From assembly GCA_020696385.1 (NCBI GenBank), contig JAEHCQ010000001.1, forward strand, positions 544,001-608,000: 64,000 nucleotides of DNA, written 5' to 3'. Shown here piece after piece: positions 1-64,000 of this stretch. Both the position numbers and the translations under genes were made by a program. How positions within the stretch are numbered: position 1 is the stretch's first letter; every line of letters begins with the position of its first letter. Below the pieces are notes generated by a model, which was not told where the DNA came from, searched no databases, and saw nothing but the letters and a program-made list of their open reading frames with translations. The stretch comes from Methanobacteriota archaeon (GTDB lineage: Archaea; Thermoplasmatota; Thermoplasmata; SG8-5; JAGLSY01).

Positions 1-1778
1 ATGTCACAATTCATTTCCTTACATTTATCACATTGTTGACATATAGAAGACTTATAGATCAAGTTAAGTCCATCTGGTAAAGCTATACTGAATATGTCCT
101 TACCATACCACATCTCCTTACCATCGACTATGACTGGCTCTGGCCAATCATACACATTGGCTTTGGATAGTATCATAGATGTGTCTGCCTTGTTCAGCAA
201 TGGGTTATTATGTGTTAATTTGAAAGCTCCAGTGATATTATCGTGAATACCTCCAATGACCGGGCCTCCGAACCTTGGCGATAGAATATTTTCCTGTACC
301 AACATCAATATTCGGCCTTCAGCAATGGCTTCCGGGCTCTGGAGAACATGAACGTTCATCTCATCACCATCGAAATCCGCATTGTATGGAGGGCAAACAC
401 ATAGGTTGAACCTGAATGTCTTATGTGGCATCACTCTTACTTTATGTGCCATCATGGACATCCTGTGGAGAGAAGGCTGCCTGTTGAACAGGACGATATC
501 GCCATCGACCAATTGTCTCTCTATGACCTGGCCGATCTCTATTCCCTCTGAAACAAGCTCCGCATTCCTATCTGTGATCTTGATCCTTCGTCCATCTGCT
601 CTGATCAGGTAATTCACTCCAGGGAGATATTCTCCATGAGGGCCTTCAGGTGCGATGCCTCTGCTTGTCACTTCTTTAACAGCATCGATATTGAACTCTG
701 TCACCCTTATCGGGATAGTAAGCTCTCTGGAAGCTTTGACCGGTATACCGACCTCGTTGATCGAAAGGACCGGATCTGGGGATATAACTGTCCTTGCAGA
801 GAAATTCACTCTCTTACCCGAAAGGTTGGATCTGAAACGTCCTTCCTTTCCTTTCAGCCTCTGGACCAATGTCTTCAATGGCCTTCCAGACCTATGCCTG
901 GCTGGTGGTATACCAGATGTCTGATTATCAAAGTAAGTGGTTATGTGGTACTGAAGCAATTCCCAAAGATCCTCAACAATCAGTTGGGGAGCTCCCGCGT
1001 CCCTATTCTCTCTCAATCTCTGATTGATCCTGAGAACATCCACTAATTTGTGGGTGAGATCATCCTCCGACCTCTCACCGGATTCCAGTGTGATGGATGG
1101 CCTGACTGTCACCGGTGGAACTGGCAATGCTGTCAATATCATCCATTCTGGCCTTGAGACCTTGTGATTCAAACCCATTGGCATCAGATCCTCATCCGGG
1201 ATCCTTTCCAATCTTTCTCTGACTTCCTTGGGGGTCAGCTTGTGACCTTCTTCCCTGAAAGTAGTTGGTTTGTCAAGGGTTATCTTCAACTGCTCGGCAT
1301 CACAGTGTGGGCATATCGTCCTTACACTGGCATCCTTTGCAGTTCTCTTCATCAGATGATCGAAATCAGTTGTGTCCCCACCCAGAGAACCGAGCATGAA
1401 CCTGAGTTCCTCTTCCTCTTCCATCTGCTTCTCTGTCAGAAGGATACGACCGCATGAGCGGCATGTGGATTGAAGAAGACGTTTTATGTCCTTGATGAAA
1501 CCCACGTGTATGACTGGCATTGCCAGGTCGATGTGACCGAAGTGACCCGGGCAGTCTTCCACCCTTGCACCGCAGGTCCTGCATCTGAGACCGGGCTCGA
1601 TAACACCCAAATGTGGATCCATCAGACCCATTTCGATCGGGAAACCATCATCATCGTAGGTATCGGCAGTAATGACCTTGACACCGGACATCTTCCTTAT
1701 CTCCTCGGGGGAGATGTGGGCGAATTTGATGTACTGGATCCTCTTGCTCACTCCTACTCTTGGCCTTGATACCATCAT
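1..1778 (-). CDS. rpoA1: DNA-directed RNA polymerase subunit A' (Rpo1N); 3' part runs off the left edge
   Basis: Not in ORF track (no stop in window). Manual translation starts [58 protein letters not shown]; catalytic NADFDGD at about 363-383; ATG overlaps the rpoB TGA. Confidence 0.97.
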
Positions 1779-4700
1779 TTCAATTCCTCCAGCTGAAGAC
1801 GCATGGCAACACCAAGCGAAAGTAGTTCATCCATCAACAGTTTGAATGCATAACTGGTCTGAACCGGGTGGACACTTGAATTGTTTCCACATACCGGACA
1901 TCTCAGAACACCTCTGCGATCCAATATGGCTATATGACCACAAGCGGAATTACCACAGACATACTGGGTGGTTCCATCTGATTCATCCAATAGCCTATCC
2001 TTGATCACCATTGCGGCCCCATGGCCGATAAGACAGTCACGTTCCATCTCACCAAATCTCAATCCACCCTGCCTTGATCTTCCTTCGGTAGGCTGTCTGG
2101 TAAGTATCTGGACCGGCCCTCTGGATCTCATGTGTAGCTTTCCAGCCACCATGTGATGTAGCTTCTGATAGTAGATGACACCGACAAATATATCGGCATT
2201 TATGAGCTGGCCAGTGCGGCCATCGTACATGACCTCTCTGCTATTGTGCTTGAAGCCAGCATTGACCAGTTCCTTTCTGATAACTTCCTCTTTTTCTCCG
2301 CTGAAGGAAGTTCCGTCTATGAAACGGCCTTTCATGGATCCCATTTTTCCGCCCACCATCTCAAGAACGTGGGCGATGGTCATACGGGATGGAATACCGT
2401 GTGGATTGATTATAAGATCCGGGGTTTGACCGGTTTCTGTGAAGGGCATGTCCTCCATATCCACAAGAAGTCCTATAACTCCTTTTTGACCATGTCTGGA
2501 TGCGAACTTGTCGCCAAGTTCCGGAATACGGGGATCCCTGACCTTGACCTTCACAAGACGGCTTCCATTCTCAGTCTCTGTGAGCATAACGCTGTCAACC
2601 CAACCCTTTTCTCCTGGGCGGACCGTCACCGAGGTCTCCCTTCTCTTCTGAGGAGTAAGGAAATCCGTGTCCTCTTCGAGGAATCTGGGTGGTGATGTCT
2701 TACCTATGAGGACATCTCCGCCTTTGATATTAGTCTCTGGGCTTATCAGACCATCTTCATTCAGACTGTTATAGGAAAGGTCTGCTCTTGCGCCCCTGAC
2801 ATCGGGACTAGGTATCTCCAGATGATCCTCCTGACCACCAGGATATCTCCTCTCTTCAGCCTTATATGTCCTGAAGAAGGTGGAATGTCCCAGACCTCTC
2901 TGGATAGATGATTTACTCATTACGAGGGCATCCTCCATATTGTAACCATGATGGGTTGCGACGGCAACCACAAAGTTCTGGCCACCAGGTCTCTTTGTGA
3001 AGTTCACGAAATTCATGACCTCTGTCTGCACCATCGGCCTCTGTGGGTAATGGAGAAGGTGAGCTCTCGTATCCGGTCTTATCCTGTAATTGGAACTGCT
3101 AAGTCCGAGAGACTGTTTGGCCATAGCTGAACCCATTGTGATCCTTGGTGACGAATTGTGTTCTGGATATGGAACAAGACCTGCACACACTCCCAAAATG
3201 AGCATGGGGTCTATCTCCATATGTGTATGATCGTTCTCGAGGAGCTTGTCAACCTTCATGACCTTTTCACAATGCTTGCACCTTAGCTTGACCACATCAT
3301 CTGGAACTCCGATATTCTCCCAGGTGGTGTCTGTGCTTGCAAGAAGACTATCACAATGATCACACTTGGTTGGAGAGTTGAAGGCTCTTACAGCGATGTA
3401 AGTGTCCTCTTCTTCTTCCGCATCCAGCCATTCGATTATGCCCTCGCGGACAATATCCTGTGTCTTTATCTTTCCAGATTTCAGGCCATCCATATGCTTT
3501 TTGTTAAGCAGAAGCCTTCCATCTTTGGATACTATGAGGGGTCTTCTCAACCTTCCCTCATCACAATTGATTATGACGTCATTCATATCCTCGTCATATC
3601 TGAGATTCACTTCATTGGAGATCATGCCGCTTCTTCTTCTCTGGCGTACCTCCTCTACAAGGTCTTTCGGCCTGTCATGTGTACCTATCAGGTCACCATT
3701 GACATATACCTTGGTGCTCTTGGTCTGCTGGCCCTTGACCTCTTTTATGCCAAGATCCTGCAGAAGCATCTTGACGATGTGATCATGTGATCTTTCCGAG
3801 ACATCCACAAGCAAAGCGCAGTTCTTGACAAGACCACAATTTTGACCTTCAGGGGTCTCATTCGGGCATAATCTTCCCCACTGAGTTGGATGAAGATCCC
3901 TGGCCTCGAAATGCGGCTGGGTCCTGGTCAATGGAGATGTGACCCTTCTCAAGTGACTGAGTGCGCTCATATTGGATGTTCTGTCCAGAAGCTGGGAAAC
4001 TCCAGCTCGTCCACCGACCCAATTACCAGTGGAAAGCGCATGCAGAAGTCTCTGGGTGAGCAGATCCGGCCTTATGGCGGATGTTATCTTCATACCCTTC
4101 TTCTTGGCATATCCTCTCTCAAGCTGATATTTGAGATCCTTTACAAGGTTGGTGAATGATACCCTGAAGAGATCTTCCATTAGATCCCCAGATAGCTTCA
4201 ATCTCTTGTTTGCATAATGATCCTTATCATCCTCTCCCCTCATGTCGAGGGAGAGTTCGAGCACGGTCCTGGCTATCCTTCCAAGGAAGATTGCTTTCTT
4301 CAACCTGTCCTCTGGAGCATCACCAAGGTGAGGCAATAATGATTTGTCCAGTATGGATTCTACCTTCTTTATTCTGTATTCCTTGGCCTGGCCTGTTGCG
4401 AACTTCTTCTCAAGCCAAAGTATAGCATCCTCTGTGGTGAAAACACCATCTGGAGGGCAATGCTTTGGATCCTGTACTTCCTCTATGTTAGCATAAAGGA
4501 TATTCGCCATCGCAGGATCAGATACTACAGCATTGTAGATATCTTCATCGTTTTCCAATCCCAGTGCTTTCATAAGCAATATAAGAGGGATCTTACCGGA
4601 TGCAGCTGCGACCGAGACATGCAAGATACTGTCCCTTTTCTTCTCGACCAGTGTGAGGGCTCGGTATCCTTCTTTTTGTGAGAACACCTTGGCGACCTCT

Positions 4701-5383
4701 GTCCTTGTTCCATATCTCTCACTGTATTCAACGAGAACTCTGTTAGGAGCAAGATCTTCAAGGGATATCAGAACACGCTCTGTACCGCCAACAATGAAAT
4801 ATCCGCCTGGGTCGTATGGATCTTCGCCAACACCACTGAGCTTCTCATTAGAAGACATCCTGGCCAATTCCTCATCGCTCTTCAATTTGAACATGAGGTC
4901 GATATTATTGTCATGGATATTGCACTTCTTTGATTTTACCATGACCGGTAAATTACCTATGTGAACGGCCTCTGGCTCTCTCTCAATGCCGTTCTCGATA
5001 ATAGTTATTGTCAGATCGATGGGGGCCATGTAGGTGAGGTTCCTCAGACGGGCCTCCATAGGGGTCAATGGATTGGTAGCACCATTGGCCTCTTTGACCC
5101 TTGGTGACCCAATGTACAATGTGGGTTTAGAATGAGAGTCTATGGCTCCATTCTTGTCCCTCTTTCTACCTATCCTCACATCAACGATATTACCGTCTGT
5201 TTTATCCGAATCCAGACGTATAACACCTCTCAGGACCTCTTCTTTGGATACCCTGATATTATCAACGATCTGCTGCATTCTGCTATTTGGATTGTCTATG
5301 GTTGGCAGAAAATCGTTGTAAGATGCGATATGGTGGTTTACAATGCTCCTGTCCTTAAAAAAGGCTTCAACTAGTTCTCTCAT
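1775..5383 (-). CDS. rpoB: DNA-directed RNA polymerase subunit B (Rpo2, unsplit)
   Basis: 1202 aa; [21 protein letters not shown]-terminal Zn finger; lies between rpoH and rpoA'. Confidence 0.99.
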
Positions 5384-5391
5384 TGGAACAC

Positions 5392-5646
5392 CTATCCTCT
5401 TATTACTACTCTGTAAGCTACTGATACTCCAGCTATGGGATTCAGCCTTACAACTTTGATCACTCTACCCTCTGCGATCTCATCACCGATTATATGTTCC
5501 AGTGTTTTGATACAGGGGTCATTCTTTCTGATCTTCGGGAGCTGGTCCTTTCCGATCTTATAACCTTTTAGAACTGCCTTCTCCTCATCTTCAGAAAGAA
5601 GATGATGCTCCGGCACCATTTCATGTTCGAGTACATTGAATTCCAT
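5392..5646 (-). CDS. rpoH: DNA-directed RNA polymerase subunit H (Rpo5)
   Basis: HEMVPEH...QLPKI...DP...AYRVV signature; first gene of the RNAP operon. Confidence 0.97.
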
Positions 5647-5715
5647 ATTACTGCCTCCAAACTAAATTGAATAATCAACTCCTCTTTTATTATCCACACT
5701 TTTCTCATATAGGTT

Positions 5716-5875
5716 TGGCGAGCCCGAAGGGATTCGAACCCTTGACCACCTGGTATCTTTCCAACCAACGAATCGCATTCGTTAGCGCACATTGGTCAGA
5801 TAAAAGCCAGATGCTCTTTCTAGGACTTACGCGGATATTCAATCGCGAAAGTCAACCTAGCTGAGCTACGGGCCC
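5716..5875 (-). tRNA. tRNA-Lys(UUU) with two introns (D-loop 20/21 and canonical 37/38), CCA encoded
   Basis: Exons 5875-5855, 5817-5801 and 5754-5716 join into a 77-nt cloverleaf: GGGCCCG TA GCTC AGCTAGGTA GAGC A TCTGG CT TTT AA CCAGG TGGTC AAGGG TTCGAAT CCCTT CGGGCTC G CCA. Introns are 37 nt (5854-5818) and 46 nt (5800-5755), both with bulge-helix motifs. Confidence 0.92.
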
Positions 5876-6124
5876 ACACCTGAGTCAAATGATGGATAGC
5901 TCACCTCCGAAAACGTTATTATATATAAACATTACCATGCGTACGTGTTATTAATTAATGTTAGGGGCATTTTTACCTAAAAAATCAACATGTTTTTCTT
6001 AAATAATTGTTAATTCCAGAAAGTATTATATATGACTGATTTAAAAAATCCACTTTTCTCAGTGATCCATGAATTTGATGAAAATATGAAAACCCTTTAA
6101 TCCTTTACCGTATTGAACCTGTGA

Positions 6125-7519
6125 ATGTATATCATCGTTGCAGGAATGGGGCAAGTTGGGCTCCAGATAACCGAGACGCTGTTGGAGGAAGGGCATAATC
6201 TCGCAGTAATTGAGAATGATTGCGAGAGAATCAAGATCTTTGAAAATCTAGATATGCTATGTGTCAATGGGAATGCCGCAAGCTTGTCCACCCTGATAGA
6301 GGCTGGAATCAGCTCGGCTGATATCTTTATCGCGGCAACTGGCTCGGATGAAGTGAATATAATAAGTTCTGTCATTGCCAGGACCAAAGGATGCCGAACA
6401 ATGGCCAGAATAAATGGCAAGGACTACATGCCAGAGGATATGATCTCTGGCAAATTGGACCTGTTTGGAATAGATCTGGCCATATGTCCAGATAGAGTAA
6501 CGGCAAAGCATATGGCGAAAATGCTCCTGCTTCCTTCACTTGTGGAAAGCGAGGTCGTGACCAAGGAAGGGGGTTTGATAATAAATTTCATATTACCTGA
6601 AAAGACACCATTGGTCTCGATAAGCGTGGATGGTCTGACCCTGCCCAAGGGATGCCTTATCTCTGCCATATCACGTGCAGGTGTTGTTGTGGATCCAGAC
6701 CTGGCAGGTAAGTTCAGGCCTGGAGATAAGATATTCATTACCATTGACTCCAAGGATAAGATACCGGAGGTGGAGAAGACTTTCAGATTGGATATCAGTG
6801 TCTGCACCGTTGTGGGAGATAAGATGGAAGTCGGCATGGACAAGATAATGATAATGGGGGCCAATAATATCGGCATAAATCTTGCCAAAAGCCTGGAGAT
6901 GTCACGATTGGTACTCCTGATGGATGAGGATGAAGAGCGATGTGAAAAGGCATCGACCCAATTGGACAAAGGCCTGGTCATTCACATTTCCGGCATCGAT
7001 GATAAAGCTCTCAAAGAAGAAGGAATTGAGGATGTCGGTGCTTTTGTAGCTACCACCGATAGCAGTGAGTTCAATATGCTAGCTTGCCTGATCGCCATGA
7101 GATTGGGAGTGAGGAAGACAATGGCATTGGTCGAGGACCCGGAATTCATCCCCCTGTTCGAGCAGATAGGGATAACAGTGGCTCTGAGTCCGAGGATGAT
7201 AACTGCCAATTCCATGCTGAAGCACATTGCCAAGCCTGGAGATAAAAGACCCACGATGAAACAGATCACGAGCTTGCCAGCAGACGAATCAAGGGTTCTG
7301 GAGATCTTCGTTTCCAAGGATCTATGGATAGTTGGAAAAGAATTTGGAAAAGTGAAGCTCCCCAACAATAGCTTCATAGGCTCGGTTATAAGGAATGGCA
7401 GTGTTCTTAGACCCACACAGTTCGATATTGTAAGGTCTGGTGATCGATTGATAATATTTGCTGGCGTTGAATCCCTGAAAAAGATCGATAAACTATTCAT
7501 GCGCTCAAGAAAAGGCTGA
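6125..7519 (+). CDS. trkA: Trk system potassium uptake regulatory subunit
   Basis: 464 aa, two RCK N/C domain pairs, GxGxxG (GMGQVG); adjacent to trkH. Confidence 0.93.
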   Translation: MYIIVAGMGQVGLQITETLLEEGHNLAVIENDCERIKIFENLDMLCVNGNAASLSTLIEAGISSADIFIAATGSDEVNIISSVIARTKGCRTMARINGKDYMPEDMISGKLDLFGIDLAICPDRVTAKHMAKMLLLPSLVESEVVTKEGGLIINFILPEKTPLVSISVDGLTLPKGCLISAISRAGVVVDPDLAGKFRPGDKIFITIDSKDKIPEVEKTFRLDISVCTVVGDKMEVGMDKIMIMGANNIGINLAKSLEMSRLVLLMDEDEERCEKASTQLDKGLVIHISGIDDKALKEEGIEDVGAFVATTDSSEFNMLACLIAMRLGVRKTMALVEDPEFIPLFEQIGITVALSPRMITANSMLKHIAKPGDKRPTMKQITSLPADESRVLEIFVSKDLWIVGKEFGKVKLPNNSFIGSVIRNGSVLRPTQFDIVRSGDRLIIFAGVESLKKIDKLFMRSRKG

Positions 7520-7527
7520 GGTATCTG

Positions 7528-8994
7528 ATGAGAAAGGATGGCATAATGGCGGTCATGGGGTACATTATCCTTCTTTTCAGCTTCGCGTTCATTCTTCCAC
7601 TTATTACTGGAGCGATATATGGTGAATCTGCCACTTTCCTATTGAAGACATACATCGTGCCCATGTTGATTTCCATTTCTTTAGGGTTCATAATGTGGTA
7701 TTACACAAAGAACTGGGGTGATGATCTCAGAGAAAGAGAGGCCTTTGTGGTGGTTGGCATCGGGTGGCTGGTCATTGCCGCTCTGGGAGCCCTGCCCTTC
7801 CTCTTTTCCGGCTCCATAACCAGCCCGATAGATGCTTATTTCGAATCCATGTCCGGCTTCACCACGACCGGGGCAACGATACTGGACCCTTCCGTCGGGG
7901 ATTATATGGACATATATCCGCACAGCATACTCATGTGGCGGGCGGTGACCACATGGCTTGGTGGTATGGGTATCATTGTCTTCAGTGTCGTGATACTGGC
8001 GAGGTTCCTGGAAGGGGGCGTGCATCTTTTCAAGGCCGAGGTGGCAGGTGCGTCTGTCACACGCCTTAGACCCAAGTTACATCAGACAGCGAGAATACTG
8101 TGGGGTGTTTATGGTCTGTTCACCCTGCTATCGATAATTTTATTGTTAATAGCAGGGTTGTCGCCATTTGATTCGGTGGCGATATCCTTTTCCACCCTTT
8201 CCACAGGCGGGTTCTCCGTGCACTCGGACAATATCGGATTCTACAATAGCCCGGGTGTGGAACTTATAGTTATTATGTTCATGATCATAGGTAGCACCAA
8301 CTTCATCCTCCATTACAGAGTTATCACTGGCAAGTACAAAGAAGTGATCATGGATCCTGAACTGAGGGCTTTCCTCATCTGGCTCGGGATGCTTTCTTTC
8401 ATTTCGATATTCGCACTATACCTCTCAGGAGAATTTGGGTTTGGAGAGTCTTTCAGAAAGGGAATGTTCCAGATCATATCCGCGGGAACCACCAGTGGAT
8501 TCTCAACAGCCGATGGTATCGCTCATTGGCCACCGATCGTGCATGCACTTATCATCCTCGCCATGTTGGTAGGAGCTACACTTGGCTCAACAAGTGGAGG
8601 ATTAAAGATATCCAGAATACTCATTCTTCTGGAGAATATGAAGAATGGCATATTGAGATCCATCCATCCAAGAGCTGTCCTGACAGTGAAGTTCAATGAC
8701 AGGGTGATCCCGGAAAAGGTGGTGGCACGGGTGCAATTACTCTTTTTCAGCTATCTACTTGTGCTTGTAGTGGCCGTGGTATTGATATGTGGAACAGGGG
8801 TCGATATCGAGACATCAATATCCGCAGTTGCCAGCTGTCTATCCAATTCAGGACCCAGTATTTTCAGGCTTGGAGAAGGGTTCCACACTCTGAATTCCAT
8901 GACGAAGATGATACTGACATTTTGTATGTGGATAGGTAGACTTGAAATATTGACCGGTCTAATTGTACTGTCCCCAAGTACCTACAGGACATGA
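7528..8994 (+). CDS. trkH: Trk system potassium uptake membrane subunit
   Basis: FESMSGFTTTG, STGGF, GSTSGGLKI, IGRLE motifs. Confidence 0.96.
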   Translation: MRKDGIMAVMGYIILLFSFAFILPLITGAIYGESATFLLKTYIVPMLISISLGFIMWYYTKNWGDDLREREAFVVVGIGWLVIAALGALPFLFSGSITSPIDAYFESMSGFTTTGATILDPSVGDYMDIYPHSILMWRAVTTWLGGMGIIVFSVVILARFLEGGVHLFKAEVAGASVTRLRPKLHQTARILWGVYGLFTLLSIILLLIAGLSPFDSVAISFSTLSTGGFSVHSDNIGFYNSPGVELIVIMFMIIGSTNFILHYRVITGKYKEVIMDPELRAFLIWLGMLSFISIFALYLSGEFGFGESFRKGMFQIISAGTTSGFSTADGIAHWPPIVHALIILAMLVGATLGSTSGGLKISRILILLENMKNGILRSIHPRAVLTVKFNDRVIPEKVVARVQLLFFSYLLVLVVAVVLICGTGVDIETSISAVASCLSNSGPSIFRLGEGFHTLNSMTKMILTFCMWIGRLEILTGLIVLSPSTYRT

Positions 8995-9035
8995 GCTGGC
9001 ATAATGAAAAAGCCAGAGCTTGTCAGAATATTAGA

Positions 9036-9341
9036 TCAAGCTTTGTTCGCTCTCTTCTTTCTCTCTTTTGATGTGAAGCCAGTTGCCCTCAGAAGGAAAT
9101 CATTGTATTGCTTTATAGTGTCTGAAGCAACATCATTTTCGACATTGGGGTTCATCACAGTCTCGACACTGAGCTTCTTCTTACCATCAAACCCGACAAT
9201 GAGCTTGTCAAGCGCACCGTATGTGGAGACAAAATTATCGCCATCCTTTTTGGCATTCCCAAATATATCTTTCATCAAGGCCTTGAGCTTGTCGCCCTCG
9301 ATATTTCCAAAATGTCCTCTTTTGATATCGTATAATGTCAT
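9036..9341 (-). CDS. DUF5611 / TA0095-like small protein
   Basis: Y.IKRG start and YNDFL..ATGFTSKERKK C-terminus resemble Thermoplasma TA0095 (recalled). Confidence 0.75.
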   Translation of the reverse strand: MTLYDIKRGHFGNIEGDKLKALMKDIFGNAKKDGDNFVSTYGALDKLIVGFDGKKKLSVETVMNPNVENDVASDTIKQYNDFLLRATGFTSKERKKRANKA

Positions 9342-9441
9342 TTTTACATCTCCATCCTTTCAATAGGTAAATATTACAATCCTATAATGCACTTCTCATG
9401 TTAATAATTTACATTAATCGAGTTTCTTATGTTGGTTTGAT

Positions 9442-9520
9442 TGGGGGCACGCATGAATGAGCTACGCCATTCATAAAAAATTCGAAAAACCTCACTTTTT
9501 GTTTCACAAAAGCTCGGTTA
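9442..9520 (-). repeat. Degenerate structured element downstream of tRNA-Leu
   Basis: Hairpin ATGAATG/CATTCAT, CCTCAC...GCTCGG closure, and TGGGGGCA-CGCATGAA shared with the tRNA-Ala element (18252-18270). Confidence 0.4.
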
Positions 9521-9534
9521 TTCAAAGAAAAAAG

Positions 9535-9618
9535 TGCGGGGGAAGGGATTTGAACCCTCGAAGGACTAACCACTAGGCCCTCAACCTAGCCCCTTTGGCC
9601 ATGCTCGGGTACCCCCGC
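9535..9618 (-). tRNA. tRNA-Leu(GAG)
   Basis: GCGGGGG acceptor, CTAGG TT GAG GG CCTAG anticodon arm, long variable arm, GGTTCAAATCC T arm. Confidence 0.95.
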
Positions 9619-9682
9619 ATTGTGCGTATACTTACCTCATCATCTTAGCTGTGAGGCAAACCCAACAATCAAGCATCAATAT

Positions 9683-9943
9683 TTAACCCTTTTTCCAAAG
9701 GACCACTGTATTGCCTCTGACATCGATAAGCTCTGATTTGGTATGGGATGATAGTTCTGTGGCTATCATCTTCACTTCGTTCTTATCGCAGCCAAGTATC
9801 TTGATCTTTATGAGATTTTTATTGGAAAGCTGGTTCTTGATCTCGTCTATCAATTGTTCCGTGATACCGGACTTTCCGACACGGACCGTGGGCTGGATGG
9901 CCTGCGCCTTGCCCCTCAGTTCTCTTTTGGTCTTATTGTCCAT
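9683..9943 (-). CDS. yhbY: YhbY/CRS1 RNA-binding protein
   Basis: LR.KA..I.PTVRVGKSGITE...LIKIK...DVRGNTVVLWK; start set to ATG 9943 (GTG 9952 possible). Confidence 0.9.
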   Translation of the reverse strand: MDNKTKRELRGKAQAIQPTVRVGKSGITEQLIDEIKNQLSNKNLIKIKILGCDKNEVKMIATELSSHTKSELIDVRGNTVVLWKKG

Positions 9944-10298
9944 TTGGCTCACTTCCCTTTATCGTTCCATTGTTATTAACTGTGTATGGTCTTCTGTATA
10001 TGTCACCACACTTCAGACAGTGTGTGGTTATGTGGCCACGTGATATCCGAACCCGGGTGTTCCTTGAAGGTACCCGGTATGTGCCACAGTGTTTGCAATA
10101 TTTATGTTTGAAGGTCCCTGGCAAGCTGATATTGTATTTCTTTCCGATCTTCCTTGCCAGATATCCATATCGGCTGGCCCTATCCAATTTGCCCGAAATT
10201 GCCTCCTTATCGGCCAATTCCAGTAGTATGGCTATTCTTTCACCAGCGATCTTCTTTCGCCGGTCCTTCTGCTTGGCGTATCTTCCTTTTTTGCCCAT
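9933..10298 (-). CDS. rnp4: Ribonuclease P protein component 4 (Rpp21)
   Basis: IA.ERI..L, CKHC...CLKCG..YRRPY Zn ribbon; paired with yhbY. Confidence 0.93.
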   Translation of the reverse strand: MGKKGRYAKQKDRRKKIAGERIAILLELADKEAISGKLDRASRYGYLARKIGKKYNISLPGTFKHKYCKHCGTYRVPSRNTRVRISRGHITTHCLKCGDIYRRPYTVNNNGTIKGSEPNGQ

Positions 10299-10361
10299 AG
10301 CATAGCCTACCTTTGGAAATAGAGCATATAGAAATAAATGAATATTACTGGTATGCTGATA

Positions 10362-10628
10362 TTAGATAAGACCCATGTCCTCGACATCGGCATTCTGGAC
10401 ACCAGGAACATCACGTATTAACTGTTCCAGTTTGTCCACCACGCCCTCGCCATCCTTCATGATGACCTGAACGATCAATGCTTTCAGTCCAAAAGCCAGT
10501 GGTCTTTCCTCTATGCTGTTCACTCTGCATATTTTGATCAATTCTTCAGTCAAATTGGTTTTCAATTCTACTAGATCTACTTCCAATCCGTCTGGCATGA
10601 CCTTGTAAGTTATCGCTACATCTCCCAT
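10362..10628 (-). CDS. ef1b: Translation elongation factor 1-beta
   Basis: MGDVAITYKVMP...PLAFGLKAL; start after GGTGA SD. Confidence 0.95.
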   Translation of the reverse strand: MGDVAITYKVMPDGLEVDLVELKTNLTEELIKICRVNSIEERPLAFGLKALIVQVIMKDGEGVVDKLEQLIRDVPGVQNADVEDMGLI

Positions 10629-10636
10629 TATATCAC

Positions 10637-10804
10637 CTACGGGCCCTGAAATCCACATTCGGGGCATTCATAGCTCACACTCTGATCTCTGCATCTGATG
10701 CATCGGCCGATCGTGAATTTACTACAGCTGGGGCATTTGAATACTGAGCTTCCTGTTTCGATCAAAGGAATCTTGCAAGATGTACAGACTACTTCTTCAT
10801 CCAT
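10637..10804 (-). CDS. Small zinc-finger protein (HVO_2753/DUF1610-like), 55 aa
   Basis: Below ORF-track cutoff. Manual translation MDEEVVCTSCKIPLIETGSSVFKCPSCSKFTIGRCIRCRDQSVSYECPECGFQGP, four CxxC; usual position upstream of EF-1beta. Confidence 0.92.
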   Translation of the reverse strand: MDEEVVCTSCKIPLIETGSSVFKCPSCSKFTIGRCIRCRDQSVSYECPECGFQGP

Positions 10805-11104
10805 TTATTTCACCAATGGGGCGGAACACATCATCATCTATATACTTTTTTACACGCTTTGACGTAAAATGAGGGCTCCCCAACCTATAAGAGTAGGAGT
10901 GAATGCAGATTTCTCTGTATTTTCTGAGCTCTGATTCTACCCAAGCTTGGGGATGATTCAATCAAGATAATATATTCAGCATTTATGCATTACTTATAGT
11001 ATATATTATAGAATATATCATAAGATTATATTATTACATCTTATATTCATTAATATTTATATCATACTAGTAAAGATAGTAGATGGTCAAGATCAAAGGG
11101 TCAG

Positions 11105-12931
11105 TTATTTCAAATGAGTGAGTATGGTTGATTCTCCGCCTTCCAGCACGACTTTAACATCTTCCATGGTAATTTCTGGATTGGTATAATATGCTGATAT
11201 TATCTTGGCAATTTGACGGTTCGTCTTCAGACCGATCAGCTTCATGTATTCCAGCAGATCAATACGTCGCTTGACCTCCCGCAACATCTCCCTCTGGGTC
11301 CAGTTCTTGCTATCTGCTATATTCTCGTAGATGTAGCTGTGACCACTGTAATTGAATGTGTCATCCGCAGGATTCCATGTATAGACAGAGTTCGTTATCA
11401 GATCTCCAGAATCTGGATCCATGCCAAATATCTCAGTAAGGGACTTGACACGACGTGTCATCCCATCTCCCACTTTCACCTGGGCTTGCATAAGAACAAG
11501 ATCCAACGCTGTGAGCAAAGCCCTCGGGATCTCGATCGGGGGCTGTTCCATCCTGTTCACCATTGCCTGGACATTCTCTGCGTGGAAGGTGGTGTACGCG
11601 CTCTTACCTGTGGCCATCGCCTGGAACACCACACTGGCTTCTGAACCTCTTACCTCACCGACCATCATGTATTGTGGCCTCTGCCTTAAAGCCGCCATGA
11701 GAAGATCGAACATGTCTATCTCTCCAGCTGCCTTTCCGGTGGCGTCTTTTCCACCAAAGCCAGATCTTGTAAGAAGTGGAACCCAATTCTCATGAGGCAA
11801 ATTCAATTCTCTCGTATCCTCTATACTGACGACCTTCATCTGGGCCGGAATAAATATCAGTACCGCGTTCAAAGTGGTGGTCTTACCACTCGCAGTACCA
11901 CCACAAACTAGAATGGATTTCCCATTCTCAATACATAGCCAGATATAGGCCATCATGTCCGGTGACATAGTCTTGAACCTTACAAGGTCAAGCGGAGTGA
12001 AAGGATCTTCCTTGAATCGCCTGATAGTGAAAGAAGAACCTCTTTTTGTAACATGCATACCCAGAGTGGCATTCAACCTTGAACCATCCGGAATGGTAGC
12101 ATCGAGCATTGGCTCCGCCACAGATATGTGTTTACCACACTTCTGGGCCAGCCAGACAACGAAACCATCCAAGCTCTCGGCTGTATCGAACTGGATATTT
12201 GATTGGATCGAGCCATACTGCCTTGTATAGATATAGAAAGGTACACCGACACCGTCACAGGAAAGATCCTCCACTCCCCCTTCGATCATCGGAACATCAA
12301 TGGGACCGTATCTGATAAAGTCCCTTAGAATGTAATATATCACCCTTTCCTTGGATATGGGGTTTAGAGTCACTCCCATGTCCTTCAGAAGACTATCAAC
12401 ACCCTCCCTGAGGTATTGCTCCCTTATCTCCTCTGTTGCATCTTTTATAGTTTCCAGAGTGTCAACCAATATTTCCTTGAGCACCTCAAGAACATCCTCC
12501 TCTTCTTCCTTCAGAGATGGTTCAATACACTCGTAGAAATAATCACTGGATATATTATCATAAAGGATCCTGACATAAGAATATCCATCGATAACTGGAA
12601 TTATCTCGATCTCCTGCAAATTCTTCTCCCTTATCTTTGGGATCGTGGTGATATCCTTCACCTGAGACCTTTCCTTGGCTCCCTTCGATACCTTGACCTT
12701 CATCGCTTTCTTTCCACTCAACATGGTCATGTATTTCTTCTTCAGGTCGTCAAAGGCTGAGAATGTAGAGGCTTGCTTGCGCTCTTCCAATGATTCGAGT
12801 TCGGCCTCGGTCTGTGCCTCCTCATCTTTGAGCTCATCCAGTTTTTCTTCGGCCGCTCTTTTCTCGTCGTCAATGGCCTCCAGTTCTTTCTGGTGCTCGC
12901 TCATGGATTTTTTCTCCGCTGCATCTGCCAA
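11105..12931 (-). CDS. Type II/IV secretion (FlaI/PilB/TadA-like) ATPase with acidic coiled-coil N-terminus
   Basis: GGTASGKTT, EDTREL, ALRQRP..MVGEVRG, TTFHA. Confidence 0.93.
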   Translation of the reverse strand: MADAAEKKSMSEHQKELEAIDDEKRAAEEKLDELKDEEAQTEAELESLEERKQASTFSAFDDLKKKYMTMLSGKKAMKVKVSKGAKERSQVKDITTIPKIREKNLQEIEIIPVIDGYSYVRILYDNISSDYFYECIEPSLKEEEEDVLEVLKEILVDTLETIKDATEEIREQYLREGVDSLLKDMGVTLNPISKERVIYYILRDFIRYGPIDVPMIEGGVEDLSCDGVGVPFYIYTRQYGSIQSNIQFDTAESLDGFVVWLAQKCGKHISVAEPMLDATIPDGSRLNATLGMHVTKRGSSFTIRRFKEDPFTPLDLVRFKTMSPDMMAYIWLCIENGKSILVCGGTASGKTTTLNAVLIFIPAQMKVVSIEDTRELNLPHENWVPLLTRSGFGGKDATGKAAGEIDMFDLLMAALRQRPQYMMVGEVRGSEASVVFQAMATGKSAYTTFHAENVQAMVNRMEQPPIEIPRALLTALDLVLMQAQVKVGDGMTRRVKSLTEIFGMDPDSGDLITNSVYTWNPADDTFNYSGHSYIYENIADSKNWTQREMLREVKRRIDLLEYMKLIGLKTNRQIAKIISAYYTNPEITMEDVKVVLEGGESTILTHLK

Positions 12932-12940
12932 TATGTCACC

Positions 12941-14062
12941 TCATGTAAATGTTAATATCAAGATCCCAAGCAGGATCAATATGAAGCTGTGCTTCAATCC
13001 TTCAGACACCCTTCCATTCTGAAGCACTCCCGCCATAACACCATCTCCAACCGCGTGTATCATGGATGCAAGGAAAAAGGCCACCTCGATCTGAGGTATG
13101 ACCGATACATCCAATGACATACCACCGACACTCGCACTGCCTAGACCAGCAGCTTCAGCTGATCTTGCTACAGCCATTCCAGCAATTCTGATCTTTGGAA
13201 GGAAGGTTGCATTTAGAATAATAATAGTGACCAGGAACACGAAGAAAGCTATGTAAATAACAGCCAGATATGTACTCATCGCGATCTCCCTCTCTGCTTG
13301 CATCAACTGTTCTTCCTTGGTATCATGTGCCACCATTGTAAGAACATCCGCCACACTACCGCCCGCATCATTGGATTTTATAACGATGGCCACAACCCTG
13401 TTCACCAATGCTGTATCCATTCTTTCCGCGAAGAGCCTCAATGCTTCCGTGGATGTAACACCCCATTCGATCTGGGCTGCCATCTTCTGAATTTCCGGAG
13501 TTAATTTCCCATATCTACCGGATGATGCGACCATGATAGCATCTGACAGGGTCATACCAAAACGACCTGCCTCGGCCACATCTCTGAGAAAATCAGGTAT
13601 TCTCTTCTCGATAGCTTCAATATTCTTAGCTTTTGTTGAGGCATAGAAAGCCCAAGGACCGAAAAGGAAGGCCGCACCCAGGAATAGGAATTGGAGGAAC
13701 CTCATCATAGGTGTTTGCCCTTGATCAGGTATCTCATCGACTCCCGCTTCATCATAAATCCCATCCCCATCTACGTCATAAGAGTCATAGGCATCATAAC
13801 CAGAATTAGCATCCCATTTATCTATAACACCATCTTCATTATTATCGAGGCCCACCTCTTCAGGTATCTGGATTATGCCATCTTCATTCAAGTCAGTTGT
13901 TGGCAACTTCTTGAAAGACATGTCGACCTGATTGGTGAGATTCAATATTCCAAGCAGCAGGAATACTGAGAAGATCACGACTCCTATTACGACCATTGTT
14001 CGGGTAAGGTCCTTTTTGGTGGATATCGCCAGTTTCCTCATTTCTTCCTTTGATGCTGCCAT
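12941..14062 (-). CDS. T2SSF-family (TadC/FlaJ-like) membrane platform protein with a DxDxDG-rich loop
   Basis: IEKRIPDFLRDVAEAGRFGMTL...YGKLTPEI..MAAQIEWG. Confidence 0.9.
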   Translation of the reverse strand: MAASKEEMRKLAISTKKDLTRTMVVIGVVIFSVFLLLGILNLTNQVDMSFKKLPTTDLNEDGIIQIPEEVGLDNNEDGVIDKWDANSGYDAYDSYDVDGDGIYDEAGVDEIPDQGQTPMMRFLQFLFLGAAFLFGPWAFYASTKAKNIEAIEKRIPDFLRDVAEAGRFGMTLSDAIMVASSGRYGKLTPEIQKMAAQIEWGVTSTEALRLFAERMDTALVNRVVAIVIKSNDAGGSVADVLTMVAHDTKEEQLMQAEREIAMSTYLAVIYIAFFVFLVTIIILNATFLPKIRIAGMAVARSAEAAGLGSASVGGMSLDVSVIPQIEVAFFLASMIHAVGDGVMAGVLQNGRVSEGLKHSFILILLGILILTFT

Positions 14063-14075
14063 TCTTTCTACACCT

Positions 14076-15095
14076 CTACTCTTGACTCATGCTCCATACT
14101 ACGAATATGAAACCGAATTGTGACATTGGAATCATAAGCCCAATGACCATGAATAATATATTTGTCGTGGACTGAGCAGTTCCACCAATGATAGCCATTA
14201 TCGCGAGAATGACCACCAAGAAAAGTGGAAATGCCACGACCACTGTGACGAAACTTTCGGCCAGCATAGCCATGGTTTCCATGGTCTGCTTCATCATCAG
14301 CTTGTTCTCTTTCTCAAATTGCTCGGATTTCATGATAAAATATGGTTTTAACTGACCACCAGAGGTCGTCGTGGTGACAACACCCTGAAGGAAATCCTGG
14401 AATTTTGTGGATGGTGAGCGCAATGCTCCCCTTCTGACGGCTGTGAGAATGTCAATACCAAGAAGCTCAGTGTCTCGTGTTATCCACTCAGCCTCGTTCT
14501 GGATCTCACCATACACTTCCTGCTTGGAAAGTTCCTTGAATATGACATCGACCGGGACATTGGCTGAAGCCATGGCAGATATGAAACTCATAACACCAGA
14601 TATTCTCTTATCTATATCCCTACCTCTGGCCTTTGCCTTACCACCTGGTGATCCTTTGACGCCCATGAATCCCATCACTGGAAGTCCCACTGCAGCCCCT
14701 ACACCGATAAGAGCTCCCAAAAGCAATCCCAAGCCCAGCATGGAGAATACTATCGGAAGGACTATTGCCATAATGATGCCGACAATAGCCAGTATAACGG
14801 CCATCGTATAGGCCACTGCCATGTGTTCCTCCGGCCTTATTGGCATATGGGCTTTCAGAAGACTGCTTTCAAGTTCTTCATCACCCTTGTATTTTAATTT
14901 GGCATAATTGCCCATTAGACCCCATGAGAATTCCTGGAAAGGTGTAAGGTTTATGTAATCCGGCACCGAGCCCTTCTTCAATCTTATGATATGAGGGCCA
15001 CGCTCGACATCCTCATATTTCCTGCTTCTCTTGGTCTTGAGATGAGCATCCTTATTGTCGAATTTTGAGAATGCGTCAACCGTCTCATGCGCCAA
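14076..15095 (-). CDS. T2SSF-family (TadB/FlaJ-like) membrane platform protein
   Basis: FISAMASANV...YGEIQNE...PSTKFQDFLQG...SGG; TTG start after GAGGTG (ORF track start 15119). Confidence 0.9.
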   Translation of the reverse strand: MAHETVDAFSKFDNKDAHLKTKRSRKYEDVERGPHIIRLKKGSVPDYINLTPFQEFSWGLMGNYAKLKYKGDEELESSLLKAHMPIRPEEHMAVAYTMAVILAIVGIIMAIVLPIVFSMLGLGLLLGALIGVGAAVGLPVMGFMGVKGSPGGKAKARGRDIDKRISGVMSFISAMASANVPVDVIFKELSKQEVYGEIQNEAEWITRDTELLGIDILTAVRRGALRSPSTKFQDFLQGVVTTTTSGGQLKPYFIMKSEQFEKENKLMMKQTMETMAMLAESFVTVVVAFPLFLVVILAIMAIIGGTAQSTTNILFMVIGLMIPMSQFGFIFVVWSMSQE

Positions 15096-16770
15096 GACCA
15101 GACACCTCCTCTTCACCATATACAGGCTCCACGACCCAGCCCATTTCGTCCCTTATCTTCTGGACGGTCTCAAGTGGTTCTTTGTAATATGCAACGATGA
15201 TATTGGAGATCGCGATGAAATCATTTATCTCCTTTTCCACCATGTAATTGATGATATCTACCCTTCTCTTGAATTCCTCATCCATCTCATCATGGGTGAG
15301 ATTCTTCACTTCCATCATACCATCCAGGATAAAACTGTGGCCTTTGTATAGGAAGGAATCGCTACGTTGATCCCATAGATATGTGGTATTAGTGACGATC
15401 TCATTGGTATCTGCTTCATAGGCCACGAGCTCGACGATCTCCGTTATCCTACGAACGATGCTGTCCCTGACCCTCACATGCTTCTGGATAACAATGAAAT
15501 TAAGAGCTGTAAGCAATATTCTTGGTGTGTTAATAGGTGGATTCTCCAGCCTATTAACCATAGATTTAACAGAATCCGCGTGCATCGTGGAGTAAGTGGT
15601 GTGACCTGTGGCCATTGCCTGGAACATGGTGGATGTTTCCTTACCTCTGACCTCTCCCACTATGATGTAGTTCGGCCTCTGCCTCAATGCACCCCTGACG
15701 AGTTCGTACATATCGATCTCGCCCTCGGCCTTTCCATCCGCATCTCTCTCACCCTGGCCGGTCCTTGTCGTACCTGGTATCCAGTTCTCATGCGGTAGGT
15801 TCAATTCCCTGGTATCTTCCATGGTAACTATTTTCGCACCTGGCCTGATGAAAAGAGCGGCTGCGTTCAATGTAGCTGTCTTTCCACTTGCTGTTCCTCC
15901 AACGACCAGCATGGATTTACCGATCTCGACAGCCAACCAAAGATAGGCAACCATCTCAGGAGAGGCTGAATTGAAGTTAATAAGATCGACAGGCGTGAAG
16001 GGCTTATCTTTGTATCTTCTAATGGTGAAAGAAGAACCTCTGGTAGTGACCTCGGTGGCATATGTTGCTTGTACCCTGTGACCCTCGCCAGTAGTTCCAT
16101 CAAGGATAGGCATGGAAACAGAGACCTGCTTTCCACATCTCTGGCCTAATTGAACAACAAAGCTGTTAAGTTCATCCTCATCCTCGAAAAGTGTAGCGGT
16201 CTTGATGGATTCGTATTTCTGGTGGAAAACAAAGAGAGGGACCGCAGTTCCATCGCATGAAACATCCTCTATCTTATCATCGTGCATGAGGGCGTCTATG
16301 TGCCCGAAATCCACAAAATCTCGCAAAATGTAGTAATCGATCTTCTGCTTGGTCTTTGGATCGATCTTCATACCTCTAGTAGTTATGAAGCTGTTTATCG
16401 CACCTTTTAGGTATTCTCTCTTATCCTTGAGCCCCATCTTGTCCATTTCATATTCCAGAGCCTTTTCGAAGGTATCCATTATCAAAGCTATGGTCTCCTT
16501 CTCTTTGGGAGTTAATTCAGGCTCAATAACCTCGTATATGAATTCACTCAATTCATTATCATACTTTATACGGGCATAACTGAAAGGCTCATTGATCGGA
16601 TAAACCTCTTTCTCTGTAAATTTATCGTCTTTAAGATCAGGAATGGGTGTAAGCTCAGAGCCTCTACCGACCTTGAACTCCTGCTCCTTCAGCTTCTCAC
16701 CTACAGGTACCCTTACCTTAAGCGACTTAGAACCTAGAAGTTTTTTCATGAAAGCTTTTTTGAGCACCAA
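15085..16770 (-). CDS. Type II/IV secretion (FlaI/PilB/TadA-like) ATPase
   Basis: GGTASGKT, EDTREL, LRQRPNYIIVGEVRG, STMHA. Confidence 0.93.
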   Translation of the reverse strand: MVLKKAFMKKLLGSKSLKVRVPVGEKLKEQEFKVGRGSELTPIPDLKDDKFTEKEVYPINEPFSYARIKYDNELSEFIYEVIEPELTPKEKETIALIMDTFEKALEYEMDKMGLKDKREYLKGAINSFITTRGMKIDPKTKQKIDYYILRDFVDFGHIDALMHDDKIEDVSCDGTAVPLFVFHQKYESIKTATLFEDEDELNSFVVQLGQRCGKQVSVSMPILDGTTGEGHRVQATYATEVTTRGSSFTIRRYKDKPFTPVDLINFNSASPEMVAYLWLAVEIGKSMLVVGGTASGKTATLNAAALFIRPGAKIVTMEDTRELNLPHENWIPGTTRTGQGERDADGKAEGEIDMYELVRGALRQRPNYIIVGEVRGKETSTMFQAMATGHTTYSTMHADSVKSMVNRLENPPINTPRILLTALNFIVIQKHVRVRDSIVRRITEIVELVAYEADTNEIVTNTTYLWDQRSDSFLYKGHSFILDGMMEVKNLTHDEMDEEFKRRVDIINYMVEKEINDFIAISNIIVAYYKEPLETVQKIRDEMGWVVEPVYGEEEVSGLGA

Positions 16771-16950
16771 CCGGTTTCACCCCTATCTCACTTCAAGTGA
16801 CTACTTCACCCACACAGATTAGCCCATCCACTAATGACTTTGTTATGAAAAAGCCACTTGTTTCCTCCACCTTTTATTACATTATCCATATATATAGATG
16901 TCGCATTGGTATAATATATAATGTCCTGCCATTTCTTTTTTGATCGTTCC

Positions 16951-18087
16951 CTATGATTCGTGAGGATAATCGGCTTGTCGATTTTGGAAAGATAATATCT
17001 GAGATTTTTGAATCACTCCCTTATTAATTACCACCGCACGCCGAATGGTTTCATTTTTGCTCCAACTCTCAGGACCCTCAAGAACTGTTTTTAAATACAC
17101 GATTAAAGCCGCTGATATTGAGCGAGATGCACTCTCCCATAAGTAAGATGGTGTATGATCTACACCATAGTAGTCCACACTGCCAACCTTGAACATTGGC
17201 TCGTTGAATGTTGTTGGTTTTGCAAAAGGAAATCCCATGCCTTCATCGCAACTGACATCAATGATCAGACTGTTTGGCTTGAGATAAGACATCTCTTCGG
17301 AGGTGACAAACATATATGGAGATTCAGGATCTTGAAAGCTTCCGTTAACAATTATGTCTGCCTCGCTGATTAATTCCTTAAAGGGTCGCCTGCTTCCGTC
17401 ATGTTCAACGGCCACCAATCTGGCTTCGTTGTCTATACCATCTTCAATTCGAATATAGTGGCAGTCCAAGACCTCTTCTCTAACCTCATGGTCAGGCCTT
17501 TGAATACAAATGGTAATATCCCTAAAACCTCGGGCCTTGAGGGCGTAGATAGCCCCTCTGCTGACGGCTCCAAAACTAAAAATAAGGACTTTCCGCTGGT
17601 CTCCATAGTGGCCATCGATTCCCTTTAACTGCAGAGCATGTAATATCGCGCTGTAGCCAGCGAGTTCATTATTTTTGTAAAATGTGTGGCGCCCGATTTC
17701 CCCTTTGGGCCCCCAGACAAACATCTCTTCAAATGCAATAAGTGTGAGCTTTCGATCGATTGCCATTTGGGTGATGGGGCGTTGTTGAGCACAGTGTGGG
17801 TATCCCCACATGATTCCTCTCTCCTTCAGGGTCTCAAGGTCTGAAAGAACAGGTTTGGTAACTATCACATTTCCAATTTCTGATAATAATTGATCCCGCT
17901 GCATCGTGCTACCGCTAGATAGTTCAGCAATTTCATCATCCGTCATGTGAAAGGGCTCTCCGTAGCCTCGCTCAAATACGAGTTGGCGGCGTATGTTTTC
18001 AGGCAGACGTTTCAAGTGGTCTGGATGTATTGGCACCCGGCACTCGTTTTCCTTTTTCGATGTCCCAATAACTCCGAATTTAATCAT
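16951..18087 (-). CDS. N5-(carboxyethyl)ornithine synthase / AlaDH-PNT family NAD(P)H oxidoreductase
   Basis: KENE.RVPIHP, FYKNNELAGY, FGAVSRGA, IIDVSCDEGMG, VDHTPS. Confidence 0.8.
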   Translation of the reverse strand: MIKFGVIGTSKKENECRVPIHPDHLKRLPENIRRQLVFERGYGEPFHMTDDEIAELSSGSTMQRDQLLSEIGNVIVTKPVLSDLETLKERGIMWGYPHCAQQRPITQMAIDRKLTLIAFEEMFVWGPKGEIGRHTFYKNNELAGYSAILHALQLKGIDGHYGDQRKVLIFSFGAVSRGAIYALKARGFRDITICIQRPDHEVREEVLDCHYIRIEDGIDNEARLVAVEHDGSRRPFKELISEADIIVNGSFQDPESPYMFVTSEEMSYLKPNSLIIDVSCDEGMGFPFAKPTTFNEPMFKVGSVDYYGVDHTPSYLWESASRSISAALIVYLKTVLEGPESWSKNETIRRAVVINKGVIQKSQILSFQNRQADYPHES

Positions 18088-18196
18088 GATACACTAACAA
18101 CTCCTGGGTTTATAAGACAACGGGGTAATTAAATTTAATGAGTTTGTTTTTCCCATTTCCTTCAGATTGACGTTAAAGTCAGATTAAGAAAAAAAA

Positions 18197-18300
18197 TGGA
18201 CACAGCGGGATTCTACAACTAATTCGCTTTGCTCATTAGTCTTGTACGCGATGGGGGCATCGCGCATGAACCTGCGATTCAAATCCCTGAAAAATAATAA
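18197..18300 (-). repeat. 16-bp duplicate of the tRNA-Ala 3' end (18197-18212) plus an intervening structured mini-element
   Basis: TGGACACAGCGGGATT occurs at 18197 and 18301; the spacer folds into three hairpins closed by GGGATT/AATCCC. Confidence 0.8.
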
Positions 18301-18374
18301 TGGACACAGCGGGATTTGAACCCGCGGCCTCTGCCTTGCGAAGGCAGCGATCTTCCGAGCTGATCTATGTGCCC
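18301..18374 (-). tRNA. tRNA-Ala(CGC)
   Basis: GGGCACA/TGTGTCC acceptor with G3:U70; CTGCC TT CGC AA GGCAG anticodon arm. Confidence 0.96.
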
Positions 18375-18471
18375 ATATTGTATTGCTTAGTATAACACTG
18401 GAATGATGATATGAATATAAACTTTTACCAATAATGTAAAAGCGAATTACTTGTTGATGATGTTTGAAACA

Positions 18472-19812
18472 TCATCCATTAATGATGTCCGCGACATCAT
18501 CAACAATCTCAGCCGCCCTTCCAGTGTAATTGGCCGCATCAAGTATAACATCCAGTTCTTCCGGTGTCCATAGATCGGATATGATCTCATCCTGCATCGC
18601 GCCGGTCCGAATATCATGCCCTTCATCAATGCATTTCATGGATATTCGTCTGGTCACCTCGTGTGCGTCCTGACGGCCTATTCCTTTCTTCACGAGAGCC
18701 ATCATGAGAGCTTCGGCCATGATCAAACCCTTGCTCATCTCGATATTCTTCTTCATGTTCTCGGGGAAGACCGCGAGGTTGGCAAAGACCTTGTTCATCT
18801 TCACCAGCATGTCATCCACCAGGACACAACTGTGACCTAATGTGAAACGCTCGGCCGATGAATTCGAGAGGTCTCGCTCATGCCAGAGCGGTGAATTCTC
18901 CAGAGTTGGGATTATGAAAGCGCGCTGAACCCTTGCCAATCCAGTAATGTTCTCGCACATGATCGGGTTCTTCTTGTGAGCCATTGTGGAACTGCCGACC
19001 TGTTTTTCCTTATCAAATGCCTCGGCAACCTCGCCTATCTCACTGCGCTGGAGATTCCTAATCTCCACCGAGAATTTTTCGAGAGATGCAGATATATTTG
19101 CTAATATCGCGATAAATTCCACATACCGATCCCTGCCCACTAATTGAAGACTGGCCTCTTCATATCCGAGCCCAAGTTCTTCCATTGTGATAATCTGCAA
19201 GTCCCTCGCATGTTCTCCAAGCGCGGCTCCAGTACCCACCGCGCCACTTAATTTCCCGACGCAGATCCTGGGCCTGGCTTCCTCCAAACGCTGGAGATGT
19301 CTGTGTGTCTCCAGGGCGTAGGCCGCGATCTTCATTCCAAAAGTAAGTGGTATGGCGAACTGGCCATGTGTTCTGCCGACCATGACCGTGTGCTTGTGTT
19401 CCTCTGCCAAATCGATCATCGTATGCTCCAATAGCATCAGGTCATCGATGATCATCTCGATAGCCTTATTGAACTGAAGCGCTGTAACCGTGTCCACGAT
19501 GTCATTGGATGTCGCGCCCAGATGGACATAGTCCCCGGCTGGCCCACATTGTTCCGTGAGTGCTTTGACCATGGCCATGATATCGTGGTTGGTATCCTTC
19601 TCGATCTCCCAAACACGCTCTAACTTCACTATCTGGCTATTGGCCTTTTGAGTGATAGTGTCCGCGTGCTCTTTGTCGATATTCCCCACCTTCGCGTGGG
19701 CCCTGGCAATAGCTGCCTCGACATCCAGCATGAGCTGCAGACGTACTTCTTCATCGAAAATCCTCTTCATCTCTTCTCGGCCATATCTGAATTCAAGCGG
19801 GCATACGGGCAT
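18472..19812 (-). CDS. purB: Adenylosuccinate lyase
   Basis: HLGATSND, GRTHGQ, GSSTMAHKKNP, WHERDL; start MPVCPLEFRYG. Confidence 0.96.
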   Translation of the reverse strand: MPVCPLEFRYGREEMKRIFDEEVRLQLMLDVEAAIARAHAKVGNIDKEHADTITQKANSQIVKLERVWEIEKDTNHDIMAMVKALTEQCGPAGDYVHLGATSNDIVDTVTALQFNKAIEMIIDDLMLLEHTMIDLAEEHKHTVMVGRTHGQFAIPLTFGMKIAAYALETHRHLQRLEEARPRICVGKLSGAVGTGAALGEHARDLQIITMEELGLGYEEASLQLVGRDRYVEFIAILANISASLEKFSVEIRNLQRSEIGEVAEAFDKEKQVGSSTMAHKKNPIMCENITGLARVQRAFIIPTLENSPLWHERDLSNSSAERFTLGHSCVLVDDMLVKMNKVFANLAVFPENMKKNIEMSKGLIMAEALMMALVKKGIGRQDAHEVTRRISMKCIDEGHDIRTGAMQDEIISDLWTPEELDVILDAANYTGRAAEIVDDVADIING

Positions 19813-19900
19813 ATTAACACCGAACCTGTATACCACCTATGAATTATATGTGGGTTTCGGTGGGTTGGAGAAGAAACCTGCTCATCATGTTTAGAATTAT

Positions 19901-20027
19901 AGAAAGATGGACCTCCCCGCCCTTTGGACGGGGTTTCGAATAGAGAACTGTCACTCGCTGGCACATCACTGAGAGTACCCCGCCCTCCTTGGTTCTATCG
20001 GCTCAATCAGACGGGGCATGCTTGCAT
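19901..20027 (-). ncRNA. IS200/IS605 right-end (TnpB reRNA/omegaRNA-like) scaffold, orphan copy 1
   Basis: Near-identical conserved blocks with 28539-28664; terminal GAAA-CCCCGTCC-AAA-GGGCGGGG-AGGTCCA hairpin; no tnpB ORF adjacent. Confidence 0.55.
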
Positions 20028-20045
20028 GATCATCGCTCTGCATAA

Positions 20046-21323
20046 TTATTGAATAAGCTCTTTCCCGCCCATATATTTGCGCAAGACCTCTGGAATTGTA
20101 ATTGTTCCATCCTCATTTTGGAAATTTTCCAAAATGGCCACCATAGTTCGGGAGGTGGCCAGTGCGGTATTGTTCAGCGTGTGGGGGATGGTCTTTTCCT
20201 TTCCGCCTACCTTGCCCATGCGGATCCCCAGTCGCCTGGCTTGATAGTCGGTGCAATTGGAGCAGGATGCGACCTCGCCATATTTGTCCTGGCGAGGGAA
20301 CCATGCTTCTATGTCATACTTTTTAGCTGCCAGGTTACCGATGTCCCCGGTGCAGACATTTACCACACGATATGGAATTCCAAGTAATTGGTACATTTCT
20401 TCTGTATTGGCCAGTAGTTCCTCATGATACTTCCAGGAATCCTCCGGTTTACAGAATATGAATTGCTCTATTTTGTTGAACTGGTGCATGCGGAACAGAC
20501 CTTTCGTATCCACGCCGTGGGCCCCGATCTCTTTTCTGAAGCAAGGGGAGAATCCGACCAGTTTCATGGGCATCTTTTCCTCATCCATTATCTCGCCCTG
20601 GAACATGGCGGCCATCGGGTGCTCGGAAGTGGCTATCAGATACAGGTCCTCGCCCTCTATCTTATACATCACATCCTCGAAGTCGCCCATATCCGTGACC
20701 CCTTCATACGGCTTGCGCTTGAGCATGAAAGGGGGCTCAACCAGTGTGTAGCCCTTACCGATCATGAACTCGGCCGCGAAATTTATGATGGCCAGATCCA
20801 GATAGGCCAGATCGCCCAAGAGGTAATTGAATCCCGCGCCGGAAACCCTACCGGCGCGGTCGAAGTCCGCGATGCCAAGATCTTCGGCCAATTCGGCGTG
20901 TGGTTTCAGATCGAAATCGAATTCCGGGGGCTGTCCCCACTTCCTCAGCTCCACATTCTTTTGATCATCCTCGCCCACTGGCACGCTTTCATGGAGAATG
21001 TTTGGCAAGATCATCTTCTTGCTATCGACTGAATCTTTCAGGTATCTGGTATCCTCATCCAACTTTTGAATTTCATCATTTATGTCCTTCATTTGATCAA
21101 GTTGTTTCGAGGCATCACCGCCAGCTTTCTTAATGCTGGCGATCTCCTTGGATATCGTATTGCGACGGGCTTTGAGCTCGTCGGCCTTGATATTCGATTC
21201 TCGCCATTTGGCATCATCCGCCAGAATGTCCTCGAGAACCTGCAATTTGTCCTCATCCTTTCGCTTGCGAAGGTCAGCCCTGATGATGTCTGGGTTATCT
21301 CTTATCAACTTGATATCCAACAT
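20046..21323 (-). CDS. serS: Serine--tRNA ligase
   Basis: MLDIKLIR, LIATSE, FRKEIG...GLFRMHQF, SCSNCTDYQARRL. Confidence 0.98.
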   Translation of the reverse strand: MLDIKLIRDNPDIIRADLRKRKDEDKLQVLEDILADDAKWRESNIKADELKARRNTISKEIASIKKAGGDASKQLDQMKDINDEIQKLDEDTRYLKDSVDSKKMILPNILHESVPVGEDDQKNVELRKWGQPPEFDFDLKPHAELAEDLGIADFDRAGRVSGAGFNYLLGDLAYLDLAIINFAAEFMIGKGYTLVEPPFMLKRKPYEGVTDMGDFEDVMYKIEGEDLYLIATSEHPMAAMFQGEIMDEEKMPMKLVGFSPCFRKEIGAHGVDTKGLFRMHQFNKIEQFIFCKPEDSWKYHEELLANTEEMYQLLGIPYRVVNVCTGDIGNLAAKKYDIEAWFPRQDKYGEVASCSNCTDYQARRLGIRMGKVGGKEKTIPHTLNNTALATSRTMVAILENFQNEDGTITIPEVLRKYMGGKELIQ

Positions 21324-21375
21324 TTGTCATTCTCCTCGATACATGATATCGAGAGAGAATGATAAGATATAAAAT

Positions 21376-24132
21376 TTACACCGTCTTGGCCTTTGCGGGC
21401 TTGGCAGGGGTCTTGTGCATCTTTCGGCGTATGACCTTTTCCAATTCCACTGCGAAGAACACGGAGCTGGATACCAGCACACACAGTCCCAATTCAAAGC
21501 CGTTCAATGCCGTTGTCCTGAAGACCTCGGCCAGTGGTGGCAAGTACACGACAGATAGCTGAAGAGCCGCACTGAAAGCAACTGCCCCTATGAGCCATGG
21601 ATTGACAAAGAACCTCTTCGATATCACGCTCTTCTCTTCCACATGCATGGCCATCACGTGCCACAATTGGAAGAAAGCGATAGTGATGAAAGCCATAGTT
21701 CTCGCATGATTATCAACGTACTCGGGAGTTCCCGTGGTCACACCATGCGCCCACTGGAATATTCCCAGTGTTCCGATGGTCATCAATGATCCGACCCAGA
21801 CGATGTGATAAGTGATCCCGCCGGCGAATATGGATTCCTTTGGATCCCTCGGCGGCCTCTTCATAATACCTTCCTCAGCCGGTTCAACACCAAGGCTGAG
21901 GGCGGGGAAACCGTCTGTTATGAGATTGATCCAGAGTATCTGAATCGCAATAAGTGGTAGCGGCATGCCGATCAAGGATGCGAGGAATATGACCAAGACC
22001 TCTCCTGAATTGGTGCTGAGCATGTACTTGACGAATTTACGAACATTATCGTAAATCGTACGTCCCTCGCCAATGGCCTCGACGATGGTGGCGAAATTAT
22101 CATCCGTGAGCACCATTTCAGAACTCTCCTTGGCTACATCTGTTCCGGTGATACCCATCGCGACACCAATATCCGCTGCTTTCAGAGCAGGTGCGTCATT
22201 GACACCATCACCTGTCATGGAAACTATATGGCCTTTGGCCTTCAGAGCTTTGACGATCCGCACTTTATGCTCGGGCGAAACTCTGGCATAAACATTCACA
22301 TCATCGACTATATTTTCGAGATCAGCATCAGACATGGCCTCGAGATCAAGGCCACGGAGGCTCTTGCCCCCCTCTGTGAAAATACCTAGTTCTGTAGCGA
22401 CAGCCTGGGCGGTCAATTGGTGATCGCCTGTTATCATCACCACCTTGATGCCAGCCTCTTTACATTTGGCCACAGCTTGCACCGCGTCAGATCTGGGGGC
22501 GTCCATCATGCCGATCATGCCCAGCAGGACGAAGGAGTGCTCCATTGACTCGTTCGCTTCTGGCTCCCCTTCTGGAATGTCTTTGTAAGCGATGGCCAAT
22601 ACTCGCAATCCCCTGGATGCCATCTCGTGATTCTGATCAACTATCCTGTCATATTCTTCTTTCGTGAATGGGACTGGCTGACCATCTTTCAGTATCTGAT
22701 CGCACTTATCGAACACGTACTCCGGCGCGCCTTTCATGTAAGCTATTATGTCATTGTCACGATTGTGGAAAGTGGTCATGCACTTTCTTTCTGAAGTGAA
22801 GTCCACCTCTCCCACTCTGGGTTCGAGCTCTTCGAGTTGCTCCTTATCAAGACCTGCTCGTTTGCCAGCTACTATAAGCGCCCCTTCCGTGGAATCACCA
22901 TGTATCACCCACAGATCGTCTTCTTTGATTATGGAGGAATCATTACAGAGTACCCCCGCCCTGAGCATGAGGTCCAGTTGGGAATGGTCCTCCAGTGATA
23001 TGTGCTGTGAATCATGCGTGAGCGTACCCTCTGGTTTGTAGCCATCACCCTTTATCTCGAATGTATTGGAATCTATGAAGACCTCTCTCACGTTCATCTT
23101 TCCTTCCGTCAGAGTCCCGGTCTTGTCACTGCATATGACGGTCACCGCTCCCAGTGTCTCCACTGATGGCAAACGGCGCACGAGAGCGTTCTTCTTAACC
23201 ATCTTCCTCATGCTGAGAGCTAATGAGATCGTGACAACGGCTGGCAATCCTTCAGGAACAGCCGCGACTGCCAAACTAACAGCGGTCAGGAATTCCTCCA
23301 CAACATGGGTCGGGTCCTTGATGTAGCTGACGAAAAAGACCACCGCGCATATACCGAGTATTGCCGCGCCTATGTTCTTGCCCAGCTTACCCAGTCTCTT
23401 CTGCAATGGAGTTTCTTCAGTCTCCTCGGCCTGGACCATACCAGCGATCTTTCCCAGCTCCGTGCTCATACCGGTCTCGATAACTATTCCCATACCGCGA
23501 CCGCGCTCGACAATGGTGCTTGTGAAGACCATGTTCTTTCGATCATTGATTATGACATTTCCACTCAGCGTGGAAATGTGCTTGCTGGTAGGTACTGATT
23601 CTCCGGTAAGTGAGGCCTCGTTCACCTGTAGATTTATAGCCTCTATCAAACGGCAATCGGCAGGCACTTTGGTACCCGCTGACAGGATCACTATGTCGCC
23701 CGGAACAAGATCCCTCGTGGGTATGACCTGGCTTTTCCCATTTCGGATGATGGTCGCTTGCGGAGCCGTCATCGCCTTCAGGGCGGCCATTGCTTTTTCG
23801 GCTTTGTACTCCTGAACAAAGCCGAAGACCGCATTGAACATCACTATGACCATGATGACCGCAGCATCGTACAACTCTTCATGTCCTTCTGTACTTTGCC
23901 AGCCTATAAATGCGGATATACCAGCAGCTATCAGAAGAATGATGACAAGAAAGTCTGTGAACTGTTGCAAAAATAGGCGAAGTGGAGATCTTTTCTTGGC
24001 TTCCGTGAGCTCATTTGGACCGTACTTTTCCAACCTTCCAGATACTTCGGTCTCGTTAAGACCATCCTTTGAAGAAGCAAGCTTATTGAATGTTTCTTCC
24101 ACCGATAGAGAGTGCCACTGACTGTCTGTCAT
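21376..24132 (-). CDS. Ca2+-transporting P-type ATPase (P2A-like)
   Basis: [42 protein letters not shown]. Confidence 0.93.
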
Positions 24133-24191
24133 ATATGCCTGTATCTAATTGTTATACATAAAGATGTAGATGGGAATACCCTATACCCGGA

Positions 24192-24229
24192 AGCCTTTTC
24201 TTTTATCCTCGCCCGACACTGCTCGCTCG
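24192..24229 (-). repeat. Internally deleted copy of the 33129-33278 element
   Basis: AGCCTTTTCTTTTATCCTCGC is identical to 33130-33150; 24208-24229 matches 33257-33278 at 17/22. Confidence 0.75.
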
Positions 24230-24340
24230 ATAAATTGAGAATGCTGGAGATGAAGCTGAGTAGGTCATGGCATAGCAAATTACTATTTTTCACCAAGCCA
24301 TAAGCTGAGGTATAGACTGCTTATGGATGATCAAGGCCAC

Positions 24341-24625
24341 CTACTCAGATTTTTCAGCTGCGTCTTCGGCTGGAGCCTCGCCTTCTGCTCCTTCCTCGCC
24401 CTCGGTCGCTGCTGCTGCATCCTCTGCCTTGGCTGCTGCTGCCTCTGCGTCGGCTGCCTTGGCTTCTGAAGCGGCTGCGGAGGCAGCGGCTGAATCGGCT
24501 TGGATCTTTGCCATTTCCACCTTGCTGACGTACTTGCCCGCGTCCTTGTTGCATCTCTTACACAACATCAATATGTTCAACAGCCTTTTTCGGCCACAAC
24601 CCTTACATGTCCTGAGTACTTTCAT
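24341..24625 (-). CDS. Small basic CxxC-x11-CxxC protein with Ala/Glu-rich tail, function unknown
   Basis: 94 aa, AGAGGA SD, co-oriented directly after the DUF655 gene. Confidence 0.75.
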   Translation of the reverse strand: MKVLRTCKGCGRKRLLNILMLCKRCNKDAGKYVSKVEMAKIQADSAAASAAASEAKAADAEAAAAKAEDAAAATEGEEGAEGEAPAEDAAEKSE

Positions 24626-24662
24626 ATTAATTCCTCTGTTATATTTTCAAATGTGATCTTTT

Positions 24663-25211
24663 CTATTTTGCCACAAAGATGTGGTATTTCTGCTCCGCCT
24701 CTGAAAGTTCCTGCTCGATCCGCTTGGCTATCAGCTTATCTGGATGATGCACGGATGAAACGCGCTCACCAAGTTCTTCGAAGGAGACGAAAGGCTTCTT
24801 TTTCCTTTCATCTATGATCGCCCACATGGATTTCTTACCCAATCCAGGGAGCAATTCCAGCATGTGGAAGCGTGTGGTGATAGCCCTGGCATCATTGTAG
24901 AATTTGACAAAGAAATCCTCTCTGTCCTTTACAATTTCCAGAAGCACAAATGGCAATTCACTATGGGATGCATTTGTAAGATCCTCATATCTTATCCTGC
25001 GCTTGACATGCAATATATCATGCCTCAGCTCAGCATTTTTGCCAATATACACTCTATCGCCTATTGTCAGGGGGGCATTGTCTTTGGGTGTGAGCTCGAA
25101 TAATTTGAACTCACTTTCGCCTACAGCATATGCTATTGGTTCACGACGGAAGCCTCTTTTATCAGCTCTCCCGTGTGGTAGATGATCCAATATAAATGCG
25201 TAGTCTTCCAC
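24663..25211 (-). CDS. DUF655 family RNA-binding protein
   Basis: (M)EDYAFILDHLPHG...R.H.LELLPGLGKK HhH; follows rpoF; GTG start. Confidence 0.92.
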   Translation of the reverse strand: MEDYAFILDHLPHGRADKRGFRREPIAYAVGESEFKLFELTPKDNAPLTIGDRVYIGKNAELRHDILHVKRRIRYEDLTNASHSELPFVLLEIVKDREDFFVKFYNDARAITTRFHMLELLPGLGKKSMWAIIDERKKKPFVSFEELGERVSSVHHPDKLIAKRIEQELSEAEQKYHIFVAK

Positions 25212-25221
25212 AATATCCCGC

Positions 25222-25542
25222 CTAATCACTCTTCCTTATCGTCTCCAATATCTGCTCGATCAGATTAGCATCTAGCGCGAACCTTTCTTTCGCAAAGATG
25301 GTCCTGACCTCATCGGGATATCTAGGCATTATATCTGCCAACTTACAAGCGTGAAGCTCTGACAAAGGTTCTATCTTCTGGAGCTCTTCTACCAATTTTC
25401 TGGAAGCCTTGGCATCAAGTTTGGCGAATTTCAGGGCGTGAGCCAGTGCATAGTTCTGCTCCGTGTTAAGCTCACGATTTTCCTGTTCTTTCTCGAGCAA
25501 CTCCTTTACCTCTGCTAAAGTCAAACACTGTGTTTCAGAAAT
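25222..25542 (-). CDS. rpoF: DNA-directed RNA polymerase subunit F (Rpo4)
   Basis: LTLAEVKELL...EQ..AL.HA.KF...KLADIMP...EVRTIF; start either TTG 25524 or SD-positioned ATT 25542. Confidence 0.93.
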   Translation of the reverse strand: MSETQCLTLAEVKELLEKEQENRELNTEQNYALAHALKFAKLDAKASRKLVEELQKIEPLSELHACKLADIMPRYPDEVRTIFAKERFALDANLIEQILETIRKSD

Positions 25543-25546
25543 AATA

Positions 25547-25840
25547 TCACCCCTGCTTTTTCAGGTGCTCTGGAGCGACAATAAGCTGCTTTTCCTTGTT
25601 ACCGTGCTTCAAAGTCACGACGAAAGCATTGCCCTGCTTGCCAGTTATGATTCCGCATAAGCCTTGGAACCTGACATGCGGCATTCCACCATGAACACTT
25701 GGCTCAATAACTATATTGACCCTCTCGCCATTTTCAAAATTAGCGAATGTTTTGGTCAGTGGCGGCATGCCCTTCTGTCTCACGGATTTCCGCAAGATCA
25801 TTCTTGATCTACTTCTTATTCCTCTGGACCTTTTCACCAT
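25547..25840 (-). CDS. rpl21e: 50S ribosomal protein L21e
   Basis: MVKRSRG.RSRSR...GMPH.RFQG..G...PEHLK. Confidence 0.96.
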   Translation of the reverse strand: MVKRSRGIRSRSRMILRKSVRQKGMPPLTKTFANFENGERVNIVIEPSVHGGMPHVRFQGLCGIITGKQGNAFVVTLKHGNKEKQLIVAPEHLKKQG

Positions 25841-25841
25841 T

Positions 25842-27113
25842 TTAATCAGCCCCTGGATCATGACTGTCTAATATTTCCAGTACATCCAGTTCTTCTACTT
25901 TGATCTCCACACCCAACTCACCGGCGATGCTTGGGATGGTTCGGCCATCATCCCCGTGGACCAGTTCCTTGATATAGGTACCAGCTTCCGCGGTAATGGC
26001 AAATGCCACCCGATCTCCAGACAGTTCAAGAATGGAAATTGTTTTTACTTTCCTTTTCCTGATCTTATCTGCCCTTCGATGCTTCACTCTAGTGGGGGTC
26101 TTTTGATCGATCGTTTTCTCACCAAGAGATGCAACTACTTCTTTAAGCTTTTCCTCGGAGAAGTCACCTTGAATTATGCCTGATATCACATATTGTTTAT
26201 CTGACCTGGCACTCTTGATACGAACCACCTCGTCATTATTGGATGGTCGCATTTCTGTAGCCGAGGCTCCCAGATCAGAGTTTTCCAGAGCTTCCATTAT
26301 CTTATCCAATGGGAGGTCCCTTTTCTTCGGCTCCTTGATCTCGACCACAAATGGTCTACCCCTTCCTTTCATGAGGGCATCGATATCTTCCCTGCCCATA
26401 CCGTGGAATCTATGATCCTTTCCTCCGGAATACTTCATGACCTCCTGGGCGATGATCTCCTCCACACTGGTCTGATAAAGTTTGCCAGTATTGTTACATT
26501 TCTCGCAGCCTTTGCCCATGCAATGTCGACATGGCCATCTGGTCTGCGGAATCCCCCTCGTGTATTTTGTATATCTGCCATAAAGATACAATGACGCGAT
26601 CTGAAGACTAACGGACTCATACATCGTGTCTATGACGGTGACAATATGTGGCTTATTGAACTCCGGTTCCTTACCAGTTTTGGCATACACCAGCTTGCCA
26701 ACTTCCCTATTGAACTCGGCTTTTATAGGTTCGCCGAACTCCCCGGATACCTCCGACCATAACAGTTCCTCCTTCTCCACCAATTCGGCATCGAACTTGG
26801 ACCCGATCAGGAAGGTGTCATACTCCCATTCATTCATCTTTTCGATCGCCATGGAAGCAAATCTTGGATAATCATCGGTTATGCCTTCGCAGAGCCAGCA
26901 ATTTTCTGGCTCCGTGGGGTCGGGCACATCCTTCATTTTCTTTATTTCCTGTCCCCTTGCCAGATTGGACAGGCCTTCTTCAGCTCCATCCTGCCCGAGC
27001 TTGGCAAATGCCCTACCCAGGCATGTGAAACACACCCTGTTATCCTTCAGAAAATCAAAATCGATCTGATCCAATAAAGGTTCTATTCCGTCGTGAAAAG
27101 TCTTCAAAGTCAT
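25842..27113 (-). CDS. pus10: tRNA pseudouridine(54/55) synthase Pus10
   Basis: GRYTKYTRGIPQTRW, GREDIDA, QKTPTRV.HRRAD, GTYIKELVHGDDGRT.PS. Confidence 0.96.
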   Translation of the reverse strand: MTLKTFHDGIEPLLDQIDFDFLKDNRVCFTCLGRAFAKLGQDGAEEGLSNLARGQEIKKMKDVPDPTEPENCWLCEGITDDYPRFASMAIEKMNEWEYDTFLIGSKFDAELVEKEELLWSEVSGEFGEPIKAEFNREVGKLVYAKTGKEPEFNKPHIVTVIDTMYESVSLQIASLYLYGRYTKYTRGIPQTRWPCRHCMGKGCEKCNNTGKLYQTSVEEIIAQEVMKYSGGKDHRFHGMGREDIDALMKGRGRPFVVEIKEPKKRDLPLDKIMEALENSDLGASATEMRPSNNDEVVRIKSARSDKQYVISGIIQGDFSEEKLKEVVASLGEKTIDQKTPTRVKHRRADKIRKRKVKTISILELSGDRVAFAITAEAGTYIKELVHGDDGRTIPSIAGELGVEIKVEELDVLEILDSHDPGAD

Positions 27114-27168
27114 TGGAAGCACCAGCCTATTAAATTATGTTATATATTATTCTAATCCATTGATCCGA

Positions 27169-27444
27169 TCATTCCTTCCTTAAATAGATCTCGATGGACG
27201 ATACATTCGACTTCCTGCCATCTTCATTCTCCAGACTTTCGGTGTATATCTTGATATCATCCACCACGGCCGTTGTTATTACCTTGTTCCTTGTTATCTC
27301 GGCCACATCGACCGCCTTGCTTATGCTTCTACCCCTGGCCTTGATGGTCACCTTGCCAGCATCCCCATTGAGCTGGCCTGTCACTGCCAGAACATAGCTC
27401 ATTGTTTCTTTTTTGCCGATATATATTATATTGTCATCTGCCAT
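27169..27444 (-). CDS. albA: DNA/RNA-binding protein Alba
   Basis: IYIGKKE.MSYVLAV...KARGRSISKAVDVAE...NVSSIEI. Confidence 0.96.
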   Translation of the reverse strand: MADDNIIYIGKKETMSYVLAVTGQLNGDAGKVTIKARGRSISKAVDVAEITRNKVITTAVVDDIKIYTESLENEDGRKSNVSSIEIYLRKE

Positions 27445-27711
27445 CAATTCAGCTCCTGGGTTGATCATATACTTATTATAAGATTAACAATAAGTGATGA
27501 TATAAAAAGATATAGTTGGACAAATCTTGAGAGAGAGTGTGGAAGTGATGATGTTAAATTTAATTATTATTCAATATTATTAACGATAGTAATTGATTTA
27601 TTGTCAAAATGACCAGCCAGAATTATCCATATTGACACTTTTGACATATTCAATAACCGATAGGCTTTTATCATTATAGTGAACTATGGGAATCGAATTG
27701 GAGGAAGCTCA

Positions 27712-28407
27712 ATGAAGATCAAAAGAGTTAAGACCTTTATAAAGGGACTGGACAAGGAAATGAGTGGAGGCGTTCCAGAGGGTAGTGTTATACTTATAGC
27801 GGGAAAGCCTGGAACAATGAAATCTTCACTGGCTTTTAATATTCTGTATCACAATGCGAATATTGAAGATGTCAGTGGTGTCTATGTCACTTTGGAGCAG
27901 AGTAGAGAAAGCCTTTTGACCAATATGGACGGCCTGGGAATGAAGCTGGGCGGTCTGGAAAAAGAGATCAGTGTCCTTGATTTGGGAATGATAAGGAAGA
28001 AGCTCACCCAGCTCACCAATCAGACCTGGATGGAAGTCTTCAAGATGTACATCCAGAACCTGAAAAAGAACATGGACATCAAGGTCGTGGTAATTGATTC
28101 ATTACCAGTTCTGGAAGTCATGGCCAGGTTCCAGCATCCGAGAGAAGAATTATTCCATTTCTTCGAATGGCTGAGGGACATGGATGTCACAGCCTTCCTG
28201 ATAACCGAGATGCAGCAGGGATCGGACCAGTTCTGCAAGTACGATGAGGATTTCCTGTCGGATGGTATCATGCACCTTGACCTGAAAAGGGAAGGGAACC
28301 AAGTTAACTTATTCCTTGGTATTGTGAAGATGAGGCAGACCAGCCACAAGAGAGGGTATTCACCACTGATATTCGACAAGGATGGATTCGAGATAGTTTC
28401 GGATTAG
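27712..28407 (+). CDS. KaiC/RAD55-like RecA-superfamily ATPase (single domain)
   Basis: GLD..MSGG.PEGS, GKPGTMKS Walker A, VIDS, KMRQT.H; ATG after GGAGG. Confidence 0.9.
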   Translation: MKIKRVKTFIKGLDKEMSGGVPEGSVILIAGKPGTMKSSLAFNILYHNANIEDVSGVYVTLEQSRESLLTNMDGLGMKLGGLEKEISVLDLGMIRKKLTQLTNQTWMEVFKMYIQNLKKNMDIKVVVIDSLPVLEVMARFQHPREELFHFFEWLRDMDVTAFLITEMQQGSDQFCKYDEDFLSDGIMHLDLKREGNQVNLFLGIVKMRQTSHKRGYSPLIFDKDGFEIVSD

Positions 28408-28538
28408 TTCGAGCAGTATGTCATATAAATTGTTCAATATTCAGCGTAAGCCAGTATGAGCTCCGAGCAGGGGGACGGGTGCGAACCAGCGCAGGAGTGC
28501 AGGGTGGGGGAGTATCAATTGAATGGGGTGGGTGTTTC

Positions 28539-28664
28539 AGAAAGATTGACCTCCCCGCCCTTTGAACGGGGTTTCGAATAGGGGCTGTCACTCACTGAGA
28601 TATAGAATATAGTACCCCGCCCTCCTTTGGCCAATTGGGTCAATCAGACGTGGCATGCTTGCAT
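28539..28664 (-). ncRNA. IS200/IS605 right-end (TnpB reRNA/omegaRNA-like) scaffold, orphan copy 2
   Basis: Minus strand ends GAAA-CCCCGTTC-AAA-GGGCGGGG-AGG-TCAA; upstream TGAC can pair with terminal GTCA; paralogous to 19901-20027. Confidence 0.6.
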
Positions 28665-28726
28665 TAATCCGCATACACATTGATGAGAATATGCCATGCA
28701 GGCATACGATGTGCGGGCATATGCCT

Positions 28727-29920
28727 TCAATTCTTGGCCATGAGGAAGAACACTATGGCCGGGAAGACCAGCAGACCACCGATGACCATCATATTGCCCG
28801 GACCCATGGAATCCGTAAATAGTGAAATTACCACATCTCCAATAAGCAAGCCGATCGCGAAAACCATGTTCTTAAAGGATCCCATTGTCGCTCTGATCTC
28901 CGTTGGGAGGATATTCTGGAAATAAGGCTCGAATATCGGGCCAAAGGTCGACCATCGTATACTAAGAATTATGAGCACCAATGCGGCCAGCCAGGCCATG
29001 TCTACGAAGAAGATAATGACCATGACGAGGCCGAAAATAAGAGTGTGTACTGCGAGATACACACTCTTTTTCTTCGCTCTTTGGCCAATGGCCTTGGCAA
29101 GGAAGGGGATCCCGACACAGATCGCCGCGCCTATCGCGGTTATGTATCCGAAGAACTCGCGAGGAATGCCCATGACCTCCATGTAAGGCTGCCTGAGGAT
29201 CATGATGAACTCCCCACTCAGTGCGATGAATATCATGGCCAACAGTATGTAGAACACCTGCTTGTCACTGATAGAGAATCTCGCCCCCTCTCTGATATTC
29301 TGGCCAGTTTGTTTCATCGTTCCCCTGAGGTTCATTTTCGTGGGTACATGATGCTCCTTCTGCATTGCCAGAATGGGAAGGGTGGCAAGCATGGATATCC
29401 CACTGATATACCACACCATGTCCATACTCCAGTATTTCACTACAAGACCGGCCATTATGGATGCGAATATGAAACCCAGCATATTTATGGACTGGTCCTT
29501 GGCAAAGAAGTCATCTATCAGATCTTCTCTGTCAACTGCCTTGAAATTGTCCACCACCCAGGCCTCGACAGCCCCGGATATGAGAGTGACTGGCAACCCC
29601 CAGGCTGTGAATACGATTATCAGCAATATTGGGTCAGTGATGCTCGGGATGATCAGGAGAACGGATGCGAATCCAATGTAGCCAAGAATGGTCGATGCCT
29701 TGCGACCGAAAGCATCGGCCAATGCCCCAGTGGGAACTTCCAGCAGGGTCATTGAAAGCCCATTGAGACCCAGGGCGATGCCAATCACGGCAAAAGAAAA
29801 ACCCTGGTCCATGAGAAAGACTACCCAGTAGATCCAGATAAGGGCAAAACTGGATTCCAATATACTGTGAAGATAGAAAAGCTTGGTATGCTGTAATTCC
29901 CCGTCCTTGAATAGTCTCAT
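28727..29920 (-). CDS. MFS transporter
   Basis: About 12 hydrophobic segments; EVPTGALADAFGRK motif A; EIRAT.GS. Confidence 0.92.
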   Translation of the reverse strand: MRLFKDGELQHTKLFYLHSILESSFALIWIYWVVFLMDQGFSFAVIGIALGLNGLSMTLLEVPTGALADAFGRKASTILGYIGFASVLLIIPSITDPILLIIVFTAWGLPVTLISGAVEAWVVDNFKAVDREDLIDDFFAKDQSINMLGFIFASIMAGLVVKYWSMDMVWYISGISMLATLPILAMQKEHHVPTKMNLRGTMKQTGQNIREGARFSISDKQVFYILLAMIFIALSGEFIMILRQPYMEVMGIPREFFGYITAIGAAICVGIPFLAKAIGQRAKKKSVYLAVHTLIFGLVMVIIFFVDMAWLAALVLIILSIRWSTFGPIFEPYFQNILPTEIRATMGSFKNMVFAIGLLIGDVVISLFTDSMGPGNMMVIGGLLVFPAIVFFLMAKN

Positions 29921-30039
29921 TGTTCAGGTTCTAATATCGCCCACGATATAAGGGTTACCAAGGTATGCATGATCGTAGGAAAGATAACATAAATCATATA
30001 TGCTCGAAAGGCGGTCATCAATGATATAGGAGGGAAAGA

Positions 30040-32958
30040 ATGAGCTTGGAAGGTTTTATTGGACGGGAGAAGAAACTGGCTGATCTTAGAGAAGGACTAA
30101 ATAAAGCTATAGAGGGAAAGGGAAATACCATCTTGATCTCTGGAGAGGCAGGTCTGGGAAAGACCACATTGATAAGGAAATTCCTAGCCTCTTCACCCAA
30201 TGATCCATTAGCTGTACTTTCTGGTACAGCATTGGAAGAATCATCTGAACCATTCCAGATATTCTCAAGAGCTCTTTCAAATAGGGGTAATAAACCTCTA
30301 TTTGAACAACATGAATACAGATCTTTTACCGAACTCTTTGCAGTAGATAGGGCAGGCATACTTGTAGGACAGGCGGCCCCGGATGATGAAGGACTGGATG
30401 GCGACATATTTGCAGGCATGCTCTCCGCAGTTCAGGATTTTGTAAGGGATTCTTTCGATAGGAGTTTGGAGAACAAAAATACCCTAGGTCGTTTGGAATA
30501 CGGCAATATGAAAATAATAATCGAACATGGAAATCATATCTTCTTAACAGCGGTTTTTACTGGCTCGGAACATGAGAACATGAAATCCACGGTTCGCAAC
30601 TCTTTGGATAGGATCGAGAGCAAATATGGCCATATACTAGAAAACTGGTCTGGCGATACAAGGGATATCAAAGGGATACAGGAGGAGATCGTTCTTCTAG
30701 CCCGATCGAAGTTCCTAGTTCGAAAGAGCCTGGAAGGTATAATCCTGGAACAGGAGAGGACCAGGATAGCGGAGGAGGTACTGGAGACCCTTCATGCTCT
30801 AAGCAGTGACAAGAGCATGATATTGCTATTAGAGGATCTTCAATGGGCTGATGAATCCTCGATATTTGTCCTGAATTATATATCAAGGAACATTCGAGAC
30901 CGAAGAATCATGATATTGGGCACCCTTAGACCCCGAGAAGGAAAACATGTGCTGGATGCCTTAGAGGACATCAGAAAGTATGGTGGGATCAATGTTTTGG
31001 ACCTGGATAAATTCGATGAAGGGGACATTGAAGATCTGACCTCTGCTCTTTTCCCCAATAATAAATTTCCAAAAGATTTTCTTGTAGACATGGCATCACA
31101 GAGTGGCGGTAATCCTTTTTTCGCTTCCGAGCTCCTGAAATCACTTAGGGGCAGCGGTAGCATTGTGGAGAAGGACGGCAAATACTATCTTGATGATGAT
31201 GACATATCGATGCCAGATTCCATAGAGGCTGTGGTGCATCATAGATTGGAAATGCTCGATTCCAGCTCTTTGTCCATGATGGAATTCGCATCCTGCGTGG
31301 GAAAGGAGTTCGACAGTGAGATATTATTATCCTCCGTCTCACTGAAGGAACCTGAAATTGTAATTGAAAGGATGAACAAAACAGGAATATTTACCAGGAT
31401 CAATGGCATAGATCAATTCGCCCATGCCATGTTCCAGAGCATCGTGTACGACAGCCTGCCAGAAAGATGGAAGATGCTCCATCACAAGGAGATCGGTGAG
31501 TGGTACGAGAAGGAATATGCATCCAAACAGGACGAGGCGATCTATGAGCTGGCGAGACATTTCTCCAATTCAAGGGAGCATACGAAGTGCTTTAATTATT
31601 GTAGATTAGCTGGCGAGAAAGCAGAAAGCTCTTTCTCACCTGACTTTGCCACGGAATTTTACATGAAGGCCGTGGACGTGATACCTAAGATGAAATTAGG
31701 ACCTCAGGCCAAAGGTCAGGAGTTCATGCTCTTGGAAAGGGTGGGTGAAATGAAAGGCCTGCTAGGATCTTCTGACAGTTCCCTTGAGACTTATTCCAGG
31801 GCACTTGATTCTGCAGAGGATGATGCATCAAAGGCCCGGATACATAGGCGCAGGGCTTACATCATGACAACGCATGGACAATTTGATGATGCGTTAGCTG
31901 AGCTTGATACTGCCGATACTTTGCTTGAGGGCACGGACCATGATGAAATGGGATTCTTGCTCATAGCCAGATCTTTCGTGAACCTGAATAAAGGGCACTT
32001 TGATGACACTATCTGGATGTCTCAGAAAGGCATCAAGATCCTCGATAAGGTGGATAATATCGATGCCAAAAAGACCGTGGGCAGAGCGTGGAAGATATTG
32101 GGAGTCTGCCATTTACTTATGGGTAATTTCGATGAGAGTCTCAGGTGTCACAATATGGGGAAGCAGATAGGGGAAGAATTAAACGACCTATACGGTCTGA
32201 GTGCGGCTTACAATAACATAGGAAATATATATCTGACCATGGGATCGTTCCATGAGGCATTGGATCATTATGAGGAAGCCTTAAAGCTCTTGGAAAAGAT
32301 CAAGGATATCCAAGGAAAATCATACACACTCAATAATATCGGCGTCATAAAGAAGAACTTGGGGGAGTATGAGGAAGCCCAAGAATACTACGAAAAATGC
32401 CTGTTAATCATGGAAAAGATCGGAGACCCCAGCGGTATGTCCTCATCATGCAGTAATATCGGGAATGTCTTCGCAGAACAAGGAAGGCATGAAGATGCCC
32501 TCAAGTCGTATGAGAAGGGGTTGGAGATAGCGCGACGTATAGGTGATAAACAACAGATAGTGAATAATCTTTCATCATTGGTACCTTCAAGGGTTGCATT
32601 GGGCCAGATAGAGAAAGCGGAGGAGGAGTGTAAGGAGAGTATCGAACTCTCTCTTGAGATCGGATCCAAAAGAACAGAGATATGTGGGATCAGGACCCAA
32701 GGACTTATCCATACAGCAAGAGGCCAGTATGAAGATGCGGGCGATTGCTTTGAATTGGCCTCAAGCACCTTTAGTGAACTTGGAATGGAGGTTGAAGTGG
32801 CCAAGACACTATATGAACATGGAGTCATGTTCTTTAAGGCGGGTCATGATCAAAAAGGACATGAACTGATAAAAGAGGCAAGAGAAATATTCAAAATCTC
32901 AGGCATGGTCAAACTGGTGGAGGATTGTGACAGGATCCTGAAGTCCAATATGAAATAA
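30040..32958 (+). CDS. STAND/AAA_16 NTPase with internal longin/roadblock-like insert and C-terminal TPR array
   Basis: FIGRE, GEAGLGKT, LLLEDLQWAD, SGGNPFF, FAHAM; repeated AYNNIGNIY-type TPRs. Confidence 0.88.
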   Translation: MSLEGFIGREKKLADLREGLNKAIEGKGNTILISGEAGLGKTTLIRKFLASSPNDPLAVLSGTALEESSEPFQIFSRALSNRGNKPLFEQHEYRSFTELFAVDRAGILVGQAAPDDEGLDGDIFAGMLSAVQDFVRDSFDRSLENKNTLGRLEYGNMKIIIEHGNHIFLTAVFTGSEHENMKSTVRNSLDRIESKYGHILENWSGDTRDIKGIQEEIVLLARSKFLVRKSLEGIILEQERTRIAEEVLETLHALSSDKSMILLLEDLQWADESSIFVLNYISRNIRDRRIMILGTLRPREGKHVLDALEDIRKYGGINVLDLDKFDEGDIEDLTSALFPNNKFPKDFLVDMASQSGGNPFFASELLKSLRGSGSIVEKDGKYYLDDDDISMPDSIEAVVHHRLEMLDSSSLSMMEFASCVGKEFDSEILLSSVSLKEPEIVIERMNKTGIFTRINGIDQFAHAMFQSIVYDSLPERWKMLHHKEIGEWYEKEYASKQDEAIYELARHFSNSREHTKCFNYCRLAGEKAESSFSPDFATEFYMKAVDVIPKMKLGPQAKGQEFMLLERVGEMKGLLGSSDSSLETYSRALDSAEDDASKARIHRRRAYIMTTHGQFDDALAELDTADTLLEGTDHDEMGFLLIARSFVNLNKGHFDDTIWMSQKGIKILDKVDNIDAKKTVGRAWKILGVCHLLMGNFDESLRCHNMGKQIGEELNDLYGLSAAYNNIGNIYLTMGSFHEALDHYEEALKLLEKIKDIQGKSYTLNNIGVIKKNLGEYEEAQEYYEKCLLIMEKIGDPSGMSSSCSNIGNVFAEQGRHEDALKSYEKGLEIARRIGDKQQIVNNLSSLVPSRVALGQIEKAEEECKESIELSLEIGSKRTEICGIRTQGLIHTARGQYEDAGDCFELASSTFSELGMEVEVAKTLYEHGVMFFKAGHDQKGHELIKEAREIFKISGMVKLVEDCDRILKSNMK

Positions 32959-32961
32959 TCA

Positions 32962-33128
32962 TCATAATATCCTCGGACCGATGATCTGCCACAGTATGAG
33001 AAATAGAATGGAGAATGCAAGGAACATGGTCATCGAATCGATGGACTTTGTTCTTTTATCGGCTTCCATATTGGGCTTCAGCTTTTTCGAAATGTCAGTC
33101 AGCCAGTCCTTGAATATGTATCCACCGT
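32962..33128 (-). repeat. 167-bp direct duplicate of the site-2 protease 3' end (33321-33487)
   Basis: 160/167 identical; all 7 differences are synonymous in the protease frame. Confidence 0.95.
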
Positions 33129-33278
33129 GAGCCTTTTCTTTTATCCTCGCTGCGCCTTAGTTCGAATCGCTATGCTTCTCGAACTAATTATTTGCGAAAT
33201 TTACGCAAATAAGAGCTCGGGCTCCAAAAGAACAAGTATCACAGTGCAAAAGAAAACTCGCCCTCACCTACTCGCTCG
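33129..33278 (-). mobile_element. Putative non-autonomous structured mini-element between the duplicated gene ends
   Basis: Two adjacent 9-bp hairpins (33157-33187, 33188-33212) enclosed by CCTCGC...GCTCGG; T-rich/A-rich arms; related copy at 24192. Confidence 0.55.
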
Positions 33279-33320
33279 TTGTATTTGTTAAGCTGGGTGT
33301 GAGTAAGAACCATGCTCAAT

Positions 33321-34676
33321 TCAAAGTATGCGCGGCCCGATGATCTGCCACAGTATGAGAAATAGAATGGAGAATGCAAGGAACATGGTCATCGAATCTA
33401 TGGACTTTGTTCTTTTATCGGCTTCCATATTGGGCTTCAGCTTTTTCGAAATATCAGTCAGCCAGTCCTTGAATATGTATCCACCGTCCAGAGGAACCGC
33501 AGGTAGAGCATTGGTAAGGCCGACCATGAGATTGAGCCAGAAGATCCAATAAAAGGAATTGGCTATTACCCAGAAGATAGATTCGGGGATGGATGAAAGT
33601 GGGCCAGTGATCTCGTAGAAGACACTTGTCTCTTCAGTTACTGGGCTCATCCTCTGCAATGGCAAAGTGATGTACAGGGCCATTGATTGGATGATGCCAC
33701 CCTGCTCATCCGCTCCCTTGAAGGGGTGGAAAGCATCGGTGGATATGTCCTGAGTGGAGACACCCAGATAGCCTGTGCCATTATCTTCATCTTCCTCTGT
33801 ATAATCATATCTATTGGCTAGAGTGAGAGTGATTGAATCGAATCCCGTATCCTTATGATAGGTCTCGATCGTGATATTCTGTCCCGCGGTGGTATCTTGA
33901 ACAAGATCCGAGAAATCACCATAGGTTTCGACAGGAACTCCATCAAAGGAGACCATGATAGAACCTGCGGTCAAATTGTCGTAGGCTGGAGAATCTGGTG
34001 TGATGCCAGTTATTCCAATACCTTCGCCATTGTTCGCAGGGCCGACAGCTCCCATGAGCAGACCGGAAAAGATGAGCGCACATACCGCAGCGACTATGAG
34101 ATTGGATGCTGGACCGACAGCGAACATCCTCGTCCTGTGCTTGGAATCGATCTTCATGATCTTATCCTCATCGGGCTCCATGAAGGCTCCCATCGGGATT
34201 ATCCAGAAAGTGAGACCCAGTGATAGGACTTTCACGTCCGCATGTCTGGTCATTATGCCATGCGAGAACTCGTGAATTATGATAGCGACTACCAGGCCGA
34301 GAATACCATACCATAATGGGATTATCGGGTTTATGCCAGGCAGACCCAATAGCATGTGTGGTTCGACAACCGCGCTATCCGGTATTCTGACGACCAAAGT
34401 GGCCACCCAGACTAAGACCGCGGTCATAGTCAACATCGCCCCACCCACAAGGATGAGTGATATATTACCATAGAACTTGCAGAATTTTGTGTTCTTGGAT
34501 GCCCTCTCGATAAGATCGCGACCTTTCTTCGTCCTCCACATGAGGAAGGGGCCGTAGAAACTGAGATTGTACTTGTCCAGCTTGGCATAGTACTTACTCT
34601 TCCAGATGATGTACTCTACTATTATCCAGAGAAAGATTAGCCCGAAGGCGAACAGGTACCATTGTGTTAACGACAT
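33321..34676 (-). CDS. Site-2 (M50) intramembrane metalloprotease with PDZ domain
   Basis: HEFSH, GAFMEP, AVGPASN, NALPAVPLDGG; start MSLTQWY. Confidence 0.94.
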   Translation of the reverse strand: MSLTQWYLFAFGLIFLWIIVEYIIWKSKYYAKLDKYNLSFYGPFLMWRTKKGRDLIERASKNTKFCKFYGNISLILVGGAMLTMTAVLVWVATLVVRIPDSAVVEPHMLLGLPGINPIIPLWYGILGLVVAIIIHEFSHGIMTRHADVKVLSLGLTFWIIPMGAFMEPDEDKIMKIDSKHRTRMFAVGPASNLIVAAVCALIFSGLLMGAVGPANNGEGIGITGITPDSPAYDNLTAGSIMVSFDGVPVETYGDFSDLVQDTTAGQNITIETYHKDTGFDSITLTLANRYDYTEEDEDNGTGYLGVSTQDISTDAFHPFKGADEQGGIIQSMALYITLPLQRMSPVTEETSVFYEITGPLSSIPESIFWVIANSFYWIFWLNLMVGLTNALPAVPLDGGYIFKDWLTDISKKLKPNMEADKRTKSIDSMTMFLAFSILFLILWQIIGPRIL

Positions 34677-34884
34677 ATTATCCTCAGTTGAAGGCGGATA
34701 ATTGGTCGTGCTTATAAGTTTAACCCCCACTTTTTCCTTTTAAGATTATCTATGCTGGATGTCCAATTATAACCCTATAAATTTCTAAAATTTTTCATCC
34801 TGAACTAAGGCGGAAACTACATAACCTCTCAACCCAATCCCTGCCGTTCATCGCCATCCAGAGCTATGAAATAGGTAGCAAACA

Positions 34885-37800
34885 ATGATACGCAATGTAA
34901 AGAAAAAATACAGCAAGAAACAAGTGCTTGGGCAAATGCTTCCCCTTGTCCAGACATGGTTCGATAGGAGCTTTAAAGATGTCACAGAGCCGCAGGCTTA
35001 CTCTATCCCCGTTATACAACAACGCAAGAATATTCTGATATCATCCCCCACTGGCTCTGGAAAGACACTCACCGCCTTCCTTTCCATAATAAATGAATTG
35101 ATGCTCAAGCAGGAAAAGGAAGAGCTAAAGGATGAGATATACTGTGTCTATGTATCTCCATTGAAAGCTCTGGCCAATGACATTGACAAGAATTTGAAAC
35201 AACCACTAGCTGAATTGAAAGACATGGCCAAGGAGCTGGGCTTGGAAGCTCCAGAGATCCGTGTCGGTGTGCGAACTGGAGACACAACTCCCTACGAACG
35301 GCAGAAGATGGCGAGAAAACCACCACATATCCTGATCACCACCCCGGAATCACTGGCCATTGTCCTGACCACGCCGAAGTTCAGCGAGAATCTGAGATCG
35401 GTCGAATGGCTGATAACTGATGAAATTCACGAAATATGCAATTCAAAGAGGGGGTCGATGCTATCCATCACCCTCGAACGCCTGCAGTCTCGTCTGGAGA
35501 AGGATGCGACCAGGATAGGGCTGTCCGCAACCCAGTCCCCCATTAAAGAGATCGCCAGATTCCTGGGAGGTTACGAAAATGGAAAAGAACGGGATGTCTG
35601 GCTGGTGCAAGCAGAAGGGGGTAAGGATTTTGATATCAAGGTCATCACACCAGTCGAGGACATAACATCCCTGCCCTTTGAGATCGTCAATGCCAGGATG
35701 TACGATCGGCTGAAGGAGATGATCGATCAAACACGGACAACACTGGTCTTCACCAACACCCGGAGTGGGACAGAACAGGTGATGCTGAAGCTGGGAGAGA
35801 TGGGGCTGGAGGATATCGCGGCCCATCATGGCAGTCTGAGCCGGGAGACCCGATTGGATGTCGAGGATAGATTGAAGAATGGCGAGTTGAAGGCCGCCAT
35901 TTCATCCACATCATTGGAGCTGGGTATAGATATCGGAAGTATCGATCTCGTTTGCCAGATAGGTTCTCCAAAGTCCATCGCCAAGGGATTGCAGAGAGTG
36001 GGCAGAGCCGGCCATGGTGTCGGCCAGCAAAGCAAGGGGCGTTTCATGGTCTTTGATAATGACGACCTGGTGGAATGCGCGGTACTGGCTAAAAGCGCGG
36101 TGGACCATGACATTGACAGGGTGAGCATCCCGGAGAGCCCGCTGGATGTACTGGCACAAACTATTGTTGGACTTTCATTGGAGAAGAGGTGGGACATTGA
36201 AGAGGCCTATTCGCTTATCAGGAATTCTTATGCATATCACAAATTGACCAAGAAAGACTACATGTCGGTACTCAGATACCTGGGAAGCCGGGACATGCCG
36301 AATGTGTATTCCAAGATCTGGCTGGACGAGGATGAAGGAACATTCGGCGTAAAGAAAGGAAGCCGCCTCATCTACTATCTGAATAGCGGCACCATACCTG
36401 AAGAAGCGAACTTCAAGGTATTCTCCGACAAAGGAGGCAGGCTGGGAGAATTGTCCGAGGGATTCGTGGAAAAGCTTGGCCCTGGTGATGTCTTCGTTCT
36501 GGGTGGTAAGAGCTACAGGTTCGAAAGAGCCAGAGGCATGAGTCTGTATGTGAAGGACGCGACTGGTAAGAGACCGACAGTCCCTTCATGGACCGGAGAA
36601 ATGCTCCCCAGAAGCTTCGATCTTTCAGTCAATATAGGGAAGTTCAGAGAGCGAGTCACAGACCGAATTAGAGAACTTGATCCTGATAAATTATCAAAGA
36701 AAGAAGTGGATGGAAAAACCAGGGAATTGAAGGAATGGCTCGTCAGAGAATATCATCTGGATGGTCAAGGGGCGAATAGTATAATCTCATATTTTAGAGA
36801 GCAACTGGCCTTTAATAAAAATGTCCCATCCGATCGCGACCTGCTGGTGGAGGAGTACGTGGACAAGAAAGGCAATACGAATTTAATATTCCACTTCTGT
36901 TTTGGTAGAAGGGTCAATGATGCACTTTCCAGAGCCTATGCCATGATATTATCCGACAAATATGACACTAACATCAGTGTTTCGATAACTGATGATAATT
37001 TCATGCTCACCCTGCCGAAGGAGATACCTCTGGAGAATTTTGAAGGATTGATAGATGAGAAGAAACTAGTGGGGCTTTTGGAAAGGGCGGTTGGCGAGAC
37101 CGAGCTTTTCAAGCACAGGTTCAGACACTGCAGCACAAGGGGCCTGATGGTTCTCCGTAACTATCAGGGAAGATCAGTGCCTGTTGGCAGACAGCAGCAG
37201 AGGGCGCAGAAGGTTCTGAGAGCCATAAGTGATTCGGATGACTTCCCCCTGGTGAAGGAAACTTACAGGGAGATCATGACCATGGTTATGGATCTGGACA
37301 ATGCAAGGGAGATCATCAGGTCTATCGAGGCAGGCAAGAGGGTGATGCATTACTCCAGCAGCAATGAGATACCATCGCCCTTTTCACATAATGTCGTCCT
37401 GTCTGGCATGTCGGATATCGTACTGATGCACGACCGCAGTGCTTTGCTCAAAGAAATGCACAGAAAAGTTCTTGATAGGATCGGGGGAGCGGGTTCGATA
37501 AAGCCCGAGTTCAAGACAGCGATTGTCAAGGAGCATTTTGCTGGCAAATTGCTGGACATGCATGTGAGGAAAAAGGAGGATATCATCCCACTTATGCGAA
37601 TGACTGGCCCCTTGGAATTATTCCAGAGAAAGGACAGGAGCATCTATGACTTCTCGGATGTCGAGACCAATATCCTGGCAGAATGGTGCAAGGAACTGGT
37701 CAATGATGGAGAAATTCATTCAGTATGGTCTGGAAGAAGTCTCTGGCTACCATCAGATATGGCAACCAGATACGCCTCGATCTACAGATCGGATGACGAG

Positions 37801-40401
37801 ATAACACCGGATGGTCAGAAGATCATCAATATACTGGATGATGCGAAAAAACCCATATCCACAAGATCCATATCCAAAAAACTAGAAGCCATGGACGAGA
37901 GTGAATGGGACAATGCGAGCACGAGAAAGGTATTGAACTCTCTCGAGAGGCGGTATCTCACGGCCAAGACCCAGATGGATGGAAAGGGCTTCGGACTTTG
38001 GGGGAAATTGGTGGTAGAACCTGCCCCGGAAGGGGAGAAGTATCTGAAAGATCGCGTGATCAACCATCTGGATCTTTTCGCACCCCTTTCATTGGAGGAA
38101 CTGTCCTTCGAACTTCGCCTTTCTGAAGAGGTGTTGGAAGGCGTATTGGAAGATATGCAATCCGAGATCGAAGTAATGGCGAAGTCTTTCACAGAGCCAT
38201 ATGTCCAGTACATGCTGGCTCAGGATTATTCCGATCTGAAGAGCACGGGAGAGGAGATCACCATGTCACCATCGGAATTGAGCAATTACCGCACCTGGAA
38301 ACATTTCAATGGATTCAAGAACATTGATGATTTCTTTGAAAGATACGGAAGTGTCGGGATGCTCAATGATGTAGTTTCCAGATTGGGACTGGATGGCATC
38401 GAGGATTGGGGTGAGAAAAGAAGAAGCGGGGATATCCTTCAGGGAAGATTCTGGGATGGGAGTGTTTGCTTTGTCAGGAAACAGGATGCGCCAAAATTCA
38501 TCAATGCCTTCAGAAAAGAGGAATTGGGCAAGGTGGACAAGCAGATATTGAAGATCATATCCGATAATCCAGGAGCGGATATAGTCAAGATACATGAGAT
38601 CTCGGAGATCCCGAAGGACGCGCTCAAGCCCATAGTGGAGAAATTGGATCGGAATATGCATATAGCGAGAAAGCCAGCGGAAAGAGCTGGCTTCAACCCG
38701 AACTTCGAATCCTGGTCAACCAGGAATAAATATTATAAATTGGATAGCAAACGATCTACTATTGATGGCAAGGCCTGGCTATTGAAGAAGCTGATATCGG
38801 CTTATGGACCGATATCAGCTTACGAGCTTGCCAGATCAGCTGGAATGAGGCGGGATGAGATAAGAGACCATCTGCTGAAGCTGAGAAAAACAGGGAAGCT
38901 GGCCGAGGTCTCCGTCATAGGTAGTGAGGGGCAGAAGCTCTATATCTGGGAGAAGGAAGTGAAGAGCCTTCGTAGTGGCGGAGGGAGAGCTCTCAAACAG
39001 GTGAAGGAAAAAGTCCATATCATGACCATCTTCGACCCTTTCGCCTTCCATCACAAGAATGAGATAAGAATGAAGTACGGAGATGCCTGGTACTACACTA
39101 TCTTCCGCGGCTCGAAGCTCATAGGTATGATGGAGATGTGGGAGATGAGCGGATGTCTCGAGATACGGGAACTGGATATCGACGATCCGGATGACCTGCC
39201 AGATGTTCTGAAGGCTATTGATGATTTTTCAGAATTCTACAAGCGCAACTATCACGAAGTTATCAGGATCACGGGAGCCTTTAGAGATAGTGTAGTTGAA
39301 ATGGATAAGAAATATATCAAGATATTCGAAAAGGCCGGGTACTTCAGATCGCGCAATTGGCTATTGAAAGGAGAGGTCGTCGATATGATGATGACCGATG
39401 ACCAGATGGTCTCCTACGCTCTCTGGAAACAACATGTCGTGCCAGAGAGGCATTTCCAGGATATCGAGGAAGGTCTGGCCAAGCTGGGCGGCTTCAAATC
39501 CGACCTGGAGACCGACCTCAGAGTGGATGATCCACGAAATCTTAAGAGGATGTTCAAGGACGAGATAGTCGAGCGAGGCCAGCTCATACCCGAATACATG
39601 ACCTATGCCCTACCTGAAGAGATGGCACTTTACAAAGCCGCGAAGCATGTGGAGATCGATAGAGAAATGAAGTACATGGTTACCGCACTTAACTGGGAGC
39701 ATGGATTGAAACGGAATAGATTGCTGGAATCCACCCCTCTGAGCTTCAGGAATGCGGCAGACGCTCTCACCCGCCTCAATAAAGGCCTCCATGTCCTTCG
39801 AGATCCAAAGAACAATTACTACCTCACCCCGGACTACAGGTATGATAGGGAAGAAGCCAGAGACAAGGTCCTCTGGCTTATTTTTGATTCCTTCGGGGTA
39901 TTCACCGCAGAAGGCCTATCCATGTACACCAAAAGCGAGTACAAGATGGGGGAGATAAGGAGAGCCCTGAGCAGGTTCGAAGCTCAGGGGAAATTGGTCA
40001 AAGGATTCTTGTCAGAAGATGATAATACATTATACTGGCTTGTAAAAGAAGACATGCCCAAATTGCCCATGGAACCTCATGATGTGAATATCATTCTCGC
40101 TCCATCCGCCTATGACAGATTATCCACATACCTCATGCCCATGACAAGGAAGAAATTCGGGTTTGGTTCATGCTTCATCGTGATATATGGAGGGATCATC
40201 GTCGGGGTCTTCAGGGCGAATATGAGAAGGACCGAGCTTCTGGTCGGGGAATACAGAGGCGAGAAAGAGGGATGGGGAATGATACAGGATTATGCGATCG
40301 ATATAGGGCGGCGGATGAGTATCAAGGAAAATGAGGATGTCATAAGTGAAGAGGAGATCATGGACTGGTATGATAAGACATCTGGCCGTGAATTTAATTG
40401 A
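34885..40401 (+). CDS. lhr: Lhr-family SF2 helicase with long winged-helix C-terminal extension
   Basis: SPTGSGKT, PLKALANDI, DEIH, SAT, HHGSLS, LELGIDIG, QRVGRAGH; 1838 aa. Confidence 0.93.
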   Translation: MIRNVKKKYSKKQVLGQMLPLVQTWFDRSFKDVTEPQAYSIPVIQQRKNILISSPTGSGKTLTAFLSIINELMLKQEKEELKDEIYCVYVSPLKALANDIDKNLKQPLAELKDMAKELGLEAPEIRVGVRTGDTTPYERQKMARKPPHILITTPESLAIVLTTPKFSENLRSVEWLITDEIHEICNSKRGSMLSITLERLQSRLEKDATRIGLSATQSPIKEIARFLGGYENGKERDVWLVQAEGGKDFDIKVITPVEDITSLPFEIVNARMYDRLKEMIDQTRTTLVFTNTRSGTEQVMLKLGEMGLEDIAAHHGSLSRETRLDVEDRLKNGELKAAISSTSLELGIDIGSIDLVCQIGSPKSIAKGLQRVGRAGHGVGQQSKGRFMVFDNDDLVECAVLAKSAVDHDIDRVSIPESPLDVLAQTIVGLSLEKRWDIEEAYSLIRNSYAYHKLTKKDYMSVLRYLGSRDMPNVYSKIWLDEDEGTFGVKKGSRLIYYLNSGTIPEEANFKVFSDKGGRLGELSEGFVEKLGPGDVFVLGGKSYRFERARGMSLYVKDATGKRPTVPSWTGEMLPRSFDLSVNIGKFRERVTDRIRELDPDKLSKKEVDGKTRELKEWLVREYHLDGQGANSIISYFREQLAFNKNVPSDRDLLVEEYVDKKGNTNLIFHFCFGRRVNDALSRAYAMILSDKYDTNISVSITDDNFMLTLPKEIPLENFEGLIDEKKLVGLLERAVGETELFKHRFRHCSTRGLMVLRNYQGRSVPVGRQQQRAQKVLRAISDSDDFPLVKETYREIMTMVMDLDNAREIIRSIEAGKRVMHYSSSNEIPSPFSHNVVLSGMSDIVLMHDRSALLKEMHRKVLDRIGGAGSIKPEFKTAIVKEHFAGKLLDMHVRKKEDIIPLMRMTGPLELFQRKDRSIYDFSDVETNILAEWCKELVNDGEIHSVWSGRSLWLPSDMATRYASIYRSDDEITPDGQKIINILDDAKKPISTRSISKKLEAMDESEWDNASTRKVLNSLERRYLTAKTQMDGKGFGLWGKLVVEPAPEGEKYLKDRVINHLDLFAPLSLEELSFELRLSEEVLEGVLEDMQSEIEVMAKSFTEPYVQYMLAQDYSDLKSTGEEITMSPSELSNYRTWKHFNGFKNIDDFFERYGSVGMLNDVVSRLGLDGIEDWGEKRRSGDILQGRFWDGSVCFVRKQDAPKFINAFRKEELGKVDKQILKIISDNPGADIVKIHEISEIPKDALKPIVEKLDRNMHIARKPAERAGFNPNFESWSTRNKYYKLDSKRSTIDGKAWLLKKLISAYGPISAYELARSAGMRRDEIRDHLLKLRKTGKLAEVSVIGSEGQKLYIWEKEVKSLRSGGGRALKQVKEKVHIMTIFDPFAFHHKNEIRMKYGDAWYYTIFRGSKLIGMMEMWEMSGCLEIRELDIDDPDDLPDVLKAIDDFSEFYKRNYHEVIRITGAFRDSVVEMDKKYIKIFEKAGYFRSRNWLLKGEVVDMMMTDDQMVSYALWKQHVVPERHFQDIEEGLAKLGGFKSDLETDLRVDDPRNLKRMFKDEIVERGQLIPEYMTYALPEEMALYKAAKHVEIDREMKYMVTALNWEHGLKRNRLLESTPLSFRNAADALTRLNKGLHVLRDPKNNYYLTPDYRYDREEARDKVLWLIFDSFGVFTAEGLSMYTKSEYKMGEIRRALSRFEAQGKLVKGFLSEDDNTLYWLVKEDMPKLPMEPHDVNIILAPSAYDRLSTYLMPMTRKKFGFGSCFIVIYGGIIVGVFRANMRRTELLVGEYRGEKEGWGMIQDYAIDIGRRMSIKENEDVISEEEIMDWYDKTSGREFN

Positions 40402-40533
40402 ATAGCCCATCTATTTATGTTTTGTGGGAAAAAACTTATGAAGTGGCTTTCTTTCACCGACCCAATAGGTGATTTGAATGTGCGAACCGAGTTAGCATAT
40501 TCAAAATTCCGAAATATAATTGAGGAATTCAAT

Positions 40534-41754
40534 ATGGATGATATTCTAAAAGCAGTAGAAGAACTTGAAGGTGAAATGGTCGCCGCCCTTTCGAATATGT
40601 GCAGGATCCCCGCCATAGCTCCAGATAGCGATGGAGATGGGGAGGCAAAGAGGGCTTCTTTCCTTGTTGATCTATTGAAAGAAAATGGGATCACGGATAT
40701 CGAGATCTACAAAGCGGAAGACAGCAGAGTATCAGCTGGCTATCGTCCAAATATCGTGGCCACCATAGAAGGTGAAGAGCCAGATCTTCCTCCGCTTTGG
40801 TTGATCTCCCATATGGATGTTGTTCCGACAGGGGATCTGGGAAAATGGGATACCGAGCCCTTTAACCCTATCCAGAAGGATGGTAAATTATTCGGAAGAG
40901 GCGTGGAAGACAATGGCCAGGCTTTGATCGCTTCCATATATGCGGTGAAGGCCATACTGGATAAAGGCATGAAGCCGAAAAGGACCGTGAAATTAGGCTT
41001 CGTGGCCGATGAAGAGGTCGGAAGCAAATACGGTATCCAGTATCTTGTGAAACAGGACTTATTCACACCAGAAGATCTACTTGTTGTTCCAGATTACGGG
41101 CTACCAGATGGAAGTGTTATCGAGGTCGTGGAGAAATCCCATCTTCAATTGAAAGTCATAACAAAGGGAAAGCAGGTGCATGCCAGTCGCCCCAATAAAG
41201 GGATCAATGCCTTCAGAGTGGCTTCCACCTTCATAGACAGGGTGTCCAATGAGCTTTATGAGCATTATGCCAACGAAGATCCGATGTTCGGACCTCCGAT
41301 ATCCACCTTCGAGGCCACAAAAAGAGAGGCAAATGTTCCTAATATCAATACAATTCCCGGAGACGATGTCTTCTACATGGATTGCAGAATACTCCCAAGA
41401 GAGGATCTGAAGGAGATAATGGAATTCATGAAGAATATAGCAACGAGGATAGAGATCGAGACTGGAGCCAGCATCAACATAATCGAGGTTAGCTCATCTG
41501 TCGCCCCTCCAGCCACACCCGTCGATTCGGATGTCGTGGTCAATCTTCAGAGTGCGATCAAAACAGTCATGGGAGTGGATGCGAAGCCAGTTGGAATCGG
41601 TGGCGGTACTTGTGCCGCGATCTTCAGAGAGGCTGGTTATCCAGCAGCTGTATGGTCCACCAATGAAGAGATGGCACACGAACCAAATGAGTATATCAAG
41701 ATAGAGAATCTCATAAGTGATGCGAAGGTTTTCGCCTTGCTCTGTTTGATGTGA
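40534..41754 (+). CDS. M20 family metallo-hydrolase (DapE/ArgE-like)
   Basis: SHMDVVP, GRGVEDNG, ADEE, HASRP, GGGT, AHEPNE; ATG after GAGGA. Confidence 0.92.
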   Translation: MDDILKAVEELEGEMVAALSNMCRIPAIAPDSDGDGEAKRASFLVDLLKENGITDIEIYKAEDSRVSAGYRPNIVATIEGEEPDLPPLWLISHMDVVPTGDLGKWDTEPFNPIQKDGKLFGRGVEDNGQALIASIYAVKAILDKGMKPKRTVKLGFVADEEVGSKYGIQYLVKQDLFTPEDLLVVPDYGLPDGSVIEVVEKSHLQLKVITKGKQVHASRPNKGINAFRVASTFIDRVSNELYEHYANEDPMFGPPISTFEATKREANVPNINTIPGDDVFYMDCRILPREDLKEIMEFMKNIATRIEIETGASINIIEVSSSVAPPATPVDSDVVVNLQSAIKTVMGVDAKPVGIGGGTCAAIFREAGYPAAVWSTNEEMAHEPNEYIKIENLISDAKVFALLCLM

Positions 41755-41846
41755 GAACTATCAGACCCAACTGGTTATGAATATTCCATTCATAAAGCAT
41801 ATGCTATGATCGAAATTCACGTACAAGTGATGATTACAAGTGCTTA

Positions 41847-43202
41847 TCACTTGCCTTTTCCAATGCATCTGTACTCGAAGCCAGCTTCCTCTGCTTTTGT
41901 CCCAGATAGGAAATTGCGGCCATCGACTATGACATTGCCCTGCATTTTGGTCTTCAGGTCCTGAAGGTCAATATCCGCATATTCTCTGTGACTGGTTACG
42001 AGAACCACAGCCTTTGCATCTTTCAAAACAGCATCCAGATCATCCGAGAATGGTCTCTCAAAATCACGCACTAGTGGATCATGGAGCATTGGCTCGGCTC
42101 CACGTTCTACTAGCTCGTCGTAGACTGTGAGCGAAGGTGTGTTCCTGGTATCATCGGAATTCTCAAGGAAGGCCACACCCAATACCGCGATCTTCGCGCC
42201 TTGCAAGCCGATCCCGGCCTTTATCATCGTTGATTCCAGTATGTCCACAGTGTGAATCGGCATGCGGTCATTTAACAATCTGCTATTGACTATTATCTCG
42301 GGATTGACAGCCTTTGTACCATATTCATCCAGTCCGTATTTCAGAAGCCATGGATCCTTGGGCAAGCAATGGCCACCAACTCCAGCTCCCGGGAAATGCA
42401 TGTTCCTTACCGGATTAGCAGCAGGATTACTGGGATCATTGGGCAATGTGTTCACCAATTTCCTTACCTCGAAGGAATCCACACCCAATGATTCGCAGAT
42501 AAGAGCGACCTCGTTTGCGAAGGCTATATTGACATCACGGTAGGTGTTCTCCACCACCTTGGATATCTCCGCTGTCAGAGCATCGGTTGGGAATAGCTCG
42601 GCCTTGACGATATTGGAATAAAGATCAACTGCCAGCTTAGTACTTTTATCATCAATTCCACCGCATATCCTTGGCAAGTTGACGATATTATGGATGAGCC
42701 TTCCGACCATCACTCTCTCGTATGAGAAAGCGAGATAGAAGTCCTCACCTGCTTTCATGCCTGAAGCCTTTTCAAGAATGGGTTTGGCTATATTGATGGT
42801 CGTTCCAGGGGCGACTGTGGATTCTATGACAACCAATACACCTGGCTTCATATTTTCACCCACATTGTGGCAGACCTCTCTCAATGATTCGTATCGTGGA
42901 ACACGATCAGCATCTGTTGGTGTCTGAACGTCCAGAAGGATCGCATCTGCATCCCCGCATGTGGATATGTCATCGGTCACACTGAAGGATCCTTTCTCAT
43001 TAACCACCCTGTTGATAAGATCATCAAGACCTGGCTCGTCACCGCCAATGGGGTTCTTACCCTCATTTAGCATGTCGATCTTCCATCCAGAACGCTTGGA
43101 TCTTCGTTGAACTCCAACTACCTTGAATCCTTCTGCATCGGCGAATAGAGCGGCGGCTGGTATTCCTACATATCCCATTCCTACAACTACGACTTTCGGC
43201 AT
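41847..43202 (-). CDS. Nucleotide-sugar (UDP-N-acetylhexosamine/WecC-like) dehydrogenase
   Basis: GMGYVG, ESTVAPGTT, KVVENTYRDVNIAFANE, GVGGHCLPKDP. Confidence 0.92.
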   Translation of the reverse strand: MPKVVVVGMGYVGIPAAALFADAEGFKVVGVQRRSKRSGWKIDMLNEGKNPIGGDEPGLDDLINRVVNEKGSFSVTDDISTCGDADAILLDVQTPTDADRVPRYESLREVCHNVGENMKPGVLVVIESTVAPGTTINIAKPILEKASGMKAGEDFYLAFSYERVMVGRLIHNIVNLPRICGGIDDKSTKLAVDLYSNIVKAELFPTDALTAEISKVVENTYRDVNIAFANEVALICESLGVDSFEVRKLVNTLPNDPSNPAANPVRNMHFPGAGVGGHCLPKDPWLLKYGLDEYGTKAVNPEIIVNSRLLNDRMPIHTVDILESTMIKAGIGLQGAKIAVLGVAFLENSDDTRNTPSLTVYDELVERGAEPMLHDPLVRDFERPFSDDLDAVLKDAKAVVLVTSHREYADIDLQDLKTKMQGNVIVDGRNFLSGTKAEEAGFEYRCIGKGK

Positions 43203-43340
43203 GATATCACTTCAACATAGCAAGCGGATAATGTATATTTTGATTTTGGCAGAATTTATCTGAAATAAGGCGATTATTAAGAGGCGAAGGAATTAAGTAG
43301 GGAATATGGATATTTTACATGGTATAGTTTGGGTAATATC

Positions 43341-45473
43341 ATGAAACATAAAAATAACCATCTGAGAATACTGGCCATAGGATTGGCCTTATCTTTGGCT
43401 TTCTCAGCCCTGGTATTCCCCATAGGAATTGTCTCGGCAACAGATGCTTGGTATGATGATTTCACAGGACCATGGGACAATACACGTTGGACAAACTCCA
43501 CAGGTAATGGAACAATATTTCAAATTTCTGAAGGTGGTGATACATATTTGACTGCTGCAAGTTTCACTCCAGCAGGTGAATATAATTCAAGTAGATGGTA
43601 TGGCCCCTCGACCCGTGCAGAGCTACCACTTTCTGGCCCATTTAATATCAGTACAGTATTGAAATGCCAAGCGGAAATACAAGACTACAGTCTGGTACGA
43701 GTGGAAGTGAAATTATTTGATACAACCGGAAGCCAAGTTTATGCTTTTGGATGGGGGGATGAAGATACCGCCTACAATCATGCAAGCATATACCTGAACG
43801 GAAGGGATGATCAGCATAGATTGTTCGAAACCGAAGATGGTGTAGCTTATACGATATTTTATGATAAAGAGATCAGCCTGGAACGAACTGAGACGCAATT
43901 AAAATTCTACCTTGAGGGAGAATTAGTATATACCTCGGCCCCAAGTTCAAGATCCATCAAATATTTGGAACTGGCATTTTTAAGGACCGGGGTACTCGAA
44001 ACATATTGCACCCCAGATGTGAGACATATCAATTCCATAAATGTACAGACCACGCCAGCCACCGAGCCAGATCCACCGGAGAACCTTATTGGAACTGGAA
44101 CTGATGGAGAGGTTGGACTTTCATGGTCCGCTCCTTACGGTGGAGGGGCGGAGATCACTAATTACAAAATATTCAGAGGTACAATATCTGGCAGCCTGAA
44201 CCTACTCACCACCATTGGCAGCCAAACATCATACACAGATACTGGTGTGTCAAATGGCCAGAAATATTATTATGCTGTTTCGGCACTGAATGAAGTGGGT
44301 GAGAGCGGCATGTCCGTAGAGGCAAGTGCGACTCCCATAGCAGTTCCAGATGCTCCAGCCAGTCTTCAGTCGATCGCCGGGGATGATCATGTTCTTCTAT
44401 CATGGGACATACCGACCTTCAATGGGGGCGATGCTATTACAAATTACACAATATATCGCAGCCAGTCTTTGGACTCTCCTCAGGAACTGGCATCTCTTGG
44501 GGCTCAATACTCTTATAATGATACTGATGTTGTCTTTGAACAGGTTTATTATTACTGGGTATCTGCGACGAATTCAGCTGGCGAGGGAGATCTGTCCAGC
44601 GAGGCGATCGCATCCATTGGCGCTCCCGTAACCCTGCCATCTGAACCAAGGAATCCAGATGCTGTGGATGGGAATGGAGTGGTAGAGCTTTCATGGAATT
44701 CACCCATATCAAATGGCAATTCACCCATCCTGAGATATTCTGTGTATCGAGGAATAGAAGAGGGAGCCATGTCCATACTGGCAAATAGTAGCCAGACATC
44801 ATATATTGATGAAGATGTTATGAATGGCCAGAAATATTATTATTCGGTCAGTGCGTGGAATGTTTTAGGAGAAGGGAACAGCTCGGATAGTGTAGCTTGC
44901 ACCCCTGTATCTTACTCTGCCCCATCCGCCCCGGTCTCTTTAGAGATCGTGCCCGGATACGGCTTTATCAGCCTGATATGGGCTGCCCCGATCGAGGATG
45001 GTGGATCTGATATCACCGCGTATCATGTATACAGGGGAGAAACTCCTGATAGTATGGCAATGGTCAGCACCCTGGGCAATGCTCTTTCTTACATGGATCT
45101 CGGATTGACAAATGGGATCGAATATCACTATGCGGTCAGTGCCTCCAATTCAGAAGGTGAGGGGAATCTATCCGCCACGGTGAATGCCACCCCTGGCCAA
45201 TCAATACCTGTGGGAGATATTGATGGGGACGGTGTCCCTGACAATATAGATGCCTTCCCGACCGATCCAAATGAATCGGTGGATACAGATGGCGATGGCA
45301 TAGGCGACAATGCGGATGATGATAACACTCCCCCAGACGATAACAATACAACAGATACGGATGATCTTGAAAAAGAAGTATCCCTTACATCCACCATAGT
45401 GACATTCATTGTTTTTGTCGTGATGGCCATTGTGGGTGTCATGTTCATGATCAAGCCAAAGGAACCGGAGTAG
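43341..45473 (+). CDS. Secreted membrane-anchored protein with four fibronectin type III domains and thrombospondin-3-like repeats
   Basis: Signal peptide; four P..P..L...L.W..P..GG..IT.Y..YR...Y.D..V.NG..YYY.V.A.N..GEG-like units; DxDGDG repeats; C-terminal TM helix. Confidence 0.9.
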   Translation: MKHKNNHLRILAIGLALSLAFSALVFPIGIVSATDAWYDDFTGPWDNTRWTNSTGNGTIFQISEGGDTYLTAASFTPAGEYNSSRWYGPSTRAELPLSGPFNISTVLKCQAEIQDYSLVRVEVKLFDTTGSQVYAFGWGDEDTAYNHASIYLNGRDDQHRLFETEDGVAYTIFYDKEISLERTETQLKFYLEGELVYTSAPSSRSIKYLELAFLRTGVLETYCTPDVRHINSINVQTTPATEPDPPENLIGTGTDGEVGLSWSAPYGGGAEITNYKIFRGTISGSLNLLTTIGSQTSYTDTGVSNGQKYYYAVSALNEVGESGMSVEASATPIAVPDAPASLQSIAGDDHVLLSWDIPTFNGGDAITNYTIYRSQSLDSPQELASLGAQYSYNDTDVVFEQVYYYWVSATNSAGEGDLSSEAIASIGAPVTLPSEPRNPDAVDGNGVVELSWNSPISNGNSPILRYSVYRGIEEGAMSILANSSQTSYIDEDVMNGQKYYYSVSAWNVLGEGNSSDSVACTPVSYSAPSAPVSLEIVPGYGFISLIWAAPIEDGGSDITAYHVYRGETPDSMAMVSTLGNALSYMDLGLTNGIEYHYAVSASNSEGEGNLSATVNATPGQSIPVGDIDGDGVPDNIDAFPTDPNESVDTDGDGIGDNADDDNTPPDDNNTTDTDDLEKEVSLTSTIVTFIVFVVMAIVGVMFMIKPKEPE

Positions 45474-45628
45474 AATGGTTGATAGTGGTGTGAGACCTTA
45501 TTTTTGTATCAAACTCTTTTTCAGATGAACTTGTAGTTTGTTCTTATTCACACATGGGCAATATGGACAATGTTAATTTATGGTAAACTCAATCCAGGCA
45601 TTCCTAAGCTGGTATGTGTACGCATCCA

Positions 45629-46765
45629 TCAACCAATCATCCAAATTATGGCATTGATCGCCAGTCCGATCGCTATCGCCCCTACGAAGAAAGCGATGAA
45701 CAATAGAGCCGTCACCTTCTTTCCAAAGGTGGCGTTCAATACAGGGGCGGCAGTGATACAGATCGCATTACCGGCTATTGCGAAGGCCACGGCATGACCC
45801 ATTGGAAGGCCCAGGATCAGGAGAGGGGCTAGGATCAATATTTCTTCACCAGAACAGATGAAGATAGGAATAGCGATTAGAACTATCAGGACAAGTCCTG
45901 GTATACTGCCATAGAAGTCCTGGCTGCTTCCGAAAAGGTCTGCCAATTGACCAGGTTCTGCGAAGGTGGATATGGCCGCACCTATGATTATACCAAATAA
46001 TATGTATTTCAGCAGGTACATGAAGTGATCCCAAGAAGCCAAGAGAGCGGATTCATTACCCTTCCCCATCTCTACTGATTTGCATCCATCACAGGAATAA
46101 CAGCCGGATCTTTGATCTCCAGCCTCTTTTTTACCCGCAAAGCGTTCGACGAACATACCGGTCAAGATTGCCAGTATGAAAACAGAAACTATCTCTAAAG
46201 CTAGATAGAGATACATCTGCTCGCCAATGGCAAGTATGTAGACCACTGGACTCAGTACTGGTACGACTATCAAGAAAGTGATTATGGCTCTTACCCTCAT
46301 CTGCTTGCCCAGCATCATACCATGGGCCATTGGGACCGCGGCACAGGAGCATATTGGCAATATGGATGCGAACATTCCAGCACCCATCATCGTGCTTGGG
46401 AGCCTTAGTCTTCCAAGTTTAAGGTATTTCATTACCACGCCAGCAAGGATACATCCCCAGACGAACCATGGCAATATTCCAAGAAGATCCCGGAAGATGA
46501 AATCAAGATACTGTGCATCATTGCCCGCATCAGCCTCTGTGATCTTGCATATCCAACAATAGAGATAGAGGAATATATTGGCTACAGCGAAGGAAGCCAT
46601 GAACCACCATTTTATCTTGTCCGGTACTAGAGTGGAAGGAGAGATGCTGTTCAGCTTATCATCAAGGGACTTGGAGCGCTTCCTAGCAAAATCGAATATA
46701 AAAGCAAGTATGACATAAACTATTACAGCTAAACCAACTACTCCGTGCAAACTGATACCGAACAT
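45629..46765 (-). CDS. Permease (DUF318/ArsP-like)
   Basis: LPICSCAAVP and IPIFICSG motifs, Cys-rich linker, multiple TM helices. Confidence 0.8.
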   Translation of the reverse strand: MFGISLHGVVGLAVIVYVILAFIFDFARKRSKSLDDKLNSISPSTLVPDKIKWWFMASFAVANIFLYLYCWICKITEADAGNDAQYLDFIFRDLLGILPWFVWGCILAGVVMKYLKLGRLRLPSTMMGAGMFASILPICSCAAVPMAHGMMLGKQMRVRAIITFLIVVPVLSPVVYILAIGEQMYLYLALEIVSVFILAILTGMFVERFAGKKEAGDQRSGCYSCDGCKSVEMGKGNESALLASWDHFMYLLKYILFGIIIGAAISTFAEPGQLADLFGSSQDFYGSIPGLVLIVLIAIPIFICSGEEILILAPLLILGLPMGHAVAFAIAGNAICITAAPVLNATFGKKVTALLFIAFFVGAIAIGLAINAIIWMIG

Positions 46766-47047
46766 TTATATCTCCTCTTGTGGATTTGAAATCCGTCATG
46801 TATATTGATTATTTAATTGCTTCCCCACACTAACGATATTTAAGATCGTGGGGGAGACCAATTCAATCATCACTCCAGATATTAACTATAATTAATATAT
46901 TAAATTTTCTATTATATGCATTCAGGATGAGGAAGGCGCTGGAGTGTCCGGAAATTCACAAACACAATATACGCACACGTTAATGTTTAACTGGCTAAAT
47001 ATATTTATATAGTTATGTGCGTCTTTGTTTCCAATTCGTGGTGATTA

Positions 47048-50000
47048 GTGATGAATAGAAAAATACTGTCTGCCTTTGTGGTATTCGCTTTATTAGCCAA
47101 TATATTGACCCTGCTTCCTATTAACGGAGCTTATGCGGTAGAACTGGTCAATGATACTGATGCATTTATCCTGCCAGATAGGCCAATGGCACCATCACCG
47201 CCCATATGGATAAGCGCTGATTTCACCACCGACCCAAGTGTCAAGAACCCGCTCGCCAATGGCACTGAGGCCGACCCATATATCATTGAGAATCTGGAGA
47301 TAGATGGTAGTGGTTCAGGATACTGTATATTCATTGAGAACACCAATAAATTCTTCATTATCAGGAACTGCACTCTGGAGAATTCTAACGATGCTGGCCT
47401 TCTTATGCTTGGTAGCTCGAATGGCATTATAGAAAATTGCACGATAATAAATAATCAAGGCTCTGGCATCAAAGCAGAATCTGAGTTCGTGGACATTGAA
47501 GTGTACAACAGCACCATATCCGATAATGAATGGGGCGGAGTGATCATCAATGCAGATAAGATGACGAATTCCACATTCGTGAACAATATCATCAATTCAA
47601 ATCTTGATAAAGGTGGTATAGGCATACGAGGAATGCCAGAGATCGCCGTCATAAGAACGGAGATACATGATAATGAATTATCTAATAATGATGGATTGTG
47701 CCCCATAAGGCTTGGCAGCAAGCTGAATCCTGCCCAGGATGATCTTCCAGTGCATTCGATATATACGAATATCACTAACAATGACATAATCAACCCTGGC
47801 GGTAATTTCAACGGGATAATCATGATCTATGCCACAGAATATATACAGGCGAATATCATGGATAATGACTTCAATACACCGCAAACACAGAATGGGGTTC
47901 ATATTGGAAAGATGTCCAATGAATACTCCAAGAACCCAGGAGTCAGAAACCTGGATGTTAATTTCATCAATAATAATCTGACAAACATTGCGGCTGGAGC
48001 TCTCATATTATGCTCCACCGAAAGTCTGTATGCCAATGTATCTGATAATTACATCTACCACACAACTGGCATAACATGTGGAGCCGTGACTATCGGTTGG
48101 TTCAAGGCTGGTGTAGATACATCCACTCCCAAAAATGCCACAGTTATTCTGAAAAATAACATTCTTGAAAAAGTGGCTGACACCATAGGCTTTGGTATCA
48201 AGGCAATATATGACCTGAATGTGACCATTGAGGACAATACGGTGGACAGCGTGAATGCTCCAGGGATCAGAGTCGGATGGCTTGGAGATGGGGATGCCTC
48301 GAATGCACCAGAGCCATGGGCCTACCCCACGCGGAATGTCCATGGATCGATAAGCAATAATACTATAACTGGGGGACGAGGACAGGGTATCTGGTTATAT
48401 TCACTTAATAACTCTATTGTTAATGGGAATCAAGTTTCTGGGAGAGACGGCACATCGACCAATGGAGATGGGATAAGGATCGATGGAGCTCGCGGTAACA
48501 ATATCGTTTCGAACAATGTCATCACCGAGGCTGAAGCTATCGGTATTCGCCTTTATAATTCGAAGGACGTTGTCGTAAAGGATAATACTCTCAATAGCAA
48601 TCAATATGGGTTGGGTGTGGACTATTATTCGAACAATAATCAATTCTTCAGTAATACTATCCTGAAAAATGATGTCCAATATGGATATTTTATTGAGATC
48701 AATTCTCTTAATAATTCATACCCTGCCAATAATACAGTAAATGGTGAATGGTTGCGATATTTCTATGGACTGGAGGGGGCGGATGGAGCTCTTGTTCCAG
48801 TTCAAAATCATATAATCGATGAGCGTTTGTTGTCAAACCTGGGTCAGGTCATTGTGGCCAATAGCTCCTATGTGGAAATAAAAGATAATGACGTGAATAA
48901 TGGATCTTATGGATTGGCACTGATAAATACCCATGATTCTGTAGCGTTCGATAATGATTGCGAAAGCAATATCGGAGGTGGATTGGTGATAAGAGAGGAG
49001 GGGAAAGATAATTCCATATTCCAAAATATCCTGACCAACAATGGATACGGCATAGGGCTTAGCGGAATTACTTCTGGAAATATTTTTTGGAATAACTTGA
49101 TCACCAAAGGAATTACACAGACTGGGATGTATATAGACAATTCTGGATATTCTTGGGAAAATACCATTTATGAGAATAATACAGTTGATGGAGAAAGTGT
49201 GAGGTATTACCATGGAGAAAGCGGGCATACGATCACTGGAGAACAGATCCTCGTCAGTTATATTACAAACCTGGGACAGATATCATATGTGAATTCAACT
49301 GATATTCAATTTAATGATGTGGATATACAAAATGGTAATGCCGGAGTCTATATCATAAATGGTGATCGGGTGGATGTTTTTGATAGCATCCTGGAAAATA
49401 ATAGATATGGATTTTTTGCTTCTCTTACTAATGATATACAGCTGGCCAATATCGATATCACATCTAGCATCACCAATGTTTTCCTTAGCAACACAGAGAA
49501 CATCAACATCGAAGAGTGTCATCTGGAAGGCGGCGATCGCTCCATTTACCTTTATAAGTCTGACCCTTTCATTGCGAACTCCACTATTGAGAACGCGGTT
49601 AGCAATTCCACATCACTGAATGGAGATTCTCACCCAGTGCTACTCAATACGACCTTTGATAAGAGCCAGGTCTATGTGTCAGATCCTCTATCGAACTTGA
49701 GTGTGAGATGGTATCTGGATATACACGTGAGCTCTAATGGGAAGAATATATCGGAAGCAAAAATCCTGATCATTGACAATGATGGTGCCAATGTCTTCGA
49801 AAATATGACACAAGAAACAGGATGGATAGACCAATTGATAATGACCGAGTATATTGTGGCCATGGAAAATAACACAGATATTAAGGCACCTTATAATGTG
49901 ACAGTCCAGAAGGATGGATTGGGATCGTTCAATGCATCGATCGATATGGGACAATCCACCATTTTATTGATCGAACTGGATGATGAGACATTGCCATTGA

Positions 50001-51475
50001 TTGAGAATATCAGTCTATCTCCATCCAATGTCACTGGTATGTCCGGTGACTGGGTGTGGTTGAATGCCACGATGGATGAGGAAACAACCGGTTGGTCGAA
50101 CATAACCGGGGCAGAATGGTATGTGAGCTATGAATACCCAACAATAGAGAATGGAACTGGCAATCCATGTAATGCTTCAGATGGTTCCTTTGACAGTACT
50201 CAAGAAAACATTACTGCTTTATTAGAGATACCAAGCTTCCCGAAGGGAACGAGTACCATTTGGATACATGGTTCTGATGAAGGAGGGAATTGGTGCGAAT
50301 GGGAAAGCATCAATCTGACGATCTTTGATGACTGGGGACCCGTTGTTGTATCTGGACCGACCTTCGAGCCAGATCCTTTTTCATCCTCCATGGATGAGAT
50401 CACAATATCCATAACATTTGATGATGAAGAAAGAGGTAAGTCTGTTATCACGGGAATTGATTGGAGATTCGTTGGTGAATGGCCAGCTGGCGTTAATCAG
50501 ACAGGATGGTCATCCATTAGTTCTTTGGATTGGGCATTTGACGAATGGAAGGAAGCTGTAAATCTCTGGTTCAATACATCATTATGGGAAAGAGGGGATT
50601 ATATCCTTGAGATCAGAGGAATTGATGATTATGGCAATCGTGGTGAGTGGGCCAATATAACTATAGAAGTTCTGGATGATGAATCTCCAGAATCTCCGAT
50701 CGGACTGATGGTCACCAATGAAGCAAATGGAGCCCTGAACCTAACATGGAACTCAAGCTCCGAGGGAGATCTTGTGGGATACAATGTGTATCGATCAGAA
50801 AGTAGTGGTAGAAGATATGTTCTCATAGCATCCATTCTAGCCTCTTCAGATCCGTTCTTCACAGACGCTGGGATTGTCCTGGGTACGACCTATTACTACG
50901 TGGTAACTGCCTTTGATGATCAGAGCCCGCCAAATGAATCACCCTTCTCGGAAGAGGGGACAGGAACATCGACAGTGGTATTGATATCCACCACGGATAC
51001 AGATGGGGACGGTATCGATGACAATGTGGATACCGATGACGATAATGATGGCATTCCGGACAGTGAAGACGCAATGCCGCTGGATACTGATAATGATGGC
51101 GTGAATAATAATGTGGATACCGATGATGATAATGATGGTATTCCGGACAGTGAAGATACCATGCCGCTGGATACTGATAATGATGGGGAGAATAATGATG
51201 TGGATACCGATGATGATGGAGATGGTATTCCGGACAGTGAAGACACACACCCACTCACTCCAGCCGCTCTTCCCGAGGAAGAGGATGAATCCCCCGGAAC
51301 TTCTGGTTATATCTGGCTAGTACTGGTTGGTATTTTCCTCGTGGTCTTATTCGCCCTTTATTTCAAAACAAGAGGAAAAGGTAAGTTACCAGATGATGGT
51401 GAGCGAACCGAGACACCACAGGAAGAAAATGCAACCGAGGAATTGGAAGCAGAAAATGGAGAAAAAGAAGAGTGA
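47048..51475 (+). CDS. Large surface protein: parallel beta-helix (NosD-like) repeats, Ig/FN3 domains, thrombospondin-3-like repeats, C-terminal TM anchor
   Basis: G...DPYIIENLEI start, N..I.NN repeats, NNTVNG/NNTVDG motifs, FN3, acidic repeats, TM helix. Confidence 0.88.
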   Translation: MMNRKILSAFVVFALLANILTLLPINGAYAVELVNDTDAFILPDRPMAPSPPIWISADFTTDPSVKNPLANGTEADPYIIENLEIDGSGSGYCIFIENTNKFFIIRNCTLENSNDAGLLMLGSSNGIIENCTIINNQGSGIKAESEFVDIEVYNSTISDNEWGGVIINADKMTNSTFVNNIINSNLDKGGIGIRGMPEIAVIRTEIHDNELSNNDGLCPIRLGSKLNPAQDDLPVHSIYTNITNNDIINPGGNFNGIIMIYATEYIQANIMDNDFNTPQTQNGVHIGKMSNEYSKNPGVRNLDVNFINNNLTNIAAGALILCSTESLYANVSDNYIYHTTGITCGAVTIGWFKAGVDTSTPKNATVILKNNILEKVADTIGFGIKAIYDLNVTIEDNTVDSVNAPGIRVGWLGDGDASNAPEPWAYPTRNVHGSISNNTITGGRGQGIWLYSLNNSIVNGNQVSGRDGTSTNGDGIRIDGARGNNIVSNNVITEAEAIGIRLYNSKDVVVKDNTLNSNQYGLGVDYYSNNNQFFSNTILKNDVQYGYFIEINSLNNSYPANNTVNGEWLRYFYGLEGADGALVPVQNHIIDERLLSNLGQVIVANSSYVEIKDNDVNNGSYGLALINTHDSVAFDNDCESNIGGGLVIREEGKDNSIFQNILTNNGYGIGLSGITSGNIFWNNLITKGITQTGMYIDNSGYSWENTIYENNTVDGESVRYYHGESGHTITGEQILVSYITNLGQISYVNSTDIQFNDVDIQNGNAGVYIINGDRVDVFDSILENNRYGFFASLTNDIQLANIDITSSITNVFLSNTENINIEECHLEGGDRSIYLYKSDPFIANSTIENAVSNSTSLNGDSHPVLLNTTFDKSQVYVSDPLSNLSVRWYLDIHVSSNGKNISEAKILIIDNDGANVFENMTQETGWIDQLIMTEYIVAMENNTDIKAPYNVTVQKDGLGSFNASIDMGQSTILLIELDDETLPLIENISLSPSNVTGMSGDWVWLNATMDEETTGWSNITGAEWYVSYEYPTIENGTGNPCNASDGSFDSTQENITALLEIPSFPKGTSTIWIHGSDEGGNWCEWESINLTIFDDWGPVVVSGPTFEPDPFSSSMDEITISITFDDEERGKSVITGIDWRFVGEWPAGVNQTGWSSISSLDWAFDEWKEAVNLWFNTSLWERGDYILEIRGIDDYGNRGEWANITIEVLDDESPESPIGLMVTNEANGALNLTWNSSSEGDLVGYNVYRSESSGRRYVLIASILASSDPFFTDAGIVLGTTYYYVVTAFDDQSPPNESPFSEEGTGTSTVVLISTTDTDGDGIDDNVDTDDDNDGIPDSEDAMPLDTDNDGVNNNVDTDDDNDGIPDSEDTMPLDTDNDGENNDVDTDDDGDGIPDSEDTHPLTPAALPEEEDESPGTSGYIWLVLVGIFLVVLFALYFKTRGKGKLPDDGERTETPQEENATEELEAENGEKEE
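50996..51256 (+). repeat. Three tandem 87-bp coding repeats (29-aa Ca-binding thrombospondin-3-like unit)
   Basis: Units start at 50996, 51083 and 51170: DTDxDGxxxxVDTDDDxDGIPDSEDxxPL. Confidence 0.9.
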
Positions 51476-51632
51476 AATTCACTCTTGCTTTTCTCGGCGC
51501 TGCTTAAGCACCAAGAAGTAGATGATCAGGATTTTTAGATTTGATCGTATCTATTGTTAAGGTTTAATTATCTATATGGTTTAAAAGTAGCCCCTCAACA
51601 GCGTTAACAATCGTTTAGATTGGTTATTTATA

Positions 51633-51684
51633 CTATTGTTAATATCTATTGTTAATAGCAGTTGTTAATATCTATTGTTAACAT
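51633..51684. promoter_or_regulatory. Four tandem 13-bp units (CTATTGTTAATAT consensus) upstream of the 1689-aa surface protein; candidate operator array
   Basis: Units at 51633, 51646, 51659, 51672; extra CTATTGTTAAGG at 51551 and 56951; inverted TTAACAAT at 51604. Confidence 0.55.
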
Positions 51685-51772
51685 ATCGTTGGCTCAGATA
51701 TTTAGCAGTATTAAATAGTTAAAAATACACCTGTATACAAAGGATTAAAAATAAAATAAGAGAGGGAAATAT

Positions 51773-54700
51773 ATGACTAAAAGAATATCAGCGCTATTAA
51801 TAAGCCTTGCAATGATATCCATGATATTCCTGAACACGGGCCTGGTAATGGCCAGTTCGCCAGTATCGGAAACTGACGATTTTTATGTTCCAGGAGATTG
51901 GATAATTGTAGGAGCTGAAAGCTATACGAATGAGATAATATCAGTGGAGGGGAACATAACCATTCCCGCAGGGGCATCATTGACCCTGACAAATGTCACG
52001 ATATTAATGAACTGTTCAGCTGCCAACAGGACGCATATCGACGTTCAGGGAATTCTGAACATGTACGACGGTGGCGATGGATACAGCCCTTCAGATTCGA
52101 TGGATGCAGATGCCAGTGTCATACAGGCAAATGTGTCGAACTACAATTTCTGGACTGGTGTCAATGCTGTCTTGGACATACAGAACAGTGAGATCCTCAA
52201 TGCAGGAAACAACACCAATATGCCTCCAGATCAGTGGAGTGGTGTGTACATCAGAACCAATATGGCATCTATTGATGACAGCCGTATTGCAGATGGTGAG
52301 CACGGTCTGATCTTTGACAGTTGCTGGCCCGCTTCCTTGCAGAACAACCTGGTAGAGGACAATAATGGTATCGGAATTGGAGCTGGAGATATAACTGTTC
52401 CAAATTACAATATCAATGGTGTCCTTTCCAACAATGTTGTTCTGAACAATGGAGAGGCTGGTGTTTACCTGTCTGGAGACAATGTCAATGTCGAGATCTT
52501 CGGCATGAACGTGTCCTTCAATGACAATGGGATCATCGTAATAGGAAACGGCACTTTGAACGCCGATGTTCACGGCAATGAGATTTGGCGCAATGATGGA
52601 TCTGGATATTCTGCTCTTTACATTATAACCAACGGAGTCTTAAATACGAATATTGTAGGTAATGACATTATTGAGAACGGTTGCAACGGTGTATTCGTTG
52701 GATTTGATCACGTGAATAGTGGTACAGATGGTCCTTCAGATGCGACAGTGGTAGTCAACAATAACAATATCTATGGAAATGGTGGCGGATGCCGATATAC
52801 AGCTCTGGGTGACCTGGACATCACAATTAACGACAATTACATGGGTGGTTCGGATTATCACAGTGAAGGAGGAATGCAACAGATAGGGTATTATGAAGAA
52901 AATACCCGCTGTGGTAACCTTACCGTGACCATGGTCGGCAATGAATTCTATTATGGCCTTCCATCGGATGAATGGGATGTGCCACATGCTATCAAGATGG
53001 GAGCATGGGATCACATGGATGTGACATTCACAGATAACCGTATCTTACATGGTGGTGTCTATGAGAGCAGGACGATGTTGAATATTGGACATTACTTCTA
53101 CAGTGAATGGGTCTTCCCACAGACTTTGGATGCTCTGGTTACTCGCAATGAATTTATCGTTCTTGATGACGACAGCACGGATTCCTATCATAGGACGTCT
53201 ATCCAATTCAATGCTGAGAAGGAAATGAACATTGAATATACCGACAATTATTTCTTCTCATCTGCCAAACATGATTACATGGTTGCTGTTGATGAGAAGG
53301 GGCATGCTTTCCACCTTGGAAATGCAGATTATTGTAACGCCACAATCCGCGGAAACACCTTTGTATTGAGTCCAGTGGATGATCAAACCTACTCTTCAGG
53401 CCAGATCGGAGCACTGTTCTATGCATGGGCGAATGAAGAGCTCAATCTGGATTTCGTTGATAATTATGTTGAGAACAATGATGCACCATTATTATCATGG
53501 GACACTATCCCGATGATCATGATAGGTGGAGATGATGCATACACAGATTATCTAACGCCAAATGTCACATGTAATTTCATCGATAACACAGTTGTTCAGA
53601 ACATCTACGGTGGTGGAGAAGTTGGTGTAAAGGCAATAGTCATTACTTCCGACGACCAGCTGGTCTGTAATATCAGTGGGAACGATATCACACAATCTCG
53701 CATTGATGATGGATCCGGTGACTGGGCTGACTTTGAGGGCGCCTTTAAGATCGGTAGCTCATATGGTTCAGCCTATTGTGAGGATCTGTATCTTATCTTC
53801 AATGACAACAACATCCAGGGTAATTTCCACCATGATGCGGACTCGGGCGGTGCTGTGCGGGCTGTAGCCAACAATAATATCACTGCAGATATCAATAATA
53901 ATTACATTGAAGCAGTGTGGGAGGATGGAACAGCCGATTATGATTATGGTATGAGGATCGGTTACTCTTGTAACTCCTATGGTATTCAGAATGAAAACGC
54001 AGTTGTGACATCCAGCAACAATTTCTTCAAGAATGCTGGAATAGGCAGTAACTACGTGGTCGGAGCCAACAACAATCTGACCTTCACATCCGATGGAGAT
54101 ACGATGGTCGGCGCTCAATACGGAGATTGCGGTGGAACTGGAAGCTTCACTTCCTATACCACATACGGAAACGGTTTGACCCTAATGGCCGAGAGCTCCC
54201 TTGATGCTACGATCATGAATGGAGAGTTCTATGATAACGAAGGTGCGGGTATCTGCATCGAGACCGTTGGAGAATCTGATGTGACCATCGAGAACTGCTT
54301 CATACACGATAATTACTGGCACGGTGTCTACTTGTACGATACGGATGGTAATGGTGACGGCAATTTCGAGGTCAAAGAATCAGCGATCATAGGCAATGGT
54401 GCAGATTGGGATGGAAATTGTGGCCAAGGCAGTGGAATATATGCCGAGGATGTCATACTATTGATAGAGAACAGCACCCTGAACAATGATATGAACGGCG
54501 ATTACGAACTGGATCTTAAGGGATTCACCAATGCCACAGCGCTGAACTCCTTCTTTGACAGGTCGAACACGGACATTGACAGTGTCACCTGGGGAAGCCT
54601 CATTGGAAATACCACATGGACCGAGACCAACCTGACTGTGTGGAACACCACGACCGACGCTTCCTTCAGGATAGACATTGATGGAGACGTCAAGAACATT

Positions 54701-56842
54701 GACGGAATTAACTTCTCTGCTTGTCTGGACATGTTCAATGTCGCTGGTGCAATAACAATGGCATTACAGGCCGCTTCCACTGGTCCCACTGATGCATATT
54801 TTGTTGCCTCATGTACCTGGAACGTGGATCACTTTGAAATCACATCTGGAAATGGCGGAATGATGAGTTATGTATCTCCATTGATGCAATCGACCGGAAC
54901 CATGGGAACTGACATATCTGGTATCAATGCAAGTACAAACGGATACTGGATGGCCTGTGCCAATGGTACACCGATGCAGGGAACCGGAAGCTGGCTCTTG
55001 AACCAGTGGTTCATGCACGTGAAGGTCCAGCAGCAGGGAACCGGTATGATCATCCCAGGCGCTGATATCACTATCTGGGATGCCGACAACACAGTGGTTG
55101 GAACAGGCACATCCGGATGGGATGGATACAGTCGCTGGTTCGTAGTGGATGAATCATTGGACACAAATCCCTACAGCTACATGTACACACCACATACAGT
55201 AGAGGGTGTGAAGGGAGTTACCACAGGGACTGTATACCCGACAATGAGCTTCTCCAAAGAGGTCATTGTTTCACTGGATTACACCAGTTTGGCACCTGTA
55301 GCAGATGCTGGAACACCTCTGACAATAAATGAGGACACCAGTGCGATTCTTGACGGAAGCGCATCCACAGATGATATCTGGATCGTGTCATGGAATTGGA
55401 ATGAGCCAACTGCTGGAATCTCACTGTCAGGTGAGACCCCGAGCTATCTGTTCACCCAACCAGGTGTGTATGTTTTCACACTGACCGTGACCGACTATGA
55501 AGGTATGACAGACACTGACACAGTGACCATAACCGTGGTCGATGTGACAGCACCCATGGCCGATGCAGGACCAGCTCAGAGTGTGGATGAAGATGTAGAG
55601 GTCGTGTTCGATGGAAGCGCATCTGGGGACAATGTAGGCATAGTGAACTACACCTGGACCTTCACGGACAATGGAACCGTCATCACACTGTACGATGATG
55701 GAGCCAACTACACCTTTGCCGAGCCAGGAACATACGACGTCACATTGACAGTGACCGATGGAGTGGGATTGACAGACACAAGTATTGTGACCATAACCGT
55801 TCTGGACATCACAGCTCCAGTAGCGATAGATGGTAATGGACAGACGGTTCCTGAGGGAACTGAAGTGACCCTGGATGGCTCTGCAAGTACTGACAATGTC
55901 GGTGTTGTAACCTATGAGTGGACCTTCAATGACGGCGCGAATGATGTTGTACAGAACGGAGCTGTCATGAACCACACGTTCATGATACTCGGCAACTACA
56001 CCATCACTCTCGAAGTGTGGGATGCTGCCGGAAATAATGACACTCTGACAGTATGGGTGAATGTTGTCGATGTGACAGCACCGGAAGTTCTGGTCGTCGC
56101 ACCTGGCGAAGGATTGGAGAATGTTCCACTCGATTGGGATCTCATAGTCGTATTCACCGAGGCAATGGACACAGTATCTGTGGAAGCGGCCTTTGATGTG
56201 GATGGGACAAATGTGACCAGCTTCGTATGGGACGTATCTGGAAGATATGTCACCATCATCTTTGATGAACTGGCATATGACACGGTGTACACCTTCACTG
56301 TAGGATCAGAGGCAATGGACATAGCTGGCAATGAAATGGAAACAGCAGAAGCAGGCAGTTTCCTGACAGCCATTGATCAAACTCCACCACCAGTACCAGA
56401 GCCAACAGTGAATGATACAGATGGCGATGGTATTGATGATGTAGATGATGCATTCCCGGATGACCCAGCAGCATCTATCGATACTGATAATGATGGTATG
56501 CCTGATGTGTACAATCCAGGTTACGACGAGAATGACACAAACCTGACAGAGGATATGGATGACGACAATGACGGGATCGATGATGATGTAGATGACGACA
56601 CACCAATTGTTGATGATCCAGTTGACGACGATGATCCAGTTGACGACGATGACGACGACACAGCGGATGACGACACAGGAAGTAATGACTTCATGTGGAT
56701 CATCATAGTCATCATACTGGTTATCATAATCGTTATACAGGCTATGATGAAAGGAAAGGAACCTGAGAGCGATGCTCCAACATCAGAACCAGAACCACCA
56801 GTTGAAGAAGCACCAGCTCCAGAAGAGCCTGGTGATGTCTAA
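51773..56842 (+). CDS. Large surface protein: beta-helix, one DUF3383-like insert, three PKD domains, Ig-like (Big_5) domain, acidic repeats, TM anchor
   Basis: Signal peptide; P.ADAG...DGS.S.DN.GIV.Y.W.F PKD units; V.FTEAMD..SVE.AF; DTDGDG repeats; WIIIVIIL TM helix. Confidence 0.9.
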   Translation: MTKRISALLISLAMISMIFLNTGLVMASSPVSETDDFYVPGDWIIVGAESYTNEIISVEGNITIPAGASLTLTNVTILMNCSAANRTHIDVQGILNMYDGGDGYSPSDSMDADASVIQANVSNYNFWTGVNAVLDIQNSEILNAGNNTNMPPDQWSGVYIRTNMASIDDSRIADGEHGLIFDSCWPASLQNNLVEDNNGIGIGAGDITVPNYNINGVLSNNVVLNNGEAGVYLSGDNVNVEIFGMNVSFNDNGIIVIGNGTLNADVHGNEIWRNDGSGYSALYIITNGVLNTNIVGNDIIENGCNGVFVGFDHVNSGTDGPSDATVVVNNNNIYGNGGGCRYTALGDLDITINDNYMGGSDYHSEGGMQQIGYYEENTRCGNLTVTMVGNEFYYGLPSDEWDVPHAIKMGAWDHMDVTFTDNRILHGGVYESRTMLNIGHYFYSEWVFPQTLDALVTRNEFIVLDDDSTDSYHRTSIQFNAEKEMNIEYTDNYFFSSAKHDYMVAVDEKGHAFHLGNADYCNATIRGNTFVLSPVDDQTYSSGQIGALFYAWANEELNLDFVDNYVENNDAPLLSWDTIPMIMIGGDDAYTDYLTPNVTCNFIDNTVVQNIYGGGEVGVKAIVITSDDQLVCNISGNDITQSRIDDGSGDWADFEGAFKIGSSYGSAYCEDLYLIFNDNNIQGNFHHDADSGGAVRAVANNNITADINNNYIEAVWEDGTADYDYGMRIGYSCNSYGIQNENAVVTSSNNFFKNAGIGSNYVVGANNNLTFTSDGDTMVGAQYGDCGGTGSFTSYTTYGNGLTLMAESSLDATIMNGEFYDNEGAGICIETVGESDVTIENCFIHDNYWHGVYLYDTDGNGDGNFEVKESAIIGNGADWDGNCGQGSGIYAEDVILLIENSTLNNDMNGDYELDLKGFTNATALNSFFDRSNTDIDSVTWGSLIGNTTWTETNLTVWNTTTDASFRIDIDGDVKNIDGINFSACLDMFNVAGAITMALQAASTGPTDAYFVASCTWNVDHFEITSGNGGMMSYVSPLMQSTGTMGTDISGINASTNGYWMACANGTPMQGTGSWLLNQWFMHVKVQQQGTGMIIPGADITIWDADNTVVGTGTSGWDGYSRWFVVDESLDTNPYSYMYTPHTVEGVKGVTTGTVYPTMSFSKEVIVSLDYTSLAPVADAGTPLTINEDTSAILDGSASTDDIWIVSWNWNEPTAGISLSGETPSYLFTQPGVYVFTLTVTDYEGMTDTDTVTITVVDVTAPMADAGPAQSVDEDVEVVFDGSASGDNVGIVNYTWTFTDNGTVITLYDDGANYTFAEPGTYDVTLTVTDGVGLTDTSIVTITVLDITAPVAIDGNGQTVPEGTEVTLDGSASTDNVGVVTYEWTFNDGANDVVQNGAVMNHTFMILGNYTITLEVWDAAGNNDTLTVWVNVVDVTAPEVLVVAPGEGLENVPLDWDLIVVFTEAMDTVSVEAAFDVDGTNVTSFVWDVSGRYVTIIFDELAYDTVYTFTVGSEAMDIAGNEMETAEAGSFLTAIDQTPPPVPEPTVNDTDGDGIDDVDDAFPDDPAASIDTDNDGMPDVYNPGYDENDTNLTEDMDDDNDGIDDDVDDDTPIVDDPVDDDDPVDDDDDDTADDDTGSNDFMWIIIVIILVIIIVIQAMMKGKEPESDAPTSEPEPPVEEAPAPEEPGDV

Positions 56843-56873
56843 TCTGATGTATCGTGTCTGAATAAAGCAAAAT

Positions 56874-56910
56874 GGGGAAGGCGAACCAGCCTTCCCCCCT
56901 TTTATATTTT
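56874..56910 (+). terminator. Hairpin plus T-tract after the 1689-aa gene
   Basis: GGGGAAGGC-GAACCA-GCCTTCCCC followed by a T-rich run. Confidence 0.6.
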
Positions 56911-57048
56911 ATTATTTTTCTTTTGTTAGCCAGCCTTATTATTTCATTGTCTATTGTTAAGGATATTAATATATAATAACATTAAACTTATGCGACTTTA
57001 ACTATATGAATAAGTCTAACATATAATATAAATTTGAGAGGAGTGAAA

Positions 57049-60000
57049 ATGAAAAATAAATTCAGTGCTTTGATAATGAGCATAGTAATGGTGACAGTGA
57101 TATTTGCAAATACTTCATTAGTGCTTGCAGGAACACCAGCACCACCGAGTGATGTTCCGGACGGTATTCAGTATATCGACGGCGACTGGACAGTTGTGGG
57201 GTCAGAAAGTTATACCGATGAGATCATCGTATTGACTGGAAATCTGACCGTGCCAGCAGGTGCAACACTCACACTTACCAACACGACGATACAGATGAAC
57301 TGCACCATGATCGGGCAGTACAAGATCAATGTGGGTGGCAATGTGTACCTCCTGGATGGAGGAGATGGACTGACACCTATGGAAGCTGCTGATGCTGATG
57401 CATCCGCTATAATTTCAAGCAACCCGGCCTTCGAAACATACCTGCATGTGATGCCAGGGGCGGTGTTCGATGTCCAGAACAGTGAGGTCAGAAATGTGGG
57501 CCGCACTGACATTAACGGATACCTGGTCGGTGGACTCAACCCAGAGACCAATATCACGATCTGGGAAAATGTCACAGACGGAGAGTTCAGTGTTACCCTG
57601 GAAGGCGTGACCGCAGATATATGGGGTATTGATTTCAACACCACCCCTGTTACCACAATAGATGAAGTGGCCACAAGGATCCAGAATGCGATCCAGGCAA
57701 TTGGCATAGGTGGATTCATTGGTGCGACCGTTATCTGGAATACGGATCACTTCGAGATAATATCTGGAACAACCATAGACGCTAGCTCATCGATATCAGC
57801 AATTTCCAGTGTGGCTCCTCTTATGGCAAACAGCACTGCAAACGGTACAGAAATATCTGGTACTGGGTGGATGGACTGCGCTATGAATACCCAGTCCTAT
57901 GATGCTGACAAATACATGATCGGAACTTACTTCGAATCAAACAGTGTGAGCATCACCAACAGTCTGATCGCGGACGGTGGCCACGGTACGATATTTGATA
58001 ATTGCCATCCTGCAGTCTTTTCTCACAATCTTGTAGATAACATGGCAGGAGCTGGATTTGGAATCACAAACTGGAGCAATCCAGGATTTACAATTGATTA
58101 TGTTCTTTCAGATAACACAATAACCAACAATGGATTCTACGGGGTTGTATTCGATGCCGAGACCGTGGATGTCGAAGTGTTCGACATGGACATATCAGAG
58201 AACGTATATGGTTTGAACATTTACGCAGGAAGCTCTATCACAGCCTATGTTCACGATTCCTTGTTCTGGAGGAACAGTGGCATCACAGAACAGGATGCGG
58301 CAACCATCTTCATGCTGCCTGGAGAGGGCGGGAATGTGGATGCGACGATCGAGAGATGCTCCCTGATAGAGAATTACTGTGGCTCAATTTGGTTGGGCAT
58401 AAGCCATCAGGATGACTACAGATGTGGGAATGTGACAGCGGACATATCCAATAATGATCTAATTGGAAACCATGGTGACATTAAGATGAATGCGAATTTC
58501 ACAGTCGATGCCACGGTCATAGACAATACGATCTCATGGTCAAATTATCATACAGCAGTTGATTCTTTCAATTTCGGACATGCTGAATCAAGCTCTTTAA
58601 CAAACAAGGATGAGTACGTGCAGTATCTGGATCTGGAATTCTCAAGGAACACTGCAGATTTTGGAATGTATGCAGATGGCGTACCCGTGGGTGGTTATGT
58701 CAGAACATCCGCAAAAGAGAATGTGGATGCCACGATCAATGATAATTATGTGGTCGGAGGTTACAATGTTGGCGGAATCTTCAGAATAGGATACCCTTGC
58801 GATGATGATGGCACAGATCCGATGTTCCCCCTGGTCAGAAACACGACCGCGTACTTTGAGGGAAATATTGTTGAAATGTATTATGATGGCGGTGCGCCAA
58901 ATGTAGGTCAGGTCATACAGACACATGCGAAATATAATCTGGACTCGACAGTGATCGATAATAAATTCTATTTCGAAAGTGGAGCTGGAACTGTCATCAG
59001 ACTGGGAGTCTGGGGAGATGGCAATGGCCCAGAACCTGTATTGAACAACACCGCATTGGTGCGGGAAAACACCATCACATTCAATGATCAGGCCGAAGAT
59101 CAGTTGGGTGGATCCATCAAGATCATGGCTCTCGATTATATCTATGCGGATATCATCGACAATGACATCTATGCCTTTGTAAGCTACAATGATGGGGGCT
59201 GGATATGGGTCGGGTTCATACACAATGTCTATGAGATCCCATGCAAGAATGTGACAGCGAATATCATCAATAATAGGATGATCGGTGATTTCTTTATGCC
59301 AGATGCGAAATGCTGGTTCATAAATGTTGCAGGAGAGATAAACACAAGAGCCAATGTAATCGGCAATGTGTTCATTCACAATGATTTCATGCTGGATTCA
59401 AACGACAATCCAACAGATTTCCTAAGGTTTGGATTTATCCAGGGATTTTCTTCCGGAGCTACATTCTGCACGGATAACCTGTTCCTGAACCTCACTGACA
59501 ATCGGATCACATACCGCACTGGTGCGGAGGTCAAATTATCAGGAGAGGGATTATGGACAATGACCAGTAATGAAGTTTGTATTGTGAACATTGAGAGGAA
59601 CATATTCGATATTGATTTCTATTATAATGACGGGGCAACTCCACTGATAGGTGGCATGCTCTCGATAGGTACGTCAAATAACTGGTATAGCCTTGGAACT
59701 ACAAAGAACCTGACAGTGGGTATCATCGACAATGTCTTCGATATCAGGCTGCATGGACAATGTTATGTAGGTGGTGTGTTCGATCTTGTCGCGATGGATA
59801 ATGTTGATGCGATCGTTACAGGCAATCAGTTCCATTTCGAAACCACAGACTATGAGATTGATGTTCCAGATGTTGGAGGTTTCTTCAGAATAGGACACAG
59901 TGGAAATTCAATGATCGTGGCCAATCACACCACAGTGGATTTCATGGACAATAAATTTGAGATAATTCTGGAGGCTGGAATATACATGGGAGGAGGCCTA

Positions 60001-63000
60001 CGCATATGGGCGGAGATAGACATCTTCGCCAATGTCACAGGAAATGATTTCGTATTTGATTCGGTCTATGATCAAGGGTGGTCAAATATCGGTGGCTTTT
60101 TGAACATTGGAGGTACAAATTATTTTACAGAGAATGTTACAGCGAATGTGAATTACAATACATTCACAGTGGACATATTCGGTGGGATCGAACTGGGCAG
60201 TGTCTTGAAGATTGGCGCGGAGTTTGACCTTGTCACCAATGTCATAGGTAATGAGTTCGTGGTGAACACCTATTATGACATAGGTGGCATAGATTTCGGC
60301 GGACTGATAGATATCGGAGCCTTGTGGGAGGAATCGAATAATATAACAGCTCATGTCAACTACAACAAAATATCCTTCACCATGTTTGAGGATATCGATG
60401 GGGCCTCCGCGATGCATATAGGAGGAGGGAAGAATTTAAGCGTCGAGGTCATTGGAAATGATATCGAATATACCACCCTCTCAGATGGAAGCTCTATATA
60501 CATTGGCGGAATCATAAAGGTCGGCGATGTCAGTGGTGTACTTGCAAAGACAGTGGAAGGTGTCATAAGCGATAATAATATCCAGGCCCATCTCATAAAT
60601 AATACAGATACTGGTGGCGCTATAAGAGTCACTGCTGAAAATGAAGTCAACCTGGTCATGGACAATAATATCGTGCAGGGCTGGTGGCCGGCAGATGTTG
60701 CCGAAGATGACAGAAGAGATTTTGGCGTCAGGATAGGATATCAATGCGAGAGCAATGGCATACTGGCGAATAACGTCACACTCCACATGACCAATAATAT
60801 AATCGGACCTGGTGGAAAGAGCAGTGCGCTGTATGTTGGTGCCATAGACAATCTTGACTTCAGCTTTGATGGAGGAGTGGTCCAAGGCGCGCTATGGGAT
60901 AATTGGTACATTGCTGCAGAAGGCAGTAATGGAAATGGTATAACCGCCGAATCCGAGGGAAATATGACGGTTTCCATAACCAATGCCGAGATAATGAGCA
61001 ACAGGGGAGCGGGTATCGCCATAATAGCCAATAATAATACGGCAGTGGATATCAAAGACTGCTACATACATGGAAACTACTGGCATGGCATATACATAGC
61101 GAGCGATAATGAACTTATTGATACCTTCTCGATAGAGAGATGTGATATCATCGGTAATGGCATGAACATCAGTGGAGACCTTCCAGAATATGGCAGTGGA
61201 ATATATGTTGAGAATGGACTTATCGATGTCGATAATTGCACACTGACAAACCCTGGAGGAGAGTACGAATTCAAGATTATGGATACTACATCATTCGTAC
61301 ACACACTCAATACCACCTTTGACAAGGACAATGTGTTCCTGGAGTCCACAGCCGGATATTTGACTGGTGGAGTAAGCGCAGACGATAAACAAGCTGGTTG
61401 GGCCCTGATCACAGATGGAGAGTTCAATCTCACCATTGATGGCGTATCAGCAGATATCGGACCTATTGACTTCACTGGCATAGGAAGCGTGACAGATGCA
61501 GCTACAAGGATACAGACTGCGATCCAGCTTGAATTCCCCGGTGTGACATGTACATACACTGGCGGCATATTCACCATAACATCTGCAACCATGGGTATAG
61601 GATCCGGTGTCACGGCATTGATAAATCACAGTGTTGGAAGCGGAACAGATATCAGTGGCCTGACGGAAATAAGCTCAAAGGCTTATGTTGATGGTGGAAC
61701 TAATGAAGAACCAACCCCCGCAAATTGGGCTGCAGTCACAGATGGAGAGTTCCATATAGTACTGGATGGCGTGCCAGCTGATATAGGACCTATTGATTTC
61801 ACTGGGGACACTACATTAGGACAGGTCGCGATGACCATCACTGCTGAACTTCAGGCAGAAGGCGGGGTCTATTCTTCAGCTTTATGTCAATGGATCGGTG
61901 GAATGGGCTATTTCAGAATAACCTCTGGAACCTGGAATTTCTCATCATCTGCCACGAATCTTTCTGCAACTGGAACAGGAACTGATATATCTGGATTGAC
62001 AGCCAGTGCCGGTGGCGCATGGCTGGATATGGCAGATAATGCCGTGGTACAGCCTGTAAAGAACTTCATGGACTGTGCATTGAACGGAACTGAAACAGCA
62101 GGAGAATCTGCTGAACTTCTTGTCAGCTGGTTCATGCATGTGAAAGTGTTGCAATCTGGTACGAACTACGGAATACCAGGAGCGGTTGTGACAGTTGAGG
62201 ATGGAGCAGGCATAGTTGTCGGCTCTGGAACCACAGACAGTGACGGATACCTCAAATGGGTTATCTGTGACGAGTACCTGGAGAGAATGGTATTGAGCGG
62301 AAAGGACCGCATAGAGTACGGAGATTTCACAGCATACGCGACCAAGACCAGCACATCTGGAAGCTCGGCTCCAACAGAAATGGATGTTTCAAAGGTCGTA
62401 CCCATTATGCTGAACTACGTGTCCCTACCACCTATAGCGGTTGCCAGCAGCCAGACAGTGAATGAAGATACACTTGTGATCTTCGATGGTACTGGATCCT
62501 CTGATGATTTCTACATAGTGGACTGGGATTGGACCTTCGATGATAGTGGTGCTGTCGCTCTCGATGGCGAGATCACGGACTACACATTCAGCGAGCCTGG
62601 AGTGTACGATGTGACACTCACCGTCAGGGACTATGAAGGACTGACCAGTGCGATCATCATCACGATCACCGTGGTGGATGTGACTGCTCCAACAGCAGAT
62701 GCAGGACCTGATCAGATAGTTGATGAGGACACGAATGTGACCTTCGATGGTACTGGAAGCTCGGACAATGTTGGCATAGTGAACTACACCTGGACCTTCA
62801 ATAATGGTACAGCCCAGACATTGTACGAAGTGAACCCTGTGTTCAACTTCACAGAACCAGGAACGTACACCGTTACCTTGACGGTCTCCGATGCTGTTGG
62901 TCTAACAGGCATTGCCACAATGGAAGTGACCGTGCTTGATGTGACTGCTCCAATAGCGATCGATGGTGATGGACAGACAGTTGCCGAGGGAACTGAAGTA

Positions 63001-64000
63001 ACCCTGGATGGCTCCGCAAGCACTGACAATGTCGGTGTCGTGGCCTATGAATGGACCTTCGATGATGGTGCGAATGATGTCGTGATAATCAATGACATCA
63101 TGAATTACACATTCACCATACTCGGGAACCATACATTGACATTGACCGTGTGGGACGCGGCCGGTAATGAAGGCACACTCACTACATGGGTGAATGTCGT
63201 TGACATGGAAGCACCTGATGTTCTGGTCATAGCACCTGGCGAAGGATTGGAGGATGTTCCACTTACCTGGGATCTCATAGTCGTATTCACCGAGGCAATG
63301 GACACAACATCTGCAGAAGCAGCCTTCAGTGTGGATGGAGCGAATGTTAGCGCCTTTGTCTGGGATGCAAGTGGAAGATATGTCACCATCTCATTCGATG
63401 AGCTGGCGTTTGACACGATATACACCTTCATCGTGGGGCCAGAGGCAATGGACTTAGCTGGCAATGAGATGGGAACAGCACACACGGACAGTTTCCTGAC
63501 ATTGTTGGACACCACCCCTGTACCAGTTCCAACAGAGGATGATACAGATGGTGACGGTGTGGATGATGTCGATGACGCATTCCCTGATGATCCAGCAGCA
63601 TCAGTAGATACGGACAATGATGGTGAGCCTGATTCATGGAACCCAGGTTACACGGCGGATGATTCCACGACCAACCTGACTGAGGACTTGGACGACGACA
63701 ATGACGGAATCCTGGATGTGGATGATGATCCAATAGTTGTGGATGATGATCCGGTGGATGATGATGATGACACGGCGGATGACGACACAGGTGGTAATGA
63801 TTTCATGTGGATCATTATCATAATCGTCCTGGTAGTTGTGATCGTTCTGCAGGCGATGATGAAGGGAAAGAAGCCTGAGGACGAAGTATCGGCAGATGAT
63901 ACGCCAGAGGCGGGGTCTGAAGCACCTGTGGAAGAGCCAGCTATTGAAGAAGCACCAGAAGAATCTGGTGATGTCTCATCCGATGACCTCGTGTCTGAAT
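57049..64000 (+). CDS. Very large surface protein (>=2317 aa), tandem paralog of 51773-56842 with three DUF3383-like inserts; stop lies just beyond the window
   Basis: Not in ORF track (no stop in window). ATG after GAGGAGTGA; starts MKNKFSALIMSIVMVTVIFANTSLVLAG; same PKD/Big_5/acidic/TM tail; ends ...GDVSSDDLVSE at the edge. Confidence 0.9.
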   Translation, partial: MKNKFSALIMSIVMVTVIFANTSLVLAGTPAPPSDVPDGIQYIDGDWTVVGSESYTDEIIVLTGNLTVPAGATLTLTNTTIQMNCTMIGQYKINVGGNVYLLDGGDGLTPMEAADADASAIISSNPAFETYLHVMPGAVFDVQNSEVRNVGRTDINGYLVGGLNPETNITIWENVTDGEFSVTLEGVTADIWGIDFNTTPVTTIDEVATRIQNAIQAIGIGGFIGATVIWNTDHFEIISGTTIDASSSISAISSVAPLMANSTANGTEISGTGWMDCAMNTQSYDADKYMIGTYFESNSVSITNSLIADGGHGTIFDNCHPAVFSHNLVDNMAGAGFGITNWSNPGFTIDYVLSDNTITNNGFYGVVFDAETVDVEVFDMDISENVYGLNIYAGSSITAYVHDSLFWRNSGITEQDAATIFMLPGEGGNVDATIERCSLIENYCGSIWLGISHQDDYRCGNVTADISNNDLIGNHGDIKMNANFTVDATVIDNTISWSNYHTAVDSFNFGHAESSSLTNKDEYVQYLDLEFSRNTADFGMYADGVPVGGYVRTSAKENVDATINDNYVVGGYNVGGIFRIGYPCDDDGTDPMFPLVRNTTAYFEGNIVEMYYDGGAPNVGQVIQTHAKYNLDSTVIDNKFYFESGAGTVIRLGVWGDGNGPEPVLNNTALVRENTITFNDQAEDQLGGSIKIMALDYIYADIIDNDIYAFVSYNDGGWIWVGFIHNVYEIPCKNVTANIINNRMIGDFFMPDAKCWFINVAGEINTRANVIGNVFIHNDFMLDSNDNPTDFLRFGFIQGFSSGATFCTDNLFLNLTDNRITYRTGAEVKLSGEGLWTMTSNEVCIVNIERNIFDIDFYYNDGATPLIGGMLSIGTSNNWYSLGTTKNLTVGIIDNVFDIRLHGQCYVGGVFDLVAMDNVDAIVTGNQFHFETTDYEIDVPDVGGFFRIGHSGNSMIVANHTTVDFMDNKFEIILEAGIYMGGGLRIWAEIDIFANVTGNDFVFDSVYDQGWSNIGGFLNIGGTNYFTENVTANVNYNTFTVDIFGGIELGSVLKIGAEFDLVTNVIGNEFVVNTYYDIGGIDFGGLIDIGALWEESNNITAHVNYNKISFTMFEDIDGASAMHIGGGKNLSVEVIGNDIEYTTLSDGSSIYIGGIIKVGDVSGVLAKTVEGVISDNNIQAHLINNTDTGGAIRVTAENEVNLVMDNNIVQGWWPADVAEDDRRDFGVRIGYQCESNGILANNVTLHMTNNIIGPGGKSSALYVGAIDNLDFSFDGGVVQGALWDNWYIAAEGSNGNGITAESEGNMTVSITNAEIMSNRGAGIAIIANNNTAVDIKDCYIHGNYWHGIYIASDNELIDTFSIERCDIIGNGMNISGDLPEYGSGIYVENGLIDVDNCTLTNPGGEYEFKIMDTTSFVHTLNTTFDKDNVFLESTAGYLTGGVSADDKQAGWALITDGEFNLTIDGVSADIGPIDFTGIGSVTDAATRIQTAIQLEFPGVTCTYTGGIFTITSATMGIGSGVTALINHSVGSGTDISGLTEISSKAYVDGGTNEEPTPANWAAVTDGEFHIVLDGVPADIGPIDFTGDTTLGQVAMTITAELQAEGGVYSSALCQWIGGMGYFRITSGTWNFSSSATNLSATGTGTDISGLTASAGGAWLDMADNAVVQPVKNFMDCALNGTETAGESAELLVSWFMHVKVLQSGTNYGIPGAVVTVEDGAGIVVGSGTTDSDGYLKWVICDEYLERMVLSGKDRIEYGDFTAYATKTSTSGSSAPTEMDVSKVVPIMLNYVSLPPIAVASSQTVNEDTLVIFDGTGSSDDFYIVDWDWTFDDSGAVALDGEITDYTFSEPGVYDVTLTVRDYEGLTSAIIITITVVDVTAPTADAGPDQIVDEDTNVTFDGTGSSDNVGIVNYTWTFNNGTAQTLYEVNPVFNFTEPGTYTVTLTVSDAVGLTGIATMEVTVLDVTAPIAIDGDGQTVAEGTEVTLDGSASTDNVGVVAYEWTFDDGANDVVIINDIMNYTFTILGNHTLTLTVWDAAGNEGTLTTWVNVVDMEAPDVLVIAPGEGLEDVPLTWDLIVVFTEAMDTTSAEAAFSVDGANVSAFVWDASGRYVTISFDELAFDTIYTFIVGPEAMDLAGNEMGTAHTDSFLTLLDTTPVPVPTEDDTDGDGVDDVDDAFPDDPAASVDTDNDGEPDSWNPGYTADDSTTNLTEDLDDDNDGILDVDDDPIVVDDDPVDDDDDTADDDTGGNDFMWIIIIIVLVVVIVLQAMMKGKKPEDEVSADDTPEAGSEAPVEEPAIEEAPEESGDVSSDDLVSE

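Follow-up and report, generated by a model that had tools for sequence, protein, structure and literature searches.

Two intergenic repeats of a Thermoplasmata archaeon look like members of a mosaic hairpin repeat family rather than stand-alone TnpB guide RNAs

Two repeats in a 64,000-nucleotide stretch of archaeal DNA (the window) had been predicted to be orphan TnpB guide-RNA scaffolds or, as a fallback, remnants of non-autonomous insertion sequences (IS). Our results lie close to the fallback and give no support to stand-alone omegaRNAs or reRNAs. The two copies resemble mobile passenger DNA of the type represented by IS200/IS605 or REP, and they probably belong to a lineage-specific, non-autonomous, mosaic family of hairpin repeats that resembles both the palindrome-associated transposable elements (PATEs) and the REP/BIME elements. 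The family is multi-copy and modular, and occurs in two taxonomic families of one Thermoplasmata order. Its copies lie in intergenic DNA 3′ of genes with a sense bias, and differ in presence and absence between sister species. They are accompanied neither by target duplications nor by tnpB.

Copy number and modular build of the repeat family

The original prediction had described a repeat at 19901-20027 and 28539-28664, in sense orientation just after the stop codons of serS and an MFS gene. This was confirmed: the two segments are 83% identical over 127 nt, both read on the minus strand, and the gene identities were assigned by Pfam. Repeat detection in the window had reported it as family D10, at 79% over 80 nt, and family D15, at 95% over 43 nt. 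The element is longer than the 126–127 bp first given (nhmmer envelopes in Table 1): a conserved 5′ extension of ~45 nt (ATATTCTCAACAATGTATATGCGGATCAAT-like) extends up to the stop codons, and a conserved tail, TCTTTCTrAAAyCCTAAACAC, lies 3′ of the terminal hairpin. Copy 1 is flanked by the serS stop and the promoter region of an adenylosuccinate lyase gene (Pfam), and its orthologue in the sister genome G002 is 90% identical.

Nor is the repeat confined to two copies. An iterated profile search of the 2.28-Mb genome (G000) found ~45, with 48 nhmmer matches at E ≤ 1e-3. A type-A regular expression fits 15 copies and a type-B expression 19, counted after 4 and 1 rows, respectively, had been discarded by eye as mis-hits, and a core is common to both types. 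The build is that of a mosaic, in which this conserved core, consisting of the hairpin GCCCCGYC/GGGCGGGG and GAGTGACAG, is joined to alternative 3′ modules. Each element contains 2–3 copies of one GC-rich hairpin, connected by a conserved linker (UAC...GAGUGACAG) and interchangeable 3′ modules. The same sequence, CCCCGYC/GGGCGGGG, recurs in hairpin 1 and in the terminal hairpin, both in the same orientation, and the GTGAC columns are invariant in alignments A2 and A3. The hairpins are of a subterminal type, and the family elements have no terminal inverted repeats and no coding capacity.

Table 1. Positions of the two repeat copies, their parts, neighbouring genes and sites that differ from the sister genome G002 (window coordinates; R1, covariance model of the common core)
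Feature	Positions	Strand	Basis or remark
Copy 1, whole element, type A short form	19883..20062	-	nhmmer envelope C11:563883-564062, 164 bits; R1 90.4 bits; built of 5′ extension, hairpin 1, linker with GAGTGACAG, hairpin 3 and tail
Copy 1 hairpin 1, UGCCCCGUCU / AGGGCGGGGUA, 23-nt GAUUGA...GGA loop	19976..20018	-	RNAfold; consensus helix in alignments A2 and A4
Copy 1 conserved linker ending in GAGTGACAG	19948..19975	-	GTGACAG at 19948-19954; invariant GTGAC columns in A2 and A3
Copy 1 terminal hairpin, CCCCGUCC AAA GGGCGGGG	19915..19933	-	RNAfold; 99% of cells paired in A2
Copy 1 tail, AGGTCCATCTTTCTATAATTCTAAAC...	19883..19914	-	Conserved in type-A copies; cleavage site and 'guide' of the original prediction
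Seryl-tRNA synthetase gene (serS), upstream of copy 1	20046-21323	-	Pfam; stop 20046-20048
Copy 2, whole element, type A short form	28528..28684	-	nhmmer envelope C11:572528-572684, 137.7 bits; R1 81.1 bits
Copy 2 hairpin 1, with A-G mismatch (GCCACG)	28614..28655	-	Not predicted by RNAfold for copy 2
Copy 2 terminal hairpin, CCCCGUUC AAA GGGCGGGG	28553..28571	-	
MFS transporter gene, directly upstream of copy 2	28727-29920	-	Pfam; stop 28727-29
KaiC-like gene converging on copy 2	27679-28407	+	Pfam
Stretch of 1,388 bp with MFS gene and copy 2, missing at the orthologous place in G002	28541..29929	-	Flanks 15 nt apart in G002
Site without a copy in G000 (82 nt), holding a family copy in G002 (242 nt between the same flanks)	34726..34808	.	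L138 vs C11:578726-578808

Both GC-rich hairpins of the original prediction are present, and both are retained across the family as consensus helices of the alignments. What is conserved is the sequence of the hairpin and not its pairing alone. Over 58 distinct sequences, 98.7% of cells are paired, with compensatory change in just 2 of the 9 hairpin pairs. A G-U pair is invariant at one position and is the commonest type at two more, and because of these G-U pairs the opposite strand folds worse, making the hairpin strand-specific. The first stem, given as 10 bp, carries an A-G mismatch in copy 2 and is not predicted there by RNAfold. The RNAfold energies of the two window copies are unremarkable compared to shuffled sequences (z = −0.95 and −0.78, sense strand).

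The hairpin loops vary from 11 to ~100 nt, some with nested mini-insertions, and in four family copies the loops hold a nested double-hairpin mini-element. The GATTGA...GGA loop that had been called K-turn-like is indeed present in the window copies, but it is just one of several interchangeable hairpin 1 loops (11 of 28 sequences in A3). K-turns have a 3-nt bulge before their G-A pairs; judged by eye, the loop and linker do not fit this rule, and neither a K-turn nor a C/D-box reading is general across the loops. The 'alternative 5′ flanks' of some copies have no conserved gene upstream, and proved to be a ~90-nt expansion of the hairpin 1 loop. A promoter reading of the linker (TATATTC ~25 nt before GTGACA) was dropped, again by eye, as its place is taken by CTCTCAG in one copy out of three, among them copy 1. 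Rfam searches at permissive thresholds with the window stretch, type-B copies and copies from the taxonomic family f4 returned chance-level matches to isrG, Lambda_thermo and C/D-box fragments, together with a weak HgcC match; a hammerhead, twister or other ribozyme was rejected, there being no Rfam match to any.

Placement, turnover and distribution

Placement was analysed for the 44 nhmmer matches in G000 that scored ≥40. By greedy ORF calls all 44 are intergenic, four of them being overlapped by short, doubtful ORFs. Twenty lie between converging genes, five between diverging genes and two at contig ends, while those between tandem genes are oriented sense in 14 cases and antisense in 3. 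The genes upstream are unrelated housekeeping genes. Target duplications are absent: of 40 flank pairs, one had at least 10 nt in common, a degree of sharing also seen in 4.4% of the mismatched pairs used as controls, and no duplication of a gene end or promoter was seen in the 40 pairs.

Sister species differ in their copies. At least 6 of the 27 G002 copies that were compared have no counterpart at the orthologous G000 site. When five G002-only copies were aligned to G000, unrelated filler of 20–80 nt stood in place of the element each time, so that neither a sharp boundary nor a target motif could be drawn; likewise, a target motif 5′ of the left end is undefinable because the element ends are not sharply bounded. 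Since the filler at the six 'empty' G000 sites is short and unrelated, and in one case includes a remnant of the 5′ extension, these sites may be losses and not gains. Inspection of the six revealed no precise empty site, and no cleavage site or transposition intermediate was found. Two further differences involve a gene. The stretch holding the MFS gene and copy 2 is missing from G002 (Table 1), and its loss there is the simpler reading, because a contig of a third genome, G001, begins inside the orthologue of copy 2. The other, a repeat together with a 252-aa gene (~1.19 kb), occurs in G002 but not in G000. At two sites common to both genomes (L146 and L149), the copies carry different 3′ modules.

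Orthologous copies are 78.7% conserved, compared with 80.8% for other intergenic DNA and 85.9% for coding DNA. The core consensus is nevertheless kept across two taxonomic families, and a core maintained while orthologous copies drift like intergenic DNA is the pattern of a proliferating element.

The core model R1 matches 17 of the 22 genomes of the order, with a maximum of 38 matches per genome. By taxonomic family, it matches all four genomes of f1 plus G000 and 12 of 13 in f4, but neither of the two genomes in f2 nor the two in f3. At the class level, 14 of 151 genomes were matched, all in f1 or f4, and there was no match in other Thermoplasmata among the genomes searched outside f1 and f4. 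The exact core pattern occurs at 69 loci of the species collection, 56 of them in archaeal MAGs whose records carry the label Thermoplasmata, Methanomassiliicoccales or Methanobacteriota; the remaining 13 are single matches in unrelated bacteria.

Alternative readings of the repeat

In the original prediction, the repeats were orphan omegaRNA or reRNA scaffolds that stem from an IS200/IS605 right end; once transcribed, they would be taken up in trans by a TnpB, or by a TnpB-like repressor with a dead nuclease, and their 3′ flank would be the guide. Published work already discusses PATEs whose omegaRNAs depend on a TnpB supplied in trans (PMC10055086), and describes HgcC as having a right-end-like hairpin (PMC4615843). 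Our repeat has some likeness to HgcC (RF00062) and to the sotRNAs at the 3′ end of IS1341-type tnpB, in that a terminal GC hairpin is followed by a GAGG(N)UCA...CUUU tail. A weak HgcC alignment to copy 1 spans its terminal hairpin and its tail, with 15.2 bits and an E of 0.13 for 171 nt, and three of the four weak HgcC matches in the genome fall on family copies. However, the best score in G000 is 17.6 bits, so that the whole range of 15–18 bits is far under the gathering score of 50, and the 5′ two thirds of the family do not align. No copy overlaps a tnpB gene. A TnpB elsewhere in the genome could not be found either: PF07282 and PF01385 have no match in the 94.5%-complete G000. Across the order, the 17 genomes that carry the repeat have no PF07282 match above the cut-off, and the one sub-threshold match examined turned out to be a CAAX protease bearing a zinc ribbon of the TFIIB type. 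All eight tnpB-bearing genomes are without the repeat, five tnpB 3′ tails from the same class gave 0 nhmmer matches to the family, and the order's sole tnpB fragment is unlike the family at its 3′ end. No homologue of the repeat lies beside a tnpB, and its association with tnpA is solely through the likeness of a hairpin (see below). The supposed variable guides begin with the conserved tail, as the ~20 nt that follow TCAA/TCCA are kept among type-A copies. Target searches with the two 19-mer flanks found, in the genome, only themselves and the tails of other copies (near matches), and in viral contigs 0 and 1 exact match, the one being without an adjacent repeat and at chance level by a rough estimate. 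The proposed TGAC:GTCA pseudoknot, with 87.5% of cells paired in 14 type-A copies, has 0 compensatory changes and one pair broken in 5 of the 14, including copy 1 (GTCC); by eye, several type-B copies have GGCAA instead of GTCAA. The guide-RNA scaffold reading is close to refuted, and the repeat as a TnpB finding does not stand.

The placement of the copies would also suit a structured RNA that serves the host, be it a cis-acting 3′-UTR element (a terminator, stabiliser or site for an RNA-binding protein) or a set of small RNA genes, selected at the RNA level and spread only secondarily. The sense bias between tandem genes, the enrichment between converging genes and the strand-specific G-U pairs all agree with such a role. 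So do the 3′ modules of f4, which end in a second hairpin and a T run, and a stem that is CAGAG/CUCUG in one genus and CAGAAC/GUUCUG in another. Published REPs, according to PMC3733652, are likewise mainly downstream of genes and believed to act as RNA. A look-up of sequencing runs for positions 18400-21400 of the window returned none, RNA or other. Selection at the RNA level is, however, hard to match with orthologous copies that diverge like other intergenic DNA, with the gain or loss of copies in sister species and with stems kept in sequence rather than by compensatory change; the folding-energy z-scores are weak, and Rfam gave no match. We regard this as a rather doubtful primary explanation, although an RNA role could be secondary to, and is compatible with, a mobile repeat. 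Far less probable is that the repeats are recombination sites which bound small gene cassettes, similar to attC, so that genes travel with the adjoining repeat. This would account for the two differences in which gene and repeat are present or absent together, but the repeat is 3′ of the gene in one case and 5′ in the other, five further differences concern the repeat alone, and the copies are dispersed singly, with no arrays.

A Y1 transposase and likeness to known repeat systems

There is one Y1 transposase gene (PF01797) in G000, at C50:2010-2357 on the minus strand and with a 143-aa product. PF01797 is present in 16 of the 22 genomes of the order, and the transposase is apparently inherited vertically. 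NCBIfam names the G000 gene an IS200-type transposase (119.5 bits on transpos_IS200), while it fails the NCBI RAYT model REP_Tyr_transpos (28.2 bits, cut-off 80). In 10 of the 16 tnpA loci the gene has a variant hairpin, A[AG]GCCTCGYC...GRCGGGGTA, no more than 1.4 kb away; the same expression has 0 matches in 206 other loci (582 kb) and 1 in the whole of G000. The other six tnpA loci have no such hairpin inside their 1.5-kb flanks. R1 found 10 matches at E ≤ 1 in the 16 tnpA loci, whereas among 20 control loci of like size it matched one only, which holds a true family copy.

The hairpin at the tnpA locus is unique and nearly identical to that of the family, and is followed by GTGAC. It differs from the family hairpin in having AAGCCTCG in place of CATGCCCCG, and GTGAC is ~55–60 nt away from it, compared to 20 nt in the family. 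Its position and orientation relative to tnpA vary, and in G002 and G013, and nowhere else seen, two hairpins stand head-to-head beside the gene. In f2 and f3, tnpA and the hairpin are present and the dispersed family is absent. No pair of ends flanking tnpA was found, nor a full-length parent IS with the ends of the family. The likeness of this one hairpin is a lead that may connect the transposase with the family.

Two known systems come close. PATEs are gene-less fusions of IS200/IS605 left and right ends in haloarchaea and Geobacillus (PMC4615843 and PMC10055086). The family elements are similarly gene-less, 130–200 nt long, multi-copy and intergenic, with two like hairpins on one strand, without inverted terminal repeats or target duplication, and with a Y1 transposase encoded elsewhere in the genome. 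Unlike PATEs, they have no full-length parent IS, the sole tnpA locus has one related hairpin at a variable position, and the elements are mosaics with alternative 3′ modules. As there is no tnpB in the clade, the right-end part of the family cannot serve TnpB. The second system is that of the bacterial REP/BIME and REPIN elements with their single-copy RAYT transposases (PMC3733652, PMC3116915 and PMC5581495). As in these, imperfect GC-rich palindromes occur in tens of copies, form mosaics and lie mainly downstream of genes, and a single-copy Y1 transposase is linked to a related hairpin. The differences are that our host is archaeal and its transposase IS200-type, not RAYT; that the hairpins of one element point the same way, whereas those of REPINs are inverted; that the unpaired GTAG tag of REPs is lacking, and CGTC lies inside the stem; that the units are longer, with a conserved non-palindromic linker; and that the hairpin linked to tnpA is a variant and not a family copy, unlike the repeats that flank RAYT genes.

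Under the mobile-repeat explanation, the single-copy IS200-type Y1 transposase of the order would recognise the hairpin, and the copies would spread, or would once have spread, in the form of single-stranded DNA. They may survive mostly behind genes because they are harmless there, where they would be co-transcribed as 3′ UTR hairpins and might stabilise or end the upstream transcript. A more tentative extension is an archaeal counterpart of REPIN-RAYT: a single-copy, vertically inherited IS200-type Y1 transposase, kept across the order with its own hairpin, may have seeded the mosaic family behind stop codons in two taxonomic families and may still maintain it.

The repeat family is apparently undescribed, having no Rfam match and nothing in a literature search. 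Within a clade of uncultured sediment archaea, genomes have tens of copies each; these cause assemblies to break at contig ends, and mark places where sister species have gained or lost genes. To our knowledge, partnerships of transposase and repeat in archaea have been described only as haloarchaeal PATEs; the family makes it possible to test, in archaea, whether a conserved single-copy Y1 transposase is linked to a hairpin repeat that depends on it. If the REPIN-RAYT-like reading is true, domestication of a Y1 transposase with dependent repeats would have arisen independently in archaea, from the IS200 clade and not the RAYT clade.

The repeat and its family

The two stretches noticed in the window are true repeats of one another, with 83% identity across 127 nt by BLAST. 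A repeat search within the window paired 19901-19943 with 28539-28581 (43 nt, 95% identity) and 19948-20027 with 28585-28664 (80 nt, 79% identity). The motifs quoted in the original prediction are those of the minus strand, and its description of both copies as lying in sense orientation just after a stop codon was correct. The length it gave, 126-127 nt, was too short, as the nhmmer envelopes extend further on both sides. In the window's own genome (G000, assembled as 2.28 Mb in 50 contigs, 94.5% complete), copy 1 had 39 BLAST matches at E ≤ 10. Three nhmmer rounds gave 48 matches at E ≤ 1e-3, a single copy sometimes being matched as two halves, and 44 of the 48 scored at least 40 bits. The two window copies are members of a large family.

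Locations of the repeats and associated features (window coordinates unless a contig or extracted locus, L, is named)
Feature	Location	Strand	Remarks
Copy 1	19901-20027	minus	3' of the seryl-tRNA synthetase stop codon, 5' of the adenylosuccinate lyase gene
Copy 1, nhmmer envelope	19883-20062		
Copy 2	28539-28664	minus	3' of the MFS transporter gene, convergent with a KaiC-like gene
Copy 2, nhmmer envelope	28528-28684		
G000 site lacking the counterpart of a G002 copy	34726-34808		
Shared site, 3' modules differing	G000:C44:245394-245585		compared with L146
Shared site, 3' modules differing	G000:C48:3045-3279		compared with L149
Copy with nested mini-element	G000:C11:224434-224676		
Copy with nested mini-element	G000:C47:89639-89875		
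Copy with nested mini-element	G000:C48:3045-3279		
Copy with nested mini-element	G000:C11:77782-77998		
Asp-rich coding repeats	50995-51255		87-nt units
Coding repeats	55400-63900		261-nt and roughly 7.1-kb-spaced

Side-by-side comparison gave four parts common to the copies: a 5' extension of ~45 nt, a hairpin (hairpin 1, GCCCCGYC-loop-GGGCGGGG), a linker (UAC(U)...GAGUGACAG) and a 3' module. The spacing from GGGGTAC to GTGACA is exactly 20 nt in most copies. There are at least two alternative 3' modules in G000, one per copy. Type A, which takes in both window copies, runs from an optional CAGAG-UG-CUCUG small stem through UUCGAAR and a second copy of hairpin 1 to the tail AGGUCAAUCUUUCUrAAAyCCUAAACAC. 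Type B opens with GCGAUGUGCCAGUAGGAAGAUAAA and a hairpin unlike hairpin 1, whose arms covary by eye (CUCCUCGC/GCGAGGAG, CCACUCGC/GCGAGUGG, CACCUCGC/GCGAGGUG), and continues with UCAAAUCAA, a third hairpin (CCCCGCC/GGGGCGGGG) and the tail UCCUUAUCCACACCCAGCAUAACAAA. After exclusion of mis-hits judged by eye (four rows for type A, one for type B), regular expressions fitted 15 copies to type A and 19 to type B. The hairpin 1 loop spans 11 nt to ~100 nt, and in four copies it holds a nested double-hairpin mini-insert; the loops are therefore insertion targets of a second small repeat. This mini-element is ~55-70 nt long, its two hairpins being TTATTTGCG...CGCAAATAA and TAGTTCGAG...TTCGAACTA.

Across 58 distinct core sequences, 98.7% of hairpin 1 cells were paired. 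The hairpin is almost fixed in sequence, with compensatory change at only 2 of 9 pairs, which suggests recognition of sequence and not of shape alone. One pair is G-U throughout, and at two more G-U is more frequent than any other type, so that the hairpin folds much better on the sense strand than on the complement. This strand bias would fit either an RNA or the 'top' ssDNA strand read by an HUH transposase. Placement of the 44 copies, taken from greedy ORF calls, was also asymmetric: 20 lay between converging genes and 5 between diverging genes, tandem-gene intervals held 14 sense and 3 antisense copies, and 2 were at contig ends. The upstream gene was on the same strand in 35 of 44, typically within ~50 nt. 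The family thus avoids promoters and favours sense orientation behind genes. One copy (G000:C22:133583-133761) has GGAGCCAGGTGG on both flanks, within G-rich stretches (GGTGGGGGCGGAGCCAGGTGGG), and two other copies on that contig are preceded by similar stretches.

Of 22 genomes of the order, 17 matched a covariance model of the repeat core (R1), built from 28 sequences, with as many as 38 matches in a single genome. The family was found in 4/4 relatives from the window's own family and 12/13 genomes of a second family (f4), and in 0/4 from the other two families. Among 151 sampled genomes of the class 14 were positive, all from the same two families. The second family has the same core, yet other 3' modules, ending in a hairpin and a T run. 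With one genome per prokaryotic species, the exact core pattern occurred at 69 loci, 56 of them in archaeal MAG records carrying the label Thermoplasmata, Methanomassiliicoccales or Methanobacteriota; the remaining 13 were single matches in unrelated bacteria and were taken as chance. A limited literature search found nothing on such repeats in Thermoplasmata. The window also contains many diverged coding repeats between 43300 and 63900, probably domains of giant surface proteins.

Evidence on the TnpB guide-RNA reading

The original prediction read the copies as TnpB guide-RNA scaffolds standing apart from any tnpB gene, and staked this on homologs being associated with tnpB/tnpA. Neither PF07282 (the TnpB zinc-ribbon domain) nor PF01385 (OrfB_IS605) had a match in G000, while control genomes were positive. 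PF07282 was above cut-off in 8 of 41 relatives, none of them in the two repeat-bearing families. The sole match in the order was a 108-aa fragment in G009, a genome without the repeat, and the CCCCGYC hairpin was not found at the 3' end of that fragment. The one sub-threshold match checked, in a repeat-bearing genome, proved to be a CAAX protease carrying a TFIIB-type zinc ribbon. The family profile matched none of five tnpB 3' tails taken from the class. Judged by the prediction's own criterion, the tnpB reading does not hold.

The supposed K-turn-like GAUUGA...GGA loop is one version among several, present in 11 of the 28 sequences of the alignment; in K-turns a 3-nt bulge precedes the G-A pairs, a rule that this loop does not fit. 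The proposed TGAC:GTCA pseudoknot was paired in 87.5% of cells among 14 type-A copies from five genomes with no compensatory change, and 5 of the 14, including copy 1 (GUCC), were broken at one pair. By eye, several type-B copies have GGCAA where the pairing would require GUCAA. The 3' flanks put forward as guides open with the conserved family tail; near matches of TCTTTCTATAATTCTAAAC elsewhere in G000 were tails of other copies, and the two 19-mers had 0 and 1 exact matches in viral contigs, the single match without an adjoining repeat. Folding energies of the two window copies were not unusual on the sense strand (z = -0.95 and -0.78; antisense, +1.27 and -1.46), and RNAfold omitted hairpin 1 of copy 2 because of an A-G mismatch.

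Rfam HgcC, suggested for comparison, reached 15.2 bits where its gathering score is 50, aligning to the terminal hairpin and tail only. The best score in G000 was 17.6 bits and three of the four weak matches there were family copies, which makes the resemblance genuine, if slight. No other Rfam family matched the type A, type B or f4 forms. A weak isrG match at window 24409-24492 (23 bits, gathering score 100), within GC-rich DNA of the GCTGCT type, was taken as chance.

Turnover between sister genomes

Copy 1 has an ortholog in the sister genome G002 (90% identity). Copy 2 and its MFS gene (1,388 bp, window 28541-29929) are absent from G002, where the flanks lie 15 nt apart. Loss in G002 would be the simpler story, because copy 2 is present in a third genome, G001, which is less similar to G000 (85% in a neighbouring gene, against 90% for G002). 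A second difference of gene plus repeat is a 252-aa gene with an adjoining family copy, present in G002 (L135:406-1598). Among 27 G002 copies with flanks that could be located in G000, at least 6 had no counterpart, ~14 were shared and the rest were ambiguous. At two shared sites the 3' module differs between the two genomes (type B against type A), which suggests module exchange or replacement in place. 'Empty' G000 sites are filled with short unrelated DNA, so element ends and a target motif could not be defined. Target duplications were not found: at least 10 nt were shared in 1 of 40 flank pairs, compared with 4.4% of mismatched pairs.

Orthologous copies were 78.7% identical, other intergenic DNA 80.8% and coding DNA 85.9%; individual copies thus drift like neutral DNA. 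The core consensus is nevertheless retained across two families. This combination marks a proliferating element, with selection on its master copies for being recognised, and is not what an RNA needed by the host at each locus would leave.

A candidate transposase and related systems

G000 has one Y1 (HUH) transposase gene, assigned by NCBIfam to the IS200/IS605 type (119.5 bits). Of the order's 22 genomes, 16 have such a gene (7/7 high-quality ones), mostly once per genome, and it is also present in the two families without the repeat. Searching the 16 transposase loci (51 kb in total) with R1 gave 10 weak matches (13-28 bits, E 5e-5 to 0.34); among 20 control loci adding up to the same length only one matched, the holder of a true family copy. 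The matches form a distinct orthologous unit, hairpin ACAAGCCTCGTCTGTGAGGGCGGGGTAT, an AT-rich stretch and CGTGACTTGG, where the dispersed family has ACATGCCCCGTCTGTAAGGGCGGGGTAC...GAGTGACA. A regular expression for this variant hairpin found it in 10/16 transposase loci and 0/206 other loci (582 kb), and just once in the whole G000 genome, at a point 909 nt 3' of tnpA. Its position varies: where it shares the strand of tnpA it is 6-909 nt downstream, and where it is on the opposite strand, 84-1333 nt upstream; G002 and G013, another genome of the order, have two head to head. Within the extracted flanks, six of the 16 loci had no variant hairpin, and no intact IS ends were found. The variant hairpin may be the transposase's own recognition hairpin, with the dispersed repeats as its dependants.

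The unit is unique and within 1.4 kb of tnpA in 10/16 genomes, with 40-60 conserved nt after CGTGACTTGG; it could represent either a transposon end or a small RNA. Directly downstream of tnpA, GTGATGATGG and a CCGCATT/AATGCGG hairpin are conserved in three genomes of the genus. The G000 gene (G000:C50:1000-2400, locus L031; also L120-L133) adjoins long tRNA genes with partial duplicates.

The family has features of both PATEs and REPs. PATEs are described as gene-less fusions of IS200/IS605 ends, and in Halobacterium one of them gives rise to an intergenic RNA (PMC4615843). According to a preprint they often encode omegaRNAs requiring TnpB in trans (PMC10055086), so the original prediction, even if correct, would not be a new idea. 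REPs are presented as GC-rich palindromes, mostly 3' of genes, that are believed to function as RNA and to owe their movement to single-copy RAYTs (PMC3733652; see also PMC3116915, PMC5581495). Unlike REPs, the family has no inverted-dimer build, and its candidate transposase fails the RAYT model (28.2 bits against a cut-off of 80); in contrast to PATEs, no full-length parent IS was found for it. We file it as a variant of the hairpin-repeat kind, a member of neither group. Of the original prediction, the repeat observation stands in part and the guide-RNA reading is not supported. Its fallback is the best-supported reading: with moderate confidence, judging from sequence comparison, the family would be a non-autonomous IS remnant.

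Follow-up and report, generated by a model that had tools for sequence, protein, structure and literature searches.

A short structured repeat linked to recurrent gene-end duplications in a Thermoplasmata archaeon and its relatives

How does the 3' end of a protein-coding gene come to stand twice in an archaeal genome, once within its gene and once as a detached copy, with a short ORF-less sequence between the two? This question is raised by a site-2 protease gene in the window, a 64,000-nt stretch of a metagenome-assembled genome (G000; 50 contigs, 94.5% complete) that represents a population consensus. An initial annotation had proposed that an incoming folded element inserted at the conserved catalytic motif of this gene and brought with it a replacement 3' end from another allele.

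The M50 locus and its spacer

The locus is made up of the following features.

30040..32958, plus strand: convergent neighbour gene, AAA_16 ATPase with TPR repeats, 972 aa (ORF list, Pfam)
32962..33128, minus strand: orphan copy B, the M50 3' end (54 codons plus stop), detached from its gene (repeat D1, alignment)
33129..33155, plus strand: left part of the repeat E in its E+ orientation, with the pyrimidine run CCTTTTCTTTT (33132-33142) and the conserved block CTCGCTGCGC
33156..33213, plus strand: nested 58-nt module of two hairpins, interrupting E
33214..33280, plus strand: right part of E, with the inner stem, purine runs at 33224-33236 and 33247-33258, and the conserved right end CTACTCGCTCG
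33281..33320, no strand assigned: unique 40 nt between E and the stop of the intact gene, single copy in the genome
33321..33487, minus strand: copy A, the in-frame 3' end that is part of the intact M50 gene (ORF, repeat, alignment)
33321..34730, minus strand: intact site-2 protease gene, Peptidase_M50 with PDZ, 469 aa (ORF and translation)

The product of the intact gene matches Peptidase_M50 (PF02163, 2.9e-28 over residues 141-434) and PDZ, with HEFSH and PLDGG in its translation, and its orthologue in a congener (G002) is 89% identical and has the same terminal residues. A repeat search recovered the end of the gene as a 167-nt direct repeat present twice (32962-33128 and 33321-33487; 96% identity, spacing 359), which starts with the AC of the GAC codon in ...PLDGG... 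of the M50 ORF (34730..33321, minus strand); the aspartate of this LDG motif is a zinc ligand. Pairwise alignment bore out the silent duplication that had been described: the copies differ at 7 bases in 5 codons, every one synonymous (GAC/GAT Asp, ATC/ATA Ile, GGT/GGG Gly, AGG/CGC Arg and TTA/CTT Leu), with 5 of the 7 differences in the final 17 nt and 2 in the other 150 nt. The orphan copy is a second M50 match (98% over residues 415-469), and the ORF list contains no in-frame ORF of at least 40 aa that reaches it. Its stop codon (32962-32964) is indeed separated by 3 nt from the end of the convergent neighbour at 32958; this neighbour matches AAA_16 (7e-17) and TPR_12 (4.8e-38) and, when aligned to the empty site of the congener, is contiguous with the orphan copy.

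The 192-nt spacer (33129-33320) had been read as one structured, ORF-less element with about 150 bp of folded sequence. It is ORF-less in substance, being overlapped in the ORF list only by mechanical ORFs of 46-54 aa, and the same list agrees with the earlier statement that the insert holds no enzyme gene. It is not a single element, however, but a mosaic of two repeat types and unique sequence: one copy of a structured repeat of about 95 nt, which we call E, a 58-nt double hairpin nested within it, and 40 unique bases. Positions 1-27 of the spacer are matched at 9 further sites in the genome, and 24 E copies in the motif listing have an identical start; read on the minus strand, the orientation that we call E', 33129-33155 forms the A-rich tract at the 3' end. 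For the right part of E, nhmmer gave a match (C11:577215-577280) to model positions 32-97, at 53.8 bits. The nested module has 4 more copies in the genome at 85-97% identity, three of them within the stem framework CCCCGCC...GGCGGGG and the fourth (85%) between CCCCAGG and CCTGGGG, and canonical E copies are without it. Our searches found no second copy of 33281-33320 in the same genome, and the G002 locus has no counterpart of it.

The spacer as a whole folds modestly better than its shuffles (z -2.2 and -2.0). Single-sequence folding of E gives weak values (z -0.1 to -2.4), and its minimum-energy fold switches between a long hairpin and a tail:loop helix, so that thermodynamics alone is indecisive. 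Across copies, a nearly invariant internal loop (CGAGCGAGCAGG / CCAGCRCAGCGAGG) is flanked by covarying stems, and the wobble pairs are strand-asymmetric, 14 to 0. The best Rfam 15 match in 32800-33700 reached 19 bits against a gathering score of 70, and at four other E loci Rfam matched only a neighbouring tRNA. No tRNA or tmRNA was found in the spacer, and a scan of 32700-33600 for terminators and promoters of bacterial type, not archaeal signals, gave one site of each, both in the orphan copy and with no excess over shuffles.

The E family and its flanking duplications

With nhmmer, E gave 48 matches in this 2.28-Mb genome, which merge into about 37 loci; a search of the genome with the spacer gave 27 matches, in modules. 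We found E in 16 of 41 related Thermoplasmata genomes, chiefly of one order, and the archaeal matches of the assembly scan are spread over 16 assemblies, made with different assemblers to judge by their contig names. Viral contigs held no copy of the E pattern. Five bacterial matches of the pattern scan were GC-rich and devoid of pyrimidine or purine runs; they were taken as chance and excluded from all counts. A copy of E typically lies 0-50 nt past the stop codon of a gene or the end of a tRNA and is followed by an orphan second copy of that end, the usual order being gene, stop codon, E, orphan copy of the gene end. At 22 of the 37 loci, a frame of at least 80 aa on the strand opposite E+ ends within 120 nt of the right end of E, mostly at 0-48 nt. 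Tandem arrays of [E + flank] also exist. ARAGORN recognised a full tRNA adjoining the pyrimidine run of E in one of five loci checked (L045) and none in a sixth (L032); the remaining tRNA-like 3' ends that abut E may be fragments or intron-bearing genes. A full-text literature search turned up no account of such repeats in Thermoplasmata or Methanomassiliicoccales.

A duplication was called where the left and right flanks of an E copy share a local alignment scoring at least 40. By this measure, a direct duplication of 22-320 nt flanks 27 of the 37 loci in this genome, compared with 0 of 111 in a mismatched-flank control (maximum score 38), and 21 of 53 loci in other assemblies, compared with 0 of 53 (maximum score 37). 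The duplication is thus tied to an inserted repeat, and other copies of E are also linked to duplicated gene ends, as the insertion proposed for the M50 gene had led one to expect, and these counts point to the M50 duplication being one case of a recurrent, element-linked insertion-duplication that occurs dozens of times in this archaeon and its relatives. At this threshold, 10 of the 37 loci in this genome and 32 of the 53 in other assemblies lack the duplication, among them copies abutting tRNA-like 3' ends.

The left duplicate ends a few nucleotides from the start of E, and the joints are ambiguous over 0-3 nt. The E-proximal edge of the duplication varies between a point 53 nt outside E and points deep within it; three loci have this edge at the foot of the inner stem, 13-14 nt into E. 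Duplicated segments begin G-rich (first base G in 16 of 36, second base G in 19 of 36), and no conserved motif was found in the gene ahead of the joint. This speaks to the proposal that the LDG zinc-ligand site is a special target, which did not hold up: at other loci, the junctions lie 22-320 nt from E, in unrelated genes and in a tRNA. Their common feature is the G-rich start of the duplicated segment, which GAC GGT GGA fits, and the position of the M50 joint at the catalytic codon looks incidental.

The differences between copies bear a coding signature. In the nine loci with open frames of at least 300 aa, 46 of 52 differing codons are synonymous, while in 2000 simulations of random substitution the synonymous fraction averaged 0.23, peaked at 0.42 and never reached the observed value; both copies therefore evolved as coding sequence, as expected if one of them came from another functional allele. 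Over all scored loci, the differences fall 19/15/67 on codon positions 1/2/3, and the total is 62 synonymous against 24 nonsynonymous codons, with mixed changes at loci whose ORFs are short and doubtful.

The congener has an E-free, single-copy site at all four loci tested (M50 and three others). Compared with G002, the two M50 copies have 23 derived sites in common and differ from each other at 7. They are told apart by their final 17 nt alone, where the in-gene copy is G002-like: copy A ends GGG CCG CGC ATA CTT and the congener GGG CCG CGT ATA CTT. At a second locus, C3, the in-gene copy is 4/91 nt from G002 and the orphan 12/91, in a gene whose body is 10% diverged; as these distances are unequal, the two C3 copies have different histories. 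One E locus (C11:78051) is orthologous to a locus of another assembly (L055); between the two, the in-gene copy is conserved and the orphans have diverged. In three loci, the copies are identical (22/22 at C11:72996, 24/24 at C11:632372 and 60/60 at C33:175432).

Routes to the duplication

From these patterns we infer, with a probability of roughly 0.5, that E and the adjoining gene end have spread together between related lineages, entering the homologous gene by recombination. A [gene end + E] unit would travel between lineages and would enter the homologous gene of the recipient through recombination in the shared gene segment, possibly as a putative circle by a single crossover, or else through a comparable homologous event on one side only, with a joint at the fixed end of E to close it. 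The outcome would be the gene body, one complete gene end, E and the displaced other gene end; the gene would be kept intact, and insertion would be cheap. The fixed end of the unit would be the E end with the pyrimidine run (the A-tract end on the strand of the gene), while the other would fall at variable, G-rich positions within the gene, which would account for the M50 joint in the GAC GGT GGA of LDGG. A plain single crossover does not homogenise the copies, so a later conversion that partly does so must be added; it would explain the patchiness of the M50 differences (2 in 150 nt, then 5 in 17 nt). The tandem arrays would follow from repeated circle integration or unequal exchange, both of which are expected to give them. 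Given that the M50 copies share 23 derived sites and differ at 7, the donor would have been a very close relative, and this particular locus may instead have been duplicated in place. As E has no enzyme gene and none was identified, host recombination or an unrecognised trans-acting protein would be needed. Against this reading, neither a circular form nor a donor allele or enzyme was observed, and a metagenome scan for close M50 alleles gave 80 loci, the best 41-53% identical, all too distant to reveal donor or empty alleles.

Integrase-type elements of archaeal and bacterial viruses, plasmids and islands, which target tRNA or protein genes, likewise supply the 3' end of their target gene, which stays intact, and displace the native end to the far side as a direct repeat. 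They are kilobases long, encode an integrase and use one fixed att, whereas E inserts are geneless, measure 100-360 nt and occur at dozens of loci, each with a different gene end and length. We rejected an integrative element of this type: no integrase lies between the M50 repeats (the 4 PF00589 matches are on contigs C47 and C1), and there is no common att core, every locus duplicating a different 22-320 nt. In Campbell-type insertion-duplication, a circle carrying a gene fragment likewise duplicates that fragment around the insert by one crossover, often in tandem arrays, and in IS91/ISCR1-type one-ended capture, rescued by homologous recombination, a fixed end is combined with a captured flank of variable extent, as with E. 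Suicide plasmids and large transposase-bearing elements provide the known cases; with E, no circle, replicon or transposase is seen. For fungal mitochondria, the relevant part of one report describes C-terminal duplications of atp6 and cob flanked by GIY-YIG and LAGLIDADG ORFs (PMC6279837). As at the M50 locus, a partial C-terminal duplicate lies downstream with mobile DNA in between, but homing is driven by an endonuclease ORF, which the E locus lacks.

The duplications might instead arise in place, without foreign DNA, a route that we regard as unlikely. E would then be a structure-forming fragile site or replication barrier (a hairpin, pseudoknot or mirror-repeat H-DNA), and repair of a break at its fixed end would copy sequence from upstream of E, primed by microhomology, and finish by end joining. 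Such an origin agrees with a joint fixed at one edge of the structured part, with 0-3 nt of microhomology and a G-rich start, and with the three loci in which the second copy stops at the inner-stem base, a stop that would also fit polymerase stalling. It is also consistent with the 23 derived sites common to both M50 copies, with the three loci whose copies are identical, and with the fact that the two U-rich tracts of E' (U1 and U2) form mirror repeats of the kind that H-DNA classically requires. However, a nonfunctional orphan should change at random, which the 46 of 52 synonymous codons, against 23% expected, do not reflect; the C3 copies are 15% apart, one being nearly identical to the allele of another species; and E would first have to reach each gene end by some other route.

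Less likely still, in our estimation, is mobilisation by an enzyme acting in trans, either a recombinase or an HUH/Y1 transposase, that would recognise folded E, cut its fixed end and a pseudo-site in the neighbouring gene and move [E + flank], much as in one-ended transposition of IS91/ISCR or recombination between attC and a secondary site. A near-invariant loop between covarying stems is what would be expected of a protein-binding site, and the strand asymmetry of the wobble pairs is in keeping with such an enzyme, as are the 4 tyrosine-recombinase matches and a Y1 transposase gene that is single-copy in most genomes of the order and here adjoins one E copy. Yet just 1 of 30 loci has E no more than 1.5 kb from the Y1 gene, 5 genomes that contain E gave no Y1 match (G003, G004, G018, G021 and G029), and E was found in 0 of 2 genomes of family f3, where Y1 is present. 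With adjacency and co-distribution both absent, Y1 is unsupported as the driver. Nor is there a TnpB or a conserved motif before the joint in the gene, and a site-specific enzyme offers no explanation for the captured flank invariably entering its own homologue. A search for IS91-type Y2 transposases gave 0 matches, as did its control.

Several known classes of short element were compared with E in this connection. REP/BIME and BOX sequences are, like E, short structured repeats at gene 3' ends, often between convergent genes, with interchangeable hairpin modules, and the single-copy Y1 transposase conserved in the clade of E parallels REP/BIME; REPs, unlike E, are not associated with long duplications of the adjoining gene end, and a REP/REPIN system with its RAYT was set aside on the same Y1 proximity and distribution counts. 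E is not a MITE: its pyrimidine-run end pairs with an internal loop and not with the other end, and its duplications (22-320 nt) have no fixed length. An IS200/IS605 element with a TnpB guide RNA was rejected on 0 matches to PF07282 (control positive in 8 of 14 genomes) and the lack of an Rfam match. In integron attC sites, R'' and R' cores (consensus RYYYAAC / GTTRRRY) stand at both ends of an imperfect hairpin, in cassette arrays. E resembles attC in its layout of outer stem, unpaired spacer, inner stem and variable terminal part and in strand-specific folding, but no R''/R' cores appear among the conserved columns of a 68-sequence alignment, and E copies are dispersed singly.

Copying through RNA is very improbable. 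It would have a 5'-truncated 3' fragment of an mRNA, ending at the protected 3' end of E, reverse-transcribed and recombined back, and would leave a LINE/SINE-like signature of constant 3' and variable 5' ends. The unit does have one constant and one variable end, E' runs in the same direction as the upstream gene, and the 3' pseudoknot geometry is triple-helix-like; against this, the genome (94.5% complete) has 0 reverse transcriptase matches (PF00078; control positive in 3 of 14 genomes), the oligo-T runs inside E' should terminate archaeal transcription ahead of the 3' tract, and the divergence between lineages is left unexplained. A diversity-generating retroelement was rejected on the same 0 PF00078 matches and on the M50 differences themselves (C/T, C/A, T/G, A/C, G/C, T/C and A/T), all silent. 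Finally, a chimeric join of two strains' alleles during assembly is barely credible, even for a metagenome-assembled genome whose copies differ at strain level, given that the architecture recurs at 27 loci here and 21 in other assemblies, that C11:78051 and L055 are one orthologous locus in two assemblies, and that the end of E and the mid-gene sequence have no more than 3 nt in common at their joint, so that a graph assembler would need real spanning reads.

A triple-helix-like geometry and its implications

E carries a covarying pseudoknot with triple-helix-like geometry. Along one strand, E' reads stem, U-rich tract (U1), optional upper hairpins, U-rich tract (U2), stem, linker and a genomically encoded A-rich tract, an order that matches the ENE plus A-rich-tract triple helices of PAN, MALAT1 and the dENEs of plant and fungal transposons. 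As in an ENE, a stem closes two U-rich tracts, one of which pairs with an A-rich tract further downstream. In E', this partner is the 3' U tract, whose bases are Watson-Crick complements of the A tract and covary with it; the 5' U tract tends to mirror the A tract, as would be required of a parallel Hoogsteen strand. These pairs were counted by per-sequence scripts, the MAFFT alignment being out of register in the low-complexity tracts. The Watson-Crick run between the A tract and U2 averages 10.25 nt, compared with 5.25 for shuffled tails; at most 10 of 200 shuffles reach the sequence's own value in 64 of 67 sequences, which represent 41 distinct paired strings. Among 60 distinct cases, which are related, low-complexity sequences, the mirror (parallel) register was better than the direct one in 33, worse in 5 and tied in 22. 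The third-strand match was 0.81, compared with 0.61 for shuffles, and was significant in 39 of 59; the sequences are again related and of low complexity, and G.G would occur at some positions. Two features differ from an easy ENE fit: the A tract begins 1-4 nt after the outer stem, which is sterically awkward unless the stem opens or kinks, and some triples would be G.G-C.

The relevant passages of a 2026 review name ENE-type elements only in viruses, lncRNAs and plant or fungal transposons (PMC13541005), and our full-text literature search found none described in archaea. Tentatively, E might be an archaeal counterpart of the ENE and A tract: as RNA on the strand of the gene, a pseudoknot with its A tract clamped by mirror U tracts would cap and stabilise the 3' end of the upstream mRNA, and that end would also be the fixed joint of a novel enzyme-less mobile unit made up of gene end and stabiliser. 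Recombination would carry this unit from lineage to lineage, with displaced gene ends left in its wake. If so, a single RNA structure of 95 nt would benefit the host as a 3'-UTR module and at the same time act as a selfish element, and triple-helix protection of 3' ends would extend to Archaea. With its strong covariation, its invariant loop, its three-tract arrangement suited to a triple helix, its occurrence across an archaeal order and its absence from Rfam, E is a candidate new RNA (or single-stranded DNA) motif with a putative partner protein.

Taken together, these data point to a hitherto undescribed mode of spread, in which a tiny element with no enzyme of its own leaves the genes that it enters unbroken. 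If the transfer of E with its companion gene end is real, a tiny noncoding element would invade the coding end of essential genes harmlessly, needing only homology to that gene, in a mode of spread new among, and lying between, homing, integration and ordinary recombination. For annotation, orphan gene ends and duplicated tRNAs of this kind should not be labelled pseudogenes of unknown origin or assembly errors. The displaced gene ends would be dated fossils of DNA exchange between lineages of uncultured Thermoplasmata, showing who recombines with whom.

A protease gene end duplicated across a mosaic spacer

Copy 33321-33487 of a 167-nt repeat is the 3' end of a 469-aa site-2 protease (M50) ORF, while copy 32962-33128 is an orphan, a displaced second copy running from the AC of the Asp codon in PLDGG through its own stop codon.

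Features of the M50 locus
32962-33128 and 33321-33487: direct repeat, 167 nt, two copies, 96% identical
34730..33321, minus strand: intact M50 ORF, 469 aa, with Peptidase_M50 and PDZ domains (ORF listing and domain match)
30040..32958, convergent with M50: AAA_16/TPR gene, stop 3 nt from the orphan's stop
33156-33213: 58-nt two-hairpin module, with other copies in the same genome at C47:89654-89711, C11:77828-77885, C11:224455-224512 and C48:3093-3152

Pairwise alignment of the copies gave 7 base differences in 5 codons, all silent, 5 of the 7 within the last 17 nt. The initial annotation had described this repeat, its silent changes, the codon in which it begins and the stop spacing, and every statement was confirmed. 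Divergent from M50 lies an 1838-aa ORF (34885-40401) with a helicase-like segment at its start (...SPTGSGKT...).

The 192-nt spacer had been described as carrying a multi-hairpin element. A structured repeat is present, but the spacer is a mosaic. Searched against the window's own metagenome-assembled genome (G000; 2.28 Mb, 50 contigs, 94.5% complete), it matched 27 times, and the matches fall into three modules (spacer positions 1-27, 28-85 and 87-153). The first and third are adjacent at other G000 sites and together form a ~95-nt element, which we call E; nested in it at M50 is a distinct double hairpin of 58 nt (positions 28-85), and the final 40 nt, before the M50 stop, had no other copy in G000. 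Three of the four other copies of the 58-nt module lie inside a different stem framework (CCCCGCC...GGCGGGG) and the fourth (85% identical) has other flanks; hairpin modules are thus shuffled between repeat families, similar to the shuffling in bacterial mosaic repeats.

An E profile built from 12 canonical copies had 48 matches in G000, merging into 37 loci of at least three subfamilies. With the pyrimidine run first (E+), sequence left of E is repeated right of it at 27 of the 37 loci (flank-to-flank local alignment score of at least 40; 22-320 nt, 76-100% identity), compared with 0 of 111 mismatched flank pairs (maximum 38). The left copy stops at most a few bases from where E begins; the start of the right copy varies between 53 nt outside E and positions deep within it, the deep starts occurring where E copies are in tandem. 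At 22 of the 37 loci an opposite-strand open frame of at least 80 aa ends no more than 120 nt from the right edge of E, and for most of them the distance is 0-48 nt. Followed along the gene's strand, the gene and its stop codon come first, then a short gap, E' (E reverse-complemented) and finally the orphan copy of the gene end; layout, recurrence and the fixed end at E are all directly visible. Equally plain are tandem arrays, in which two or three copies of E are spaced by 90-190 nt of repeated flank (G000 C47:27148-27594, C2:12204-12600 and C11:530544-530903; also the retrieved loci L081 and L085).

The same arrangement occurs in other genomes. A pattern for E's two conserved blocks matched 61 stretches in a collection of species-representative genomes, 56 of them from 16 assemblies labelled Thermoplasmata, Methanomassiliicoccales, Thermoplasmatota, Methanobacteriota or archaeon, whose contig names point to different assemblers; five bacterial stretches, GC-rich, were dropped as chance. 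Enough flank on both sides was available for 53 of 59 archaeal matches, and 21 of these 53 had a flank duplication scoring at least 40 that ended at the pyrimidine run (control, 0 of 53; maximum 37). Other E copies are thus also flanked by duplicated gene ends, as the initial annotation had proposed to check. Under a strict pattern, E was present in 16 of 41 related genomes (family f1, 4/4; f2, 2/2; f4, 8/13; f12, 1/1; f3, 0/2) and in none of the remaining families of the class, with no matches to a reversed-pattern control. The pattern scan found no copy in viral contigs.

Divergence, polarity and joints of the copies

Differences between copies are of the coding type. Across all loci scored, they fall at codon positions 1, 2 and 3 in the numbers 19, 15 and 67, and where the gene is an open frame of at least 300 aa, at nine loci, 46 of 52 differing codons are synonymous. 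Random substitutions gave a mean of 23% synonymous, and 0 of 2000 simulations reached the observed value. Loci beside short, doubtful ORFs show mixed changes, the all-loci total being 62 synonymous to 24 non-synonymous codons.

Synonymous:non-synonymous differing codons between copies
M50, 5:0
C3, 13:1
C46:100224, 13:3
C48:100951, 4:0
C33:161079, 3:0
C11:78051, 3:1
C49, 3:1
C11:299751, 2:0
C33:175432, copies without differences

Because in-place decay of the orphan would not give a synonymous bias, one copy at each locus must, judging from these codons, have been a working gene end in another lineage until recently.

In the congeneric genome G002, whose M50 protein is 89% identical, the convergent TPR gene comes immediately after M50, and there is a single gene end and no E. 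Three further G000 loci (C46:100224, C33:252805 and C3:2427) are also empty and single-copy there, the G000 flanks mapping to overlapping G002 coordinates (203 nt at C46:100224, 116 nt at C33:252805). The comparison of empty-site orthologs suggested at the outset therefore identifies the E insertions as derived. At C3, the in-gene copy (the 3' end inside the intact gene) differs from G002 at 4 of 91 nt and the orphan at 12 of 91, with the gene body ~10% diverged; that the in-gene copy is nearer G002 than the orphan and gene body are suggests that it was imported and that the orphan is native. At M50, 23 sites derived relative to G002 are common to both copies; over the last 17 nt there are 4 sites where the in-gene copy matches G002 and the orphan does not, and a fifth has a different base in each of the three. 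C46 and C33:252805 gave a mixed pattern. At M50, where the earlier proposal has an incoming end displacing the native one, either copy may be the incoming one.

The main rival is a structure-induced duplication in place at E. It accounts for boundaries at the stem base in three loci and for identical copies at three loci, but leaves both the synonymous bias and locus C3 unexplained. An assembly artefact is very unlikely, since the same architecture recurs across loci and assemblies and the joint shares at most 3 nt, so that reads must span it.

An older insertion is shared by C11:78051 and L055, the orthologous locus of a different assembly: the two genomes have identical in-gene copies and orphans that have drifted apart. 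As E is cut down to 36 nt in G000 (C11:78051-78086) and full-length at L055, this comparison indicates that old insertions decay.

Among 36 loci compared, gene sequence just before the duplicated segment had no conserved motif. The segment itself tends to begin with G (position 1 in 16/36 loci, position 2 in 19/36), and joint ambiguity is 0-3 nt. This variable, G-rich end is seen directly, and GAC GGT GGA of the M50 LDGG motif is consistent with it. Insertion targeted to the conserved catalytic site, as initially suggested, is not needed to explain the joint, whose position there is on this evidence a coincidence.

E copies whose pyrimidine run abuts a tRNA-like 3' end lack flank duplication. 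Such ends (T arm plus acceptor strand) abut E at L038, L044, L077 and L071, beside the pyrimidine run, and at G000 C11:492513; ARAGORN called no tRNA at the abutting positions of these five, and no flank duplication was found. These sequences may be tRNA fragments or intron-bearing genes. Of the five tRNA-like loci checked for a full adjacent tRNA, only L045 had one.

Predicted structure of E'

Alignment of 68 distinct copies gave a consensus E' hairpin of 15 pairs, 12 with compensatory double changes.

Parts of E', from the outside inward
Part 1, outermost: 3-bp outer stem, covarying
Part 2: nearly invariant internal loop, CGAGCGAGCAGG opposite CCAGCRCAGCGAGG, with tandem G.A
Part 3: inner stem, 7-9 bp
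Part 4: loop with a 5' U-rich tract (U1), a spacer that can accommodate additional hairpins, and a 3' U-rich tract (U2)
3' of the hairpin: 1-4 nt, then an A-rich tract located at the fixed end of E

U2 and the A tract show Watson-Crick complementarity: the run averages 10.25 nt in the sequences themselves and 5.25 nt when the tails are shuffled. For 64 of 67 sequences, no more than 10 of 200 shuffles equalled or exceeded the native value, and the 41 different paired strings include non-homopurine extensions. U1 matches the A tract better in parallel (mirror) than in direct register in 33 of 60 distinct cases, with 5 worse and 22 ties. Non-Watson-Crick pairs in the inner stem on the E' strand are G.U-type in 14 cases and A.C-type in 0 (the other 31 being G.A, A.G or A.A); the folded strand is therefore the one co-directional with the upstream gene. 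Other hairpin modules (TGAATCAAGC...GCTTGA and AGATGC...GCATCT types) sit between E's two purine runs, that is, between U1 and U2, so that what was a terminal loop becomes an internal one topped by upper hairpins (G000 C33:161079, C33:252805, C48:100951, C11:632372, C50:1551, C46:40818 and others).

The predicted topology is an H-type pseudoknot with a U-rich strand in the major groove, the same as in ENE plus A-tract triple helices. We keep this as a candidate because it is drawn from sequence, the 1-4-nt linker clashes with the outer stem unless the stem opens or kinks, single-sequence folding energies are unremarkable, and oligo-T runs such as those inside E' should stop archaeal RNA polymerase. 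A role as single-stranded DNA or H-DNA is equally plausible. Rfam had no match for E at the window locus or four other E loci. In the portion consulted of a 2026 RNA triple-helix review, viruses, lncRNAs and plant or fungal transposons are the only places where ENE-type elements are named; that E is an archaeal triple-helix 3'-end module and itself the mobile unit seems to us unlikely.

Candidate enzymes and a model for gene-end duplication

Reverse transcriptase and TnpB had no match in the 94.5% complete G000; nor did Y2 transposase, but its control likewise had no match anywhere. Four tyrosine recombinase matches lie elsewhere than the M50 locus. Contig C1 of G000 (30.7 kb), with two tyrosine-recombinase matches and a GC content of 42.3% against 44.5-46.4% in other large contigs, may be an integrated or extrachromosomal element. 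The only Y1 (IS200-type) transposase gene of G000 adjoins one E copy, at L090 (C50:510-3857; tRNA-Phe 722-809 and 1201-1287, tnpA 1456-1887, E between the tRNAs). Here 320 nt are duplicated, including one tRNA-Phe gene together with the final 60 nt of tnpA, and two diverged tRNA-Phe(GAA) genes (~80% identical, both called by ARAGORN) flank E. Across the order (G001-G020), the Y1 gene (~100 bits) is mostly present in one copy per genome, which is more typical of a domesticated gene than of an active insertion sequence. We assign it no role, as it is near E in only 1 of 30 loci and the distributions of the two disagree.

We infer that the resident gene undergoes recombination with a [gene end + E] unit originating in a related lineage. 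If that unit were a circle integrating by one crossover, exactly the observed product would result, tandem arrays included; a one-sided homologous event with a microhomology joint at E's end would have the same outcome. The patchy identity would be explained by subsequent conversion of one copy by the other.

That a gene is kept whole by an incoming spare end is known. Integrase-bearing elements likewise bring one, as do, in the excerpts consulted of one report, endonuclease ORFs of fungal mitochondria, where the gene stays whole (PMC6279837); E differs from both in carrying no enzyme. Full-text literature searches turned up no description of E-type gene-end-duplicating repeats. What sets E apart is that a ~95-nt, enzyme-less structured repeat accompanies gene ends that differ from one locus to the next, dozens in all, and that the duplications can have any length.
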